In this document: piece by piece, positions 1 through 64,000 of the stretch
Position numbering within the stretch: the first letter of the stretch is position 1
Layout: every line of letters starts with the position of its first letter
IMG/VR virus record: IMGVR_UViG_3300035662_000018
Coordinates: 5,143 to 69,142 of that record
Origin: a virus
DNA length: 64,000 nt
Direction: 5' to 3' (one strand)
The notes under the pieces: generated by a model
What the model saw: the letters and a program-made list of their open reading frames with translations, nothing else
Database searches by the model: none
Told to the model about the DNA's origin: nothing
Translations under genes and position numbers: made by a program

Positions 1-920
1 TTTGCAAGAACAACTGCCGTACCAGTTTCTACGCCAGATGTAATTGTTCCGCTTGTTGCCGTGGTGTACGTGAACGTTGTAGTGGTTGGTACCCCTGTGA
101 TTGTATACGTACCGTTAAGAGCGGCCGCGTTAGTTACTGCAGTGACTGTCACGCTGTCTCCTACACGGAAACCGTGCGCTGTTGACGTTGTAAGTGTAGC
201 CGTTGTTGTGGAGCGAGCAGCGTTCGAGATCGTCTTTGAAAGATCTCCGTGCCATTCGTAGAAGCCCTTGCGACCAGTTGGTGCCCACGAAGCACGAGCG
301 TACGAGTACGGACGCTCTGTTGCCAATGGGAATTCCCAACGCTCATCAAGGCCGTCACCAAACAACGAGTTGCCGATGCTGTAGCCTTCAAATGTGCTTG
401 CGAGCATTCCGTTCTCAATCACGCGGTCACCAGACTGACGCATACGGCAGTATGGGAAGACCCAGTGGAAGTAAGGAAGTGTTGCTGCGCGCTTGCCGTC
501 CTTAACTGCGAATGACCAACACTCAATTGCAACACCGTTGCCGGCTGGGTCGTCACCAATACCTGGCGATGACCAACCGATGCTCTTTCGGTCAGGTGAA
601 GCGAATGTTCCGAGGTTCTTGCGAAGCAAGAGACCACCAGACATAAGCTCTGTCAATTCAGGATCTGGTTCGCAAATAGCAAGTTCCATTGTCACACGCT
701 TGAGTGTGTCTGGTGCCTTGTATGAAACGCAGATTGTTCCGTTTGCCGACTTCTCAACGATTTCATCGCCTTCTTCGTATTCAGGTGTGAACGAGATACG
801 CATGAATGCGCTGGTCGTGTAACTGTCGCCAGGATTGTTGAGCAAGTTGCCAGCTGCATCAAGACGCGTGACGCGAATTGAAACACCTTGAATACTTGCT
901 GCGTAGTCTTGGGTTGCCAT
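1..920 (-). CDS. Major tail (tube) protein, runs off the window start
   Basis: Not in the ORF track (no stop in window). ATG at 920 with AAGGAG RBS. Translation MATQDYAASIQGVSIRVTRLDAAG...EYEEGDEIVEKSANGTICV...LAICEPDPEL resembles actinophage tail tube proteins. C-terminal beta module (TLTTSTAHGFRVGDSVTV...NGTYTIT). Lies directly downstream of the capsid genes. Confidence 0.7.
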   Translation of the reverse strand, partial: MATQDYAASIQGVSIRVTRLDAAGNLLNNPGDSYTTSAFMRISFTPEYEEGDEIVEKSANGTICVSYKAPDTLKRVTMELAICEPDPELTELMSGGLLLRKNLGTFASPDRKSIGWSSPGIGDDPAGNGVAIECWSFAVKDGKRAATLPYFHWVFPYCRMRQSGDRVIENGMLASTFEGYSIGNSLFGDGLDERWEFPLATERPYSYARASWAPTGRKGFYEWHGDLSKTISNAARSTTTATLTTSTAHGFRVGDSVTVTAVTNAAALNGTYTITGVPTTTTFTYTTATSGTITSGVETGTAVVLA

Positions 921-942
921 GTTTTTATTTTCTCCTTAGGGA

Positions 943-1818
943 TTAGACTGTCAGGTCTACTCTGACTGCTAGATGAATTGTTGTATCAAAGTAAACCGCC
1001 GCTGGGCGAATTGCCTTGAGCTTCATGTCGTTTTGGTTTCCGCTGACATCGTACGCTTGGCCGTTGCTGTCGTTTACAACATCAACTTTTCCAACGTATG
1101 TATGCACTGATCCAGTGCCATACATCCATTTGTTTCCGTCAGTTGCAGTTGCACCAGTTGCACCCGTTGGTCCAGTGCCCGAATATCCAGATCCAACGAT
1201 GATTGGTGTTCCAGATATTGTCTCAAGACGGCCATCAGCCGTATGAAAAATCATGTAGCTGCTAGACAAAAGCGCTGCTGTGTCGCGTGTCATGTGGATA
1301 ACACCCTGCTCTCCACAAGGAGATGTTGACCCAATCTTAAAGTCAAGAAGTGCAATTGCCCTAGCCGCGTTAAGTGCTGTTCCACTGTTTAGAATAGTTG
1401 CTGTAGCAGCTGACAGTGCAAGGTTGTCGTGCGACTCTCCCTCACGGACTGCGCCGTCCCAGAGTTCTTGCTCTACTGCTTTTTGCGTAACGCCCTTGAT
1501 TTGTCGCGAAATTCTTTCAAAGCGATCAAGTGCTGTGTAGCCAAATGTTGAAATCTGTTCTTCTACTTCAATAAAAAATGGCTTGATTTGTGTAAATCGT
1601 GTTGGGGTTGCGTCTGACGCAATGGACGCTGACGTTGTATCTGTGTCGTCCCAATTCTTAGCTGAGTAAAGACTTGTATCCCACTCTTGTGCGAATGTGC
1701 GGATCCATCGGTCCTCGTCAGATAGCGTAGTCCGTGCAGGCTTAGCCACCGAAAACAGACCACAGTCTGCTGGCTCAATTGCAGGTGCGACTACAACTCC
1801 ATCTTTTGGAAATGCCAT
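943..1818 (-). CDS. Second capsid protein (pentamer/minor capsid type), 291 aa
   Basis: Directly follows the major capsid gene. Motifs AVEQELWDG, GVIHM, GTPIIVGSGY, WMYGTG fit the second capsid gene of actinophages with separate hexamer and pentamer proteins. Confidence 0.6.
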   Translation of the reverse strand: MAFPKDGVVVAPAIEPADCGLFSVAKPARTTLSDEDRWIRTFAQEWDTSLYSAKNWDDTDTTSASIASDATPTRFTQIKPFFIEVEEQISTFGYTALDRFERISRQIKGVTQKAVEQELWDGAVREGESHDNLALSAATATILNSGTALNAARAIALLDFKIGSTSPCGEQGVIHMTRDTAALLSSSYMIFHTADGRLETISGTPIIVGSGYSGTGPTGATGATATDGNKWMYGTGSVHTYVGKVDVVNDSNGQAYDVSGNQNDMKLKAIRPAAVYFDTTIHLAVRVDLTV

Positions 1819-1864
1819 TTTTGTTCCTAACTTAAGTTCCGCGTTATATGTTTCTTACTTGTAT

Positions 1865-1891
1865 TGGGGGCACCCATTTCTGGGTACCCCC
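1865..1891 (-). terminator. GC-rich hairpin after the major capsid gene
   Basis: GGGGGTACCCA-gaaa-TGGGTGCCCCC on the minus strand. No clear U-tract, so possibly an attenuator or mRNA stabiliser. Confidence 0.45.
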
Positions 1892-1918
1892 TCTACGAGT
1901 TTTTGCTTTAGCTTCGGT

Positions 1919-3793
1919 TTAGTACTCGATAGCTGCTGCGGTTGCACCACCTGTGGTGTCACGGAGGGCTGCTGCCACACCGTTTACCGAGATGGTTGAG
2001 GTTACAACGAGTGACTCAACGCCAATCTTTGCAATGCCTTCGAATGTTTCTACGAACATCTTGTAGTCGTTGGTTCCAACGAGTGAAGAGTCGCGGATAA
2101 TTCCGAGGTCCAAGGTGCCACCATCAAGGAACAAGAATGTTCCTTCTGCGAAGATGTACCATGTGAATGTGTCTGAGAACTCGTTGAGTGCTGCGGAGCC
2201 AGACTGCGCGCCGTAAACATTCAAGTCGTGTGAGTAAGTGATGTCAACACCGCGTGCTGCGAGGTATCCATCAATTTCTCCAGTTGCATTCATTGTTGCA
2301 TCACCAGGCATTGCCAATGTGAGGTCGGCAACCATTGCGTCCTTGATCCAAGCTGGAGCGATTACTCGCAACTTCTGATCTGGGGACAAACGGTGACGGC
2401 TACGCATTGCAACTGCTGCGCGTCCAACCTGGACGAGGAAGTCACGAGCAACGCCGATGAGGCTTGTTGTCGTAACAGCTGTCGAGCCAGATGTCAACTT
2501 GCCAGCGAGGTACTGCTCTGCTTCACGTGCGTGCTGGATAAGAGCAAGTTCGTTGTGACGAGCAATCAACTCTGGATACGCACGTGTCATCAAGTTACCA
2601 AATTGCAGTTGCAAAGTAACAGCGTCGGTAGCGACGGTTGTTTCACTTGCTGCTGTAATGGTGAGGCTTGACTTAACGTCTGTGCCAGGGCTTGTGTCTG
2701 TTACGTTTGTCCAAACGCCAACTGCGTTGCCGTAATCAGCAAGCACTGGTGGGACGATGTAACGGATACCACCACGGTCTGCTGCAAAGCGTGGAAGCGA
2801 GTCGCGGATCGGACGGTCTGTTGTTCCTAGACCGAAGATGTCATACTTGACTTCAAACGGTGCGGAGTGACCACCCGAAGCTACGAGTGCTTCTGGCGAT
2901 GCAACGGCCTTGATTTTGGCAACGTTGCTGTCGGTGTCCTGTGTAAGAACACGGGACTCTGGGTACTTGGTTGTGATTGAAGCAACGATGTGCTGTTCGC
3001 CGTCGCCACCCTTAACACGGCGAAGACCGTGCAAGCGTGAAGCCATAGCTTCTGCAATTTCGTTTGCATCTTTCATTTGTGCACCGGCCGTGTAGCCAGG
3101 GATGTCTGCGCCAGCAGTGATTGCTACTGGTGCTGTTTCCTTCTGACTTGGTTGACGGTCGGCTGGAGCTTGGAATTCTACTTCCAAGTTCGTGTTGTCT
3201 GCCGCGGCAGTCATGGTTGCCTCCTGGGCTTCCTGCTCTTGTGGAGCATTGATAATTTCTGTTGATGTGCTTGCTTCAGCTTCAACTGGTGCTTCAATAA
3301 CTGCTTCAGCTACAACTTCTTCCACTACTGCGGCTTCTGTTGTTGCTTCTGGAGCTACTGTTGCTTCAGCTGTTGCTGTTTCTTCTGTGGTTGAAAGTTC
3401 AGAACCTTCTACTGCTTCAGCGGATGCTTCCATTGGCATTTCCTTCTTCTCCTCTTCAGGAGCTTCAGGTGCTTCTTCCATTGGCATTTCTGCATCTGGC
3501 GCCGGCATTTCCTCTGGCATTTCTTCCATGTCACCTTCGGCTTCACCCTTAACACGCATTGTAGCTTCAGCCGCGCGTGTGGCGAGCTCTTGTGCAAGAG
3601 CTTCGCGACGCTTGGATTCACCACGAACTGTGTCAAGCATGTCCGCAAGTTGCGTCATGGCATCTACTGTTTCTGTAGTTGGATCTTGACCCTCAACCGT
3701 TTCAAACTCGGTAACGATTTCAGCTTGAAGAGCGACGATTTGATCGTCTGTCAAGTCTCCAATCGTGTCGAGTTGTTGTTTGATACGGTCCAC
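1919..3793 (-). CDS. Major capsid protein with acidic N-terminal scaffold-like region
   Basis: GTG at 3793 with GGAGGAGG RBS (ORF track starts at 3817). E/A/P-rich N-terminal ~300 aa, then ALVASG and a capsid-like body (DRPIRDSLPRF.ADRGGI, FLDGGTLDLGIIRDS.L..TNDY.MF.ETFEG). Confidence 0.8.
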   Translation of the reverse strand: MDRIKQQLDTIGDLTDDQIVALQAEIVTEFETVEGQDPTTETVDAMTQLADMLDTVRGESKRREALAQELATRAAEATMRVKGEAEGDMEEMPEEMPAPDAEMPMEEAPEAPEEEKKEMPMEASAEAVEGSELSTTEETATAEATVAPEATTEAAVVEEVVAEAVIEAPVEAEASTSTEIINAPQEQEAQEATMTAAADNTNLEVEFQAPADRQPSQKETAPVAITAGADIPGYTAGAQMKDANEIAEAMASRLHGLRRVKGGDGEQHIVASITTKYPESRVLTQDTDSNVAKIKAVASPEALVASGGHSAPFEVKYDIFGLGTTDRPIRDSLPRFAADRGGIRYIVPPVLADYGNAVGVWTNVTDTSPGTDVKSSLTITAASETTVATDAVTLQLQFGNLMTRAYPELIARHNELALIQHAREAEQYLAGKLTSGSTAVTTTSLIGVARDFLVQVGRAAVAMRSRHRLSPDQKLRVIAPAWIKDAMVADLTLAMPGDATMNATGEIDGYLAARGVDITYSHDLNVYGAQSGSAALNEFSDTFTWYIFAEGTFLFLDGGTLDLGIIRDSSLVGTNDYKMFVETFEGIAKIGVESLVVTSTISVNGVAAALRDTTGGATAAAIEY

Positions 3794-3925
3794 TGTCCCT
3801 CCTCCGGGATCAGTCACGATAGACCCACTTTAGGTCTATCTGGGGCTTCTGTCCATGGAGAGGGACTCTGACACGATGTGCAGAGGCACTCACCTATGGA
3901 ATACATTAACATGATTATAAATGTC

Positions 3926-6900
3926 TTATGTCAGTAGTCTTAGAAGCTTGCTCATCTCAGATGATACCTCACCTTGAGAGTAAACATCACTTCCAGACTT
4001 GTAGCTACGAAGCGACTTTGTCGCCTCGTCTGCGTCTTCTTTTCCGATCTTTGCCTCAACCTTAGTAATCATGTCATCAATAAGATCCCTGAGTACTGGC
4101 GGTAGATCGCTAAAGCGAACTTTATCTGTTTGTTTTCCGAAAGGCAGCGGAAGGTTGGAAATCACTGTTCCCAATAGTTTCGCGGCTTCGCGGACGTTTT
4201 CAAGCGATGTAGCATCTAAAGCACCGCTGTCTAACCGCGCGATTAGGTCAAGTAAACCTGCGGCGCCGGCAGCGGCGGCGTCGTAGTTTCCAGCATTTAC
4301 AAGCGCATCTGTTTCTTCAATCTTGTCCATTACGCCTTGAAGACCGCTTTGTCCAAGATTCTGTTTCAACCTTGCAAGTACATCGCGGAACTTTCCTTTG
4401 GTATCTCGCGGTTGGTTTACGCCAGAAATGTATTTGTTTCCTCGTGTGGAAACTGCTTCTGGATTTGCCTTAACTTCACTCGCTTCTGTCGGTTCCATCG
4501 GTGAGGCCGCTAAAAGCCCCTCCTTGGCCGAGGCCACACGGGCGCGAAGCTCTTCAATTTTCTGAGCGTTGTCAGCCTTGGTGCTTTCCGCGGTTGACTT
4601 TGCAGCCGCTACTCGAGCTTGAATGTCTGTAACAACTTCATCGTCAATAAGACCTGCAGTTTTCCACTGCTCTGGGACCAATTCTGACTTTCCAAGCCCA
4701 CGTGCTTTTTTGATGATGTGGCGACGAACTGCTGCTCGCTTGCCAGGCTTTGAACGACCATACGCTTGAATTGCGTTTTTAAGATCTTCAGTGTTGCGAA
4801 TTGGATATGAACCATCTGGAAGAGCTTTGCCTTCCTGAGCAAGACGCTCGCGCATCGCCTTTGACATATATCCAAAGGTGTCATAGTCAAACGATGAACG
4901 AAGTCTGTTTGAGAGCTCTTCAGCTTTTGCTGCAAGCTCTGGATTTGCTGCTTGACGCTTTTCAAGGCGATCAATACGCGCTGCAAGTTCTTGCATTGGG
5001 TCTTCTTTTATCTGAGCAAGTGAAGCAGCACCTGCCGCGACAAGCGCGTAGATCTGACCAGATGCAACACGTGCTCGAGCAATTGGGAATCCTGGCACGT
5101 TTACTTGGCAAACTGCAACAAGTTCAAGCGAGCCATTGATTGGTCGCCAGTCGCCCGACGGAGCAGATGCGCGGAGGGCACGGATCTGTTCTGGTGACGC
5201 ACTTGGACGAAGCGCGCCTGCAACCCAGATACCAAACTGATCTTCACCAGCGTGAACGTCCGCGATAGCAGAACCAGTGTCGTCGTAGTGACGAGCAGCT
5301 TCAAGCGCACTTGCCTCAAGCGACGCGTGTCCACCTGCAAGTGTCAACTGACCGACTGTGTAGTCTTTGCCATCGTCAGCGCGAACAACACCAGTGTGGA
5401 AGTACGCATAGCCTGTGCGACTCTTTGGTGCACGTGTTCCAGACCGCATACCAATGTGGTCGGTCTTCCACGAAGCGACGTGGCCAAATACACGGCCATC
5501 ATCATCAACTGTCAGTGGCGTAGGGCCAGACAATTCTGGGTTTGCAAACCATTGAGCAGGTGGAACTGTTGGGATCGCGCCTGCGATCATTCCACAAGCC
5601 AGAAGCGCTGCCGCCTCGATTGATGCAACGCCGTCGCCGTCTTCAATATAGACGCCGTCTGGTAGATTTTCCATTGGTTCCTCCTGCATATCTTCAGTTT
5701 GTACAGTATCCTCCAAATAGATCTTGCATTCTTCAAATGCAGGCTTTGGAACGATTGTTACTGCCATTACTCGTGATTTTGTAATTGTGATCTTATCTCC
5801 GCCAATTTTCTTGGCTTTCATTTCATCTGTGTCGTCGCCTGCCTCGTCTTTAGCATCTTCGCTCGCCTCAAACTTGTCAAGGTCTGCTGAAACGCCTCGG
5901 ATAAATCCATCGCGAACCATACGTTCTGCTTCTTTACCATACGCGCTGGTGTCAAAAACGCCATGTGCGTTTCCGATTCCTCCATCAACTCTTTCCATAT
6001 GGTCAATGCGACCAACAACTACTGAGCCAGAGTGGCCGTCAGCTGTCTTGATTTGCCAAAGTAGCGGAAGAGGTAACTCACGGACTGTGATTGCACCTTT
6101 CTTAAACTTTCGGCCGTCGCCAGACTCTGTTTCTTCTGGAATAACCAAAGGAATTCTAAACTTTGCGCCGTAGCTAGGCGTGTCAATTGATGCCATAAGA
6201 ACTCTATCCTTTGCCTCTTGCATTCCAGCCTGTGCAAACAGCATCTCAAAGATCTCTTGTTCATCTCTAATTGCGTCGCCACTTCCAATGATGTTCTTGT
6301 TTTTCTTCCCGACGTTGTACTTGCTGCCTGGCCACACACCAGTCATTTCTTTATGACGAAGTGAGCAGTATCCTTTTGCTCGAGGACCCATATACTTCAT
6401 CAACTGACGATAGCAACGTGTCCAGTCGCCAGGTGTATTCCAACGAATCTTTAGTCCACCTCTGCCAATAGTCCAGTAGCGACGAAGCTTCTCAGCGTTC
6501 CCTCTGTTGCGGTCGAGTCCACCCTCAACGCCAACTGCAACAAGCGCACTGTCAGAATTTGCAGAAAAATCTTCAACAGCTTCTTCAACAGAGTTGTATT
6601 TCTTTGTTTTCTTCTTTGGAGCTATTGGATAGACCTCGTACACTGGCTCTGCCAATGTAAGTTCTTTTTTGCTGATGCTAACAACGCCATCTGGAATGAG
6701 TGCAAATCGGCAGTAGCCACCAGGCTCAACTTCGGCTGCAATAATCTTGCACGATGAGCCGCCTTCATACAAAATGCAATTTGCGCAAGTGACTCCGATA
6801 TCTTTGATTTCATTTTCAGCAGCCGACTCGTAACCAGCCCATACTCCTGTATCATCGCTGTTGAATTTTCCGTACTTCTGTGTGATCTCAATTAGAGCGT

Positions 6901-8986
6901 CAGCAAGATCACGTTCTTCTGGAACAATAATTCCAGCGGCAGTGATAGCGTAATGCGCTGATGCTGTCGTTGTTCCATCAACTTGAGATAACACATCCAA
7001 GAAATCGTCGCCATGCAGCGGGACAACTGGAGGTGGAGTAGGCGAAGTTAGATCATTCAATATTTTTTGATCTGGAACCCACTTTTTATCAACGCGCTTG
7101 AAAATAGAAGGCTGTGTTGAATTTGTACCAGCAGGGACAAGTGAGATTAGATCAAAGACAGCTGCAGGATCGTCTGGCGAAACAATTGCCATGTACATTG
7201 GCTGAACGTCTGAAGTATCTGGAGTAAGTGGCTCACCTACACCTTTATCCTTCATTCCAGCTTCTTCAACAACCTCTTTGATTGATTTTTTTGGCTCAAC
7301 AGAAGCCATAAAGCTTTTTGGGTTGTAGTACAAGTTGTAAATTGGATTTTTCTTAAAGACATCTTTAAACAGCGGGTGTTGGCGAAGATCGCCTTTGAGT
7401 TCTTTTGTTCCAGATATTTTTTCGCGCTCGCGCATGTACGAGTCAGCGTAGTTACGGACGCCAGCGCGTATTTCATCGTCTGTTTTTGGCTTTGGTGGAG
7501 TGTACATTTCAGCCATACCAGCATCGCGCTGGTCTTTTACCCAAGCTGGGTAGTTGTACATAACCTGTTGAAGTTGATCAGAAGTTAGCGCTGGTAGTGT
7601 TCCAGGAATACGAGCGTTTGGCGTTGTCATTGGGGTTCTTGGCATTGCAAGAATTCCAGACGTGTCAAGCGGCATTCCTTCTTGCGGAGCCGATGTAACA
7701 CTTGGTTGATTTACGTCTTCAACAGCCTGTGTTTGATTGCCAGGCACGCGGATAGACTCACCAGAGTCCATCTTGACTACAACACTTTGTGTTGCGCGAT
7801 CAATTGACGTGATACTTCCTTGCTTTGAAATATCGCCACCAACTGCAACTCGTGAGCCAGCCTGCGAAAACTTTCCGCTCCTATCGCGAACTTGTTTTTG
7901 CGCGTTTGCTGATCGCTCTTTCGGCGTGTACACACCGTCGCCTTGGTCTACAGCACCAGCAGATGCATCGCTGGCTGCCGTGACTGCCATGTCTGGAATT
8001 GTCCAGTCAATTTCATCAAGCGCGAGTGAGACAATTTCGGCTTCGTCTGGGTGCAAATCGTAGACACCAATGGCGCCATGCGGATTCTCTTGAAAGTACG
8101 CAGAAAGAATTAGCGCGGACTCTGGATCAATTGGGATATGAACCTTCTCAACCCTGTCGTACGGATCGTCTAATGACTTATCGTATGTTGAAATGTCACT
8201 GTCAACGTGGCCAAGGTCGTCCCATCCAGCCTCGTCCCATACGTGTACATTTCCACTAAGATCAACCATGTACAGACGGTCAATCGCACCGTGGTCCATG
8301 CGAACACGCGCAACGAACTCTGGAGCTTCTGAGTCATTTAGTTCTTGCGCAAGTTTGAATGCACCAAGGTCAGCGAGGTAGTCTTGTTTGATTTCATAGT
8401 CGCTGTAGTCATCGTCAGAAACGTACCCATCTGCGCGCATTCCTTTTTTGTTTTCGCGCTCGACAATCTGCTGTGCCCAGCGCCATGCAGCATCGCCGCC
8501 CCAAAGAGCCCACGCGATACGACCGGCCGACGGAAAACCATCTTCGCCTGGCTTGTAGCCTTTCCCCCGTTTGTCAACTTCGTGGCGTGGAAAGTACTTT
8601 GCAATGTGACGAACTTTTTTGATACCAATCTGTCCGCCGTTTGCAAGAATCCGTGCGCTGTTTACGCCAACAGGCGTTCCACCACGTTTATGCTCTTTGC
8701 GCCACTCAAGACCGCGCTTGGCCTCTTCTTGTGCTGCCTTGGGGATCGTGTACATTCTTCCAGAAGCGGTGATTGTACTAATGCTTAGGTCTGCGAGTGC
8801 TCCAGACGCAAGTTCTGAAACTACAGCAGGTGCTTCTGTTGTTGGCGTTTCCCATGGTTGGATGTGCGACAACGCACTAAAGTGGCCGACTTCATCAACC
8901 ATATTTGTTGTTGAGTCAACAACAACGGCCATATTGCCATCAGTAAAGAGGAAGTAGCTTCCACGAACGCCAGAGAAATTGATCAT
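3926..8986 (-). CDS. Capsid maturation protease polyprotein, 1686 aa
   Basis: Protease-like block PEETESGDGRKF...LPLLWQ...GHSGSVVVGRI...RGVSADLD. Other modules: GRIAWALWGGD, Cys-rich CANC..C..GYC, LRRYW..IRWNTPGDWTRC, PTPLTVDDDGRVFGH, LPDGSYPIRN.EDLKNAI. Lies immediately upstream of the capsid gene. Confidence 0.7.
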   Translation of the reverse strand: MINFSGVRGSYFLFTDGNMAVVVDSTTNMVDEVGHFSALSHIQPWETPTTEAPAVVSELASGALADLSISTITASGRMYTIPKAAQEEAKRGLEWRKEHKRGGTPVGVNSARILANGGQIGIKKVRHIAKYFPRHEVDKRGKGYKPGEDGFPSAGRIAWALWGGDAAWRWAQQIVERENKKGMRADGYVSDDDYSDYEIKQDYLADLGAFKLAQELNDSEAPEFVARVRMDHGAIDRLYMVDLSGNVHVWDEAGWDDLGHVDSDISTYDKSLDDPYDRVEKVHIPIDPESALILSAYFQENPHGAIGVYDLHPDEAEIVSLALDEIDWTIPDMAVTAASDASAGAVDQGDGVYTPKERSANAQKQVRDRSGKFSQAGSRVAVGGDISKQGSITSIDRATQSVVVKMDSGESIRVPGNQTQAVEDVNQPSVTSAPQEGMPLDTSGILAMPRTPMTTPNARIPGTLPALTSDQLQQVMYNYPAWVKDQRDAGMAEMYTPPKPKTDDEIRAGVRNYADSYMREREKISGTKELKGDLRQHPLFKDVFKKNPIYNLYYNPKSFMASVEPKKSIKEVVEEAGMKDKGVGEPLTPDTSDVQPMYMAIVSPDDPAAVFDLISLVPAGTNSTQPSIFKRVDKKWVPDQKILNDLTSPTPPPVVPLHGDDFLDVLSQVDGTTTASAHYAITAAGIIVPEERDLADALIEITQKYGKFNSDDTGVWAGYESAAENEIKDIGVTCANCILYEGGSSCKIIAAEVEPGGYCRFALIPDGVVSISKKELTLAEPVYEVYPIAPKKKTKKYNSVEEAVEDFSANSDSALVAVGVEGGLDRNRGNAEKLRRYWTIGRGGLKIRWNTPGDWTRCYRQLMKYMGPRAKGYCSLRHKEMTGVWPGSKYNVGKKNKNIIGSGDAIRDEQEIFEMLFAQAGMQEAKDRVLMASIDTPSYGAKFRIPLVIPEETESGDGRKFKKGAITVRELPLPLLWQIKTADGHSGSVVVGRIDHMERVDGGIGNAHGVFDTSAYGKEAERMVRDGFIRGVSADLDKFEASEDAKDEAGDDTDEMKAKKIGGDKITITKSRVMAVTIVPKPAFEECKIYLEDTVQTEDMQEEPMENLPDGVYIEDGDGVASIEAAALLACGMIAGAIPTVPPAQWFANPELSGPTPLTVDDDGRVFGHVASWKTDHIGMRSGTRAPKSRTGYAYFHTGVVRADDGKDYTVGQLTLAGGHASLEASALEAARHYDDTGSAIADVHAGEDQFGIWVAGALRPSASPEQIRALRASAPSGDWRPINGSLELVAVCQVNVPGFPIARARVASGQIYALVAAGAASLAQIKEDPMQELAARIDRLEKRQAANPELAAKAEELSNRLRSSFDYDTFGYMSKAMRERLAQEGKALPDGSYPIRNTEDLKNAIQAYGRSKPGKRAAVRRHIIKKARGLGKSELVPEQWKTAGLIDDEVVTDIQARVAAAKSTAESTKADNAQKIEELRARVASAKEGLLAASPMEPTEASEVKANPEAVSTRGNKYISGVNQPRDTKGKFRDVLARLKQNLGQSGLQGVMDKIEETDALVNAGNYDAAAAGAAGLLDLIARLDSGALDATSLENVREAAKLLGTVISNLPLPFGKQTDKVRFSDLPPVLRDLIDDMITKVEAKIGKEDADEATKSLRSYKSGSDVYSQGEVSSEMSKLLRLLT

Positions 8987-8989
8987 TGA

Positions 8990-9724
8990 TTAGACACCTC
9001 TGTTAGATTGTACTTTATCTTTTACAGGGCCACCAGCGACCCAGGCGTCACATGTCCGCGAAGCAGCGCATTTAAAGTCAAAAGCTTCGCAATATCCAAG
9101 CTCTGCAACATCAATTGCGTCCCAAGCATTTTGCTCACCTGAACCGCCTTGTTCAAGGCCAGCAGCGATACAACGCCGCATTTCATTGGTAATTATGAAT
9201 ACCGCGCAGTTTCCACAGAGACTCTGCGTCGCCTCATCAACTGGAACGGACCACATATCAGCCTTCTCTTGCCAGAACTCGTCGTTTGGAAGTGCTGGAT
9301 TTAGAGGCCCATAACCTGCGGAATCAATTGCTTTTTGTCTGTTCTTTAGATTCAAAGAAATGTCACTAGTTGCTGGTGGGCATTCTTTTGGAGGCGGCAC
9401 TGCCGCGGCGGCTGCGATGGCAGTTGCGGTGTTTTCGCTTAGCTCATACGGAACTTTAGCGCCTGTAGCTGCGATTGCGTCATAATAGCGAATGAAATCA
9501 ACGCCAACTTGGTAGTCGTAGAGATCCTGGTCTTCAACATCTTTAAAAAACATGCCATTTAGCGGAACCCAATTGCCATTGTCTCGCACTAAAGTTCTCT
9601 TCTTCTCGTCACTTGCGAAGATTAGATAGCCGACGTACTCCTCACGATCAACCATTGCGTAGAGCTCGTCGTTTTCTCCAAGCTCAGTCGGCCAAATACC
9701 AATGTTTATTTCATTTTTTGCCAT
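8990..9724 (-). CDS. Head-region protein with Cys-rich C-terminal domain
   Basis: CPPAT..NLKNRQKAI...YGPLNP...CGNC...C...GYCEAFDFKCAASRTCDAW suggests metal or Fe-S binding. Confidence 0.6.
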   Translation of the reverse strand: MAKNEINIGIWPTELGENDELYAMVDREEYVGYLIFASDEKKRTLVRDNGNWVPLNGMFFKDVEDQDLYDYQVGVDFIRYYDAIAATGAKVPYELSENTATAIAAAAAVPPPKECPPATSDISLNLKNRQKAIDSAGYGPLNPALPNDEFWQEKADMWSVPVDEATQSLCGNCAVFIITNEMRRCIAAGLEQGGSGEQNAWDAIDVAELGYCEAFDFKCAASRTCDAWVAGGPVKDKVQSNRGV

Positions 9725-9729
9725 ATTCC

Positions 9730-12700
9730 CTACGCTCGTTCCTGCGCCAGCTTCTTATCAGAAGGCCGTGGTGCTCTAATCATATACTGTGTTCCGTTAC
9801 TTGAGAACTTCATCTCGTTTGTTTCTGGATCTACTACAAGTGAAGTACCTTTGTCGAGTAAGTACTGTCCAACTCCTTCTCGATCTGTTTCAACCATGAC
9901 GTATGTCTGAACTACGTTCATATTCTCATCAACAGTTGGTTCAACACCGACATAGTAGACAGGACGAATGACGCCTTCAGTGTCTCCATCAATGGTCTCA
10001 ATTACTGCCTTGCCCATGTCATCTAGGCTAATGTAGTTTTTGTAGACCATGAATTCATCGTAATCTACCTTGCTCAATTTTCGTGAATCCTTTCTCTTAT
10101 TTCCAGCTGAAATTAGAGGTTTATCTGGACTAAGGGAGAGAATCTTATTCCTAATCATAAGTAGATTTTCTGAAATTACACTGCGAAGTGACCGGCCGTT
10201 ACTGTCAACAACGTCTCCGATGTCCGACATGAATAGGCTAAATAGCCTACTAAATTGGCCAGAATACATAGCAACCTTTTCATCGTTATCTTTGCCTGCT
10301 CTTGTTGCTTTTAGAATAGATTCAATGTATTTAGTGTACGACTCAAATGTATTTTGCGACTTATTATTCACTGGAAGGCCAGCTTCTTTTTGGCCAGCAA
10401 CAGTTATCGCCGTACCACTAAACGAAAGCCATTCTGGATCCATTTCTTCATATTCATTGTAGTCTTTGACTGACACTCTTCCACTGAAAGGAAGAATGGA
10501 GTGAACTTTGCTATCGTCTGTGATAACGCCAAGCACGTCGTTAGTCCAGTCAGAATCCATGAATGAGACAGTAGCGCCTCCGCTGCTCTGCGCAAGTATC
10601 TCTGGCTCAAGTGCGTACATCGCTCCGTTTGGATGTAACACGTAAAGACGAGGCAAAGTCAGGCCGTTGTTCAACGCTACGTCAGATCGGTCAGACTTCT
10701 TCACTGTCCCAGCAGCGTCCCAGCCAGCCGCAATAACTTTTGAATCTTTTGGAAGGTAACCGTACGTGTGTGCCGCGCCTGACATCAGCAAGAGTGCTTG
10801 TACTTCGCCAAGAGTCAGCGCGTTGACATTGCCTCCTACAGACTCGACTGCAGAAGTAACTTCTGGTTCAACACTTTTTGTATTCTTTGTCTGGCCTTTT
10901 TCCTTAAGTGCACCAGAGTTGACAATGACGTCTGCAATTGGAGTTCCATTTATTTCAGATATTCCCATGTCATCGAGCATTTCCATAACTCGACCATAAA
11001 ACTGTGGTGGAAGTTCAACTATGTTTCCAGGAGCAATTACATCAATACCGTGCTTGAGCATTGTTTCGTATCCACCAGGCGCTGAGTTGCTAATTGAGTT
11101 TGCTCCGATGATTCTCTGACCGTACTTATCGTTTCTATTGGCATAGAGGTCAGTTCTTGAATACACATTCTTAGGATCTATCCATATTTTTACATCGTTG
11201 TCGTACTTGATTAGAGAGTGGCCTTCGTTGAATTTATAACCGTGCGGGCTGAGATAGATGTAATCTGCTCCGCCTGTGGCCATGTCCTGATTTTCTGACA
11301 TTCCAGAGTATGGCAGTCCTTCATTAAACCTATTTACAGTTGAAATAAGTCCTTTAGTAACTAGGTTAACAACTGTCTTAGCTACTTCATCAATTATTGG
11401 TTTTTCTGGGCCAGAGAAAGGATTACCAAAGTAGCTTCCAGCCGGCTTTACAAATCCTGAGCCTTCACTACCGTACTTAGTATTTACTTTTTTAATGATG
11501 TGGTGAATTGACACCATGTGCATAAACACTTCTGTGCCTGTCTCGCTGGCAATTTGTTCTGCAACACCTTCTGGAAGTACGTAGTTGATACGTCCGTGTT
11601 TCCCAGGTACAAGATTGACATTATCTACTGTAACTCCGTAGTCTTCTTTGATTTTCTGGAGCATTGAAGCGCGTAACGCCTGCGAACTAACATTGTTAGC
11701 AGGATCGTTTTCGTTAGAAAATAGCGATAACAACTTGTTTTCAATGACAATGTCAATGTCATCTGACGAAGCGCTAGTGACGTCATTTACTCCTGCTGTC
11801 TTCATTGCTTCAGAAATGTCGTCTAATGTTGCATCAATTGGAAGATCTATCACGACTTGACCGTGGAATGCAGCAGGGGCGTCGTCGTACGTGCTGTTGG
11901 CTATTTGAGCGGTGCCTTTTATCTTTTGCGCAGAAGTTATTGTAATGCTTGCTTTTGCATTGTTGTCCTCCGCGTCATACACCCACTCTGTGCCTCGACC
12001 AAATCCTCGGCCTTCTTCGTCTACTACAATGTCTCCAGTGTCAGTGAGCTGCGTGCGCTTTAGCAATGGAGTTGCCTCTGACCATTTGCCGGCGTCACTA
12101 GTTTTGAGTGCCTTAGCATCTTGCAGTTTTGTTTCTTGTGCAAGCATTGCCCACGGCGTAAGCTTAAATCGTAGTCTAAGTTTTCTCTCGCCGTCTGGGG
12201 TAATGATTGTTGACGCGTGAACATCAAGATCTTCAATGTCAGTGCTGTCAACAAGCGCGGACTTTCCAAGAAGTCCGTCATCTTCTCTCTTTGCAACGGC
12301 GTACTCAACAATCTCTGAAAGAGACGGAACTCCATCAACGTAACTTCTAGTAAGCGGGAATTTTTCTGGCGATTTTTCAACTTTAGGACGGCCTGATGGG
12401 CTAATTCCAGATTTTTCAAGCCTTTCTTGTTTTCCTTTATTAAATCCATCAACAAATACATCTGCTGACCTTGAAGAATAAAATTGTATTGCATCAAACA
12501 GTTGTCTAGCTGTCTCGTCAATAAACTTTTTGTCACGTTCGGCCATGTCTGAACGCCAGTCTTCCGATGCGGACCTCTGAAGAATTCCACGGTAGCTCGC
12601 TATTAGCTGCCTAACACGGTCAAATGCCGTGTAATCTAGGTCGTCAAACCGTCGCATATCGCCTTCAAAATCTCGAAGCATCTCGTATTCTTCTGATTCT

Positions 12701-15700
12701 TTTTTATTATTAAGTTCATAAAAGGCTAACGTGTTTGTAAGCGCGCTCTTTGCTGACTCAAACATAGCGCCTGCCTGACGTGTTTCGTCATCGTCTGGGC
12801 TTGAGTTGTCTTCAAGACTCTTTGCAAATAGATCAAACGCGGGATCAAAACCTCTAAGAGCTTCGTCCATGTTTGCGTACATGTCTTTAGCTTCTACCTC
12901 GACGCTGCTTTCAGTAATTGTTTTGATTTGCTTAACGACAGAATCAATGTTCTTTTGATGCTGCTCTTGTCCGCCGCCGTACCCTGTAACAGTTCCAGGC
13001 ATGCTTTCGTTTACCTGCTCAAAAAGATACTCAAGATTGCCCTGACCTTCACTGTCAACTTCTACGAGATCTTTTCTCTTGAGAGCATCTGGGAATTGGC
13101 CATTTAACCATTCTGCGACTGCGCGTAGTTCTGGAGAATTATGATACTCGCTAATAGCTTGTTCAGTAAGTCCCTTGTTGAACCAGCCATTGACTGGCGA
13201 TATTCCAAAAATTGGATACCACTTTCCTGCGTCAACATTCTTTTTTCCGCCGGCGCCTGTGCTCATGTAGAACGGAACTTTTACTCCGTTGATGCCTATC
13301 ATGACGATTGGACGGCCGGCATACTTAAACATGTATGAAGACTGAACATTGCCTTTTTCATCAACTGGAACAACTGTCTGTGCAGCAGTAACAACTATTC
13401 CTGGAATTACTCTTGGCAATTCTGAACTAATGTTAGTCAGTGTCCAAGTTTCATTTGATCCCTGCTCTTTATTTTCTGCAGGAACTACCTCTGGTTTAGA
13501 TGTAATGTCTGGTTCTATATTTGGAATTCCAAGTTCTAACAGATTCATCGGCTTTGGATCTTGGCCTACGATTTCAACAAAAGTTACTGGAACATTTCCA
13601 AGATACTCATGTTTTTCGTTTCCTTTTCCGACAACACGGAATTTAGTTCCTCTTTGAAGAACAAACTCGAGCTCGTCTTTTTCGTCTTTAGCAGCGTCAA
13701 TGTAAATGCCACGTGTGCCTGCTGGAGCAACCATCTTTAGCAAACCTTTATTTTCATCAGCAATATTTAGTATAAACATTGCCTTGTCTTTATCAAGACT
13801 TGTTGAAGAGAATCCTTCATTTACGAATTCATCACCTACATTAAGCTCGTTGATCGCTCTTCCAACTCCACCATAGCCTTTTACGGCCCTGTATAGAAGC
13901 GTATCTTCGCTAAGAGGATCAACTTTGTTAATCGCATCTGTAATATCGGTGATAATTCCTACGTACTCTGCAAGTTGGAATTCATCTTCAAATCCGTCAG
14001 CGGCCCGCTCTTGATCCTTAGGGTCAGGTGACACCATCTGAGAAGCTGTGATGTTTACGCTTGCCGACTCGTCTTGGTACACATCAATGGCACCGAGGAA
14101 TCCTTTTGCAGGTTCGCCTTGACTCTTATATTCTTCTACAAGACGTTTGTGCGTTGATAGCTTTTTCTGACTCTTTTCAGCGCTTCTTATTGCGGCTTCT
14201 TTTTTGGCGTCAGCTTCCTCATCGTCAGCGTTGTCATTTTGCTTTTCTTCTACTTCAGAAAAGATTACAGCGGCAGAGTCTTGAAACGCGCTATGAAGTT
14301 TTCCATCGCTGCCCATCTTCATAATTTCGTCAGCAGTAAACCAGCCAACTTCAGAGTTCTCTCCATCTTTAGGAGACAGGTCCCCAAGTTCTCCTGGCCC
14401 TACTTCAAACACAACTGTCTCGTACGACCAATCTGGCGATGGTTTACCACTATGAATAAAGACTGGGCTAAGTCCGCTAATGTCACCGCCGACTTCTTCC
14501 ATAAATTCTTCTTTGGCAGTTGCAGTTGGAGTGTCTGCCATTTTCTTATTTGTATGCGCTCCGCCTGGGAACCCCCACTTGCCTCCGCCACTTGAAAGAT
14601 TGCTCGAGCGCTTAGCGAGGAAGTACTCGTAGTTTCCATCTTTATTCTTGCGGCGGACAAGCGCGCCTTCTGCACCAAACCTACCCCAGTACCGCTTTCC
14701 ATCTGATGCAAAGTAGTAACCTTCACCAGTTTCTTGATCGTTTCCACCGCCAAGAGGCGCGAAGAATGGAAGGTTTGGAGGAGTTAAAGTCCCGTTGCGC
14801 AGAAGTTGAACGTCTGAGCTAGAGATGTTTTCTGCATAGTAGACGCCGTCATCTCCCTTACTAATGGTGTAATCATTCCATTTGCTTGTTGGAGCTTCAG
14901 AAACTGGAGCCCCTGACGGGGCATCAGCTTTTGGGAGGTCGCCGCCAGACTGTTCGCCACCTTCAGGATAGATAGGAGTCCAAACTTCAAGTGTTGGAAC
15001 ATCAAATGTTGGGAATCCTTTTTGTTCACGAATTGCATTGATCTGGTTGATCAGTCGTGCATTGCGCTCTTTTGAAGCAAGAACAAGAGCTCGAAGTGGA
15101 GCTTCGTATTTTGTTCCCTTAAATGCTTCAGCAAGCCAGGTTGCATGACCAAATGCTATAGGCGTTGTTCCCTTGATGATGTCTGGAATTGTAATCCATC
15201 GCGCTCCAGTAGCATCATCTCCTGCTGCAAGAGGAGTGTCCCTTGGAACTTCGTAAGCAACTGCGCCGACGTAGGCTCCCTTGTACGCTCGTGGATCCCA
15301 GTCGTTTGCGTCAACCTCGCCGAGGAACGTGCGACTGGTGGCTTGGTCGGACGAGATCCCAACTTCTTCCATCATCTCACGATCTGCTGCTGCTCCAAAC
15401 GACTCACCTGCGTCTCTAAATCCACCAGGGAGCGCGTGCGCTCCCTTGAATGGACCGTGCAAGCGAGAGATCATTAACACCATTGGAGTTCCGTTATCGT
15501 CGCTTGTGATGATCACCGCGTCAGAGGCAACGATCTTGCTTTCTTTTGACAGTGAGAACTCATTAGTTGCGTCATCAATATCTTGATCGTCGTAGCTATC
15601 GTCAAAGTATGAGCTGATGTTTGCTTTTGTTTTCTTTGATTCACGTACGAGGTCAGCGCTAGGCTTCATCAATGCGAGGCCTGCTGGCATTGGAGGCACA

Positions 15701-18700
15701 GGTTCTCCGTTTAGCTCTGCCTGACGTGCTGCTGCTTCGTAGTCACGAGCTGCCTTGAGCTTTGCCCAGTCTTTCTTCTGCTTATCTACGATGTCCTGTG
15801 GAAGCTTCTTAGACGCTGGAGTTGTTGGAAGATCAATCCATGGATCTGTATCGTCTTCTGGATTAAGAACCGTAAGTGTGCTTGGGTTCATTGACTTACG
15901 TGCGACACCTGGGCCCCAGTTGCCTTTCTTAACACTGGCAGGGTCACGTGGGTCAATGTCGTAGCGAATATAAACATTGATCCAATCTTTTTCGTTGTAG
16001 CCCTCAACGGTTCCAGAGTAGCCCCACTTATCGCGAACGCGCATTCCAGGAGTGATGAATGTCTTTCCATCACGTGAGTATCCAACAGGACGTCCACTTG
16101 GATCAACTGCATCGAGTGGTGGCAGGCTCTTTCCTGTTGGGCGCCAGTAGTACTGGCCAGTAAGAACTTCAACGATACCCTCAAGCATGTCGCGGAAGAA
16201 GTTGTTGTCAATTGATGTTGCGCTGTCGGCAGGCTTGTGCGGGAACTTGTCAAGAATTGCATTGAGTTGGGCAAGTGCCTCTTGTTCTGACATTGTTCCT
16301 TCGCCAAGTGCTTTGCGAATTTCAGCAACCTGAGCTGCTGCTTCACGAACGCGCTTGCGGTCCGATGCCATCAGTGACGTGTCTTCACCTGTGACAAGTT
16401 CAACTGCTTCGTCAAACTCATCAAACTTCTGCTGCAGGTCAGCTGCCTTGTTGGCATCGCTTCTGAACGCTTTATTCTTTTCCTCTGCCGACTGCTGTGC
16501 TGTCTTTGGAGCATCTGCATCTGGAAGAACATCGTCTGGAGCCTCTGCAACTCCAGTCGGCATTGCGCCTTGTGGAGCAGCGACGTCATCTGGACGCCAC
16601 TCTGGATCAAGAGCTTTTGCTGGCGCGGCTTCTGGCGCAGTTGGTTCTGCAGCCTTAGGCGCTGTCTTGCTGATGCGGATCGCATCGGCTGCATCAGCTG
16701 CCTGAAGCATAAGACTCTGTAGATCTCCTGCGCCTACTTCTGAATAAGGCTCGAGGAACTCTGCTGCCTCTCGGAACTTCTCCTCGGTGTCAACATACAG
16801 TTCACCGCTATAGGCGTACAGCGCGTCTTTAACTGCCTCGCGGAACTTCTTGATGTTCTTCTCATCCTTTGCGCTGCGATCAGCGTAGTCATCAAGAATG
16901 TCTTCAGCATCACTGACAGCCTGTTTTACAGACTTAATAATCTGCTCGTTGTTGTCGCCACCTTCTGCTGGTGTTGGTGTTGGTGCTGGTGGCTCTTCAA
17001 CTCCACCGCCGCCTTCGCCTTCGGTAGTTGGCTCAGGTGTTGGCGCAGAAACTTCTTCTTCTTCTGCTGCTGGAACTTCAGGCTTAACAAAACTGTCAAT
17101 CCAGTTGAGTGGCCCAAGATCAACCATCTTCTTTGCACGTGTTACTGCAACATATGCGATCTTAAGTTCAGTTGGTTCAGGCATAATGACTTCGCCAGTT
17201 ACTTTGTCAACTCGAGGGCCCCAGAAGTCGTTCCACATAGTGGCGTAATCCCATTCAAGGCCTTTAGCTTGGTGAACTGTCGTGATCATGACGTCAATAG
17301 CGCCGCTATCTACTTCAGTAGGTTCAGCTTTCTTAAGCCCAAGCGCCGTGCTGAGATCGTTAAGCAAATCAAATGTGTCTGCCTCACTCGTAAACGGTGC
17401 GTCCCAAGTCTTAGTAACTCCGTTATACTTAAAGCGCTTTGTTTCTTTGATTGCATCTTTATTTCCGTACGTGTTTCCAGAGAGCGAGACATACGAACCT
17501 GAGACAGCGTACGTGATTCCTTTGCCAAGTTCACCAGTTGCACCAGGCGCTGTATCGCCAACATCTGCCTGCGTGTCGTCTTCTGACATATCGCGGATTT
17601 CGCCAGAGCCCTTGACAAGCTTTAGCTTGTCAATCATTTCACGAATTGCAGGAATTCCTTCAGCGTCAACCATGTCTGCAAAGATTTGAAGCTTTTTGCT
17701 GTCAATCAGTTCATCTGCAATTGCTTTTTGAACTTCAGACCATGACTTAAATGGAGCAAGATCCTCATGAAGTTGGCTTGGTTTATTTTGTCCAGTGATC
17801 AGATACTCTGCTGTATCTGTAAGACTTACGAGATCTCCTCTGTAATTCTTTGTCACACCAACTACTCGGCCTCGGCCAAGTTGATCGGCAATTGCTGCAA
17901 ATCCTCCACCATTGGTACGGACGAGAATTGCATTTGTAGTGTCGAGCATCGAGCCAGTAGGCACAACCGTGCCTGGATCTGATCCAGCACCGATAACTCG
18001 AAGATCAGTGCCAAGGAGTTGCAGCCACTTGTTTGCTTCTTTTGCGATGTTCTCGCCGAAGCGGAACGACTTGGTCAAAGGCAAACGCTGTACTGCTCTG
18101 TCAACTTTTTCTAGTTGGTTTTCTCCACCGCGGAATGCGTAGATCGCTTGGTTGTTGTCTCCAACGTACACAACCTGAAGTGGTTGCTCGCCGATGACTT
18201 TTCCAGATACTGGGTTGATGTCCTGAGCTTCGTCAAAGAATATGAAGTTGTTTGCGAACTTTGTTCCAGAGCCAATCTTAGAAAGGTCTGGCTTTGAAAG
18301 TGCCCACATCTTTGTAACAACTGTGTTGTTGATCTTTGCATTGCCATTTGGATCTTGGTAGTCGCTCCAAATGTTATTGGCGGTGGCCATCATCCAATTT
18401 GGAACGTCACCACTCCATCCAGCTGCGATGAAGTGTTGCTCGCCAATCTCATCGTCGGCACTGATCATAAACTTGTTGACAACTTCTTTGAAGAACTTAG
18501 TTGCCTCAAAGAGCGAGACTGTCTCGTCGTTGTTGCCTTGGAACTCAGTGATGCCAAACGCCTCGGCAAATTTCTTGTAATACGCGAGTGGGTTTGACTT
18601 CTTCAGGCGCTGCATCTTTTTCTTGACTTCATCAGAAGCCCAGCGGTACGCAATTGCGTCGTTTGTGACGACTTCAATGTTTGTCAGACCAGCTTCAGCA

Positions 18701-21700
18701 AACTTTCGCTCTGCTTCGAGCTGTGCGCTCTTATTAAATGCAATGTATACACCACGTTCTGTTGGACGCTCTTTCTTTTTGCGCTTTCCAGCTATCAAAA
18801 GAGTTGATGTCTTGCCAGTTCCAGCAAGCGCCTCAACAACAACGTCATTGCCAGAAAGAATTGCGTCAAGAATTGCACGCTGTTCTTCTGTTGGCATAAA
18901 CGGCTCGTCCTTGTACGGATCGTTCGTGTCAACGCCGTCGTACTTAGGATTATCAATTTCTTGAGTATCGGCCATTGATGTTGGCTTAGAGGTACTTCCA
19001 CCTTCAACGCCTTCTGGATCAATCTCACCGATTGGCAGTGGTGTTGCCTCACGGACCATCTTTTCAACATCAGGTACAGAGCAAGGTCCGTTTGCAGGTC
19101 CAACGGCTGCTGTCAGTCCAGAACCACCACAGTTCCAAGCGGCGGCAATTGCTTTAGCAGCAACATATTCAGCGAGGTCTGCTTCGTACTTGGCGTACTC
19201 ATTTTCGTAGTCAGCAAGTTCTTTTTGTTTAGCCTCAAACGCGCCATCAACATTAAGAAGTGTTGTTGGTGTCGTATCTGGATTTTCAATTGCGCGGTCG
19301 AGCATTGCATCGGTGATTTCCCACGACGCTTCAGCGTCTGCGTCCGCACGGTGCCAGTCTGGTAGTTGGACTTGAAGGAAGTCGGCAATTGGTCCAAGAC
19401 TATTTGATGCACGGCGCTTGCCATCTTTTTCACTTACCTGGCTTGCTCCAAACTTTGTCTTTGAGTTCCACTTAGGCAACGTGCCTTGGGCAAGATCTTT
19501 TGAGTCAATTGTTCCAACAATGTTCAGTGACAGCCCGTTTTCACTAAGAACTCGGTTAAGAATTTCAAGATCAAATGGCGTGTACTGCCCACCAAGAATT
19601 ACATCGCCACCGACGTTTTCGTTGACAAACGCGAGGAACTGCTCGTGCGCTTCCTTCATTGACGGTTGTGTTGCAAGCCATTCTTCTGTTACAGGCGAGC
19701 CGTCCATCTGCTTAAGATTCTTAGCTGACCAATCGGAAAGCTCATGCTCTGGATTCATGTATGAGCTAAACCGAGCATTGACCTTTCCATCCAAAGCAAC
19801 AATTGCGCCGATCTGCACCGGATTGTTCTTTCCGCCTTTTTCTGGACCAGGAAGACCTGTTGATTCGTAGTCAAAGAAGACAATCGGAGTTTTGCGGATA
19901 ATTGCTGCAGCCTCTTCCCATGTCTTAGCATCTTTGAGAAGCTCGGCCATCTTGCCGTTGAACGCGCCCGGTGAAGGCTTGCGCGGTGCCTTAGGACGGT
20001 GCAGTGCTGGCTTGTCGCCCTTAGGTGGAATTGTGCCACCACGAGCAGCAGGAATGATTGTTGTTTCATTCCACTCTTTACGCTGCGACTCGTGTCCTGG
20101 GAAGTAGCCTTGTACGCTGACCTTGTTTTTTGGAGTATCTCCATCGCGGAAGATACGCTCGATAACAAACGAGTCATCGCCAATCACATCGCCTGGTTGC
20201 AGATCCTGTGCTTCGTAGCCAATGCTATCTGTAAGTGGAATGCGCTCTGCGAACGGATCAACCGTTGTATCCTTAATTCCAAGCTGATCAAGAATGTTTG
20301 AACGGCGACGCTTGAGGACGTCCTTGAGCATTTCACGGTCTGTTGGATCTGAAATTACTGAGTCAACAATGTCGTCAATTTGACTTGGTGTGATGTTAAG
20401 AAGCTTGCGACCACTCTCGACAATCTGCTCTGGCGTCATTTTTCCGAATACTGAGCCAGCACTTTGGTTTATGTCCCTATCGCGCATCGAGTCAAGTTCA
20501 CCAACCTCTGGACCAAACCAGTCTTTTGGTTTACCCTGTGCGCGCCACTTCAACGCGCCACCTGGGTCAATTCGGTATGTGTTACCTTGTTCGTCAACAA
20601 CAATGTTGTCGTAGACAAGACCGATCACATCGTAGTTTGAAAGCCATGCGTCAATTGCAAAACCGTCATGAAGTTGCGATGTAATTGCTTCGTCAGATCG
20701 GCTACTTTGAAGAGTTTCAGTGCCAGGAATCATCGGTGTGACAATCCTGTCAGATCCAAATGAGCCAGCGGCTGGGTTGTATGTGCCTGGCTCGCTATCT
20801 TTCTGGTCGTCTCGTGTTGCAAGTCCAACTTCTGATGAAGGAATTTCAAAGTGACGATAGAAAGCTGAAGCAAGTGCTTCGTTTTCAGCGTGCGACTGAG
20901 ACTTTGCTCTCTTTACATAGAACTGACGACCGTTTTCGTCTTCGTAAACGCCGCCTTCGTTTGAACCGCTTTGTCCACCAACTTGTTTCCAGCCTGAGAT
21001 GTCGCCATAGTATGGAACTGTTGGTGATGCTTGTGCTGGTGCTGGTGCTACCTGCTCTGGAGCAACTTGCTCTGCAGGCTGCGCTTGTTCGGCGGGAGTA
21101 GCCCTACGCAAGACAACTTCGTAAACTCGTTCACGAATTGGCTCTACTCTTTCAATTGTAAACGTGCCGTATCCAAAGTATTCTTCTTCGCCAGGAAGCC
21201 ATGAGTAGTTTCGTGTTCGTACAGCATCAATTTCTCCAGGCGCAAACGAAAAGATGATTTTGGCTTGACCTTCCTTGGATGGAGTGCTGCCGTAGTCTGT
21301 TTCGTCTGCCACTTGATCAATTGAAGACATTGATCGTGGATCAATATCAATTGTGTTTCCAACTGTTGTTTGATCTGTAAAGTCTTTTGAATCTGTTTGA
21401 ACATAGATTCTTCTCTGCAGTTCAACATCATTTGGTATTGCAGACTCAGCGACAAGCCTGTACATTGCTGCGGTTGAAGTGTCTGCAGTAAGGTCGTCTA
21501 CTCCTTTTGAAATTCGCTGACGGCCTTCGGCAAAGTCTTTGTAATCTCCATACTTCTTAACGATTTCTTTGACAAACACCTCTCTTCCAGCGTCTTCAAA
21601 GGTATCGCCAGTGCGCCTAGCAATTTCCTCAACCATTCCTCGGTAAAAATCTGTAATGTCCCAATTGATCCCGCCTGCATCGTTTCCGTCGGCGGCCATC

Positions 21701-24700
21701 TGGAGACCCCAGAATGCTCGGAACGCCTCTTGCTTTTCTGGATCATCGCTTAGGGCCCAGTCAATGTACTTAGCGATTAGCTTAGCGCCTTGCTCTGGAC
21801 TTTCAGTCTCAATCGTGTCAACGTCTTCTGAGCTTTCAATTTCCCTAGCAAGTTTGATTATGAACGGATTTGTCTCGTTATGGTTTTTGACAAGTTTAAC
21901 TGCGTTAGCTGTGTAGTCTGGCGCGCCAAGCATTCCATTTATCTTAGCGGCGTTTGATGAAGTAATCTTTCCATACGGAGTATCTTCAACAACTTTTTGG
22001 ATATTTTTTGTGGCGTTGTTTGCAGCTGTTTTTTGTTCTGGAGTTTTCGCAAGTCGTGCATACGCTCCAGAAAGAAGAACGCCCTTGTCAAGTCCAGTAA
22101 GTTCAAGTGCTTCAAGAAGAGCCTCGACTGGAACGTCTTCCATTCCAGCATCAAACTTAAGACGCGCCATTCCATTGCGCTCGTCGGCGTTCATAAGCCC
22201 CTGCGTCATTGACATCGCAAGTTGCGCTGTGTTGAACTTCCTACTCAATACTGCTGGATCGTCAGTGTAGTCACTGCTTTCCTGAGTGGTTCGTCCCTTA
22301 GGACGATACACACCGAAGATGTTTGGCTTGTACGCACCGTCTGGAGCAGCAAACATTGAATCAAATGCCTCTTCATCAAATGCTGTAGCTTCGCCCTCGT
22401 CAGTGTCACCTTCAAATGTGCCATCGTCTTCTGGCCCAGTAAGCTCACCTGAAACATTTTCAGATCCATCGGCATCGCCGTTGTACCACTTAGCAAATTC
22501 TTCTTCGCTTCCTTCTGGAACTGAGAACTCAACTACTGGCCAGCCGCCTCCTTCGCCTTCTGGACTGACGATGTTTACGTCTCCGTCAGGGAATACTTCC
22601 TTAAAGCGACCAATGACCTCATCAAGAGTTTCATCTTCAGATGCGACATCAACTGTAAAGCTCGTACCTGCTTCTCCGTTTGGAAGCTCTGTGCTTTGTC
22701 CATCTGAAATGCCGTACTCATCTTCAAGTACTTGTGCTTGCTCTTGCTTTTGTGCACGAGACTCGTTGTAAGCCTTTCCAGCTTCATTCAAGCTGCCGTC
22801 TGCATCGTAGAACAAGTCAAGTTGACGCTCAAACGAAGGAGCTGTATCTGTAACTTCAGGACGTGCGTCTGGAAGAGGACGCATTGTGCGCGCTTCTTCA
22901 CCAAGGTAGTCTTCAATTGGGTTGCCGTCAATTGTTGGCATAACTGGAGCAGCGATCTTGCTTGCGAGCCAGTCGGCTTCTTGCTTTCCATTGAGCTTTT
23001 CAAATGCGCGGCCCTTAACAAACTTGCCAACTGCGCTGCCGATTGATTCGGCCTTTCCAATTGCATCAACGTCAGCCGGGTTGACATTTGGATAGAGGTA
23101 CGTTCCTCCACCCTTTCCATCGCGAGACTTAAACTTGATGAGCAATTCGCCAGTAGCTGGGTCAAACGACATCTCTTCAACTGATGAACTTGCTGATGTC
23201 TTGATCCTACGGAATGTTTGTTGACCTTCAGGTGCTGAAGGCTGCTGAGCTCCACCTGGCCATGCTGCATCAACAAGACGGTCAAGTTCGTCCTGCGGCA
23301 TATTGACGATGTCATCTACCTTGACATTTGTGTCAGGTGCAGGCTTATTTATCTTGTCAATGGTGAACGTGCGATCTTCACCGTCGGTCTTGCTGAAACC
23401 TTTAAGTTGCTTTTTGCCAGCTTTGTTTTCAATGATTTGCTCTGGTGTAACTACGCGCAGTTTGTCATTGAAGTCAAAAGCGACGTCTTTCTTTTCTTCG
23501 ATTGACTTCTCAATGATTGCTGGAAGATCTGCCGTAGGCGTGTTGCGCATGTCATTTGCTGCGTCAACAAGACGTTGGATCTCTGGTGAGATCTCTGGTG
23601 GTTCAGCAAACAGTGTTGGCTGACTCTCGTCTCGTAAAAGCTGGATCTTGGGTGGTTCCCCTGGAATCAGTCTCCCGTCAGGTCCAATCCTGAAATCCCC
23701 GTCGGGCAAATTCGTCCACTTGGGTGGTTCCCCTGGAATCAGTCTCCCGTCAGGTCCAATCCTGTACTCCTCGTCGGGCAAATTCGTCCAGGGCAAAGGC
23801 TCGCCAAGGCTCGGGTCAATAATCCGTTTTCCGTCAGGTCCAAGCTTGTAAATATCGTATGGCGGCTCGACCAGTTTCGGGTCAATAATCCGTTTTCCGT
23901 CAGGTCCAAGCTTGTAAATATCGTATGGCGGATCATAGATAGCTGATGTGTAGTCGGATCGCAGCTCTGGATACTCGTCAAAGTCTGGCATTGGACCGCT
24001 GTATCGCCATTCACCGCCTACTGGTGGAATGCCAAATGGTACAAATGTCCAATTGTCAGGGTCATCGAGCTGTTCTCGGAATCTTTCTCGCTGCCTCTTT
24101 AGTTTCTCTTGACGCCTTGCTTCTCTTTCAACACTGCGCTCATCTTTACCAAAGCGTTCGTCTAAGAAATCTTTAAACTTCTCGTCTTCAAAAAATGTAT
24201 CTTTAGGAGGCATTGACGTAATGCCTGGAGCTTCAGATGGCGCAACAATCTTGTCCCAAGCGAAGTTCTTGCTTGTTCCGTCAGAGTCTGTTGCCTTTAG
24301 GTTTGTACGACCTGTTTGACCATTTTGCCAAACACTTTTTGGAGTAACAACGCGATCTTTGCCGCTGTATGTGAAGCGAAGCTTTTGGTCGTTATCAATA
24401 GCGTCTTGAACAAACTTCTTGATGTCTGCAATCTTGTTGACTTCTTTTGGATTGAGATCAATTACGTCTCTTATAGCAGCCGGTGCCTGGACTGGTGCAG
24501 GTGCTACATCTGAAGGCGTCATCTTATCTACAATGAACGTGCGATCTTCGCCGTCTGTTTGACTAAATCCAACTACGTTTGTAGTTCCTGTCTTAGGATT
24601 TTTGTAGATGCGCTCTGGCGTAAATACACGGTTCTTTCCACTGTACTTAAAGCTGATTGGATACTGACCGTCAATTGCCTTCTGCACATCGGCAACAACA

Positions 24701-27700
24701 TCTTGTAGATTTGTTGACGTGATTGGTTGAGGTTCTTTACCTGAAACTGCTTCAACATTGCGTGGAGCTTCAGTGACCTTTGCCTTTTCAGGTATTGGCG
24801 CTTCCATCTTTGAAACGTTGTAAGTACGCTCTTCTCCAAGGGCGTGATCAAACGTCACGATGTTTGTTTCACCGTTCTTTTTGTTTACATATATGTTGCC
24901 TGGCTGAACCTGTCGGTTTTTGCCGTTGTAGCTAAAGTTGATGAGGTTTCCTTCTCCACGAGCTTTCTTGATGGAGTTTTTCTTTTCCTCTAACGTTGAA
25001 CCTGCAAGATCGGACACACCGCCAGATGGATCTGCGTAGCGGCGGTACTTCTGCATTCTGTTGCCGCTTCGCACAGCTCCAGTCTCGCGGAAACCGTCTT
25101 TTGTTGCGTCGTACACAGCGTCTTCGCTGAACCAGTACGTGCTGTCGCCGTCTGTCATCTCGTATTGTGTAGGACCAGTTACGAGTTTTTCGTGTGTGAT
25201 GCCTTCAACGGCCTTCTTCATTGCTTCTACGTCAAACGGAGCCCTTGCTCCAGTAGGCGCTTCAGGCTCTTCTGGCGTAACTTCTTCCTTAGGCATATTC
25301 TTTTCGCGAATTGCCTGTGCATTTGGCATGTCAGCTTTAACAGCCTCGGCTGCCTTGGCAAGTGTGTCAGTTGTTGCGACACGCTTGTTGTCACCTTCAC
25401 CGATAAATATGCCTTTACGCCATACATCAAACTTGCTGTTTCCGTCGCTGTCAATGCTCTCAGTAATGCTGTGGTCTGAACCGTACTCGTCTGCTGGTGG
25501 AATGTGCGTCCACTCGTTTGGCTCTCCAAATTTTGTACCAGCGACTCGGGTTTCCCAGCCTTCAGGCGCAGTGCCTGGCTCTGTAGTCGCTGGCATAGGA
25601 GTGACTGGTCGCTCGAGTTCTTTTGTGGGTGCGCTGATTGCTTTCTTAGTTGCTGGTGTTTCAACTGTCACTGGCGCAGTTGGCTTGCCATCAGATTCCA
25701 TCTTTGCAGAATCCATGATGTAGTCAGTGGCGTTGTAGTCGCCGTCGGTTGCTTTGTCAATTGCGTTACGGAGGTTGTCCTCTGTGCCCGACATCTTGAC
25801 AGTGCCGTCGTCCATAAGCTTGGCTGTAACGCCTGGAGCAAACTCTTGTGTCCAAGCATCGAGGCCTTCTTGATCTACTGGGCCGTCTTCTGTTTGCCAG
25901 TTGAGGCGAACAGATTGTGTTGGTGCGGCAACACCGCCTGGCTCACGGCGAGGTTCATCTGGAGATGCAGGTGCTAGTGCTTTTCCAGGTGGAGTTGTTG
26001 GCGGCTTTCCAGGTCCAGAAGCTGATGGAACAACTGCGGTTCCTCGCTTGTTTTTTGCAAAAGAAACGTCTGATGTTTCTGATTTAACTACCTTTGCGTC
26101 TGTCCTAGGGTTGCCGTCAAGGTCGTCGTAAAACTCTGCAGTGCCGTCTTTTTTATAGATGTCTGAGACAGCGTCTCCACCATGAATTGCTGCAATCTTT
26201 CCATCTGACTCTTTTATCTCAAGAAGCTTCATTCCTGGCGTTGGATCAGCTTTATAGACGCCACTTTCAAGTTTGTCATCTACACTTGATGATTCATCGC
26301 CCATCTTTTCATGAGGACTTAGTCGTGGAATAAAGACACCGCGATCAAAGAACCATGGATCGTCTTTTGTTTTTACACCGCTGACAGTTGATTCTCTGTC
26401 GCCAAGCCAACCGTCTCCACCACGGCCCCATCTCGCAATGCGACCGTCCTCGTGACGAAGGTACACTGAACCTGGATCTAATGCAGTTCCGCGAGCACCA
26501 CTAGTTCCAGGCGTACGTGTTCTAAAGACAGTGTCAATCTTTCCAGACTCAAGCGCTTCGCGCACTGACTCTGGCATATCTTTTTCAATGTCTGGAGCGA
26601 TTGCGCGTGCAACCTCAAACATGTCACGTGATTTTTCTGGGCTAAGCTTAAATGCAGATACAGTTGTAGCTTTTTCATCTGCTAAACGCTTGTTCTCTGC
26701 ATCAACTAGTTTTTGAACAGAGTCAGGAACTACTGCAGGTGGGCGGTCGCCTGGAGCTTTCTTATCAAATGCTGACTTAAACTTATCTTCACCGATGTCT
26801 TCTTGAACAACATCAACACCCCAGCCACCCTTGCTGAGTGCCTTCTGACCTTCAGGAGAATTTAAGTACGTTTGATAGCTGTCCTGGTCCATAAGCGCCG
26901 CGCTCTCTGCACGGTCCCAGCCATCAATGTTATTGGCAATCATCTGGTTTCCAACTGCACGGCGCAGTGTTCCACGATTTACACCAGAAAAATCTGCCTC
27001 GCCTTTATCATTTGCAGGGACATCAAGACGGTAGCCGTCAGCTGTTGTAAACGAAACCATCTTTGGATCGCTACTTTGAACTTTCTTCCAAGCTGAAGGA
27101 GAGTCCATGCGCTTAAGCGCATTTGAGTCAATTGAATACTTTCGTTGCTCAGGATCAACTTCAACGTCGCGGTCGGGCAGACCTTTTAGCGCACTCTTTT
27201 TAAGAGTGGCTTTTGCTGCAATACCGCGGGAAGCAGGAACTGCGTACACTCCGTTTGGTACATATTTGTTGTCACGAACTTCAACTTCAACGTCGTCAAC
27301 ACCTGACTGACCGACAACCTTTCCAGTTACTCCCCGATGTGAACCATCTGGAAAGCGAACACTGAAGTTCCAGCTTCCACCTTGAAATGCAAATCGTCCT
27401 TTACGGTCACGGCGCTGCAAACGTGCGCGAGCAGAACGCGCAGCACGTGAGTTGCCGCCAAGGCCAAGGCCGAGTACAGCGATGATTGGTTCAAGATCAA
27501 CAGCAGCTGTGATTGGAACAAGACCTGGTCCCATAGCAGCAAGACGTGCAAATGCATGCCTGCGTTCAATCGAGCCTGGTTCAAGTGAGTGTGCTGAAGC
27601 TACAAGAGCACGAGCAGCTTCGCTGTTAATGTGCGTGTCTGCAGCAATCCATTGTGCACGAGCGTGGCGAAGTGCGGCCTCGTCCATCTTGTGAAACTTT

Positions 27701-28005
27701 GTTGAAAGCGGGTGACCGATAGAAAGAAGATCAGAGTTTTGCAGTGATGCGGTCGTAATTTTGTTTCTTGAGGCAAGTGAAACGAACGCAGAGACTGCAC
27801 GCAGTGCTCCATAGATACGAGCGTCTGCAGATCCAGTCGTGTTCTTACGAATTTCGCGCTCTGCTACTGTAAGTGCAGCACCGAACGAAACTTGTCGCTC
27901 TGGAAGAATGTTCTCGTTGGATTTTTCAACGAGACTCTGTACCTTATAGTAAAGACTGAGTTGCTGGATCTTACTAAGTTCTCTGCGCTTTTTTTCGTTT
28001 GACAT
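9730..28005 (-). CDS. Giant multi-domain (polyvalent) protein, 6091 aa
   Basis: Uninterrupted 18.3-kb ORF. Motifs: WYL-like x4, KTSC, ART-like, kinase-like (YVK..ENE..D.WL.N.D..N..RID.GG), DEDDh (FFDYESTG..FDL..HRADAD), SF1 helicase (AGTGKT, DEAQD, VGD.NQAIY.FRG, T.HQAKGLEWD, YVAVTRAK), two NUDIX boxes, VIP2-type ART (LYRA..FSSTS..ELEFVL). Confidence 0.9.
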   Translation of the reverse strand: MSNEKKRRELSKIQQLSLYYKVQSLVEKSNENILPERQVSFGAALTVAEREIRKNTTGSADARIYGALRAVSAFVSLASRNKITTASLQNSDLLSIGHPLSTKFHKMDEAALRHARAQWIAADTHINSEAARALVASAHSLEPGSIERRHAFARLAAMGPGLVPITAAVDLEPIIAVLGLGLGGNSRAARSARARLQRRDRKGRFAFQGGSWNFSVRFPDGSHRGVTGKVVGQSGVDDVEVEVRDNKYVPNGVYAVPASRGIAAKATLKKSALKGLPDRDVEVDPEQRKYSIDSNALKRMDSPSAWKKVQSSDPKMVSFTTADGYRLDVPANDKGEADFSGVNRGTLRRAVGNQMIANNIDGWDRAESAALMDQDSYQTYLNSPEGQKALSKGGWGVDVVQEDIGEDKFKSAFDKKAPGDRPPAVVPDSVQKLVDAENKRLADEKATTVSAFKLSPEKSRDMFEVARAIAPDIEKDMPESVREALESGKIDTVFRTRTPGTSGARGTALDPGSVYLRHEDGRIARWGRGGDGWLGDRESTVSGVKTKDDPWFFDRGVFIPRLSPHEKMGDESSSVDDKLESGVYKADPTPGMKLLEIKESDGKIAAIHGGDAVSDIYKKDGTAEFYDDLDGNPRTDAKVVKSETSDVSFAKNKRGTAVVPSASGPGKPPTTPPGKALAPASPDEPRREPGGVAAPTQSVRLNWQTEDGPVDQEGLDAWTQEFAPGVTAKLMDDGTVKMSGTEDNLRNAIDKATDGDYNATDYIMDSAKMESDGKPTAPVTVETPATKKAISAPTKELERPVTPMPATTEPGTAPEGWETRVAGTKFGEPNEWTHIPPADEYGSDHSITESIDSDGNSKFDVWRKGIFIGEGDNKRVATTDTLAKAAEAVKADMPNAQAIREKNMPKEEVTPEEPEAPTGARAPFDVEAMKKAVEGITHEKLVTGPTQYEMTDGDSTYWFSEDAVYDATKDGFRETGAVRSGNRMQKYRRYADPSGGVSDLAGSTLEEKKNSIKKARGEGNLINFSYNGKNRQVQPGNIYVNKKNGETNIVTFDHALGEERTYNVSKMEAPIPEKAKVTEAPRNVEAVSGKEPQPITSTNLQDVVADVQKAIDGQYPISFKYSGKNRVFTPERIYKNPKTGTTNVVGFSQTDGEDRTFIVDKMTPSDVAPAPVQAPAAIRDVIDLNPKEVNKIADIKKFVQDAIDNDQKLRFTYSGKDRVVTPKSVWQNGQTGRTNLKATDSDGTSKNFAWDKIVAPSEAPGITSMPPKDTFFEDEKFKDFLDERFGKDERSVEREARRQEKLKRQRERFREQLDDPDNWTFVPFGIPPVGGEWRYSGPMPDFDEYPELRSDYTSAIYDPPYDIYKLGPDGKRIIDPKLVEPPYDIYKLGPDGKRIIDPSLGEPLPWTNLPDEEYRIGPDGRLIPGEPPKWTNLPDGDFRIGPDGRLIPGEPPKIQLLRDESQPTLFAEPPEISPEIQRLVDAANDMRNTPTADLPAIIEKSIEEKKDVAFDFNDKLRVVTPEQIIENKAGKKQLKGFSKTDGEDRTFTIDKINKPAPDTNVKVDDIVNMPQDELDRLVDAAWPGGAQQPSAPEGQQTFRRIKTSASSSVEEMSFDPATGELLIKFKSRDGKGGGTYLYPNVNPADVDAIGKAESIGSAVGKFVKGRAFEKLNGKQEADWLASKIAAPVMPTIDGNPIEDYLGEEARTMRPLPDARPEVTDTAPSFERQLDLFYDADGSLNEAGKAYNESRAQKQEQAQVLEDEYGISDGQSTELPNGEAGTSFTVDVASEDETLDEVIGRFKEVFPDGDVNIVSPEGEGGGWPVVEFSVPEGSEEEFAKWYNGDADGSENVSGELTGPEDDGTFEGDTDEGEATAFDEEAFDSMFAAPDGAYKPNIFGVYRPKGRTTQESSDYTDDPAVLSRKFNTAQLAMSMTQGLMNADERNGMARLKFDAGMEDVPVEALLEALELTGLDKGVLLSGAYARLAKTPEQKTAANNATKNIQKVVEDTPYGKITSSNAAKINGMLGAPDYTANAVKLVKNHNETNPFIIKLAREIESSEDVDTIETESPEQGAKLIAKYIDWALSDDPEKQEAFRAFWGLQMAADGNDAGGINWDITDFYRGMVEEIARRTGDTFEDAGREVFVKEIVKKYGDYKDFAEGRQRISKGVDDLTADTSTAAMYRLVAESAIPNDVELQRRIYVQTDSKDFTDQTTVGNTIDIDPRSMSSIDQVADETDYGSTPSKEGQAKIIFSFAPGEIDAVRTRNYSWLPGEEEYFGYGTFTIERVEPIRERVYEVVLRRATPAEQAQPAEQVAPEQVAPAPAQASPTVPYYGDISGWKQVGGQSGSNEGGVYEDENGRQFYVKRAKSQSHAENEALASAFYRHFEIPSSEVGLATRDDQKDSEPGTYNPAAGSFGSDRIVTPMIPGTETLQSSRSDEAITSQLHDGFAIDAWLSNYDVIGLVYDNIVVDEQGNTYRIDPGGALKWRAQGKPKDWFGPEVGELDSMRDRDINQSAGSVFGKMTPEQIVESGRKLLNITPSQIDDIVDSVISDPTDREMLKDVLKRRRSNILDQLGIKDTTVDPFAERIPLTDSIGYEAQDLQPGDVIGDDSFVIERIFRDGDTPKNKVSVQGYFPGHESQRKEWNETTIIPAARGGTIPPKGDKPALHRPKAPRKPSPGAFNGKMAELLKDAKTWEEAAAIIRKTPIVFFDYESTGLPGPEKGGKNNPVQIGAIVALDGKVNARFSSYMNPEHELSDWSAKNLKQMDGSPVTEEWLATQPSMKEAHEQFLAFVNENVGGDVILGGQYTPFDLEILNRVLSENGLSLNIVGTIDSKDLAQGTLPKWNSKTKFGASQVSEKDGKRRASNSLGPIADFLQVQLPDWHRADADAEASWEITDAMLDRAIENPDTTPTTLLNVDGAFEAKQKELADYENEYAKYEADLAEYVAAKAIAAAWNCGGSGLTAAVGPANGPCSVPDVEKMVREATPLPIGEIDPEGVEGGSTSKPTSMADTQEIDNPKYDGVDTNDPYKDEPFMPTEEQRAILDAILSGNDVVVEALAGTGKTSTLLIAGKRKKKERPTERGVYIAFNKSAQLEAERKFAEAGLTNIEVVTNDAIAYRWASDEVKKKMQRLKKSNPLAYYKKFAEAFGITEFQGNNDETVSLFEATKFFKEVVNKFMISADDEIGEQHFIAAGWSGDVPNWMMATANNIWSDYQDPNGNAKINNTVVTKMWALSKPDLSKIGSGTKFANNFIFFDEAQDINPVSGKVIGEQPLQVVYVGDNNQAIYAFRGGENQLEKVDRAVQRLPLTKSFRFGENIAKEANKWLQLLGTDLRVIGAGSDPGTVVPTGSMLDTTNAILVRTNGGGFAAIADQLGRGRVVGVTKNYRGDLVSLTDTAEYLITGQNKPSQLHEDLAPFKSWSEVQKAIADELIDSKKLQIFADMVDAEGIPAIREMIDKLKLVKGSGEIRDMSEDDTQADVGDTAPGATGELGKGITYAVSGSYVSLSGNTYGNKDAIKETKRFKYNGVTKTWDAPFTSEADTFDLLNDLSTALGLKKAEPTEVDSGAIDVMITTVHQAKGLEWDYATMWNDFWGPRVDKVTGEVIMPEPTELKIAYVAVTRAKKMVDLGPLNWIDSFVKPEVPAAEEEEVSAPTPEPTTEGEGGGGVEEPPAPTPTPAEGGDNNEQIIKSVKQAVSDAEDILDDYADRSAKDEKNIKKFREAVKDALYAYSGELYVDTEEKFREAAEFLEPYSEVGAGDLQSLMLQAADAADAIRISKTAPKAAEPTAPEAAPAKALDPEWRPDDVAAPQGAMPTGVAEAPDDVLPDADAPKTAQQSAEEKNKAFRSDANKAADLQQKFDEFDEAVELVTGEDTSLMASDRKRVREAAAQVAEIRKALGEGTMSEQEALAQLNAILDKFPHKPADSATSIDNNFFRDMLEGIVEVLTGQYYWRPTGKSLPPLDAVDPSGRPVGYSRDGKTFITPGMRVRDKWGYSGTVEGYNEKDWINVYIRYDIDPRDPASVKKGNWGPGVARKSMNPSTLTVLNPEDDTDPWIDLPTTPASKKLPQDIVDKQKKDWAKLKAARDYEAAARQAELNGEPVPPMPAGLALMKPSADLVRESKKTKANISSYFDDSYDDQDIDDATNEFSLSKESKIVASDAVIITSDDNGTPMVLMISRLHGPFKGAHALPGGFRDAGESFGAAADREMMEEVGISSDQATSRTFLGEVDANDWDPRAYKGAYVGAVAYEVPRDTPLAAGDDATGARWITIPDIIKGTTPIAFGHATWLAEAFKGTKYEAPLRALVLASKERNARLINQINAIREQKGFPTFDVPTLEVWTPIYPEGGEQSGGDLPKADAPSGAPVSEAPTSKWNDYTISKGDDGVYYAENISSSDVQLLRNGTLTPPNLPFFAPLGGGNDQETGEGYYFASDGKRYWGRFGAEGALVRRKNKDGNYEYFLAKRSSNLSSGGGKWGFPGGAHTNKKMADTPTATAKEEFMEEVGGDISGLSPVFIHSGKPSPDWSYETVVFEVGPGELGDLSPKDGENSEVGWFTADEIMKMGSDGKLHSAFQDSAAVIFSEVEEKQNDNADDEEADAKKEAAIRSAEKSQKKLSTHKRLVEEYKSQGEPAKGFLGAIDVYQDESASVNITASQMVSPDPKDQERAADGFEDEFQLAEYVGIITDITDAINKVDPLSEDTLLYRAVKGYGGVGRAINELNVGDEFVNEGFSSTSLDKDKAMFILNIADENKGLLKMVAPAGTRGIYIDAAKDEKDELEFVLQRGTKFRVVGKGNEKHEYLGNVPVTFVEIVGQDPKPMNLLELGIPNIEPDITSKPEVVPAENKEQGSNETWTLTNISSELPRVIPGIVVTAAQTVVPVDEKGNVQSSYMFKYAGRPIVMIGINGVKVPFYMSTGAGGKKNVDAGKWYPIFGISPVNGWFNKGLTEQAISEYHNSPELRAVAEWLNGQFPDALKRKDLVEVDSEGQGNLEYLFEQVNESMPGTVTGYGGGQEQHQKNIDSVVKQIKTITESSVEVEAKDMYANMDEALRGFDPAFDLFAKSLEDNSSPDDDETRQAGAMFESAKSALTNTLAFYELNNKKESEEYEMLRDFEGDMRRFDDLDYTAFDRVRQLIASYRGILQRSASEDWRSDMAERDKKFIDETARQLFDAIQFYSSRSADVFVDGFNKGKQERLEKSGISPSGRPKVEKSPEKFPLTRSYVDGVPSLSEIVEYAVAKREDDGLLGKSALVDSTDIEDLDVHASTIITPDGERKLRLRFKLTPWAMLAQETKLQDAKALKTSDAGKWSEATPLLKRTQLTDTGDIVVDEEGRGFGRGTEWVYDAEDNNAKASITITSAQKIKGTAQIANSTYDDAPAAFHGQVVIDLPIDATLDDISEAMKTAGVNDVTSASSDDIDIVIENKLLSLFSNENDPANNVSSQALRASMLQKIKEDYGVTVDNVNLVPGKHGRINYVLPEGVAEQIASETGTEVFMHMVSIHHIIKKVNTKYGSEGSGFVKPAGSYFGNPFSGPEKPIIDEVAKTVVNLVTKGLISTVNRFNEGLPYSGMSENQDMATGGADYIYLSPHGYKFNEGHSLIKYDNDVKIWIDPKNVYSRTDLYANRNDKYGQRIIGANSISNSAPGGYETMLKHGIDVIAPGNIVELPPQFYGRVMEMLDDMGISEINGTPIADVIVNSGALKEKGQTKNTKSVEPEVTSAVESVGGNVNALTLGEVQALLLMSGAAHTYGYLPKDSKVIAAGWDAAGTVKKSDRSDVALNNGLTLPRLYVLHPNGAMYALEPEILAQSSGGATVSFMDSDWTNDVLGVITDDSKVHSILPFSGRVSVKDYNEYEEMDPEWLSFSGTAITVAGQKEAGLPVNNKSQNTFESYTKYIESILKATRAGKDNDEKVAMYSGQFSRLFSLFMSDIGDVVDSNGRSLRSVISENLLMIRNKILSLSPDKPLISAGNKRKDSRKLSKVDYDEFMVYKNYISLDDMGKAVIETIDGDTEGVIRPVYYVGVEPTVDENMNVVQTYVMVETDREGVGQYLLDKGTSLVVDPETNEMKFSSNGTQYMIRAPRPSDKKLAQERA
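23648..23931. repeat. Two intragenic tandem duplications (72-bp and 66-bp period)
   Basis: ttgggtggttcccctggaatcagtctcccgtcaggtccaatcctg at 23648 and 23720, and tcgggtcaataatccgttttccgtcaggtccaagcttgtaaatatcgtatggcgg twice. They encode RIGPDGRLIPGEPPK x2 and PPYDIYKLGPDGKRIIDP x2. Confidence 0.9.
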
Positions 28006-28007
28006 AT

Positions 28008-29237
28008 TTAGCTTTCAACTTGTGGTAGCAGGTCGGCATCTTCACTGTCGTATGTCATTACTGCGAGTTCACGAGCGCGGTCAAATCCGCTCTCGTTGTT
28101 GTCAACTCCACGCTTCCACGCTGCGCGCAGAGCAGGAATTACTTCATAACCAAGACCACTGTATTCTGCAAATTCTGTAATTGCATGTTCAGTTGTCTCG
28201 TATTCGTTCTGTGGGCGAAGCTCGATGTACAGCTCGTCTGCTGCCAGTGCACTGGCAACAATAGATGCCGTGGACTTTGGATGTGCTTGTGGAAGCAAGT
28301 CATTGTCTTGCTTGTAATTTGGATTTGATGGACGACCTGCGCTAAGCAAATGCAAATACGCATTTACGCGTGCCATCGCCCACTGATCACGAGTCTTGCC
28401 TGGTCGGTGCGAGCTTGAAAACGCGCCTGCGCCTCGGCGGTACACTGCCTTTAGTTGAGCAAGTGTTGCCTTACGACCAGCCTTAGCATCTTTGTTGTGC
28501 TCTTTAACTTTGTTCATCAACGCTGTTTCTGTTTTAGCTGAAAACTTAATGCTTCGTCCGCCTGCTGCAGATCCTTTTGGATTCTTTTTTGATCCTTTGA
28601 TTCTGTCTTTTTTAGGTGCAGGCTTTGACGCTGCTGCTAAGAATCCAAAATCATCGTAGGCTTCTTCATCGTCTCCAAAGCTGTCGTCCATGCCATCTTC
28701 ATAGACATATACTTCAACTTGTTCTTGCTCTGGCATTGCGACTAGCTTTCCACCAGTCTGCATTCCAGTGATTGCGCGCAACTGCCATGCCCACTTCTTA
28801 TGCATGTCATCACGTGTTGCTAAGAGATCGCAGATGCCCTGCTGGTTTGCTTCAGACGCGAGTCTAAATGACTCAAGAATACATTCATTGAGAATGTTGT
28901 TTGCCTCAAGAAGGTTAGCGCTCATTAGCACTGGATCATCAACCATGTCGTTGTCGGTGTTTTGAATCTTTGAAAACGAAGACATTGATGACAACGTTGC
29001 TGGCGAGTCGTAGCCAAGCTTAAGAATGCTTTCAGCAATTGGATCAACTGCGCCTTGTGCATCTGCGTAGATTTCACCAAACAACTCGTGAAACTCAGAA
29101 AAGTCCGGCCCTTTAACATTCCAATGAAATCCGATTGCCTTTGTGTAAAAAGCAAATGTCGTACCGAGGCAATGACCGAGGCTCATTGCGAGCTTGGCAT
29201 TGGCTTCTTGCGACTGGTTTGGGTTGTTCATAATCAT
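28008..29237 (-). CDS. Dps/ferritin-like domain fused to a basic C-terminal domain
   Basis: FHWNVKGPDFSEFHELFGEIY...DPIAESI...HKKWAWQL is the Dps signature. It is followed by an acidic linker, a K/R-rich segment and LKAVYRRGAGAF...WAMARVNAYL. Confidence 0.85.
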   Translation of the reverse strand: MIMNNPNQSQEANAKLAMSLGHCLGTTFAFYTKAIGFHWNVKGPDFSEFHELFGEIYADAQGAVDPIAESILKLGYDSPATLSSMSSFSKIQNTDNDMVDDPVLMSANLLEANNILNECILESFRLASEANQQGICDLLATRDDMHKKWAWQLRAITGMQTGGKLVAMPEQEQVEVYVYEDGMDDSFGDDEEAYDDFGFLAAASKPAPKKDRIKGSKKNPKGSAAGGRSIKFSAKTETALMNKVKEHNKDAKAGRKATLAQLKAVYRRGAGAFSSSHRPGKTRDQWAMARVNAYLHLLSAGRPSNPNYKQDNDLLPQAHPKSTASIVASALAADELYIELRPQNEYETTEHAITEFAEYSGLGYEVIPALRAAWKRGVDNNESGFDRARELAVMTYDSEDADLLPQVES

Positions 29238-29251
29238 AATGTTCTCTTTTG

Positions 29252-31033
29252 TTATTGAACCGGTGTGACACTAATTGGTTGTGCTTCTGTCGCTGGTGTA
29301 GGTGTGTCTTCAACTGGCCCAGGCACAACAAGTGGTGCCCCTTGCGGTGTAGGTGCAGGTGCTGCCTCTGCTTCTGGTGCAGGGGCTTCTGGTGCAGGGG
29401 CTTCTGGCTGTACGCCTTGCAGCATCTGCTGAACTTCTGGTGGAATTGGCGCAACGCTTTGTGCTTGCTGTGCAGCACGAGTTGCTTCAATAACTTCAGG
29501 AGCAACTGCCGCGAGCATCGCTTCAGTAAGCTCTGGAGTAATTGCACCTTTCTCCATAAGAATTCGTAGTGCCATTTCTGTTGGCGTTGGCGCGTCGGCT
29601 TCAGAGAATCCATGCGCACGGCGCCATGTATCAAAGCTTACTGCCATGCGATCAAATCCACTGTCAGCGTCCATTGCACGGTCGTTACGAGTTGCAACTG
29701 CGCTTGGGTCGTACCAAATTGTCATACGCTCTACATCTGATGGGTCAAAACCATTTGCCAAGAGATACGGACGCAAGTACACAACTGTGAGCGCGTCTGC
29801 GATAAGCAGCATCATTGGCTCGATGTGTGCCTTATACAGTGCTTCGTCAATCTGAAGCGCGTTGCTGTACTTTACGTTTGCAAGACCTGTGACGATATCT
29901 TTTGGAACATCGAGACCTTGCAAGATACGCTCGAGAACGCGATCAGCACGTTGTGCAAGTGCTGGGTCAAATGAACGCTCAAACTTGAACTGCTTGATCT
30001 TGTCACCAAGTTCAGCAGGTCCACGAATAATCAAAGGCACAACTGCTGATGCAGAGTCCTCGTCACGAATAGGCGTGGTCATCGCATCAATGAGTTGATC
30101 TTCAAATTCGTCAGCTGCTTCTTCAGGATTGAATCCTGGGTTGAGGTCGCCAACTTCATCAAATGGATAGTTCGGATCTGGAGTTGCTGCAACACTCAAG
30201 CCGTCTGGAAGGTACAGTGCACCAGCATTCAAACGTGAACGCGCCGTTGAACGGAACGTGCGGTTAAGCAACAAAAGCTCTGCGCACATGTCAAGCATTC
30301 CTCGTAGTGAAGAATCAGCCTCTTCAGAAAAGCGTGGGTGTGCGCGCCAGATGCGACCAACGAAAGCAGATCCTGGAAGTGCAGTGATGCCCTTGCCAGT
30401 TTTTCCACCAATTGATTGGCCACCCATCAAAATATCGCGGCGTGAGATAATTCCATAGTTGTTCTTTGAGTCAACTTGAACTTCATCAACTGAACGAATA
30501 TCCCATGACTCTGGAATTCCAGTTCCGATGCGCGCTGGCATCTGAACTAAGAAGCATTCACCGGCTACGCTAAGGTTGAGCGCGGCATCTCGGAGAAGTC
30601 CCGCTTGTCCACCGTATGCTGAGTCAAGTCGTGAGAGTGCGCGTTCTGCTGCTGCCGCGAGTCGCGCATCAACGACCGCTGACGAGCGGACCGATACAGG
30701 TGCCTCTGCCGGGTTCTCGACGACCGCAGCATATAAACGTATGCGGCTAACAACAGAAGCAACAAGGTTAAAAGCATACTTGATCTCTCCAATCGCATCG
30801 TAGTATTCCCAAGCTTCACCCTGCCATGCACTCGATGTTGCTTGGCGACGAGCGCGGAAATGTTCTGCTTCTGTTTTGTCATTAAGCTTAACTTGAACTG
30901 CTGCTGCGGTCAATCCGCGCGGCGAAGAAAAAGGAGCGGCCTCTGCAAACGAATAACCAGACGGAGGAACCAAGCGTGTAGGCGGTGTCGATGTCCGACG
31001 GGTTGGTGCAATACTTTTGCGAAAAACAGCCAC
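29252..31033 (-). CDS. Portal protein
   Basis: WQGEAWEYYDAIGEIKYA..VSRIRLYAA, NLSVAGEC, RIWRAHPR, SRLNAG.L.LP, SAVVPLI, GLDVP..VTG match actinophage portal proteins. Lies between terminase and head genes. Confidence 0.8.
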   Translation of the reverse strand: MAVFRKSIAPTRRTSTPPTRLVPPSGYSFAEAAPFSSPRGLTAAAVQVKLNDKTEAEHFRARRQATSSAWQGEAWEYYDAIGEIKYAFNLVASVVSRIRLYAAVVENPAEAPVSVRSSAVVDARLAAAAERALSRLDSAYGGQAGLLRDAALNLSVAGECFLVQMPARIGTGIPESWDIRSVDEVQVDSKNNYGIISRRDILMGGQSIGGKTGKGITALPGSAFVGRIWRAHPRFSEEADSSLRGMLDMCAELLLLNRTFRSTARSRLNAGALYLPDGLSVAATPDPNYPFDEVGDLNPGFNPEEAADEFEDQLIDAMTTPIRDEDSASAVVPLIIRGPAELGDKIKQFKFERSFDPALAQRADRVLERILQGLDVPKDIVTGLANVKYSNALQIDEALYKAHIEPMMLLIADALTVVYLRPYLLANGFDPSDVERMTIWYDPSAVATRNDRAMDADSGFDRMAVSFDTWRRAHGFSEADAPTPTEMALRILMEKGAITPELTEAMLAAVAPEVIEATRAAQQAQSVAPIPPEVQQMLQGVQPEAPAPEAPAPEAEAAPAPTPQGAPLVVPGPVEDTPTPATEAQPISVTPVQ

Positions 31034-31077
31034 TACTTGTTGTCTCCTCGTTCGTTTGCTACGGAATTAACAAAAAC

Positions 31078-31365
31078 TTAGTCAATGCGGTAGAGTAATC
31101 CAACCACTGCTGAGATTGCAAATATGCAAGATACAACAACGGTTGTTTCACTAGCTATTGTATACATACCTACAAGACCTGATGCGACCCAAAGTCCCAT
31201 ACACCATTCGCACGTGATCAAATATCCGAGGCCAATTCCTTCTGGCTTTGACCATTTCCAAATCCACTCTCGGATTGGATTAAGAATGTGATCGGTCGTG
31301 ATCAGCCGAACAATGCGATACGCGGCCAGTGACAAGATGACTAATTCAAGTACGTTGATGTTCAT
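31078..31365 (-). CDS. Membrane protein, DUF1360-like
   Basis: YRIVRLITTDHI..PIREW...YLITCEWCMGLWV with hydrophobic helices. Confidence 0.7.
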   Translation of the reverse strand: MNINVLELVILSLAAYRIVRLITTDHILNPIREWIWKWSKPEGIGLGYLITCEWCMGLWVASGLVGMYTIASETTVVVSCIFAISAVVGLLYRID

Positions 31366-31742
31366 TCAACTGGATCCTTTGATGAGTGCATTGTTCGTGA
31401 TGGATTCCATGTCCGCAAACGGCTTCCACAACCGCAATTCTCGTCCTTTTCTACGGACAAAAACTTGCCGGTGACGGTCGTTAGGGTTGCGCGCTTTTTT
31501 GTTTTGTCGAGAGTTGCTGGGTCGTATTTCTCTTGGAAGATCAAAACTGGGCCAGAGTTACTGTCAGCGGCGATCATTACAGTGTCTCGAGTCAGCACTA
31601 CGCGAACGGCCTCAACTCGGCGAGAGTGCTGTACGTGTATGGCCTCTGCCCAGGAAAAAGTGCTTTGGCTTTCTGCTGAAACAAGCGTTGAGTCAGGGCA
31701 AACTACAACGCGGGCAGGAAAGAGATCAAAGATACTGCTCAT
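31362..31742 (-). CDS. Hypothetical protein with C-terminal CGCG motif
   Basis: ATGA overlaps with both neighbours. Start re-called at MSSIFDLFPA. Confidence 0.6.
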   Translation of the reverse strand: MSSIFDLFPARVVVCPDSTLVSAESQSTFSWAEAIHVQHSRRVEAVRVVLTRDTVMIAADSNSGPVLIFQEKYDPATLDKTKKRATLTTVTGKFLSVEKDENCGCGSRLRTWNPSRTMHSSKDPVE

Positions 31743-32305
31743 TTTCCTACTCCAATTCTTCGGGCCATCGCGCGGTATGTCACATTGGCTGCTGACGCTA
31801 GTTCTATCACAGAAGCTCCCGCGCGGTAAAGCGAAATGCACAGTTGCGTAAGTTCTTCATTTGCCAAGGCGTACGAACCAGTTGGATTTGCGCGGGCGCG
31901 GTAGCGGCGGGCAAGGGGTGCAAGTTGCGCTATTCTTTTTGCGTCATCATTCGAGATCTTTGGAAATGACGGACTATAGAAACGACGTGCGCGTGAGTGC
32001 CTGTGGCGTGATTTTTCCGCTGCGGCTAAGTGAGATGAATGCGAAGAGGAAGAAGGAGGAGAGGGAACAATTGGGAGGGGGGATTTGGTTGGTTGTTGGG
32101 AGAGGGCACGGATTGACGAGCGTTGCTTGGGCGGCGTCCACGCGTCGGCGATTGCCGCGAACGTCCAGCCTGCCTCGCGAAGTGCACGTATCCGTGCACG
32201 AAGCACGTCGCCCGAACAAGAAACCAAAACCTTAACCTCATCATCTGGAAGCTTCATCTCTGGCATCGTATCATTCGTACACTGCACGTCGGCGCAGCGG
32301 AACAT
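31739..32305 (-). CDS. Putative double helix-turn-helix DNA-binding protein
   Basis: LREAGWTFAAIADA and LYRAGASVIELASAANVTYRAMARRI are HTH-like segments. Confidence 0.6.
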   Translation of the reverse strand: MFRCADVQCTNDTMPEMKLPDDEVKVLVSCSGDVLRARIRALREAGWTFAAIADAWTPPKQRSSIRALSQQPTKSPLPIVPSPPSSSSHSSHLAAAEKSRHRHSRARRFYSPSFPKISNDDAKRIAQLAPLARRYRARANPTGSYALANEELTQLCISLYRAGASVIELASAANVTYRAMARRIGVGK

Positions 32306-32691
32306 TTATGTACGAGATATACATTAAGGTTAGATGAGCTCGTAACTTCTGTACAAGAGGACGAATAGTACATTATAGTAGTTGATTTTGGCCTGATAGA
32401 CGGCTGTCGTTATTGAACGACATGTGTCAAATCGTTCCCACACGCATGTCTATGGCCTGTGTTTTCTGGCGCAGGAACGAGCGAGCAATGTGCGAGACAC
32501 GTGATGACGTGTTAGTTGTATGAGCTACGACGTGCTTGGATTAGTACAGAGGTTGACATGGTTGTTGTCAAGGTGGCCTATGAGCAATGTCAGGTCACAA
32601 TTAGTACATGAGGTAGTAACGAGTAGCCAAGGCGAGCACAAGCCAGCCAAAAGTAGTTCACTGATATATGAGAAGAATATTCACAGGTGAC

Positions 32692-32720
32692 TTGCTATTG
32701 TGCTAAAAGTTTGGTATATT
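32692..32720 (+). promoter_or_regulatory. Canonical sigma70/SigA-type promoter
   Basis: TTGCTA (32692-32697), 17 nt, TATATT (32715-32720), upstream of an ACGACGAAAGGAC RBS leader. Confidence 0.6.
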
Positions 32721-32763
32721 GATATCATCAGGTAATCGCCTGATACGACGAAAGGACAATAAC

Positions 32764-32964
32764 ATGAAGGCAAATAAAAAGCACACGAAGAATCTAGAGG
32801 CAGTCCAAGCAAGAATCTCGGTCTTGCGTTACGAGATCTCTGTACGAAAAGAAGAACTCGAAGAACTTGCCAACCACCTCGCTGATTTTGAACTTTCCCT
32901 CAATGTAGATATCCGAGGCCTAAAGGACGAGTTCGGGATCGTAGCAACTGGTTGGAACATCTGA
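32764..32964 (+). CDS. Small coiled-coil protein, paralog of 36721-36921
   Basis: MKANKKHTKNLEAVQARISVLRYEI...GIVATGWNI, with its own promoter, RBS and terminator. Confidence 0.8.
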   Translation: MKANKKHTKNLEAVQARISVLRYEISVRKEELEELANHLADFELSLNVDIRGLKDEFGIVATGWNI

Positions 32965-32980
32965 AATAATAAAGCAAACA

Positions 32981-33006
32981 GCGGGGGCGAAAGCCCCCGC
33001 TTTTTT
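32981..33006 (+). terminator. Intrinsic terminator
   Basis: GCGGGGGC-gaaa-GCCCCCGC followed by TTTTTT. Confidence 0.9.
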
Positions 33007-33247
33007 GTTGTATAACGTGACCCGCATGAACATGTGTGCGACGTAACGAGTACCCGCATATGTATTGATGTTACCCGCAAGGGCTAAGTCGTTACAAACG
33101 AGTACCCGCATAGGCATTGCGAATGACCAATATGTATTTGTACGAGTACGAGTACTCGATGACTAGTGGTATTACCTCTCATGTCACCGCGCGTGGCTAA
33201 GGAGGCCACCTACTTACCGCGCAATGTCACCCGCACTAATGCCAAGG

Positions 33248-33362
33248 GTCTTGGCTATAGTTGATACCCGCATACTATAGTTGGGCGCTTCAACTATAGT
33301 TGAGCGTCTTGGCTATAGTTGGGCGCTTCAACTATAGTTGAGCGTCTTGGCTATAGCTGGGC
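33248..33362. repeat. Tandem ~19-bp repeats with a CTATAG palindromic core (6 copies)
   Basis: (caa/tgg)CTATAGttg(g/a)gcg(ctt/tct) units in non-coding DNA downstream of the terminase operon. Confidence 0.85.
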
Positions 33363-33381
33363 ATGCCCGCATATGTTGATG

Positions 33382-33858
33382 CTAGGCGAGATGGACAGTT
33401 ACGTTCTGGTCACCATCAAAGAGGGCAACGAACGTCTCTGAGTTCATACAACCTTCACCCGCAATCGAGCGATCTTTTTGGAAGGAGGCGACTGCGATGT
33501 GAGTTAGTTCGCCATACCAGCCATCCTTGTCACTACCCGCATCGTGATACCCCAACTCGACGAGACGACGTTGGGCATGGTGGACTGTGAGCGACTTACG
33601 AGCGTACTTATTCATATACACGCACTTATCAAGATACACGTCGTCAGTGTCACCACCGCTTACGACGTGGCGCACAGGCGATGGTGTCCCACCGCGTGTA
33701 GGCTTGCTGACCTTGGCTGGCTCTTCAATGACCGCAACTGGTTCTTCGGCAACCACTACTGGTTCTTCGGCTACGACCACTGGTTCAGGCGTTACTTCAG
33801 CAACAACTTGTGCCTCAACGACTTCCTCAACGACTTCATTTGTTACTTCATCACTCAT
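33382..33858 (-). CDS. Peptidoglycan-binding domain protein with acidic N-terminus
   Basis: VHHAQRRLVELGY...DGWYGELTHIAVASFQ...G.M..ETF.AL is the PG_binding_1 pattern. Confidence 0.7.
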   Translation of the reverse strand: MSDEVTNEVVEEVVEAQVVAEVTPEPVVVAEEPVVVAEEPVAVIEEPAKVSKPTRGGTPSPVRHVVSGGDTDDVYLDKCVYMNKYARKSLTVHHAQRRLVELGYHDAGSDKDGWYGELTHIAVASFQKDRSIAGEGCMNSETFVALFDGDQNVTVHLA

Positions 33859-33885
33859 TTTTCTTACTCGCTTTCGTTGTTACTT

Positions 33886-35319
33886 TTAACGATTTGGATT
33901 GAATACACGACCACCGCGTCCACTGCCGCCAGCCGCCCCGCCATTACCGCGCCACGCTGGCATACGTCTACCCGCATGCGATCTTGCCGTAATTGTACCA
34001 CCTACGAAGCCGCTTGGTGGCTTGATCATTAACGCAGTAAGCGCGTGAACGAGCGCATCAACTCTGTCTGGCGACTTACCTTCGCCCGGAATCCACGAAC
34101 ACATTTGGGATTCAAGGTCGGCTAGGTAGTTGATGTGATGAATACGTCCTTGCTCGTAGGCCAATGTAACTGGTTCTGCCCGCAACGCTTTACCGTATTT
34201 TGAATGGACTTCAAGGACTTTAATGTGAGGATCAATTGCGTTGATTGCATTACGAACGAGTGCGCCACCTTGGTTAACTTCAGCAACGACTGGACAACCA
34301 TACTTACGTGCCATCGCAACAACCGCATTTGCCCAGACTTCTGGCGAACCATGAATTGTTGCGTCTTCCATTACCCATGCTTGACGTTTATACAAATCGT
34401 GATCTGCAGTTGATGCGCATACAACGATCCCGCATTCGTCACGTGGGTTCTCTGCGACTGACGGGTCAACGCCGACTACACGAAGTGGCGCGCCTACTGG
34501 AAATACGTCTTGCCTGCTTTTTTCAATCAATTCAATTGTCCAAAGCGCACCTTCAACGTCGCTCAACATTTCGCCATAAAGTTCTTGCGCGGCCAGACGA
34601 GTACCCGCATATACGCCTGTGATTGCGTCAAGATAGGTTTCAGATAGGTTACCCGCATTGTCCATCGTTGAACCTTTTGAAATAACGACACGACCAGTCT
34701 TTTCAGCTTCATTGATTAGTGCGTACAAAACAGGAACTCTTTTTGGGGTTGTTGTGCAAATGATCTGTGGCGAGCTGCCAAGTCGCGTTCCCACTCGTAA
34801 GTTATCCCATGACGTCATGCCCGCAGCGTCGGGCGACTGACGCCACGCAGCGATTTCATCTGCCCAAGCATAGTGGAATTGAGGACCGCGTAAACCATCT
34901 GGTTCATCGGCAGTAAAACATGTAGCCGTATTACCATTTGGCCATGTTAGTCGGCGCTTTGATGGTTCGTACAGTGGTCGTTCGCTTGGAGGTGACACGT
35001 TGATGATACCTGACTCACCTTCAACGATAACGTCACGCACGTCAGCTGCAGTACGTGCAACAAGCGCGAACCGCAATTGACCTTTGTCAGTTCGCTTTGC
35101 CATATCGCGTACCCACTCAGCGGCTGCACGTGTCTTGCCAGCACCACGACCAGCTAGGTACATCCATATCGCCCAATCATCACCCGCAGGCGGTAACTGT
35201 TCTGGCCGAGCCCACGCTTTCCAGTCCCATATCAACTGTTCCATGTCAAGACCTTCAAGCACGGCACGTTGTTGATCAACTGGAAGCAGTGCAATCTGCT
35301 CCATTACGCTTTTACCCAT
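33886..35319 (-). CDS. terL: Terminase large subunit
   Basis: Walker A AGRGAGKT, LRGPQF..WADE Walker B, TTTP motif, nuclease GVDP...DECGIVV...SPDRVDA. Confidence 0.95.
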   Translation of the reverse strand: MGKSVMEQIALLPVDQQRAVLEGLDMEQLIWDWKAWARPEQLPPAGDDWAIWMYLAGRGAGKTRAAAEWVRDMAKRTDKGQLRFALVARTAADVRDVIVEGESGIINVSPPSERPLYEPSKRRLTWPNGNTATCFTADEPDGLRGPQFHYAWADEIAAWRQSPDAAGMTSWDNLRVGTRLGSSPQIICTTTPKRVPVLYALINEAEKTGRVVISKGSTMDNAGNLSETYLDAITGVYAGTRLAAQELYGEMLSDVEGALWTIELIEKSRQDVFPVGAPLRVVGVDPSVAENPRDECGIVVCASTADHDLYKRQAWVMEDATIHGSPEVWANAVVAMARKYGCPVVAEVNQGGALVRNAINAIDPHIKVLEVHSKYGKALRAEPVTLAYEQGRIHHINYLADLESQMCSWIPGEGKSPDRVDALVHALTALMIKPPSGFVGGTITARSHAGRRMPAWRGNGGAAGGSGRGGRVFNPNR

Positions 35320-35740
35320 GCGCTAATTGTATACCGCGTTAGACGCAGTGTGGGTTAATCGTTGTCCCACGCCTCGTATTCGTCATCGCCCATCAGGTTA
35401 CGCAAATATCTTTCATTACTATCCGCGTCACGCTTTGCGATACGACGTAGTTCACGTTGGTCGTCCTCAACCGTGGTTGGACCACCTTCAAGTCTTAGGT
35501 ATTCTGGTTCATTCATGTATTGCCTCGTGCTTACTTATGTTGGTGAGTACATTGTATCGTCTTGAGTTTCATTAACGAACCGCAAGCGATGATTCTTCGT
35601 ACCTTTCACGAGCGACCTTTTCAATCAATACTTGGTCATGGTATTGACCGCGTTCAACTAAACCATGATACGCGCTTTCGCATAACCGCTTACGTGTATC
35701 CTCGTCAAGGTCTTCCCAACGCTTCATGCGTCTCCTTTAT

Positions 35741-36010
35741 TTATGGATTACTTGGTAGAAATAGTTGCTGCCCTGGATAGATCTCTGTGAAACCGTACTC
35801 TTGAACCAGGTCGTCAACCGCGTTGACTACGTTACCTGAACAATTTGCGTGGGCTATTTCCCACATTGTGTCGCCTTCTTGGACGATCACTGGCTTGGTA
35901 TTGCAGACGTACGCATTGAATTGATTGTTCATGCTATTCCAAATAGCAAATGCAGCTGCGATTACCGCAATGAATACCGCATACATCACTTTTTCAAGTA
36001 CCTTTGTCAT
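35741..36010 (-). CDS. Membrane-anchored LysM domain protein
   Basis: N-terminal TM helix, then VIVQEGDTMWEIA...IYPGQQLFLP. Confidence 0.85.
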   Translation of the reverse strand: MTKVLEKVMYAVFIAVIAAAFAIWNSMNNQFNAYVCNTKPVIVQEGDTMWEIAHANCSGNVVNAVDDLVQEYGFTEIYPGQQLFLPSNP

Positions 36011-36052
36011 TTCATCTCCTGTCGTAATCCGCCTGAGTTAATTGTACAATCC

Positions 36053-36676
36053 TTAGTTCGTACTTGCCTTCGTCTTTTTGCGTATGGCTGGCCTTACTGT
36101 CTGGTGCAGTACATGGAACGGTGCTCCTGATCCAGCATCAAGCTTACCCGCAATATGAAGTGCTTCACGTACGAGCTTTTGAGTATCCGCAAGGCTCAAT
36201 TCGTTGAGTGCGTCTCCCCACTTTGCGTACATCGCCGCGAGTGCGTAGTCACCACCTGAACCGAACGAGTAGATACCTGTGGTGTCACGAACCCATGCGT
36301 AGTCTTCTCCGATTTCATAGATCTGACCATTGATCATCGCAAGAACGGTAGAACCATGAACCGCTTGCTCCTTCTGCTCTTTTGCGACGTAGCCATGATC
36401 TTCAAAGCATTGACGAAGCGCTGGTATGAACTTACTTGTCATGAACCTGTCTAAACGGATCCCTGTCAAGTCACCCGCGCTAGGAGGTGAGAATGCGTAG
36501 GCAAGAATGTTAATTGCCCGCACGTCGCCTGCTGCACCAAGAAGGTACTGACCATTTTTCATTACCTTCGCTGAACCACGACCAAGTGTGTACGAACGTC
36601 CACCTTCTTCGGTAACCTTTGAGTCAAACCCTACGACCGCCCATGTTGGACCTTGAACCGCGATGATAGTCGTCAT
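36053..36676 (-). CDS. Proteasome-beta/HslV-like Ntn protease
   Basis: N-terminal MTTIIAV, DSKVT, KV, GAAG and FGSGGDYA motifs. Confidence 0.8.
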   Translation of the reverse strand: MTTIIAVQGPTWAVVGFDSKVTEEGGRSYTLGRGSAKVMKNGQYLLGAAGDVRAINILAYAFSPPSAGDLTGIRLDRFMTSKFIPALRQCFEDHGYVAKEQKEQAVHGSTVLAMINGQIYEIGEDYAWVRDTTGIYSFGSGGDYALAAMYAKWGDALNELSLADTQKLVREALHIAGKLDAGSGAPFHVLHQTVRPAIRKKTKASTN

Positions 36677-36720
36677 TGTCTACACGATACCAGGTAGCGC
36701 CTGTTACCGCGTGACAATAC

Positions 36721-36921
36721 TTAGATGTTCCAACCGCTTGCGACGATGCCGTGGATATCTTTGAGCGCACGGATATCTACAGAAACCGACAGCTCGAAGT
36801 CGGCTAGGTGTTTTGCGAGCTCTTCAAGCTCTTCTTTACGAGTTTGGATTTCGTATCCAAGAACCGCAATACGAGCTTGAACTGACTCAAGATCTTTAGT
36901 GTGCTTCTTCTTGATTGCCAT
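36721..36921 (-). CDS. Small coiled-coil protein, paralog of 32764-32964
   Basis: MAIKKKHTKDLESVQARIAVLGYEI...GIVASGWNI with GAAAGGA RBS and array promoter. Confidence 0.8.
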   Translation of the reverse strand: MAIKKKHTKDLESVQARIAVLGYEIQTRKEELEELAKHLADFELSVSVDIRALKDIHGIVASGWNI

Positions 36922-36972
36922 GATTGATCCTTTCATGATCGGATGTACGAGACTACTTTACAGTCCTGAGAT

Positions 36973-37212
36973 CTAATTTCTGTTAGGCGTGTTGTGGTCC
37001 CAGAAGTCTTCTGGGTACGTGACTCCACATGAACCGCATTCAAATACGCCTGGCTTTACAGGCTTAGTACAACCGCGGCATGAGATCGGCCTTAGTGGAA
37101 GATCTGCATGCCGACGGTAGCGTACATCGTGGTTGCGCATAACATGAATCATATGCTGCGTGATCGTCTCAAAGAGATCGTCACAGAACATGCACTCATG
37201 CTTGGCTGCCAT
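36973..37212 (-). CDS. Zinc-finger protein (C2H2 plus CxxC pairs)
   Basis: CMFC...HVMRNH, CRGC, CGSC. Confidence 0.6.
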   Translation of the reverse strand: MAAKHECMFCDDLFETITQHMIHVMRNHDVRYRRHADLPLRPISCRGCTKPVKPGVFECGSCGVTYPEDFWDHNTPNRN

Positions 37213-37215
37213 TAC

Positions 37216-37587
37216 TTACCCGCGGACTCGTGAAGTGTACTGATCCGCATACCAGTCTTGATATTCCTGGTCTGCGACATCGCACATGATGCCCCATACT
37301 TGTCCAGCTGCTCGAGCGAATGTCTTACCGCGTACTGCGTATAGCTCGTCCTTGAAGTTTGCGTACTCAATGGCGTCAACCATGACATTCATGAAGTCTT
37401 GGAGCATTTCTTTTGTCACGTACACACGATACTGGTAGTCCCGCATAGGCGTGAACTCAATTTCTGCGCCTGACATTTCTTGAAGAGTCTCAAGTGACTT
37501 TCTGTCTCGAGCACGAACTGCTAGATGACCTGGCTTGGCCTTGTTGTCTACCGCGCTAATAAATCCATCTGGGGTGAACACCCACAT
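37216..37587 (-). CDS. Hypothetical phage protein
   Basis: MWVFTPDGFISAV...VRAR...DYQYR...YANFK, with AAGGAG RBS. Confidence 0.7.
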   Translation of the reverse strand: MWVFTPDGFISAVDNKAKPGHLAVRARDRKSLETLQEMSGAEIEFTPMRDYQYRVYVTKEMLQDFMNVMVDAIEYANFKDELYAVRGKTFARAAGQVWGIMCDVADQEYQDWYADQYTSRVRG

Positions 37588-38040
37588 ACTTTTCTCCTTG
37601 TCGTTTTGTCGTTGGGTGCGAACCTATTTATTTGATGTAACTACTTCTCGATGAGGCTTTCCTGTACATCAGCAGGATCAACTTCTTCAACCTCAACAAT
37701 GCCGTACTCTTCGTTCAGCATTCTTACAAATTCACGTCGCTTTTTATCACCGCGAACGTGAACTTCCATCGGAGTTCCGTCACGCATAACCGTACTTATT
37801 TTATAGACCTTCTGGTCATCGTGTTCCATGCGCTTAACTCCTTCTTGTGTAACTATACATTCCCTAGAATTCTATGATTTCTGAGCTAAGACCGCAAAGA
37901 TAAGGCCAAGAACCCCAAAGCCTGCGATCAACTCGAAGCTGCCGCCTAATACCGCGGTGGCCAGGGCGACGATCCCTGAAACCACCGCGAGTACGGCAGT
38001 CCATACGAGGTTTCGCAATTGCGAGAACCAAGTAGGCATG

Positions 38041-38229
38041 TTAGGCGCGCTCTGCCTTACGGGTACGACCCTTGAGGCGATCAGATGCGTTACGGATTGG
38101 GGTACCGCTTGCGCCGATGAGCTTGCGAACTTGTGCGTACGTCATGCTGTACTCTCGTGCAACTTCAATGACGCTCTGGCCTGATGCGTACAGTTCACCC
38201 GCACGCTGGGCTGTCAATTCGGTGGACAT
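38041..38229 (-). CDS. Small HTH protein
   Basis: ELYASGQSVIEVAREYSMTYAQVRKLI..SGTPIR, with an AAGGAG RBS before the ATG at 38229. Confidence 0.7.
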   Translation of the reverse strand: MSTELTAQRAGELYASGQSVIEVAREYSMTYAQVRKLIGASGTPIRNASDRLKGRTRKAERA

Positions 38230-38762
38230 AATTGTGCTCCTTCGTTGTGTACTTGCTGTTTTGATTGTGTCTATGTCTTCTGCGATAAGTTGCAGAGTTA
38301 ACCGCGACGTTGCAATAAGCGCAGCCGCTTCGTTGAGTAGTTTATCGTTACTCAAGATCTGTTCTCCTTCGTCATTGGTGAGTACTATACCACTTACTTT
38401 TTAGAATTTTGTGATCTACTCAAACATTTCTTTTTTTGGCTTTACAACGCCAAGTAGCGTCGTCGGTGCCTTTCGTTTCCTGTTGCGATCCCAGTAGACG
38501 TAGCCGTACCCTGCAGTAATGACCGCAAATACCAAAGCTGTAAGTCTTTTCATTTCTTGACCTGCTCCATTGACACAACCTTACTCGTGTGCTTTGCTGG
38601 ATTTTGGCATGTCGGTGGCTCTGAAACATTGACGTAAACCGTGACCTTATTACCGCAATCTGGACACTTCCATATAAACTTATTTTTTGGCTCTCGTTCG
38701 CTCATGATAGTCCTTCTACTTTTGAGGAATGACACTATATACTATGGCACGAGGTAACCGCG

Positions 38763-39017
38763 TCATTTCGCAAGACCTGCCTTTTTGGCGATCCGCTTGA
38801 CCTTGCGACGTTCGTTTGCTGTGAGTCCTCCCCACACTCCTTCTTCGTTATTGCGTAGCGCGTAGTCCAAGCACTCCTGCTTTACCGCGCACTTGTCGCA
38901 AATCTTCTTCGCTCTGTTGACAACTGTCCGCATGCGATCTTCAAAGAACAAATCGCCATGTCCGATACACGCTGCCTGTGCTCGCCAAATTCCAATGTCA
39001 ACTATCCGTACTGTCAT
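38763..39017 (-). CDS. whiB: WhiB-family Fe-S transcription factor
   Basis: W..AAC...LFF...AKKICDKCAVKQECLDYAL...GVWGGLT.NER (four Cys plus the GVWGG turn). Confidence 0.92.
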   Translation of the reverse strand: MTVRIVDIGIWRAQAACIGHGDLFFEDRMRTVVNRAKKICDKCAVKQECLDYALRNNEEGVWGGLTANERRKVKRIAKKAGLAK

Positions 39018-39136
39018 TTCGCCTCCCATGTATATTACTGTCTTGAGTTTGATCTACTTATGAGCTGCCAGCCTGGGACGACCCGCATCGCGGTACAAGG
39101 TTATCGTCCCGGCTAGCAGCATTCGCATGGGTGCGA

Positions 39137-39670
39137 TCAACAAATGCTGAAGCCGCCGCTGTCTTTCAAGAAGTCAGCAAACGCTCTAACATTTTCTACA
39201 TCAAACGGATAATTGGTGTCAAAAGGGTTGACTTCACCTTCGCCATTGCACCCATTGCACCAGCCGTAATCACGACCAACAACTACCGCAACTGCTTCAT
39301 CGAGCTTTCGCTCTGGCATACCCATGTCTTGACCAACCGCATCTGTCCTGACGCCTGTGCCTTCGCAGTACTTGCATTGTTCACGAGGTTGGCTTGCAAT
39401 CAAATTGCGGTACATCGCTTCATATATTGCAGTGCGACCGCTTGCGAGCTCGTTGTACAGTATGACTGATAGATCATCTGCGCCTTCAGCACCAAGTCCA
39501 TCGCCTCCATTGCTGTGGCCATCAACACCCGCAACAAGATCTTCTGCAACTATAGTGCAGTATTCCCACAGCGGACGCCAGTACCAAACATTGTTGCGAA
39601 AGTACTCGCCACTTTTAGATTTTGGCTCTTTGCCAAATACATCCATACCCATGCTTGTGTCCTTTGTCAT
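39137..39670 (-). CDS. Hypothetical protein with DnaJ-type CxxCxGxG zinc ribbons
   Basis: CKYCEGTG and CNGCNGEG; YFRNNVWYWRPLW. Confidence 0.65.
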   Translation of the reverse strand: MTKDTSMGMDVFGKEPKSKSGEYFRNNVWYWRPLWEYCTIVAEDLVAGVDGHSNGGDGLGAEGADDLSVILYNELASGRTAIYEAMYRNLIASQPREQCKYCEGTGVRTDAVGQDMGMPERKLDEAVAVVVGRDYGWCNGCNGEGEVNPFDTNYPFDVENVRAFADFLKDSGGFSIC

Positions 39671-40330
39671 TTGAAGCAGGCCACCTGTTGACCCGCGCCA
39701 TTATCTTACTTTCCTTAGAAATTACCTGAAGCCGGGTGATTTCTCTTTGACCGCAACATATCTATGTCGTCACGGCCGACCTGAACAGTGTCCATTAGGT
39801 TAGCCCACGCCAATTCTCTGCGAAGACCGCGCTCCACTGCTGTTAGTGCTTCATGAGACGCGCTGTAGCTCGCTGTAGCGAGGCAGAGTGCCATAAAGGC
39901 TTGGACTACCGCAACGAGTGCTAGAAACGTAATCACTTACGTCCCCTGGTCATTGAGATTCCCGCAATCAAAAATACTGCAATCGCCCAGGCTACCGCAC
40001 TAATTGAATTGTATAAGTCAATATGAATTTCCATGATCTCTCCTTGTTGTTGTTGTGAATTACATAATACTTGGTGGTCTGGCCAATTTTGTGACTAACC
40101 ACCGCGTCTGGATCTAATATACTTTCCTTAGAAAGTACTCCAGCTTACCCGCAAACCCTTATTACGCCTCGCAATCGTGTCCGTAGGCTGCTTCAGCTGC
40201 ATCTTGCTCGCTGGTTAGATCAAACACTCGCCCGCATTCAACGCACTGGGTCATTGTCTGCATTTCCATGCTCTGTCTCCTCTTGTTGTTGGTATAGACA
40301 TAATACTTTCTTGAGTTCTGGGCCTAGCCC

Positions 40331-40480
40331 CTATCGCCCGGATACCCGGACGATAAGGGTTTGGCGCGCTTGTGGCGCTTGGTTGGCCCAGTACTGATTA
40401 CACTTCGTCTTGCTCCCACCGAAGACGATGAGTTTTCGCGACTGATCGTAGACTTCGTGTGCTCTGGTTGATGGCTTCAT
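40331..40480 (-). CDS. 49-aa basic protein, paralog of 46075-46233
   Basis: MKPSTRAHEVYD...CNQYWANQAPQARQTL.VRV behind an array promoter and RBS. Confidence 0.7.
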   Translation of the reverse strand: MKPSTRAHEVYDQSRKLIVFGGSKTKCNQYWANQAPQARQTLIVRVSGR

Positions 40481-40855
40481 GATTTGGTCCCTTCGTCGTG
40501 GTGATGAGATCATTATAAAGTCCTGAGTTCTTACAACTAACCCACTACTCCCACAGACCAGTCTTGCGGTTTCCCACCAATGGGTACTCAAAGTTAAGGT
40601 ACCCCACTTCAAAGTCACCCGCAAAGCGATTGGTTGAGATGACTGTCGTCATATCAATACCGCAACGCTTGAGGTCATTGAAGAATGATGAGACAAGATG
40701 TGAGTACATCACTCGCTGACGGATCATTTGTCCATCGTGAAACTGAACGATGCTCTTGTTCATTGCGTTGTCCTTTCGTTAGGTTGACGAGACCATTGTA
40801 CGATCCTGAGTTTGCCAGCCAGCCCGCATAAGCAGGCCAGCCGGCAACTCGTTAC

Positions 40856-41077
40856 TTAGTTGAATTGCTTGGTAACCGGGTTGAATTCAAATGGATCGTA
40901 CTCGTTTGCCGACTTGCTTGGCATCAAACCAGTCAATGTCCATTCAAATGACTCTTTGCTCTCACGAAGTACTTCGGCAAGCTCTTGAACTTCTTCCCGC
41001 ATGTCTGTGATCTTGCGGCTCAGTTCGTAGATACGTGCCTCGGCGGCCTTCGGGTTGTTTGCGTACTTCTTTTTCAT
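40856..41077 (-). CDS. Small coiled-coil protein
   Basis: Array promoter and GAAAGGAC RBS. Weak similarity to the 32764/36721 pair (KKK...A.EARI..L...I...EE..ELA). Confidence 0.65.
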   Translation of the reverse strand: MKKKYANNPKAAEARIYELSRKITDMREEVQELAEVLRESKESFEWTLTGLMPSKSANEYDPFEFNPVTKQFN

Positions 41078-41104
41078 GTTGTCCTTTCGGTTAGGTTGAC
41101 GATG

Positions 41105-41470
41105 CTACTTTACTGTCTCGAGAACGCTTCCCGCAGCTGCCTCAATGAACTCTTTCAGCACTTGAATGTGCTCATCGCTAAGTCCCTGCGTCTCGCCATC
41201 CGCATCTGGTGTCCCAGTCAATACAACCGTACCTACGATGTAGTCGGTTTCTTGGCCAAATGACATGTCCCAAAAGACTTGAGCAATTGGATTGTGCTCG
41301 AGTCTAATCATCTTGCCTTCTTCGTTGACCCAAAGCGAGAGGATGTTGCTGAGGTCAATTGCTTGTACCCAGCCTCCAACCGCAGTCTGCAACACGCTGA
41401 GCTCGTCAGGCTTTGAGAAGTCAATTACTTCAACCTCGCCTGCCGGCGTAATCTTAATTCCTTGCTTCAC
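41105..41470 (-). CDS. DUF3846-like protein
   Basis: LQTAVGGWVQ...LWVNEEGK..L.HN..A...IVGTVVLTG..G.T.GL. Confidence 0.75.
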   Translation of the reverse strand: MKQGIKITPAGEVEVIDFSKPDELSVLQTAVGGWVQAIDLSNILSLWVNEEGKMIRLEHNPIAQVFWDMSFGQETDYIVGTVVLTGTPDADGETQGLSDEHIQVLKEFIEAAAGSVLETVK

Positions 41471-42155
41471 TTTGTCTCCTTTGTCGTTGGTGAGTTCATT
41501 ATATGTTCCGAAGTTTTGTCAGGCGAGCGCGTGGGGGACGCGCGTCGCTGACGGATTGATCTGGTTATCTGGTAATCGTGATGAGATTATAGACGTCGAA
41601 GTCGTCGTTTGAAATCGTCGCGATATCGTTGGTCGTTAGATCGTTCGCGAGAAAATATTCGTACGCGTCGTACGCGCAGGAATCGTTATCGAGATTGATC
41701 GTGTATTTTCCGGATGGAACGCTGATCGTGTAGGTTTTCATGAGATTATTATACGTTCCCTAGTTTTACCCGCAAGGGTTGGTAGGGTAGGGCTTGCGCC
41801 CTATCCCATGCGCCTCGCTTCGGCCATTGCCTCGGCATGGACCGCGCCGGAGCTCACTTCGCCTACCCACACCGCATACTCGCTCGAGTTCAGGGTTTCA
41901 CGTGCTTCGGCGAGTTCGGCCTCTGTCGCATCCAATTCAAGCGTTGGTGGGTTGTCGCCGTGCTTTGCGAGGTATCCCCATTCAATTACCACCATCATTC
42001 TCTCCTTCGTCGTTGGTTGTGAGTACATATTACTGTCTCGAGTTTACTACCGCGCTAGGACGTGAGTTTGTTGATGCGCGTGCGAAGACGTGCGGCGGCT
42101 AACTCGGGACTGTAAAATATAATCGTTATACCAACCCAATACGAAAGCGAAAAAC

Positions 42156-42398
42156 ATGGCACAATACTCCATCAGCATCGACTATAACGACGAACCATAC
42201 GAAACCGGCCTAACGCTCGACGAACTAATCGCCCTCTACCTTCCAGCCGGCGTCAGCTTCGTTCGTTACGCCTGGCGTAACCCGCACCAGCCAAACGACG
42301 TCACGATTATCGTAAACGCGAACGACGAAACCGATCTAAACGAACTCTGCGATTACGCCGGCGTAAACGATCCCGACGAACTCGAGCGCGTTTTATAA
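42156..42398 (+). CDS. Small acidic protein (inverted array unit)
   Basis: Plus-strand copy of the array promoter at 42101-42118, and a terminator at 42426-42456. Confidence 0.75.
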   Translation: MAQYSISIDYNDEPYETGLTLDELIALYLPAGVSFVRYAWRNPHQPNDVTIIVNANDETDLNELCDYAGVNDPDELERVL

Positions 42399-42425
42399 CG
42401 CGAACGCGATCCTCAAACGAACTAA

Positions 42426-42456
42426 CCCGGGCGTCTTACAGCGTCCGGGCTTTTTC
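42426..42456 (+). terminator. Intrinsic terminator
   Basis: CCCGGGCG-loop-CGTCCGGG followed by CTTTTTT. Confidence 0.75.
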
Positions 42457-42503
42457 GTGCGCATTTTCAGCTGCAAAAAACTAGGGTAAGTATAATAATA
42501 AAC

Positions 42504-42680
42504 ATGAAAACCTACACAACACTTACATATGTAAACCACCACGACGAAGTGCATTGCGTACAATGCGCAAGCAACTCAACCGAATTCCTTATCCCCGCGC
42601 CTTACACGTACAACCCGCAAACCGACGCTTACGACCTATTTTGCCTCCTCTGCGACACGCAAATTCACGAAACCTTATAA
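42504..42680 (+). CDS. Leaderless 58-aa zinc-ribbon protein (inverted array unit)
   Basis: ATG 7 nt after TATAAT. MKTYTTLTYVNHHDEVHCVQC...CLLCD. Followed by a hairpin and T-tract near 42708-42737. Confidence 0.65.
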   Translation: MKTYTTLTYVNHHDEVHCVQCASNSTEFLIPAPYTYNPQTDAYDLFCLLCDTQIHETL

Positions 42681-42748
42681 ACTTTACAAACCACGCAAAC
42701 ACGAACCAGCCCGGCGCTCATCGCGACCGGGCTTTTTCGCGTCCCGAA

Positions 42749-42973
42749 TTACATCGGGAACGCTCGCTTGATATTCATCTCCGCGTACCACTCGTTCAGG
42801 CCCTTTATTTTTTCTTCAACCGCGCTCAGAATTTCCCCGATCTCTTCGCTCGAGAACTCTCCATCACGAACCAGTTCACGAACCAGCCCACCGTAAACCA
42901 GATCAGCTTCGCGATCCGCGCCTTCAATCGTTTCAACGATCTCACACGCCTTATCGTCTAATCTCTCGTCCAT
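42749..42973 (-). CDS. Small acidic helical protein, paralog of 46452-46658
   Basis: MDERLDDKACEIVE...VYGGLVRELV..G.F..EEIG.IL..VEEK.K.L.EWY. Confidence 0.8.
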   Translation of the reverse strand: MDERLDDKACEIVETIEGADREADLVYGGLVRELVRDGEFSSEEIGEILSAVEEKIKGLNEWYAEMNIKRAFPM

Positions 42974-43686
42974 CGTATTCCTTTCGTCGTAGTGATAGGA
43001 TCATTATACGATCCGGAGTTTTCCCAGCACTGGCAGTCTACGGCTGATCGCGCAGCCAAACAGCTGCCATCAGCGTAAGCGCCGACAGTAGTACTAGCAA
43101 GTCCACCCGCGCTCCTTTTTTCGTTGTGAGTACATTATACTTTCCCGATTTTAGCTTTCGGGAAGCATGTCGCAGAGCTCGTCGAGCTGGTTGTCGCGGC
43201 ACATGCTGGCGAAGTCGGCTTCGGTAAAGTTGCTTGGGAAGTTGAGGGTGAATGTGATGAGGTTGTCGTCGGCGATGTCGTACGTGAAGTTTGAAAATGT
43301 TAGGTCGTGTTCGGCGGCGGCGATAAATAGTGGCTCGAGTGCGCCGCGGTCGGAAGCGCTGGTGATTTGCATTGGTTTCATGTTTTGTGCCTTTCGTCGT
43401 TGTGTAAGTTTATTATACTCTCCCGAGTTTTTGTCGCGTTACGCGACGCTCACCCAGACTGGTCGGGTATCGGGACGGACGGCGTAGGCGACGAAGCGCC
43501 CAGCGATTGCGTGTTCGTGAAGTATTGCGCGCTGTTCGTGTGTGAGCAGGCTGAGAAGAAGGTGGTATGAGTCGTTATGAATAAGGGTGGCTGGTTTATC
43601 GGGATTCTGGATTAGTGATGAGTATTCGTTGGTCGATGTCATGTAATCATTATACAATCCCGAGTTTTGTACTCTTGTTGCCCGCG

Positions 43687-43872
43687 CTACGCATGCGCCG
43701 GCATCACGACAATCTGCTCGTCGTATCCCCAAACCGTCTTTCCTGACTCGAGCGTCATGTCAAAGCCTGGTTGACCATTCTTGACATCCGCATACTTCCC
43801 AGTCACTACACCCGTACGGAGCACGCCGCCCCAGGTCTCGTAACTAATCGTGTCGCCTATTTTGTAATCCAT
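43687..43872 (-). CDS. Small SH3/KOW-like beta protein, paralog of 48151-48345
   Basis: MDYKIGDT..Y...G...GV.T.K...QPGF.MT...WG.D.QI. Confidence 0.75.
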   Translation of the reverse strand: MDYKIGDTISYETWGGVLRTGVVTGKYADVKNGQPGFDMTLESGKTVWGYDEQIVVMPAHA

Positions 43873-44595
43873 GTTTTGTCCTTTCGTTGTGAGATCATTT
43901 TACGATCCGGAGTTCCTACCCCAGCTCTTTCATCAACCGCGCAACCTCGACGGCAGTCAACTTCTCTTCACGCTTATACACCCGTACCAATTCTTCCATC
44001 GCTTCGTACGGGTCGCAGTGCGAGTACTCGTATTTAACCATCTCGAGAATGTCACTCGCCATTTGCTTGATGTCTTTTGTCGTTGTCATGGTCTTATTCT
44101 ACTTTCCCTAGAGGTCCTCAAGCTCTTTCACGAAGCCGGCGATAACCCATTCTTCGTAATCTTCAACCGCGCGCTCGGTCGCATTGCCGATGATCCTCGC
44201 AAGGCCTTTCGCCGTGTCAACCCGCTTGCGCAGGTAGGCTAGGCGCTCGCCGTCATCTTCGTTCTCGATGCTTTCAATCCGCTTGAGGATTGATAGCACT
44301 TCGCCGCCGATAGCTGTCTCGAGCCAGGTTAGTTGGGTCAGTGTAAGTTCAACGCTGTACTTTTTCATGTCGTCATTCTACTTTCTTGAGTTTTAGAGTC
44401 TTCACCCGCGCCTTGGCGGGCACTCAAGTAATCGGTTGATTACCTGAGACATCATCTGCTTCGTGAGAGCTGGGTCTTCAGCTGTCCGCAACAGCCACAT
44501 GTTGTTTACTTCCCGCTCGAGTAGCAGCCGCTTTACCAGCTGCCTCTGCGCTGTCGTTGGTCCGTATTCCATGTCACCATTCTACTTTCCTGAGT

Positions 44596-44826
44596 TCAGT
44601 CCCAGCGGGACGGTGGACTGTAGTCCTTGCTCACCGTCTTGCTGCATTGCGGGCATTCCGCCTCCACATCATCGCAACCGCGCTCGTCAACCGTGACATC
44701 TGATTCAGTCCACTCGTGATCGCAGTCACTGCAGAAGAAGTCCATGTCTACTTCAATGTCGTTGTACCCCGGGAGGTCTCTTTCATAGCAACCCGGTGGT
44801 AAGTTGAATCCTGATCCAAAGCCCAT
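44596..44826 (-). CDS. Zinc-ribbon protein
   Basis: CSDCDHEW...ECPQC, with AAGGAG RBS and array promoter. Confidence 0.65.
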   Translation of the reverse strand: MGFGSGFNLPPGCYERDLPGYNDIEVDMDFFCSDCDHEWTESDVTVDERGCDDVEAECPQCSKTVSKDYSPPSRWD

Positions 44827-44877
44827 TGTTCTCTCCTTGTGTCGTCGTGTATGAGATCATTATAGGTTCCGGAGAAC

Positions 44878-45027
44878 CTATTCGGCCCACCGCTTGCCTC
44901 GGCAGGCTTGCCGTGCGGCGATCCGCTTCTTGTTGGGGACTTGAGTCGCCCGCAGGATATTGCGGTCGGCAAACGCCTGGCGGTCGCCTTCGGTCCATCG
45001 TGTATTTGGTTTGGTCGCTGTTTTCAT
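44878..45027 (-). CDS. Leaderless 49-aa basic protein
   Basis: TATAAT-gatctc-ATG. MKTATKPNTRWTEGDRQAFADRNILRATQVPNKKRIAARQACRGKRWAE. Below the ORF-track cutoff. Confidence 0.65.
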   Translation of the reverse strand: MKTATKPNTRWTEGDRQAFADRNILRATQVPNKKRIAARQACRGKRWAE

Positions 45028-45332
45028 GAGATCATTATACATTCCTGAGTTTACTGCGCCTCGATGTCCTGGCGCAGTACCCGCAACTTCATTGCGAAGA
45101 TGAGGACATCGTCATCTTCTTTCAGCTGGTCGGTCGCTTTCTCAAGCTCGAGCGCAAACTCATCGCGGAAGATGAGTTCATACTCAAGACAGTAATTGGC
45201 CTCGTAGATCGCGTTGAACGTGTCATGGAGGTCAAGTTGGCCTTCGATGCGCTCGATGACATCGAGCTTGGTCTCTTTCGTGTTCATGGGATTCCTTTCG
45301 CCGTGGTGTGATCTCATCTTACTTTCCAGAGT

Positions 45333-45452
45333 TTACCACCCTGTCCTTGCGTACCAGTAGTGGTAGTGGCGGGCGCTCTTGATCCCGCGTCGGATTCCGG
45401 CTTTCTTGGTCCAGAAGATTCCGATCTGCACTGCACCGATGAATCGTTTCAT
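45333..45452 (-). CDS. 39-aa cationic peptide (GIRxG family)
   Basis: MKRFIGAVQIGIFWTKKAGIRRGIKSARHYHYWYARTGW with its own promoter and RBS. Confidence 0.7.
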   Translation of the reverse strand: MKRFIGAVQIGIFWTKKAGIRRGIKSARHYHYWYARTGW

Positions 45453-45500
45453 TTTGGGTCCTTTCGTCGTGGTGTACGAGATCATTATACATTCCTCAGA

Positions 45501-45727
45501 ACGCTGAGGACGCCACAGCGGAGGTAGCTAACCTCACCGCAAGTTCCCCGTCGGGCGTTGCGAACTTGAACCGTATGTAAGAGGAGGGCGGATGTCGTGA
45601 GAGGAGGACGGATACCGTGGTCCCGGGAACCGCGTAGAGCCTTATCTTCTGAACAGAGCCTTATCATTCAGTGACGTCTCGTTCGCAACCTTGCGGCTGC
45701 TATGATGTCCTCAACGTGCTGAGGCAT
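45501..45727 (-). ncRNA. Putative structured ncRNA, copy A
   Basis: Array promoter at 45734-45751 with no RBS. 19-bp terminal stem (45501-45519 with 45699-45717). Motif order is shared with 48396-48618. Confidence 0.7.
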
Positions 45728-45752
45728 GTACTCATTTTACTTTCCGGAGTTT

Positions 45753-45845
45753 CTACCACTTATGGAAGTTAGTGGCGGTGCGGAATCCGTGACGGATTCC
45801 ATACGCACGGGAGCATGCGATGAACATTCTCAGTCTCAGAATCAT
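45753..45845 (-). CDS. 30-aa cationic peptide (GIRxG family)
   Basis: MILRLRMFIACSRAYGIRHGFRTATNFHKW with its own promoter and RBS. Confidence 0.6.
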   Translation of the reverse strand: MILRLRMFIACSRAYGIRHGFRTATNFHKW

Positions 45846-45894
45846 TACTGGTCCTTTCGTCGTGGTGATGAGTTAATTATACTTTCCGGAGTTT

Positions 45895-46014
45895 CTACCA
45901 CCGGGTCCTTGGAGCCCAGTAGTAGAAGTGGCGGCCCGTTTTGACGCCGGCGCGGATGCCGTTGGTACGTGCCACCCCAATCCCAATCTTGATTGCGCGG
46001 ATGATTGCTTTCAT
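45895..46014 (-). CDS. 39-aa cationic peptide (GIRxG family)
   Basis: MKAIIRAIKIGIGVARTNGIRAGVKTGRHFYYWAPRTRW with its own promoter and RBS. Confidence 0.7.
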   Translation of the reverse strand: MKAIIRAIKIGIGVARTNGIRAGVKTGRHFYYWAPRTRW

Positions 46015-46074
46015 TTCGTGTCCCTTCGTCGTGGTGATGAGTAAATTATACTTTCCCGAGATTACGTGCCGCCC

Positions 46075-46233
46075 TTATCGGGCGGCCACGCGGACCTCGA
46101 GATCCTGCCGGACTTGGGGAGCCTGCGCCACCCAGAACTTGTTGCAGTTTTCACGTGAACCTGAGAACCTGATCAACTTGAACTTGCGATCATAAACCTC
46201 GTGGGCTCGGGTTGATGGCTTGGTCGTTTTCAT
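46075..46233 (-). CDS. 52-aa basic protein, paralog of 40331-40480
   Basis: MKTTKPSTRAHEVYDRKFKLIRFSGSRENCNKFWVAQAPQVRQDLEVRVAAR. Confidence 0.7.
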   Translation of the reverse strand: MKTTKPSTRAHEVYDRKFKLIRFSGSRENCNKFWVAQAPQVRQDLEVRVAAR

Positions 46234-46451
46234 CTTTCGTCCTTTCGTCGTAGGTATGAGATCATTATACTTTCCTGAGTTTTAGTTGGATTGCTCCCAC
46301 AGGTGAAGATCGGCGTTCTCTGGCGCTGGACAGGGTACGTCGTAATCCATCCAATCTTGATACGTGAATCCGCATTTACAGGTTTGATCTGAATCCATAT
46401 TCAGTCCTTTCGTCGTTTGAACTTGTGAGATCATTATACTTTCCTGAGTTT

Positions 46452-46658
46452 TTACATCCCCATCTTCTCGTACCACTCACTCAGGATCTTGACCTTTTCT
46501 TCCACCTCGTTCAAGATCATTCCGATCTCTTCGTTCGTGAATTTTCCTTCTTGAACCAGTTCACGAACTAACTCGCCGTAAACTTGATTCACGTCAAGAT
46601 CTGATCCTTCCATGATCTCGCAGATCTCGCTCGCTTTATCGTCTATTCTTTCGTCCAT
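46452..46658 (-). CDS. Small acidic helical protein, paralog of 42749-42973
   Basis: MDERIDDKASEICE...VYGELVRELVQEGKFTNEEIGMIL. Confidence 0.8.
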   Translation of the reverse strand: MDERIDDKASEICEIMEGSDLDVNQVYGELVRELVQEGKFTNEEIGMILNEVEEKVKILSEWYEKMGM

Positions 46659-48150
46659 TATTTTCCCTTCGTCGTGGTTACGAGATCATTATACGATCCC
46701 GAGTTTTAGTACTGGGTGGATAACTCAGACGCCGCCCAGTGCGACGAGGTTAGAGCAGTGTTATCCAACTGCGATGATCATTATAAGTTCCCGAGTTCAG
46801 TCAGCTAGTCGCATGGCCGCTTCCATTGCGTCTTCGTGGTCAGCGCCGCAGTCTACCGCCGCTTCATACTGGGCCTGCCGCCTAGGCGTTAGGGCCTCAA
46901 ACTCAAGGCGGGCCTTTCGGACCTTCGGGTTACTTGCCTCTCCAAATGCTGTGATCGTCGTCATGCCACTACTTTACATTCCTGAGTTCAGCGACGGCGC
47001 GTGTCAGCCGGCGACCATTCCGGCCGATCACGCGTCTCGCTTGCGTGCTAGCGCGCACGACGAAGAACGCGCTAGCAACTGCCCGTCAACAGTTCTTGGG
47101 CCTATGGCAGGCCGGGCCGCTCGAAAGCGTGCCCGTCATGCCTTTGCGGCCCTATGGCAGGCCGGGACTTATTCCCAGTCGCCATCATCATCGTCATACG
47201 ACGGCTCGGCGTAGTAGTCCGCATAGCGGTCTTCCTGCGCCTTGATGATGCTTGCCTCTTCGTTCCAGTGAGCATAGTCACTGATGCTTGGGTTGGTCAT
47301 TGCTTGGTCCCTTCGTTGTTCGTTGATGAGATCATTATAGGATCCTGAGATCCCGTCAGCCGAAGCCTTACGACTGGGACCCGTAGGCCCAGCCGTAAGT
47401 TGCTTTGTAGAAGTCTTCCATCCAGGCCAGTGCGCCCTTCTTGGTGTTCTTCGGGCACCCGTATTCCTGTGCCACTCTGATCAATGAGACCCCCCGTACA
47501 TATTTCATGCCCGTTTTGATCTCGAGGCGTAGCCCGCCGATCAGTAGGCACATTCGGTAGTGCTCGATGCCTTCCTGCGTGTCAATTGCCATTATTGTCA
47601 TTGCTTGTCCTTTCGTCGTAGGTTGATGAGATTATTTTACAATCCTGAGAATTAGCAGACCCAGTTGACCGCAATTACTGATGACTTGAAGTCATAGTCA
47701 TGACTAATTTTAGCCGAGACCATGTTCCAAAAGTCTTCTGCTTGGACTTCAGGTCCATCAACAATTTCAATCTCGGGACCAAACCAACCCGCAAAAGCTG
47801 CAGCTGGCTCGAAGTCAAATCCGACAATTTTTCCGTACTTTACTCGAGCGACAAAGCTTCCAGGAATATCTACTCGTGTCATTTCATCTTGGTCCATTGT
47901 TGTCCTTTCGTCGTTGGTGAGTACATTATACGTTCCCTAGATCGAGATCCAGAGAACGTAGCCAGAGTCATTGGTCTTGTTGTGGTGTGCGCATGCTTCC
48001 ACCATCTCACGAGCGCGCTCGAGCGTGAGGCCAGTTCGGTAGACTTCGCTACCACCCGCATCGCCGATCATGACCGTGTATGTCTGTTCCTGTGTGGCTT
48101 TCATGTGATGTCCCTTCGTCGTTGTTGAGCTCATTGTACAGTCCTGAGTT

Positions 48151-48345
48151 TTACACTTCGGCTGGGCGAACCTCAAGAATCTGTGAGTCCAGTCCCCAAA
48201 AGCCACTACCGACTTCTGTGGTCATTACAAAGCCTGGCTGACAGCCGTGGCCGACAATTGCATGCTTTGCTGTTATGACACCTATCTTAACTCGTGTGCT
48301 TCCAAATGGTGAGTACACGACCGTGTCCCCTACTTTATAGTCCAT
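48151..48345 (-). CDS. Small SH3/KOW-like beta protein, paralog of 43687-43872
   Basis: MDYKVGDTVVY...QPGFVMT...WGLDSQI. Confidence 0.75.
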   Translation of the reverse strand: MDYKVGDTVVYSPFGSTRVKIGVITAKHAIVGHGCQPGFVMTTEVGSGFWGLDSQILEVRPAEV

Positions 48346-48395
48346 GCGTTTTGTCCCTTCGTCGTTGGTGTGAGATCATTATATGTTCCTCAGTT

Positions 48396-48618
48396 CGCCG
48401 GGAAGCAACATAGCTGGAGGAGCTACCTCCCTACCCTTCGCCCGTCGGCGGCCTTGAACGATACAACGTGTGCGAGAAGTGGACGGATAACTAAGAGGAG
48501 GACGGATGGTCAATCCCGGGATTGATCAGAGCCTTATCGTTATGCAGAGCCTTAACTTGCAGGGACGGGTCGTTCGCAACCAGGTAGTTGCTATGTTGTT
48601 TCCCGGCGTACCGGGTAT
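48396..48618 (-). ncRNA. Putative structured ncRNA, copy B
   Basis: Array promoter at 48625-48642 with no RBS or ATG. 18/19-bp terminal stem (48396-48414 with 48590-48608). Same internal motifs as copy A. Confidence 0.7.
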
Positions 48619-49304
48619 GCTATCATTCTACATTCCGTAGTTTGATGAGCGCCCTGGAACTTTTACCCTGGGCCAGGGCCTTCCATAATCGGAAGGTGTG
48701 GGTCGTTCCAACCCGCGAGACTATTTTACTTTCCTGAGATTCAGGTAGATCATTGTGAGAACCGCAAGGCTCGCTCCAATTATCATGAAGCTTACGCTAT
48801 CAATGAACTCTCCTGAGATAACAATGTCTTGAGCTGCTAACACTTTGTGTCCTTTCGTCGTGATGAGATCATTATACATTCCTGAGTTTGCTACTCCCAG
48901 GTTATCCACCCTTCAGGTGTCACGTAGGTTGGAAGGCCCATCTCCTTCAGGTCTTCCCAAGTGTAGCTGCCGCCTGACACTTTGTTGATGTGATTCACGT
49001 AGCCAATGTTGGCGAGTGCTTCGTCTGTCATTGCTGTCCTTTCATCGTGGTCGGTTGTACGAGACCATTATAAGTTCCGGAGTTTGCGCTTCAACTCAGG
49101 AGAGACTTCATCTGTGATGAATGTCCCGATCTCGACAACAGTGTCGCTTTCGCCTGCGCGCTCGCGATCCGCAAGCCAGTCGGTGGCTGCTTGCTTGAGA
49201 GCAACCACGAGGCTGTAGTGCTCCGCATTGAACGTGACTTCAACTGTCTGTAGTTTCATGTGTGTCCTTCCGTCGTGTGTTGAATCATTTTACGTTCCCG
49301 AGAA

Positions 49305-49530
49305 CAGAGACTTAGCGAGATGGTTCAGACGCCCCTTTCGGGATTGAGCCTTAGGCAGTCCGTGTGGCCACACGCCACCTCGCATATCTCCGTTCCTCAC
49401 AGGTGGGAGGACGAGTGTCGGCCTAGTGGTCGCCATGCCACTTTGGTTAGTAAAGCCCCCTGCAGGAGGAATACCGCTCACTCATGACCCGTCCGCGCTG
49501 TGCGGCTAGGCTTGCCCTCGCCACCTGTGC
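49305..49530 (-). ncRNA. Putative structured ncRNA (two-domain)
   Basis: Array promoter at 49537-49554 without an RBS leader. Nested stems CACAGGUGG/CCACCUGUG, GCCUAG/CUAGGC, AACGGAGA/UCUCUGUU, GCGAGGUGG/CCAUCUCGC. Confidence 0.55.
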
Positions 49531-49552
49531 GAGATCATTTTACATTCCCGAG

Positions 49553-49837
49553 TTAGTCCCAGATCCCTGGGTGACCTTCCTCGCGGATCGGTTCAATGTC
49601 GCACTCGGCGAGCAGACTTTCGGCCGTTGCGCCTTCGCCGCCATACCACGTGCAGAACCCGTCATTGTCCCACTCGTCGAGCCTGACCGTCACGACTGGC
49701 CATCCGCCACCCGGGCCTTCAGCCTGGTCAATTCTTACCCATGCCGATGGGCAAAGCTTTCGCAGGGCCTCAAGGGAATGTGTGAGTGTTGGGTAGTCAT
49801 CGCTAAATGCGACATCCACTTCGTATGTAAGTTTCAT
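49553..49837 (-). CDS. Small acidic protein with GGGWPVV motif
   Basis: Array promoter and RBS. Aligns to an internal module of the 6091-aa protein. Confidence 0.75.
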   Translation of the reverse strand: MKLTYEVDVAFSDDYPTLTHSLEALRKLCPSAWVRIDQAEGPGGGWPVVTVRLDEWDNDGFCTWYGGEGATAESLLAECDIEPIREEGHPGIWD

Positions 49838-49884
49838 TTTCTTCCTTCCGTCGTTGTGAGATCATTTTACAATCCCGAGTAAAA

Positions 49885-50026
49885 TTTGGAAGGCCGCTAC
49901 TCATACTTGCGTGCTTGGCAGGGACCAGCCGGTGTCCGGCCAGTATGCTCTTGTGCTTGATGTGTGCTTTGCTTAGCAGGGATTACCCTGTACCTTCCTG
50001 GTCGGTGTTACCCGACCAATCCTTGT
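49885..50026 (-). ncRNA. Putative structured ncRNA
   Basis: Array promoter at 50033-50050 with no ORF. Stems UGGUCGG/CCGACCA, GGAAGG/CCUUCC, CAGGG/CCCUG, CAUACU/AGUAUG, GCCGG/CCGGC. Confidence 0.5.
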
Positions 50027-51037
50027 GAGACTATTTTACAGTCCCGAGTTCTTGGACTTGCCACGGACCTTCGCCCTTCGCAATGCTGTCGCGGACCATG
50101 AATCCGTATGTCTGGACACGGTTGTCCATTGGCTTGCCAAATTCCTTTTCAGCGCCGTTGCACTTATAGCCAGGCAGCCAACCATTGACGCACGTCCCGT
50201 GCAGTGTTGCTGTTACCCAATACGCATTCTCGAGGTCAGTCTCGTCCCCGCCCAATGTCGTGCAGCGTGCCTTGTACACGCCGGCTGGTACAAGCACTTC
50301 GTAGTACCAAGAGGCAGTCTCGCCTGCCGACTTGTGGTACTTCGTTTCTTCTTTGACAGTGAATGTAAGCACTTGATGTCCTTTCGTTGTTTCGTTCATG
50401 CCACCATCTTACTTTCCTGAGTTTAGTCTTGGTACAGACCTTCCGCAAGAAGTTCAGCATGCTCAACGAGCGCTGACCAGAAGTCTTCAACTCCCTCTGG
50501 ATCCTTGCTGTCCTCAATTGGGATTATGAGCCTTGGCATCTCGGCGAGCCAGACGTGTACTGCCATGTCTATGCGCTCGACGCGGAATGGGGTTCCTGTG
50601 ATCACTGTTTGTCCTTTCGTGTTGGGTTGATGCTGTTACTTTACATTCCGTAGTTTACGGACATGAACGATTTGCGTCACTTGCGTGCTTGCGTAGTTCA
50701 AAGCCGCAGTTGTCGCAGATGTCTGATGGGCCGTACGCGCTCGACGGCAGTCTGTCTCGCAGCCGAGTCCCTGACGCTTTCTTCTTTCCGTACCTGTACG
50801 CTAGGTATGTAGTTAGTAGTCCCATGCCATCAGTCTACTTTCCCGAGTCTTCTCGTGGGAAGAGTACTCGGATGATCTCTGCCGAAGGTGCTTCTGGAAT
50901 CTCGTTGACACTGAGCACGTCAATTGATGTCGGCTCAAGAGTCTGTTGGATGAAAGACCATGCCCGTTCAGCAATTTGGTCCTCCATGCCGCTGTTTTCT
51001 TCAGTGACACGGAAGACCATGCGGACTTCGTACTCGG

Positions 51038-51430
51038 TCATGCATCTACCAAGAAGCGCTTGACGCTTTCTTGGAAGAATGACATGCCACCCGTTTCCAA
51101 GTTCTTCACGTAGATCGGATACTTTGATCGGCTCGTTGCGATGCCTGCAAATGCGTAGTCAGTCCCGTTGACCGAGAACTTCTTGCCAAGCAAGCCAGCC
51201 GGCAATCCGTATGAACTGTGCAATGTCCTGTATGACTGGGCTTCAATTGTTGACTCGTTGATCCCGTTCTCGCCGATAGTTACCGGAGTTGCGTCAACGG
51301 TGAGCGAGTACGAGATGCCGTACTTGGTCCGTGACTTGGCTCGAGCCATGCCGTGCCGCGCAAAGATTGCATCGGCCGCAGCGTAGATCTCTTCGCTGAT
51401 TGCGAGTGCTGTCTTTTTGTCTACTTCCAT
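51038..51430 (-). CDS. Hypothetical phage protein
   Basis: Array promoter and RBS. LLGKKF..NG..Y...GI...RSKYPI. Confidence 0.7.
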   Translation of the reverse strand: MEVDKKTALAISEEIYAAADAIFARHGMARAKSRTKYGISYSLTVDATPVTIGENGINESTIEAQSYRTLHSSYGLPAGLLGKKFSVNGTDYAFAGIATSRSKYPIYVKNLETGGMSFFQESVKRFLVDA

Positions 51431-52321
51431 GATTGTCCTTTCGTGTTGTGTGAGTACATCTTACATTCCTTAGTTCTCATAGAACACGAAGGCATCCATT
51501 GCTTGATTCCATGTCTGGTCAAACTCTTGTTCAGATGATTGCCTAAAGCCGAAGTTGTCATTGTGCTCGGAAGCATGAACCAGGACAGCTGCTCGAGCGA
51601 GCGCTGTACCGAGCGAGACATACTTTTCTTCCCAAGCATTGGCAACATAGTCGCCCCAAAGAACTTTGAAGCCATCTGTCTCGAGCAAGATGAAGACCTC
51701 TGTATTGTCTCCGCGGCTCTGGAATAGCACCTTGTCTGTTTCTTTGATTAGTAAGCTCATAACTTTCCTTCCGTCGTTGTGGTTGATGTAGTCATTATAC
51801 ATTCCTTAGAAGGACGTCCTACTCGCTGTCAAGCGAGTAAGCGTGGACGTAGCCATGACGCTCGTCATGGAGGGTCTCCATCTTGAAGTCAATCAGGATC
51901 CGCAGGAACTGAGCGTACGCATCGCTTGGATTGATGAGTCCTCGGTTGAGTTGATTGGATACTTTGGTAATCGCTTCGTGAGCGTCACCGAGTGAGTTTG
52001 GATTGTGCTTGAACATTGCTTGTCCTTTCGTCTTGGGTATGTAGTCATTATACATTCCTGAGAATGCTAGTCCTCAATCTCTGAAGCGTCAAACTCAAAG
52101 TCGCTGATCTTGATTGCCCTGTCACGGACGAGTTCAGCTGCTACTTCTTCGGCATTCTCTTTACTCGTGGCGTCAACATCCACGCAAGCGTAGATTGATA
52201 CTCGGTAGTTGGTTGTCATTGTTTCTCCATCGTTGTTCATGGTGTAATTGTATAGTCCCGAGAATTGGCGCGAGCACAGCAGGGACGAAAGGGGTTATAC
52301 CTGCTGCGCTCGAGCGCCGGG

Positions 52322-52735
52322 CTAGACGGTGACCAACCGTCCAGGCTTAGACTCATCAACGGTGGGGGCACCCTTGAGAGTCACGTGAATGTCAAACGGC
52401 CAGAATACTCGCCCGTCCTCGAGCAGCACGCTTTGCTTGCCTAAAATGAATCCTGGCGAGCAAGGGCACGTGCAACCTGCGTATTGAGACCACGAGAACT
52501 TCTCGAGGCTAACCTGCGGGAGGTAAGACGCAAACAGCGGCTTGATGATCTTCTTCCACTCGGTGTGTGGCCGGCGAGTGCGATTCATCATGTCTTCTGC
52601 GATGTTGAATGTCTCGTCTGCCCAGACATACATCCGAGGTGCTACTGAGTAGCCACGCTTGTCGTTGTGGTTGTATCGGCGTTCTTTGATTACTACCTCT
52701 GCTCCTGGGAGCAGGAACTTCGCTTGATTGGTCAT
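52322..52735 (-). CDS. Hypothetical protein with WSQYAGCTCPCSPGF motif
   Basis: Start re-called at MTNQAKF behind the GAAAGGAC RBS. Confidence 0.7.
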   Translation of the reverse strand: MTNQAKFLLPGAEVVIKERRYNHNDKRGYSVAPRMYVWADETFNIAEDMMNRTRRPHTEWKKIIKPLFASYLPQVSLEKFSWSQYAGCTCPCSPGFILGKQSVLLEDGRVFWPFDIHVTLKGAPTVDESKPGRLVTV

Positions 52736-52841
52736 TGCTTGTCCTTTCGTATTGGTTGGTGAGTCCATTATATATTCCGTAGTTTGTGACTGGCTGTACC
52801 GGGGTTCGCTTTCCGGCCAGCCAGCCGCAACTTGGGATGGC

Positions 52842-53171
52842 TTACTTGGCTTGAAGCACCGTGTATGGTGACTCAACCAATGATGCCATGTACGCCTCGG
52901 GGAACGCTGTCTTGAGAAGATCACGATCAATCTTGCTCATGTTGCGATGTGAGACCCGGACACGCTCGACTCCATTGATGAAGCCGATGTTGTTGCCCTT
53001 GAGTGCTTCACGGATCGCTGTCTCCGCTGCTTGCTTCTTAGCCTCGAGAGCCTTGATGGCTGCCTTGGCTTCGTTGAACTCAACGATCTTGGCTTCCATT
53101 GCTGGATCCAAGTCGGTGATGATCTCGATGATCTCGACTTTAGAAGTCGTGGTCACTGTTGATGTGGTCAT
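52842..53171 (-). CDS. Coiled-coil hypothetical protein
   Basis: AKAAIKALEAKKQAAETAIREAL...IDRDLLK..FPE.Y, with array promoter and RBS. Confidence 0.7.
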   Translation of the reverse strand: MTTSTVTTTSKVEIIEIITDLDPAMEAKIVEFNEAKAAIKALEAKKQAAETAIREALKGNNIGFINGVERVRVSHRNMSKIDRDLLKTAFPEAYMASLVESPYTVLQAK

Positions 53172-54676
53172 TGCTTGTCCTTTCGGTATGGGTTGATGTG
53201 ATCATTATACTTTCCTTAGAAACGGCCCGGCTACTTTGGCTACAACCGACTTGACACGTGGTCCTCTATGTTGCGCGGTTTTGCCGGACCGCTTCGTGGA
53301 ATCAGTATACTTTCCTTAGAAAGCTAAAGCTACGTGCTCGACATGAGAGTCGGCTGAATGGTAGACCAGTTTAGAGTCTATGCCTTCGCAGAGCTCATTG
53401 AGCTTGTCAATGAAGTCTTCGAGCAGCATGTCAGCTGCATCGCCATCCTCGGCTTCAAATTGGTCAAATGTCAGTACTACTGACGCACAGTATTTGTACA
53501 TCGTTGTCCTTTCGTGTTTGGTTGTTGGAATCAATATACATTCCTTAGAATACAGTGGCGCTTAGTCGAGCTCAGTCTTATCTATGACTCGAGCGTCAGG
53601 CTTGCGCCGCTGTATTCTGAGACCATTATAAGTTCCGGAGAACTTACATACAAGGCATAGCACGCCCTGCGACATAGACATAGATCATCCTCTTTCCGAG
53701 AATGTCCTTGCCGTAGATCCTGGCGAGCTTGGTTGCTTCTTTCTTGTCTGTCGCTCTGAAGTAACGGACATCCCAAAGGTCAACGCTCGGGTACGGCGCA
53801 TCTTCTGGAATGAAGGTTGCTTCAAATAGCTTGGTACCTGGTCGGCCATGCAATGCATGCGAGACTAGGTCAAAGGCAGCGAGCACTTCTTCGTGTGTAG
53901 GCTTTGTCGTTGTTGTTGTCATGCTGTTATTCTACATTCCTGAGTTCAGCGAGTCAACTGCCTTGCGAAGTGCAGTGTCAATATGAGCATCGTTGTACTC
54001 GTCACGATTACTGAGACGGAATCCAAGATCCCATGCACGATGGTATAAGTCCCAGCGATAGCGCATGTCAAGATCATTTGCGCGCAGCTTGCCTTCGGCA
54101 TGCAATGTGCGGTAGGTCTCGCGGAGGTCCGCTGTGTCAAATGGCCTAATCGTATTGACTAGGTCCTGGTAGTCTTCCTTGGTTACTTTCATGTGTGTGT
54201 GTCCTTTCGTTGCGAGTTACTTTACTGTCCTTAGATTCCAGGAAGTGGATCTTGGTCAGGGTTGACGCTTGGGCCATTGCTCAGCTGCCATGCGATTGAC
54301 ATGCGCTCGCTGTCTGGTGCATTCTCGACAATGTCCCACTCGTCAATAGACCAGTTGGATGTGTCAACGATGACCAGGTCGGCGCTGCCATAGCTGCCAT
54401 CGGCAGCGAAGTAGTGTGTCAAGTTCATGTGTGTCCTTTCGTTGTTGATATGATTACTTTACATTCCTCAGAATGCTGCCCGTCAATATATACCGGGCCT
54501 TGCCATGCCGCTTGCCGCTTACGTGTCAGCTGCCCGTCGTTGCGGACCTGCTCCGTCTATGCGAGCCTGACGTGCCCGTGCTTTGTAGTCTTTAATGTAC
54601 CTATACAAGTACCGTGCGAGTATGAGCAGCGTGCCGATAGTCTCTCCTTTCGTTGTATGGTGATATCTTACAATCC

Positions 54677-54880
54677 TTAGTTTGACAGCTCCTTGATCGC
54701 CGTCTTGATCTTTGCAATGTCAGAGTTTTTTGACGCCATCACGTTGACCGTGAACTTGCGCACGATGCGCTCTGTGAGCCCAGCCTGCTTGGCAACTTTC
54801 TCGATGCCAATCGCAATTACTTTCTCGGCCACTTCTTCCATCGTCATCACGGCGTTATCAATGTTTGGTCTGAATGCCAT
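54677..54880 (-). CDS. Small possible HTH protein
   Basis: GIEKVAKQAGLTERIVRKF. Confidence 0.55.
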   Translation of the reverse strand: MAFRPNIDNAVMTMEEVAEKVIAIGIEKVAKQAGLTERIVRKFTVNVMASKNSDIAKIKTAIKELSN

Positions 54881-54985
54881 TGTCTGTCCTTTCGGTAGGT
54901 TGTGTGTCTAACTATACATTCCTGAGAATGTGCCAGACCAGGGAGGCGGAAAGGACAAGTAACACACGCTCCCTGGCCGGACGAC

Positions 54986-56761
54986 TTAGCCGACGCTCGT
55001 TAGAGCTCGAGCGGCCGCTGCACCTATCTCGGTGGCAACCGCTGTCGGCTGACTTGTGTTTGGTAGGAGCACTGCGCTCGTACCATTGGTAATGCTTCGT
55101 GCGTGAAGCCCGTTGTCAATTGACAGCCATAGCACGCCGACACCTGACTTACAACATTCGCTGACCCATCGCTTCGCAGCTTGAGACTCAGGTCCTGTGT
55201 AACAGCCATCGCTAACAACAACGAGAAGACGAGCGCCTGCTCCGTTGAGCAAGTTGAGTCCGCCGTTGAGTGCTTTGAATGCGCTGTCAAACTTTTCGGT
55301 GCCATCGGGCGCCGTGTAGATGTTGACTTCGCTCAGGTGCTGACCGGGCTTCAGTGTTGGGAACACTGCTTCACCGTAGTACACCATCGCTGCACGCCCT
55401 TGCACTCTGCGCACTGCTTCGCTCATGACCCACGCTGTCACTGCCATCGGCTCCATCGCCTCTGACATTGAACCGCTGATATCCACCATCACGCCGATGG
55501 TGAGTGTCGGGTCATCAACGTGCTTGCGCACTGTGCGCCTCCACGGCTCTGCTTGTGCCATCACGCCCTTAGCTTTGAGCGCCGCACCTTGCACCATCGC
55601 ACGAGTGCGAAGTCTGCCGGGAGGAAGTATTGAATGGATCTCAACTTCGTCCCTGTCTCGGTACTTAGCCTTGTCAAGCATCTGCGCAACCTTCACAGCA
55701 GCTGCTCGCTCTTCGCCACTTGGTGGACGTGTCGTTTGCAGTGTGCTGCGTGTGCGAGTCTCTGGCATTGGGCCAGTGCCCTTGCCGAAGCAATCGTCCG
55801 CAAGCTTTTCGTGCTCTTGTTGTTCCTTCGCTTTTGACTGACGAGCCTTGGCTTCTTCCTTCCACTCCTCTGTCGTCTGCTGATCAACGAGCTGCTCGTA
55901 AGAACCAAGCTCAGCAATCTCAACAGCTTCACCAAGCGCATCGAGCAGGTCAGCAAGTTCGCCGGCGGACATTCCACCTGACTGACTGCCGCCTTCATCT
56001 TCTTCCTCTTCGCCTGTGACTTCGTTGAGCAGTGCAACCCACTTGCGAGCGAGCTCGTAAAGTTCGGTAGCATCAATGTGCTTGTCGTGATTCTGTGCTT
56101 CAAGCCAGATGTCACGAAGCTTGCCAAGAGTGTCTTCGCCAAGTTGAGCAATGACGCTTAGCTTGATGCCTTCAATGTCTGCTTCTTCAACTGAGCCAGC
56201 GTCAACTCGAGCGAGCGTCAGCGCAGCGAGTGCTGCTGCTGCACGTTGGCTGTTCTCTGGTAGTGGCTCGTCCTCAAGATCAGCGAGAACAATTTGGAGC
56301 ACGCATGCACGGAGGAACCCTGCATTTTCTGGATAGATCTGAAGTCCCTGTGACTCGATGCGTCCTTCCTCAAGAAGCACGAGTGCTTTGAACTCTGCTG
56401 GAGTCAGCGTGCGCTGTGCTGCTTCAATGTCCCACAATGAGTAGCGAGCATGAAGCGCTTCGTGAAAGATGGCGCCAGTTGCCTTCGGCCATTCAAACTG
56501 CTGCGAGCGCTGACGGAGGTCGCCGATATCGGAAGGATTGACGCCCTTGCCGAAAGCAACATCCACATTGACTTCAACCTCGGCTGTCGCCGGCGTGAAG
56601 CATGCTGGTGCGATACCGCCGGCACCTGGGCCGACATATCCAACCAAGTCACCTCGGCCTGCCCAGATGTTAGCCAACTGGCCAACCTGCGAGCCAACCA
56701 TCAACCACTTAGGGTCAGTGGCCTCGGCGCGTGTCTTGCGCCTGTAATCAATATGTCCCAT
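54986..56761 (-). CDS. vWA-domain protein with N-terminal HExxH motif (CobT-like)
   Basis: FHEALH and EEGRIE in the N-terminal part. MIDAS motif VDISGSM, GT and VVSDG in the C-terminal part. Adjacent to an AAA ATPase. Confidence 0.85.
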   Translation of the reverse strand: MGHIDYRRKTRAEATDPKWLMVGSQVGQLANIWAGRGDLVGYVGPGAGGIAPACFTPATAEVEVNVDVAFGKGVNPSDIGDLRQRSQQFEWPKATGAIFHEALHARYSLWDIEAAQRTLTPAEFKALVLLEEGRIESQGLQIYPENAGFLRACVLQIVLADLEDEPLPENSQRAAAALAALTLARVDAGSVEEADIEGIKLSVIAQLGEDTLGKLRDIWLEAQNHDKHIDATELYELARKWVALLNEVTGEEEEDEGGSQSGGMSAGELADLLDALGEAVEIAELGSYEQLVDQQTTEEWKEEAKARQSKAKEQQEHEKLADDCFGKGTGPMPETRTRSTLQTTRPPSGEERAAAVKVAQMLDKAKYRDRDEVEIHSILPPGRLRTRAMVQGAALKAKGVMAQAEPWRRTVRKHVDDPTLTIGVMVDISGSMSEAMEPMAVTAWVMSEAVRRVQGRAAMVYYGEAVFPTLKPGQHLSEVNIYTAPDGTEKFDSAFKALNGGLNLLNGAGARLLVVVSDGCYTGPESQAAKRWVSECCKSGVGVLWLSIDNGLHARSITNGTSAVLLPNTSQPTAVATEIGAAAARALTSVG

Positions 56762-56868
56762 GTTCTTGTCCTTTGTTTGTCCTTTTGCGTAGGTTCATAA
56801 TACATTCCTTAGAATCCAGGAGGGGCTGGCCCACCTACTAGGCCAGCCTCCCCGGAACCAACCAAGAC

Positions 56869-57864
56869 CTAGATCTTGGCTGGTCGGCATTCCTCGCCGA
56901 AGACCCTGGTAAAGACATCGGCGACAACCGGCCTGTCAATCTCGGGTGCGGCTGCGAGCAAGTTCGCAATTGCAAACTTCGTGCCGAAAGCTACGGCGAG
57001 ATCACGGAAGGCTAAGAGCTCACGCATCTGCGGGGCCCACGATACTTCCGATGATTGCTGCTTCTTGTCTAGGTTCTGTGCTGCTGTCACGATTGGCGTT
57101 GGTGCGCCAAGCTTACGAGCAAGACCCCAGTCAGTAGTCATCTCTGCCTGCACTGTAAAGCGTGACAGCAACGCTTCCGAAAGTCGCACGCCTGGCGCAT
57201 TCGGGTTGGTTGCTGCAATCACGAAGAAGCCAGGCTTAGCTTTGACAGTGCCTCGCTCGGGATTCGCTGTGACAGTGTACTCTTTACGGCCATCCATAAG
57301 ACCATAGATGATGCTGAGCACCTTCGGGTCAATGAGGCCGACTTCGTCAATAAGAAGTGTGCCGCCTGCTTCAGCTGCTTTGAGCAGCGGGCCATCTTCC
57401 CAGAGGAAGCCGCCGCTTGGCGTTTGCACGTATCCGCCGACCAAGTCAGAGACTTCAGTGTCGCCAGAGCCGAGGACAGTCTGAAGACCGCCGGGCTCGC
57501 TGCAGAATGCAGCTTCAACGAGAGCAGTCTTGCCGCAACCTGGTGCGCCATAAAGCAGAATGTAACTGCTCATGTCACGGGCCTTGCGGAGGACCATCAC
57601 GTCATCGTGTTCGCCCCACTTGCGAGTGTAGTAGTCCTCGCCATTAGGGCGTGGGAACTTGTCTGTCGCAACGAGTGCATCTGCTGTAGTCATGGTAGGC
57701 TTCTTCTTTGGAGCTGCTGCGCCGCGTGCTGTCGCACGGCCGGCCTGGGTTGTCATCTTATCCAGCACGGAGGCTGCCTCAGTATTGATTGGCTGAACAG
57801 CTACGCTGGTAAGCACTGACGATAGCCCAGAGTGTAGGCCATCGTAGATGGTATTCATTGTCAT
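56869..57864 (-). CDS. MoxR/CbbQ/CobS-type AAA+ ATPase
   Basis: YGAPGCGKT, WEDGPL, LLIDEV, ATNP, ALLSRF. Confidence 0.9.
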   Translation of the reverse strand: MTMNTIYDGLHSGLSSVLTSVAVQPINTEAASVLDKMTTQAGRATARGAAAPKKKPTMTTADALVATDKFPRPNGEDYYTRKWGEHDDVMVLRKARDMSSYILLYGAPGCGKTALVEAAFCSEPGGLQTVLGSGDTEVSDLVGGYVQTPSGGFLWEDGPLLKAAEAGGTLLIDEVGLIDPKVLSIIYGLMDGRKEYTVTANPERGTVKAKPGFFVIAATNPNAPGVRLSEALLSRFTVQAEMTTDWGLARKLGAPTPIVTAAQNLDKKQQSSEVSWAPQMRELLAFRDLAVAFGTKFAIANLLAAAPEIDRPVVADVFTRVFGEECRPAKI

Positions 57865-57912
57865 TTGGTGTCCTTTGTTTGTAGGTGTGAGTTTACTTTA
57901 CATTCCTGAGAA

Positions 57913-58389
57913 TTAGACAGCTGGAATGCGCTTGTCAATGAACTCGGCTGGGAAGCCAAGAAACTTGCGAGCTTTCCAAATGCGGCCAAGAGTCTTGTAA
58001 GGAGTCTTGCCAGTGCGCACGCACTCGAGATCCTCTGCTGTAACTTCAACAACCACTGGCTCCTTGAAAAGCTTCCAGTTGTTTGTGGCTAGCTGTGTGA
58101 ACAGCGGGTCAGCGAATGATAGCAAGGTTGTTCCTATGCTTGCGGCAGCTGGATTGCTAACAGCGCCAGAAGTTACAGGTGCTAGCTTGGCAGTTGTTGT
58201 CGTGCCAGCGATAAGACGCCAGGTCTTTCGTGGTGCGTGCTCTGAGATGCGACGGCGATACATTGACAGCGGCACGATGGTGTGCGATGCTGCCATGCCT
58301 TCTGGCATGAACAAGACCTGCGTGGTCATGTTGTCCTTGCGGAACTCTAGGTAGACGGCCTTGCCGACCGTAGGTAACTGTGTTGTCAT
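57913..58389 (-). CDS. Hypothetical protein
   Basis: Start re-called at MTTQLP behind the AAAGGAC RBS, with array promoter at 58420-58437. Confidence 0.7.
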   Translation of the reverse strand: MTTQLPTVGKAVYLEFRKDNMTTQVLFMPEGMAASHTIVPLSMYRRRISEHAPRKTWRLIAGTTTTAKLAPVTSGAVSNPAAASIGTTLLSFADPLFTQLATNNWKLFKEPVVVEVTAEDLECVRTGKTPYKTLGRIWKARKFLGFPAEFIDKRIPAV

Positions 58390-58504
58390 TTGGTGTCCTT
58401 TGTTTGTAGGTGTGGTATCAATATACATTCCTTAGAAACTTGGCGGGTCCAGCCGGCGGGGGCGTAGTCGCACAAGCCGCCGGCTGGTCCCAAGCTTGTC
58501 TGCA

Positions 58505-58888
58505 CTAGACGTGAACTAGCGCAAGGAAGTCCTGGAATGACATCTCTGGTGGGAGAGCCATTGTTCGGATTGTCGTTGAGTCTTCTGCATTCACAACCAC
58601 GACTACTTGGTCGTCCCAGATTACTACTGGCACGTCGTTGTAGTCAGGCTTGCTGAAAGAATTCTCGCCGGCGCTAATGCCGAACCCAGTTTCTTCTGTC
58701 CAGTAGTTCCCAATGATTTGTGAGATGGCAATGCGTGTTGCGTAGTCTGGATCGTTCCAGCGTGGCTGTGATGCAACGAGTGCTCGCTGCAAGTCACGAT
58801 ACCTGTCTGAACCGCCCCAGTGCGAGTACAAGAACACAGGGACTGATTCCCTGTTGGCCTTGAACCCGATTACTGCTCTGTCGCCCAT
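58505..58888 (-). CDS. Hypothetical phage protein
   Basis: MGDRA...LYSHWGG...RWNDPDYATRI, with array promoter and RBS. Confidence 0.7.
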   Translation of the reverse strand: MGDRAVIGFKANRESVPVFLYSHWGGSDRYRDLQRALVASQPRWNDPDYATRIAISQIIGNYWTEETGFGISAGENSFSKPDYNDVPVVIWDDQVVVVVNAEDSTTIRTMALPPEMSFQDFLALVHV

Positions 58889-58941
58889 GTCGTTATGTCC
58901 TTTCGGTAGGTTGTTTACTTGATGGTGTTATCTTACATTCC

Positions 58942-59562
58942 TTAGATTTGAACCAGCCTCATTGCTTCTTCACGTGCGTCTTGCTGAAGCTCGTGAGCTT
59001 TCTCGTAACAGTCTGTGTCATCGCTGTCAAAGTCAATCTCATCGTAGCCTTCAATGTCAGATATATCACCGCCGGCTTCAGCTGCAACCTCGCCATTGAA
59101 AAAGCTCGTTGCGCCGTAGAAGCCCATGCCCTCTTCAGAGAAGCTAAGAACAAAGGTCAGCTCTGGGAATATTGCTGAGATGCGTCGGAACGCTTCTTCA
59201 GGTGGACCCCACGGAGACTGGAATGTGTATGACACTGTGGTGCCATCGTTGTAGATGTCGCCACCGTCGGTATCGCTGTCTGACCACTTGGTTCCCCAGT
59301 TGGCAATGTTCCAGTCGTACCAGTCCTTGTGACCATACTTGTCAATGTTTGACTGCTGCTTCGCAGCAAGCTCCAAAGCTTCTGGTGAGTTCTTGTCTGT
59401 GAAACCGCCAGCCATTGTCACTGTCAAATCCTCTGGAGTTGGCAGGTAGCTTTCAATGAGCAGCAGGTCTTGTGAGTCGTCTTTCTTGACGCCGGCGACA
59501 AAGCGGCTAATCGCTTCTTTGTCACCAGTGATTGTGAGTTCGTTTGAGCACCAATTAGGCAT
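58942..59562 (-). CDS. YubB/DUF1281-like ferredoxin-fold protein
   Basis: MPNWCSN.L...WYDWNIANWGTKW...F.SPW.PP......FPEL.F...F.EEG..F.G. Confidence 0.75.
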   Translation of the reverse strand: MPNWCSNELTITGDKEAISRFVAGVKKDDSQDLLLIESYLPTPEDLTVTMAGGFTDKNSPEALELAAKQQSNIDKYGHKDWYDWNIANWGTKWSDSDTDGGDIYNDGTTVSYTFQSPWGPPEEAFRRISAIFPELTFVLSFSEEGMGFYGATSFFNGEVAAEAGGDISDIEGYDEIDFDSDDTDCYEKAHELQQDAREEAMRLVQI

Positions 59563-60168
59563 TGCTCTCCGCCTTTACTACTGGGCTCAAGCCACGGACG
59601 ATCCTGCCAAGCAGAGCGTCAGGTGTCTCGCCTTCGCTTGCGTAGACGAAGATGTGCTGGTTGTGTCCCAAGCACTCAATGTCAACAACTGCGTACAAGT
59701 TGCCGCCTTTGACATTGTTCAGTTGAACTGAGACCTTAGGCGAGTCGCCTTCGGCCAGGTGGATGTTTGTTCGTGATGATGCGTATTCACGCATGTCGTA
59801 TGTCCTTTCGGGTAGGTGTTGTTGAGCCTATATTACATTCCGTAGATTTCTACAGATCCACGCTCCACTCTTGTGGGTACAGGAGTGGTGCGGCGCAATC
59901 TAGACAGATTGTCCACGGGTCCAGCGCCGATATCTCAACGGATACGACGATGCACGGAATGATTGTATCTTCCGCAGAAATGATCCCGAGGATCATTCCA
60001 CAGTTAGCGCACTCATCGGCATCAATTACAAAGTCGTAGATTTCTTCTTCGGCGAGCTCGAGCATGTCTTCGACTGATTCAATGACGAACACGGAGATGT
60101 CGTGGTTCATATGAACACGCTATCATCTCGCGTGCCCGTCATCGGAATCCGACGCTTAGCTAACCGCC

Positions 60169-60696
60169 CTACTTAGCGATTGCTCTGATGCGTGAAAGCT
60201 TTGTCTCAAGACGTGCAATGCGATCCTCGAGATGCTTCGTGCGATCAGCGATAAGAATGTTGATCAAGTCATTTGCACTTGGCGCTGATTTCTTCTTGGC
60301 TTGAGCTTTCTTTTTTGACTTGTTGCGTGCGCCACTTGACGAGTTCGCAACTGTAATCTTGAAAGGAACCTTTGGAAGCGACGTGCGAGTTGCACGTGTA
60401 CCTGCTGTGTAGAACAGCAGTGCGTCTGCGCCACGGCTTCTGCCACGAAGTTCACGCTCTGCTTTTGTCTCAGTTCGTGAGAGCAGCTGCTTTGATTCAA
60501 CAAAGGCATCGAGAACCATTCGGAGGTACTCACGTGAAAGTGTCTTGCCACGAAGGCCCTTGTATAAGGAGTTGATCTCGTTGATCGTCAGTGGCATCGA
60601 TGCATCTGCAATGATCCCATAAACGACATCACGAGTCATTTGACCCTTTTTGAGGGCGCCTTCTCTGGCACGTTTTGATATGGATAGGTTGACCAT
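60169..60696 (-). CDS. Basic putative DNA-binding protein
   Basis: Winged-helix-like PLTINEI...LSREYLRMVL, a K-rich linker and a C-terminal coiled coil. Confidence 0.55.
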   Translation of the reverse strand: MVNLSISKRAREGALKKGQMTRDVVYGIIADASMPLTINEINSLYKGLRGKTLSREYLRMVLDAFVESKQLLSRTETKAERELRGRSRGADALLFYTAGTRATRTSLPKVPFKITVANSSSGARNKSKKKAQAKKKSAPSANDLINILIADRTKHLEDRIARLETKLSRIRAIAK

Positions 60697-60773
60697 GTAA
60701 TTTGTCCTTACTGTCGTTGGTACTACCAATATATCACGGGAGTGTGACATATTCGTGATTGATTGTAACTTCC

Positions 60774-61520
60774 TTAGATTTTGAACATCTGAGTTTCAAG
60801 CGCGAGGCGCGTCAGTGTTGACTGCGTCGGAACACCATTCGCGTCGGACCCAACAACTCCGATCAGTCTTTGGAACCGCGCGTAAGCGCGCTGCGTTTTT
60901 ACGTCAAACTTTCCGCGCTCGTAGTCTCTTAAGCCAACCGCGACGACCAGTGCCCGTTGCAATATTTCCACGCTGGCATGCCGCTTGCCGGGTAACAGCT
61001 GAGATGTCAACAGCTCAGGCTTGCCCGTCAATATATTTGAGTCCTTGGCAGGCCGCTGTTTGAAATCAGGACGACAAAATCCAAGAACTTCATATTTCCA
61101 GCGCGTGCGTTCAAAGATCCCGTCATTAACATCCGGCGCCTTAGGCAGGCCTGAAGAAATGTTTGCTTCGATTGCGGTGAACGTCTCGCTGATCTTCCAT
61201 CCGTCAATGTTCGTGACGATGCCAACGTGCGGCATGCCGAACGCGCCGTCAAGAGAAAACGAGTAAAAGACAATGTCACCGGGTTGCGGACGTTCGCGCC
61301 ATCTTCTTTGATAAATGAATTCGGCAAGCCCGTTCGGACTGTACACGCAGGCAGGTATTTTTACGCCGGCGTCATAAGCGACGCAGTCTATAAATGAACC
61401 AGACCATGGCGCGCCCGTTGACGTATATCCCGTCCTCGCCGCAAAGTCATTTCTACCGCCAGGGGATGCGCGGTAGCCAAGATAACTTTTTGCGAGCTCA
61501 AGAAATCTGTCAGCGGTCAT
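60774..61520 (-). CDS. CHAP-like cell-wall hydrolase with peptidoglycan-binding domain
   Basis: A.SYLGY...PWSGSF...PQPGDIVF...HVGIV...IEAN, then V..LQRAL...G.FD..T..AY..FQ. Confidence 0.75.
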   Translation of the reverse strand: MTADRFLELAKSYLGYRASPGGRNDFAARTGYTSTGAPWSGSFIDCVAYDAGVKIPACVYSPNGLAEFIYQRRWRERPQPGDIVFYSFSLDGAFGMPHVGIVTNIDGWKISETFTAIEANISSGLPKAPDVNDGIFERTRWKYEVLGFCRPDFKQRPAKDSNILTGKPELLTSQLLPGKRHASVEILQRALVVAVGLRDYERGKFDVKTQRAYARFQRLIGVVGSDANGVPTQSTLTRLALETQMFKI

Positions 61521-61933
61521 TCGATGATTGTACCATCAGGCGCGACAACTTCGGTCCATCCGCCGTGCCCGTCTCCATAAACGAGACAGCCGTGCCCGTC
61601 ACTATCCCAGGAGAATTCGCAGCATGACTTGCCACCCGTCGCTTCTTTCTCGTCAATTGACATCGAGTGCATGCCACCCGTCTTGCCAAAGATTCCAGGA
61701 AGAATGCGAGCGATCTTCAAGCAACATTCATGGCAGAGCGCGACGTTATGCAAAAGTGACCCGTCATCGAGCGCCAGGTCCGTAAACATGCCGTACCCAC
61801 CTGAAAAATCGAGGCACCAGCCGTTTTCTACCTGAAGCCAGCCCGTCTGGGTCTGGTCTTCGCCAGGCGTGCCCGTCCCAATTACCTGGACGTCCGCGCC
61901 GCAATTGTCGCAGTCGGCCGTCACTAAATTCAT
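61517..61933 (-). CDS. Leaderless Cys-rich hypothetical protein
   Basis: ATG 6 nt after TATACT of the array element at 61940-61957. CDNC and LCHECC motifs. Confidence 0.65.
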   Translation of the reverse strand: MNLVTADCDNCGADVQVIGTGTPGEDQTQTGWLQVENGWCLDFSGGYGMFTDLALDDGSLLHNVALCHECCLKIARILPGIFGKTGGMHSMSIDEKEATGGKSCCEFSWDSDGHGCLVYGDGHGGWTEVVAPDGTIIE

Positions 61934-62126
61934 AATTTCAGTATACTTTCCCTAGTTTTGGGGCTATTGACTGATATATGAGGCCGAAAGCCCTTGAAAT
62001 AAGGCTCTCGCGGCATTTGCCCGTGCGGTGACCCGAATATGCTCTTCTCGAGTCTTTGCCTTCTCGATGTCGTCAACGAGGTCCAAATACAGTTTTTCCG
62101 CTAGATCTAGGGTTTCTTGTGACATT

Positions 62127-63041
62127 TTAGGTTTCCTCGACGATTTCTGCGTCTTCAATGTCACTCTCGGCGTCTTTTGGTATTTCCAGACCAGCTTCGG
62201 CCATTTTCGCCGCAACTTGAATTGCGCCGGCCGCTAGACGTTGTAGACGTTCAGCAACTACCTGAGCTGGTTGACGCCCGTCAGTAACTTCAAGGCGCGC
62301 ATCGAACTCTATACCACCACGAACTCCCGCGCGGTCCAGGATTTCAGTCGAAGCTTTAAGCTTCACTGGTTCAGATTGCGCGTTCTGCATAAGATCTTCT
62401 AAGACGTCCACCGCGTAAGGCGCAGCCTGCGTCAGCTTTGCCCGGGCGCGCTCGACATCTTCTCCAGGACGACGCTGAACAGACCCAAGGTGGATGCGAC
62501 AGTACCCGTCATCTGCCGGGCGTCCTGAAGACCAAAGCATGCAGCGGATCCCGTCATCCTTGACGTGCTTGCATCGAGTTGGGAGGGCAGCTGGTTTACG
62601 TCGAGGTGAGCTCGGTCCACCTGCCTCTTGCTCTTTTATCCAGGCGCGTGTCGCGCCAACTACCCAAGGAGGCACAAGGTAGTCGGACGCGCTCTCCGCG
62701 AGTAGATCTAGACCCGTTATATAATCAGAGTTGATACGGTCTGGATCTACAAGAATTGGTTTCTTTTCTGTGAGGGACATGACCCGGCGCGCTTTTGCCA
62801 TCTCGGCAGAACGCGCCTGGATCAATCCCGTTGGAACTCCATTCGAGGCGTACACAGGATCCCATCCCATCTTGTGTGCCCGAAGGAGTCCTCGGTTTTC
62901 AAAGGTATCTTGGCAGACCCCGCGCTCGACTTCTTCAATGCCGATGTCGCCTAGCTTGGGGCGTATGTTGATTGGAGAGTCTACTTCAAACTCGGCTCTC
63001 TCCGGACCGGGTTCATCTCCAAATACAAGTTCTTCTGACAT
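62127..63041 (-). CDS. Possible terminase small subunit-like protein
   Basis: C..DGIRC....GYCRIHLG zinc motif followed by AP.AVDVL...SEPVKLKAS.EILDRAG, as seen in actinophage TerS-like proteins. Confidence 0.45.
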   Translation of the reverse strand: MSEELVFGDEPGPERAEFEVDSPINIRPKLGDIGIEEVERGVCQDTFENRGLLRAHKMGWDPVYASNGVPTGLIQARSAEMAKARRVMSLTEKKPILVDPDRINSDYITGLDLLAESASDYLVPPWVVGATRAWIKEQEAGGPSSPRRKPAALPTRCKHVKDDGIRCMLWSSGRPADDGYCRIHLGSVQRRPGEDVERARAKLTQAAPYAVDVLEDLMQNAQSEPVKLKASTEILDRAGVRGGIEFDARLEVTDGRQPAQVVAERLQRLAAGAIQVAAKMAEAGLEIPKDAESDIEDAEIVEET

Positions 63042-63113
63042 GTTTTCCTTTAATAGTGTTGGACCCCGCCTGTGGGGAGAGGGCGAACCAGGCGAGGCCC
63101 AACTCGTTGTAGC

Positions 63114-63338
63114 CTACTTACCGCCGAAGATCCTCTTCAATAGAGACTTCTTCTTGGCAGGTGCGGACGTCTTCGGTGCCGGTGCTGGATCTGCAAAGGT
63201 TCCCTTTGCGATCTCTTCTGGGCGGACGTTTGCTGGAGCTACTTTCTTCGGTGCTGCAGCCTTCTTGGCTGGCGCGGCTTTCTTTTTGGCCGGCGCTGCC
63301 TTCTTGGCTGCTGCTTTCTTTGCTACTGGTTTGTTCAT
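63114..63338 (-). CDS. Histone H1-like K/A/P-rich protein
   Basis: KKAAAKKAAPAKKKAAPAKKAAAPKK repeats, with GGAG RBS before MNKP. Confidence 0.7.
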   Translation of the reverse strand: MNKPVAKKAAAKKAAPAKKKAAPAKKAAAPKKVAPANVRPEEIAKGTFADPAPAPKTSAPAKKKSLLKRIFGGK

Positions 63339-63366
63339 TGTTCTGTTCTCTCCCTGTTTGGATTGG

Positions 63367-63564
63367 TTACTTGGAAGTTCCGCGACCAAAGGCTGAATCA
63401 TTCTTGTTGACCCAACGCAGGAGGACTGGAACTACCGCTGCTACTCCGGCCGACAGGATTGCCTGTGGGTCGGTATTGCCGCTCAGGTAGACGGCCAGGC
63501 AGGCGCCGATAAAGGAGCGAGCGTAGGACGAGGCCATTGCGGTCATTTGTGGTGTTAGTTTCAT
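63367..63564 (-). CDS. Putative holin
   Basis: Two short TM helices. SYARSF...AAVVPVLLRW.N.ND.AFG. Confidence 0.6.
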   Translation of the reverse strand: MKLTPQMTAMASSYARSFIGACLAVYLSGNTDPQAILSAGVAAVVPVLLRWVNKNDSAFGRGTSK

Positions 63565-63888
63565 GGATTTCTCCGTTTCTGGAGCCCGGTTGGGTCCAGT
63601 GAAGATCATAGATCATAGCGGGACAAGTGATTTCCCGTGAGTTTTTCATAAGAGTAGGGACTGATGGCAGGACTCTTTTAGAAACAACGGTTCTCGGGCA
63701 CAAAACGGCCCGTCAAAAAATGCTTCGAGAAACTGTCTTTTTTGCCCAAAAGTAGTGCAAAATGGAAATTTGGTATTCCGCTTTCAAAAAAGTCAAAAAC
63801 TTGAAGGTTCCAGCCCAGCCACCTACTACAACAAGGAAGCCGAGAGAAAGGGATAAGCTCGGCCTACCAAAACTGGGCTGGAACCCAG

Positions 63889-63960
63889 AGCCTAGAGTCA
63901 GGATTGAACTGACGACCTACCGCTTACAAGGCGGTTGCTCTACCACTGAGCTATCCAGGC
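63889..63960 (-). tRNA. tRNA-Thr(UGU)
   Basis: GCCTGGA acceptor arm, TAGCTCAGTGGTAGAGC D-arm, ACCGC-cttgtaa-GCGGT anticodon arm, GTCAG-TTCAATC-CTGAC T-arm. CCA not encoded. Confidence 0.95.
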
Positions 63961-64000
63961 GTGTACGCTTATTTTACCTCAAAGATTGTTTCTTTATGAT

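Follow-up and report, generated by a model that had tools for sequence, protein, structure and literature searches.

The window analysed here, a 64,000-nt stretch from a lake-water actinobacterial phage (a large actinophage encoding a terminase of the T4 type), carries in its early small-gene array two related units, copies A and B, which are the sole two copies within the 69-kb record (Table 1). Their positions on the minus strand were reproduced as originally predicted, the bounds obtained with a covariance model being a few bases wider, and in cmsearch copy A scored 252.3 bits on the minus strand versus 26.3 on the plus strand, with corresponding values of 205.9 and 15.7 bits for copy B. 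The copies are ~71% identical (blastn E 5e-15) and, as had been claimed, have no ORF in common: a 60-aa ORF in A and a 44-aa ORF in B lie in different registers, and the alignment of the two units contains 1- and 2-nt indels. All motifs listed beforehand were found in both copies and in the claimed order, namely a 5' mini-hairpin, a long terminal stem, GGUUGCGAACGA, two copies of UAAGGCUCU, a UCCCGGGA hairpin, two AUCCGYCC motifs, GUUCAAG, CCGACGGG and a GAGG-UAGCU-CCUC hairpin. For the motif TAAGGCTC, the window contains 7 occurrences where 1.26 would be expected, five of them inside ORF-less cassettes. Each unit is preceded by an array promoter, starts 6-10 nt past it and is directly followed by the next cassette promoter, and no terminator was found after A or B. 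Each gene would be transcribed on the minus strand from its own early-cassette promoter, as read from the sequence. In the sole RNA library run with related sequence, which was assessed on contigs and in which DNA carry-over is possible, the units were covered no more than their neighbours.

Table 1. Positions of the two RNA units and their elements within the window.
Feature	Position	Strand	Remark
ncRNA copy A (type 1), ~237 nt	45492..45728	-	starts just past its own promoter and reaches the edge of the following one
Copy A, -10 box TAAAAT of cassette promoter	45734..45739	-	variant of a recurrent element (45 occurrences in the window)
Copy A, P1 5' strand (long closing stem)	45697..45724	-	MFE fold
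Copy A, motif 1a UAAGGCUCU	45655..45663	-	
Copy A, motif 1b UAAGGCUCU	45636..45644	-	
Copy A, apex of central hairpin, palindrome UCCCGGGA	45621..45628	-	
Copy A, motif 2a CCGUCCUC	45604..45611	-	proposed partner of 1b
Copy A, motif 2b CCGCCCUC	45584..45591	-	proposed partner of 1a
Copy A, P5 hairpin CCCGACGGG	45547..45555	-	helix 3 of alignment A6: both-side changes in 3/3 pairs
Copy A, P6 hairpin GAGGUUAGCUACCUC	45521..45535	-	helix 4 of alignment A6: both-side changes in 4/5 pairs
Copy A, P1 3' strand	45494..45520	-	terminal bases CUGAGG overlap the following promoter's upstream element
ncRNA copy B (type 1), ~234 nt	48386..48619	-	covariance-model bounds
Copy B, -10 box TAGAAT of cassette promoter	48625..48630	-	read from sequence
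Copy B, motif 1a UAAGGCUCU	48546..48554	-	GU (not GA) ahead of it
Copy B, motif 1b	48528..48536	-	
Copy B, central hairpin, perfect 16-nt palindrome UCAAUCCCGGGAUUGA	48510..48525	-	
Copy B, motif 2a CCGUCCUC	48498..48505	-	
Copy B, motif 2b CCGUCCAC	48479..48486	-	AC (not UC) compensates GU of 1a
Copy B, P5 hairpin GCCGACGGGC	48440..48449	-	
Copy B, P6 hairpin GGAGGUAGCUCCUCC	48416..48430	-	

A covariance model, R1, trained on A and B together with two relatives, gave 41 matches at E<1e-9, representing 35 distinct sequences, in 38 sources selected from 204 loci scanned, so that the claim no longer rests on two copies. The family comprises at least 35 distinct sequences of 195-285 nt in IMG/VR and JGI metagenome contigs. 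Homologs were retrieved by the presence of two UAAGGCUCU motifs only; the two CCGYCC motifs, the closing stem and a palindromic apex are present in them although none of these had been a search criterion. The invariance of motif 1 is partly circular, because the scans demanded exact copies, but a scan that required a single copy of it recovered 8 true members in which both copies are exact, and in one paralog (L230) GCAAGCCUCU replaces motif 1a. No family member was found by blastn in GenBank phages, nor in 185,579 bacterial species genomes. At gathering threshold, the 4227 models of Rfam 15 gave a single match in the whole window, a tRNA at 63889-63960; relaxing the cut-off to E 10 over region 45300-48800 yielded four weak chance matches, none within A or B, the nearest being anti-hemB at 48652-48731 on the plus strand, just outside B. 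Ten loci with diverse homologs gave no Rfam match at E up to 1, and the suggestion that the family is unrecognised therefore stands, as it is absent from Rfam and from the literature searched. The closest catalogue is that of Fremin, Bhatt and Kyrpides (2023), who described 10,006 structured RNAs from IMG/VR, thus from the same data source and with the same, covariation-based type of evidence (PMC10690425). Its main text, by which the comparison was made, does not contain this family, which may be one of the unnamed supplementary models of that catalogue (PMC10690425).

Fold energies of the single sequences are equivocal evidence for structure (z of -4.68 on the minus versus -1.83 on the plus strand for A; -2.70 versus -3.64 for B), and the case for a structured RNA therefore rests on the homologs. 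Among the 17 sequences of type 1, 93.5% of cells are paired and both-side changes occur in 30 of 37 pairs, with 0 of 500 shuffles as good and slid controls reaching at most 47%; for the 11 sequences of type 2 the corresponding figures are 96.7% and 29 of 55 pairs, with slid controls at or below 57%. Over the two subtypes, slid controls do not exceed 59%. Cells with G-U are far commoner than those with A-C in both subtypes (59 versus 20, and 83 versus 4), which fixes the minus strand. Covariation shows a rod composed, in order, of P1, P2, P3, a module M1, a 3-bp helix, a module M2 and an apical hairpin, with small side hairpins P5 and P6 on its 3' side, and many of the 3-bp helices of the rod covary. 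P1 is a long, near-perfect duplex of 25 bp with both-side changes in 18 of 23 pairs (helix 1 of alignment A6), and the outer part of its 5' strand in copy A can alternatively form a local 5' mini-hairpin, CCUCA/UGAGG. Thus, the central proposal of a minus-strand structured ncRNA whose stems show compensation and whose unpaired motifs are conserved is borne out by 35 distinct homologs, and A and B belong to an undescribed folded RNA family. The list of conserved motifs applies in full to A and B, but GUUCAAG and GGUUGCGAACGA are not kept family-wide; they constitute the two strands of the local helix P3, common only to close relatives.

The repeated motifs had been regarded as independent single-stranded sites in loops. 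Instead, a nested pairing is proposed in which motif 1a (UAAGGCUCU) pairs with CCGYCC motif 2b and motif 1b with 2a, which produces a pair of identical asymmetric internal loops stacked in the rod. The strands of M1 and M2 would read 5'-RGA UAA GGC UCU-3' and 5'-CC GYC C UCY-3', with GGC predicted to pair with GYC and RGA with UCY, and with a single C opposite UAA; the unpaired bases of these loops are near-invariant. In the 11 type 2 sequences, pair x3:z3 of 1a:2b forms throughout, as AU in 6 sequences and as GC in 5, and the equivalent pair of 1b:2a is AU in 8 and GC in 2, with one unpaired, while the inter-module helix covaries as well (CGG:CCG, GAC:GUC, CAC:GUG, UGC:GCA). Copy B has AGU opposite ACU and L082 has CGC opposite GCC, changes that are compensatory only if the pairing is nested; the U/A difference noticed earlier in AUCCGYCC(U/A)C is real and is the compensating partner of the GA>GU change beside the first UAAGGC of copy B. 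Over the 17 distinct motif combinations of types 1 and 2, 85 of 102 flanking pairs form in the nested arrangement versus 75 of 102 in the swapped one, the third flanking pair forming in only 17 of 34 cases. The module pairs are weaker in type 1, and a rival local fold, a hairpin around motif 1a that is chosen by RNAalifold, is also possible.

The central UCCCGGGA hairpin, present as described, is one instance of a self-complementary apex that extends to the whole family. All 29 distinct central regions carry a palindrome of at least 6 nt at the tip of the hairpin (3 of them confirmed by eye, the script having given a longer palindrome elsewhere), versus none of the control hairpins of the same RNAs (0/14, 0/9 and 0/15; 0/38 together). 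Eight hexamers were encountered (CCCGGG, CCGCGG, CCUAGG, UCUAGA, GCUAGC, ACUAGU, CUGCAG and CCAUGG), with all four base combinations seen at positions 1/6 and at 3/4, and the hexamer varies between phages through paired substitutions; the family thus displays the hallmark of a self-dimerising RNA, a self-complementary apex kept by such substitutions. In several members the hexamer lies within an open loop of 8-14 nt and in some the symmetry is limited to the 6-mer, inside an asymmetric loop, while L174 has a perfect central palindrome of 18 nt. The lowest-energy folds of A and B place the palindrome mostly inside the hairpin stem, leaving a loop of 3-4 nt, and with the apex closed in this way dimerisation would need an extended duplex. 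Covariation within the loop suggests that two molecules may pair through it, either as a kissing complex or as an extended duplex, and a dimer of two-module RNAs would display four module copies. Since both paralogs in the window carry CCCGGG, A-B heterodimers are possible. Elsewhere, paralogs within one phage often differ (CCCGGG versus CUGCAG, CCGCGG versus ACUAGU, UCUAGA versus GCUAGC), which hints at dimers that deliberately do not mix. Natural RNA homodimers formed by palindromic pairing or kissing loops have been documented (PMC12990946).

The combination of twin modules with a tip loop that is always self-complementary suggests that the RNA probably works as a dimer binding a conserved partner. 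The best overall explanation, which we hold with somewhat less than even confidence, is that A and B are paralogous genes for a stand-alone ncRNA of ~235 nt and that this early-expressed, dimerising RNA acts on a conserved partner as decoy or scaffold. The modules would be high-affinity sites for that partner, most likely a protein or RNP that the actinobacterial hosts have in common (the weakest step of the explanation), and, acting multivalently as such a decoy or scaffold, an abundant early RNA could sequester or redirect it during takeover. Of the functions originally envisaged, a sponge or decoy is the best remaining guess; antitoxin mimicry finds no support, with neither 34-36-nt tandem repeats nor a toxin gene as conserved neighbour of the family. 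A bolder extension, which is tentative and in our judgement rather unlikely, would make these molecules a new class of phage RNA for host takeover, in which a compact rod, dimerised through a palindromic loop that evolves freely, captures a universal host machine (ribosome, RNA polymerase or an RNA-decay enzyme) by means of four near-invariant modules, each with a UAA bulge beside a stack of G-C, G-U/G-C and C-G, and in which different palindromes keep the two dimers of paralogs from mixing.

Among the alternatives, about one chance in several might be granted to an RNA without a protein partner, which would self-assemble into a dimer or larger particle through its palindromic loop and A-minor contacts of the UAA bulges, as a small counterpart of ROOL, GOLLD and OLE, or which would act as a ligand- or ion-binding RNA or as a ribozyme with two equivalent sites. 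The invariably self-complementary apex (29/29 distinct sequences) and the near-invariant unpaired bases of two identical internal loops speak for this possibility; in addition, a rod of many 3-4-bp helices would require tertiary support, no conserved protein-gene neighbour was found and natural homo-oligomeric RNAs are known (PMC12286853, PMC12990946). On the other hand, ~235 nt is far below the size of known RNA-only assemblies, neither a cleavage site nor an expression platform is evident, and present evidence does not separate this possibility from protein binding.

An improbable alternative is a base-pairing regulator whose C/U-rich strand, CCGUCCUCCUC, either pairs with the purine-rich RBS of mRNAs from phage or host or imitates the tail of 16S rRNA. 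Small RNAs of Gram-positive bacteria are known to use C-rich seeds, and CCUCC is contained in both copies of motif 2 in A and in one of the two in B. The anti-Shine-Dalgarno pairing suggested in the original prediction is nevertheless weakened, because CCGYCC is conserved while the next bases, those forming CCUCC, vary (UCC, UCU, UCG, ACU, GCC) and covary with the partner strand. The mRNA strand of the window shows no excess of the motif complements, plus-strand TAAGGCTC occurring 2 times and CCGYCCTC 3 times, versus 1.26 and 2.58 expected for the two strands combined, and the phage leader GAAAGGAC gives only 5 contiguous pairs with the motif.

Equally improbable is a cis-acting leader or processing element of a longer transcript, with the 25-bp P1 as an RNase III-type cutting site of the sort that lies between T7 early genes. 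Both the length and near-perfection of this duplex, its extension into the next promoter and the lack of a terminator after A or B would fit such a role, but the next gene has its own promoter right after the unit, several type-2 members end in a U-tract after P1, the downstream genes vary among homologs, with no protein gene accompanying the RNA in all loci and no universal neighbour, and a conserved interior of ~150 nt would be superfluous for a cutting site. Finally, a DNA-level element (a strand-specific single-strand DNA fold for replication or priming, a protein-bound palindromic operator or a small mobile inverted-repeat element) is very improbable, for although the long terminal inverted repeats, the perfect central palindromes (16 nt in B, 18 nt in L174) and a strand bias that G-T wobble in single-stranded DNA could also give are in its favour, most homologs have a -10-like box 6-10 nt upstream, a fixed short distance despite promoter types that differ among phages, type-2 U-tracts follow P1, many 3-bp helices covary, the freely changing palindrome (eight hexamers) suits base pairing over recognition by a DNA-binding protein and is in some members symmetric only over a 6-mer within an asymmetric loop, and the terminal repeats are unlike between both copies of one genome, with no target duplication seen.

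To our knowledge, phage ncRNAs are few and poorly understood, and for the large phages that infect freshwater actinobacteria hardly any is understood. The present family is well supported and readily testable, given its strong covariation, simple repeated module and built-in signs of dimerisation. If the module binds a host factor, as in the decoy or scaffold explanation preferred here, it would represent a novel means by which phages take over the cell. If it self-assembles unaided, the RNA would extend the recently recognised natural RNA oligomers by a small, tractable example.

With respect to known systems, the sponges CsrB/RsmZ, which repeat one short motif, and 6S RNA, which has a rod-like fold, are abundant ncRNAs that titrate a host protein; in CsrB/RsmZ this motif is a GGA hairpin loop, whereas here it is a two-stranded internal loop present in only two copies. 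Rods of the 6S/Ms1 type contain a large central bubble mimicking an open promoter, and identity with them was rejected, as there is no Rfam match and the rod described here is broken by two small identical loops rather than by one bubble. Type III antitoxin RNAs and RNA anti-CRISPRs consist of ~34-36-nt tandem repeats that match the substrate of a host toxin or Cas protein, with the cognate gene nearby in hosts; they were discarded because only two repeats are present here, 9-nt motifs spaced 17-20 nt apart, and no toxin or Cas gene was found as a conserved neighbour. The phi29 pRNA (RF00044) is a phage-encoded structured RNA of ~120-170 nt that is transcribed from an early promoter and functions solely as a loop-loop-paired oligomer, joining two different loops (right and left hand) into a ring, and its gene lies beside the packaging genes. 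The present RNAs have one self-complementary loop instead, and their genes belong to an early small-gene array with no link to packaging, in a large actinophage whose terminase is T4-type and not in a phi29-like podovirus; with no match to RF00044 and with loop type and gene setting both different, identity with pRNA was rejected. The dimerisation initiation site (DIS) of HIV-1 is a kissing loop, and the 6-nt self-complementary apex, which in some family members sits inside a 9-14-nt loop, resembles it as well as HYER1, OLE and ARRPOF. These RNAs are unrelated to the A/B family, the dimerisation of which is deduced from covariation within its loop. HYER1, OLE and ARRPOF are palindromic RNA homodimers, and the multimeric assemblies of phi29 pRNA are named in the same source (PMC12990946). 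ROOL, GOLLD and OLE are, like the family described here, orphan and highly structured RNAs, but they measure 550-830 nt versus ~235 nt for a rod with twin modules, and membership was rejected on the grounds that there is no Rfam match and that the family spans 195-285 nt where more than 500 nt would be required. GOLLD and ROOL often occur in phages or prophages. All three form homo-oligomers (PMC12286853).

The two units of non-coding RNA in the window, copy A and copy B, are approximately 71% identical (E 5e-15) and are the sole two copies in the 69-kb record. Both exist as the original prediction described them, with all of the listed motifs present in the order stated, no shared reading frame, and an array promoter ahead of each unit, its -10 box lying 6-10 nt before the start and the unit stopping at the next promoter. 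From these two copies alone, structure and strand would not be settled: folding of single sequences gave z-scores of -4.68 (minus strand) and -1.83 (plus strand) for copy A and of -2.70 and -3.64, respectively, for copy B, such that fold energy fails to separate the strands for the latter.

In IMG/VR, an exact-pattern search for UAAGGCUCU occurring twice at a spacing of 5-30 nt returned 105 stretches, a stricter three-block pattern two, and a pattern for motif 2, the second of the repeated short motifs, eight. The covariance model R1, built from A, B and the homologous loci L009 and L101, matches 16 of 109 viral loci, while the double UAAGGCUCU pattern found 87 stretches in JGI metagenomes, of which 80 were retrieved and about 30 match R1 at E<1e-9. 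Pooling at this threshold gives 41 matches and 35 distinct sequences, with one or two copies per record; weaker or truncated matches are L137, L076/L198, L230, L017, L171, L194 and L211. The invariance of motif 1 is partly built in, as retrieval required it exactly. The query contained neither the second motif pair nor the closing stem, the side hairpins or the palindromic apex. A relaxed scan (a single motif 1 together with two motif 2) recovered eight true members, in all of which both copies of motif 1 are exact, and one chance match (L233) that does not belong to the family; the paralog L230 has a variant motif 1a. L230 and L076 are divergent paralogs about 2.4 kb apart on one contig, and share a variant motif, GCAAGCCUCU, that takes the place of the first UAAGGCUCU in L230 and sits between two UAAGGCUCU copies in L076. 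In 185,579 bacterial species genomes the double motif picked out 14 stretches, none matching R1 above 14.9 bits; these are unrelated tandem repeats, mostly within coding sequence.

Two subtypes can be distinguished. Type 1, which includes A and B, has a closing stem of the form ..ACAUAGCA../..GYUGUGU.. and the small side hairpins P5 (CCGACGG) and P6 (GAGGUnnGCnnCCUC), and in some of its members the central domain is extended and includes additional conserved GCGA(A/U)AG and CUCCCUCC; type 2 is higher in G+C, is closed by GCCUCUCUCUC / GGGAGUGGGGCGAGAGGC and lacks P6. Covariation was assessed in 17 type-1 sequences (P1, the long closing stem, with P2, P5 and P6) and in 11 type-2 sequences. In these sets 93.5% and 96.7% of cells are paired, against 40-47% and 45-57% when partners are slid, and 30/37 and 29/55 pairs, respectively, have changed on both sides. 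Cells changed on both sides number 154 in type 1 versus 46 in shuffles and 89 in type 2 versus 32, with 0/500 shuffles as high in either case, counts that are not probabilities because the sequences share kinship; the slid controls retain this relatedness, yet pairing collapses. In addition, G-U cells outnumber A-C cells (59 versus 20 in type 1, 83 versus 4 in type 2), the R1 score is about 10-fold lower on the opposite strand, a -10-like box stands just upstream in most homologs despite differing promoter types among the phages, and several type-2 members have a U-tract immediately 3' of P1. Taken together, these features leave an RNA from the minus strand of the window as the only comfortable reading of the product, and the proposal of a structured RNA with compensatory stems in the minus orientation is borne out by the homolog covariation, the excess of G-U over A-C and the strand scores.

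As indicated by the flanking-base table, motif 1 (copies 1a and 1b) and motif 2 (2a and 2b) are the two strands of one internal-loop module, nested as 1a:2b and 1b:2a, in which 5'-x3 x2 x1 UAA GGC UCU-3' lies over 5'-CC G-Y-C C z1 z2 z3-3', GGC pairs with GYC (G-C, G-U or G-C, C-G) and x1-x3 with z1-z3. Among the type-2 sequences, x3:z3 of 1a:2b is paired throughout (A-U in 6/11, G-C in 5/11), and that of 1b:2a is A-U in eight, G-C in two and mismatched in one. Copy B has changed GA to GU beside 1a, matched by UC to AC beside 2b, and L082 has GA to GC matched by UC to GC; both changes are compatible with the nested arrangement only. Across 17 distinct motif combinations the nested arrangement forms 85/102 flanking pairs and the swapped one 75/102, the third pair being frequently missing in type 1. 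The short helix between the two modules (M1 and M2) covaries in 5/5 type-2 variants; covariation is also seen in the helix outside M1. The fold is therefore a rod made up of P1, P2, P3, M1, P4, M2 and an apical hairpin. The repeated loop motifs are present as predicted, but they are partner strands with GGC:GYC paired and not independent single-stranded elements. A possible alternative fold is a local hairpin around motif 1a, which is the choice of RNAalifold in type 2 and works well in three of five type-2 variants; its 5' arm, however, finds a better partner in the 3' flank (CCGU:ACGG, GUCU:AGAC) and its 3' arm pairs with the 2a-2b linker in 5/5 variants, and since both arms find partners elsewhere it was set aside in favor of the rod. 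An internal SD/anti-SD duplex, UAAGG:CCUCC, was rejected, as it gives just three pairs on reading by hand.

The apex, the tip of the central hairpin, contains a Watson-Crick palindrome, 6 nt or longer, in 29/29 distinct central regions (three of the hexamers were checked by eye, the script having reported a longer palindrome elsewhere), whereas control hairpins of the same RNAs gave 0/14, 0/9 and 0/15. Eight different hexamers occur, with all four base combinations seen at positions 1/6 and likewise at 3/4. The innermost bases of the hexamer cannot pair inside one hairpin, yet self-complementarity is kept, and so the paired substitutions point to putative pairing between two molecules. In L055, L136, L146 and L204 the hexamer lies within an open loop of 8-14 nt, a classic kissing-loop layout, and in A and B the entire central hairpin is palindromic, with a predicted extended duplex of -28.5 and -30.3 kcal/mol versus a monomer hairpin of -7.3 and -4.8 kcal/mol each, an energy gain that is to be expected of palindromes. 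Paralogs within a phage usually carry different hexamers; A and B both carry CCCGGG.

The virus record (69 kb, CheckV completeness 41%), of which the window is bases 5143-69142, encodes a T4-type large terminase that is 89% identical to its counterpart in the lake metagenome-assembled Actinomycetia phage DSL-LC01; identity to the terminases of Microbacterium phages of 186-195 kb is about 61%. From this similarity the host is probably a freshwater actinobacterium, with Microbacteriaceae as the likely group. At about 40-54 kb of the window every gene lies on the minus strand, and almost every small gene is preceded by a separate copy of a promoter element whose core, GATCATTATAC, occurs 45 times with up to two mismatches versus 10.2 expected (0/100 shuffles as many). 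The structural-gene region includes a single ORF of 6091 aa. In L037, L180, L062 and L087 the RNA is preceded by another repeated element (CCCCUACUACC-AUAGAUU or CUUACAAGGCA-type), only a few bases past which lies the ATG of the next gene; this suggests that the same RNA is carried by cassettes whose promoter system differs and may be leaderless. A two-domain fold (MFE -104.3 kcal/mol, z -3.58) is predicted for a third promoter-driven cassette without an ORF, in which CCUAAGGCUCA occurs once, together with CUCGUCCUCCC and a CCC-GAAA-GGG hairpin; this cassette has no R1 match, and no relative came up when IMG/VR was scanned with an exact 26-nt query. Three short promoter-bounded stretches with inverted repeats and no obvious ORF may be further small RNA cassettes.

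Coordinates of RNA units, cassettes and genes (window positions unless a homolog locus is named)
Feature	Locus	Position	Strand
ORF of 6091 aa	window	9730-28005	-
GIRxG...W peptide gene	window	45337-45456	-
Copy A	window	45492-45728	-
GIRxG...W peptide gene	window	45750-45838	-
GIRxG...W peptide gene	window	45900-46014	-
47-69-aa protein	window	46075-46233	-
Short stretch	window	46690-46790	-
Short stretch	window	46975-47165	-
Copy B	window	48386-48619	-
Short stretch	window	48640-48725	-
Third ORF-less cassette	window	49300-49532	-
Divergent paralog	L076	1154-1437	
Divergent paralog	L230	1501-1781	
~100-aa protein	L037	573-875	
~100-aa protein	L136	8146-8451	
~100-aa protein	8 other loci		

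Clustering of 1303 same-strand ORFs within 3.5 kb of the RNA at 48 loci revealed no universal partner gene. The commonest neighbor is a protein of 47-69 aa (MKTTKPSTRAHEV...RQDLEVRVAAR) at 14 loci, each of them either type 1 or L076-like, and at variable distance from the RNA; Pfam and PHROG gave no match to it. At 10 loci of both subtypes another protein, of about 100 aa (..RERVKGDTYATW..ARPEGWS..), is encoded downstream, directly 3' of the RNA in several, and has no convincing family match in Pfam or PHROG. Copy A is flanked by three genes for small cationic aromatic-rich peptides (GIRxG...W), of which the one at the lowest coordinates has no Pfam or PHROG match; these were ruled out as a family-wide RNA partner because their relatives are restricted to the seven loci closest to the window.

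The stretch is contained in 19 lake-water DNA runs, from which it may originate, and 13% of its words in one metatranscriptome run. Metatranscriptome contigs from a related phage, 90-99% alike, cover 28/30 bins and extend over parts of A and B; being without strand information and showing no enrichment over the two copies, they are neutral on a discrete RNA. Judged from sequence, the reading that fits best is that the RNA would act as a platform that offers several binding sites to a conserved partner, because the module is near-invariant among diverged RNAs, doubled in each molecule and presumably quadrupled in a dimer, which would present four copies of it; the early-gene placement also supports this view. 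Since no conserved phage protein was found beside the RNA, a host factor appears more likely as the partner than a phage protein. The same data would also fit an RNA-only assembly or a ligand binder in place of a decoy. The anti-Shine-Dalgarno pairing that had been envisaged loses support from the motif-complement counts and the flanking-base table.

With regard to known systems, Rfam 15 contains no match to the family, whose novelty stands on that point, and no description of it came up in searches of the literature on phage structured RNAs, kissing loops and covariation; searches for the motif strings returned primers and unrelated matches only. Distant-mode blastn against 50,697 GenBank phage records found no match to A, B, a type-2 member or a long-center member. 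Of the four nearest named phages, searched as full records with R1, DSL-LC01, Pumpernickel and GMA2 had no match and A3Wally a 14-bit chance match only; hence there is no cultured system to hand. The main text of the catalogue of 10,006 candidates from IMG/VR (PMC10690425) does not describe the family, which may be among that catalogue's models as an unnamed entry.
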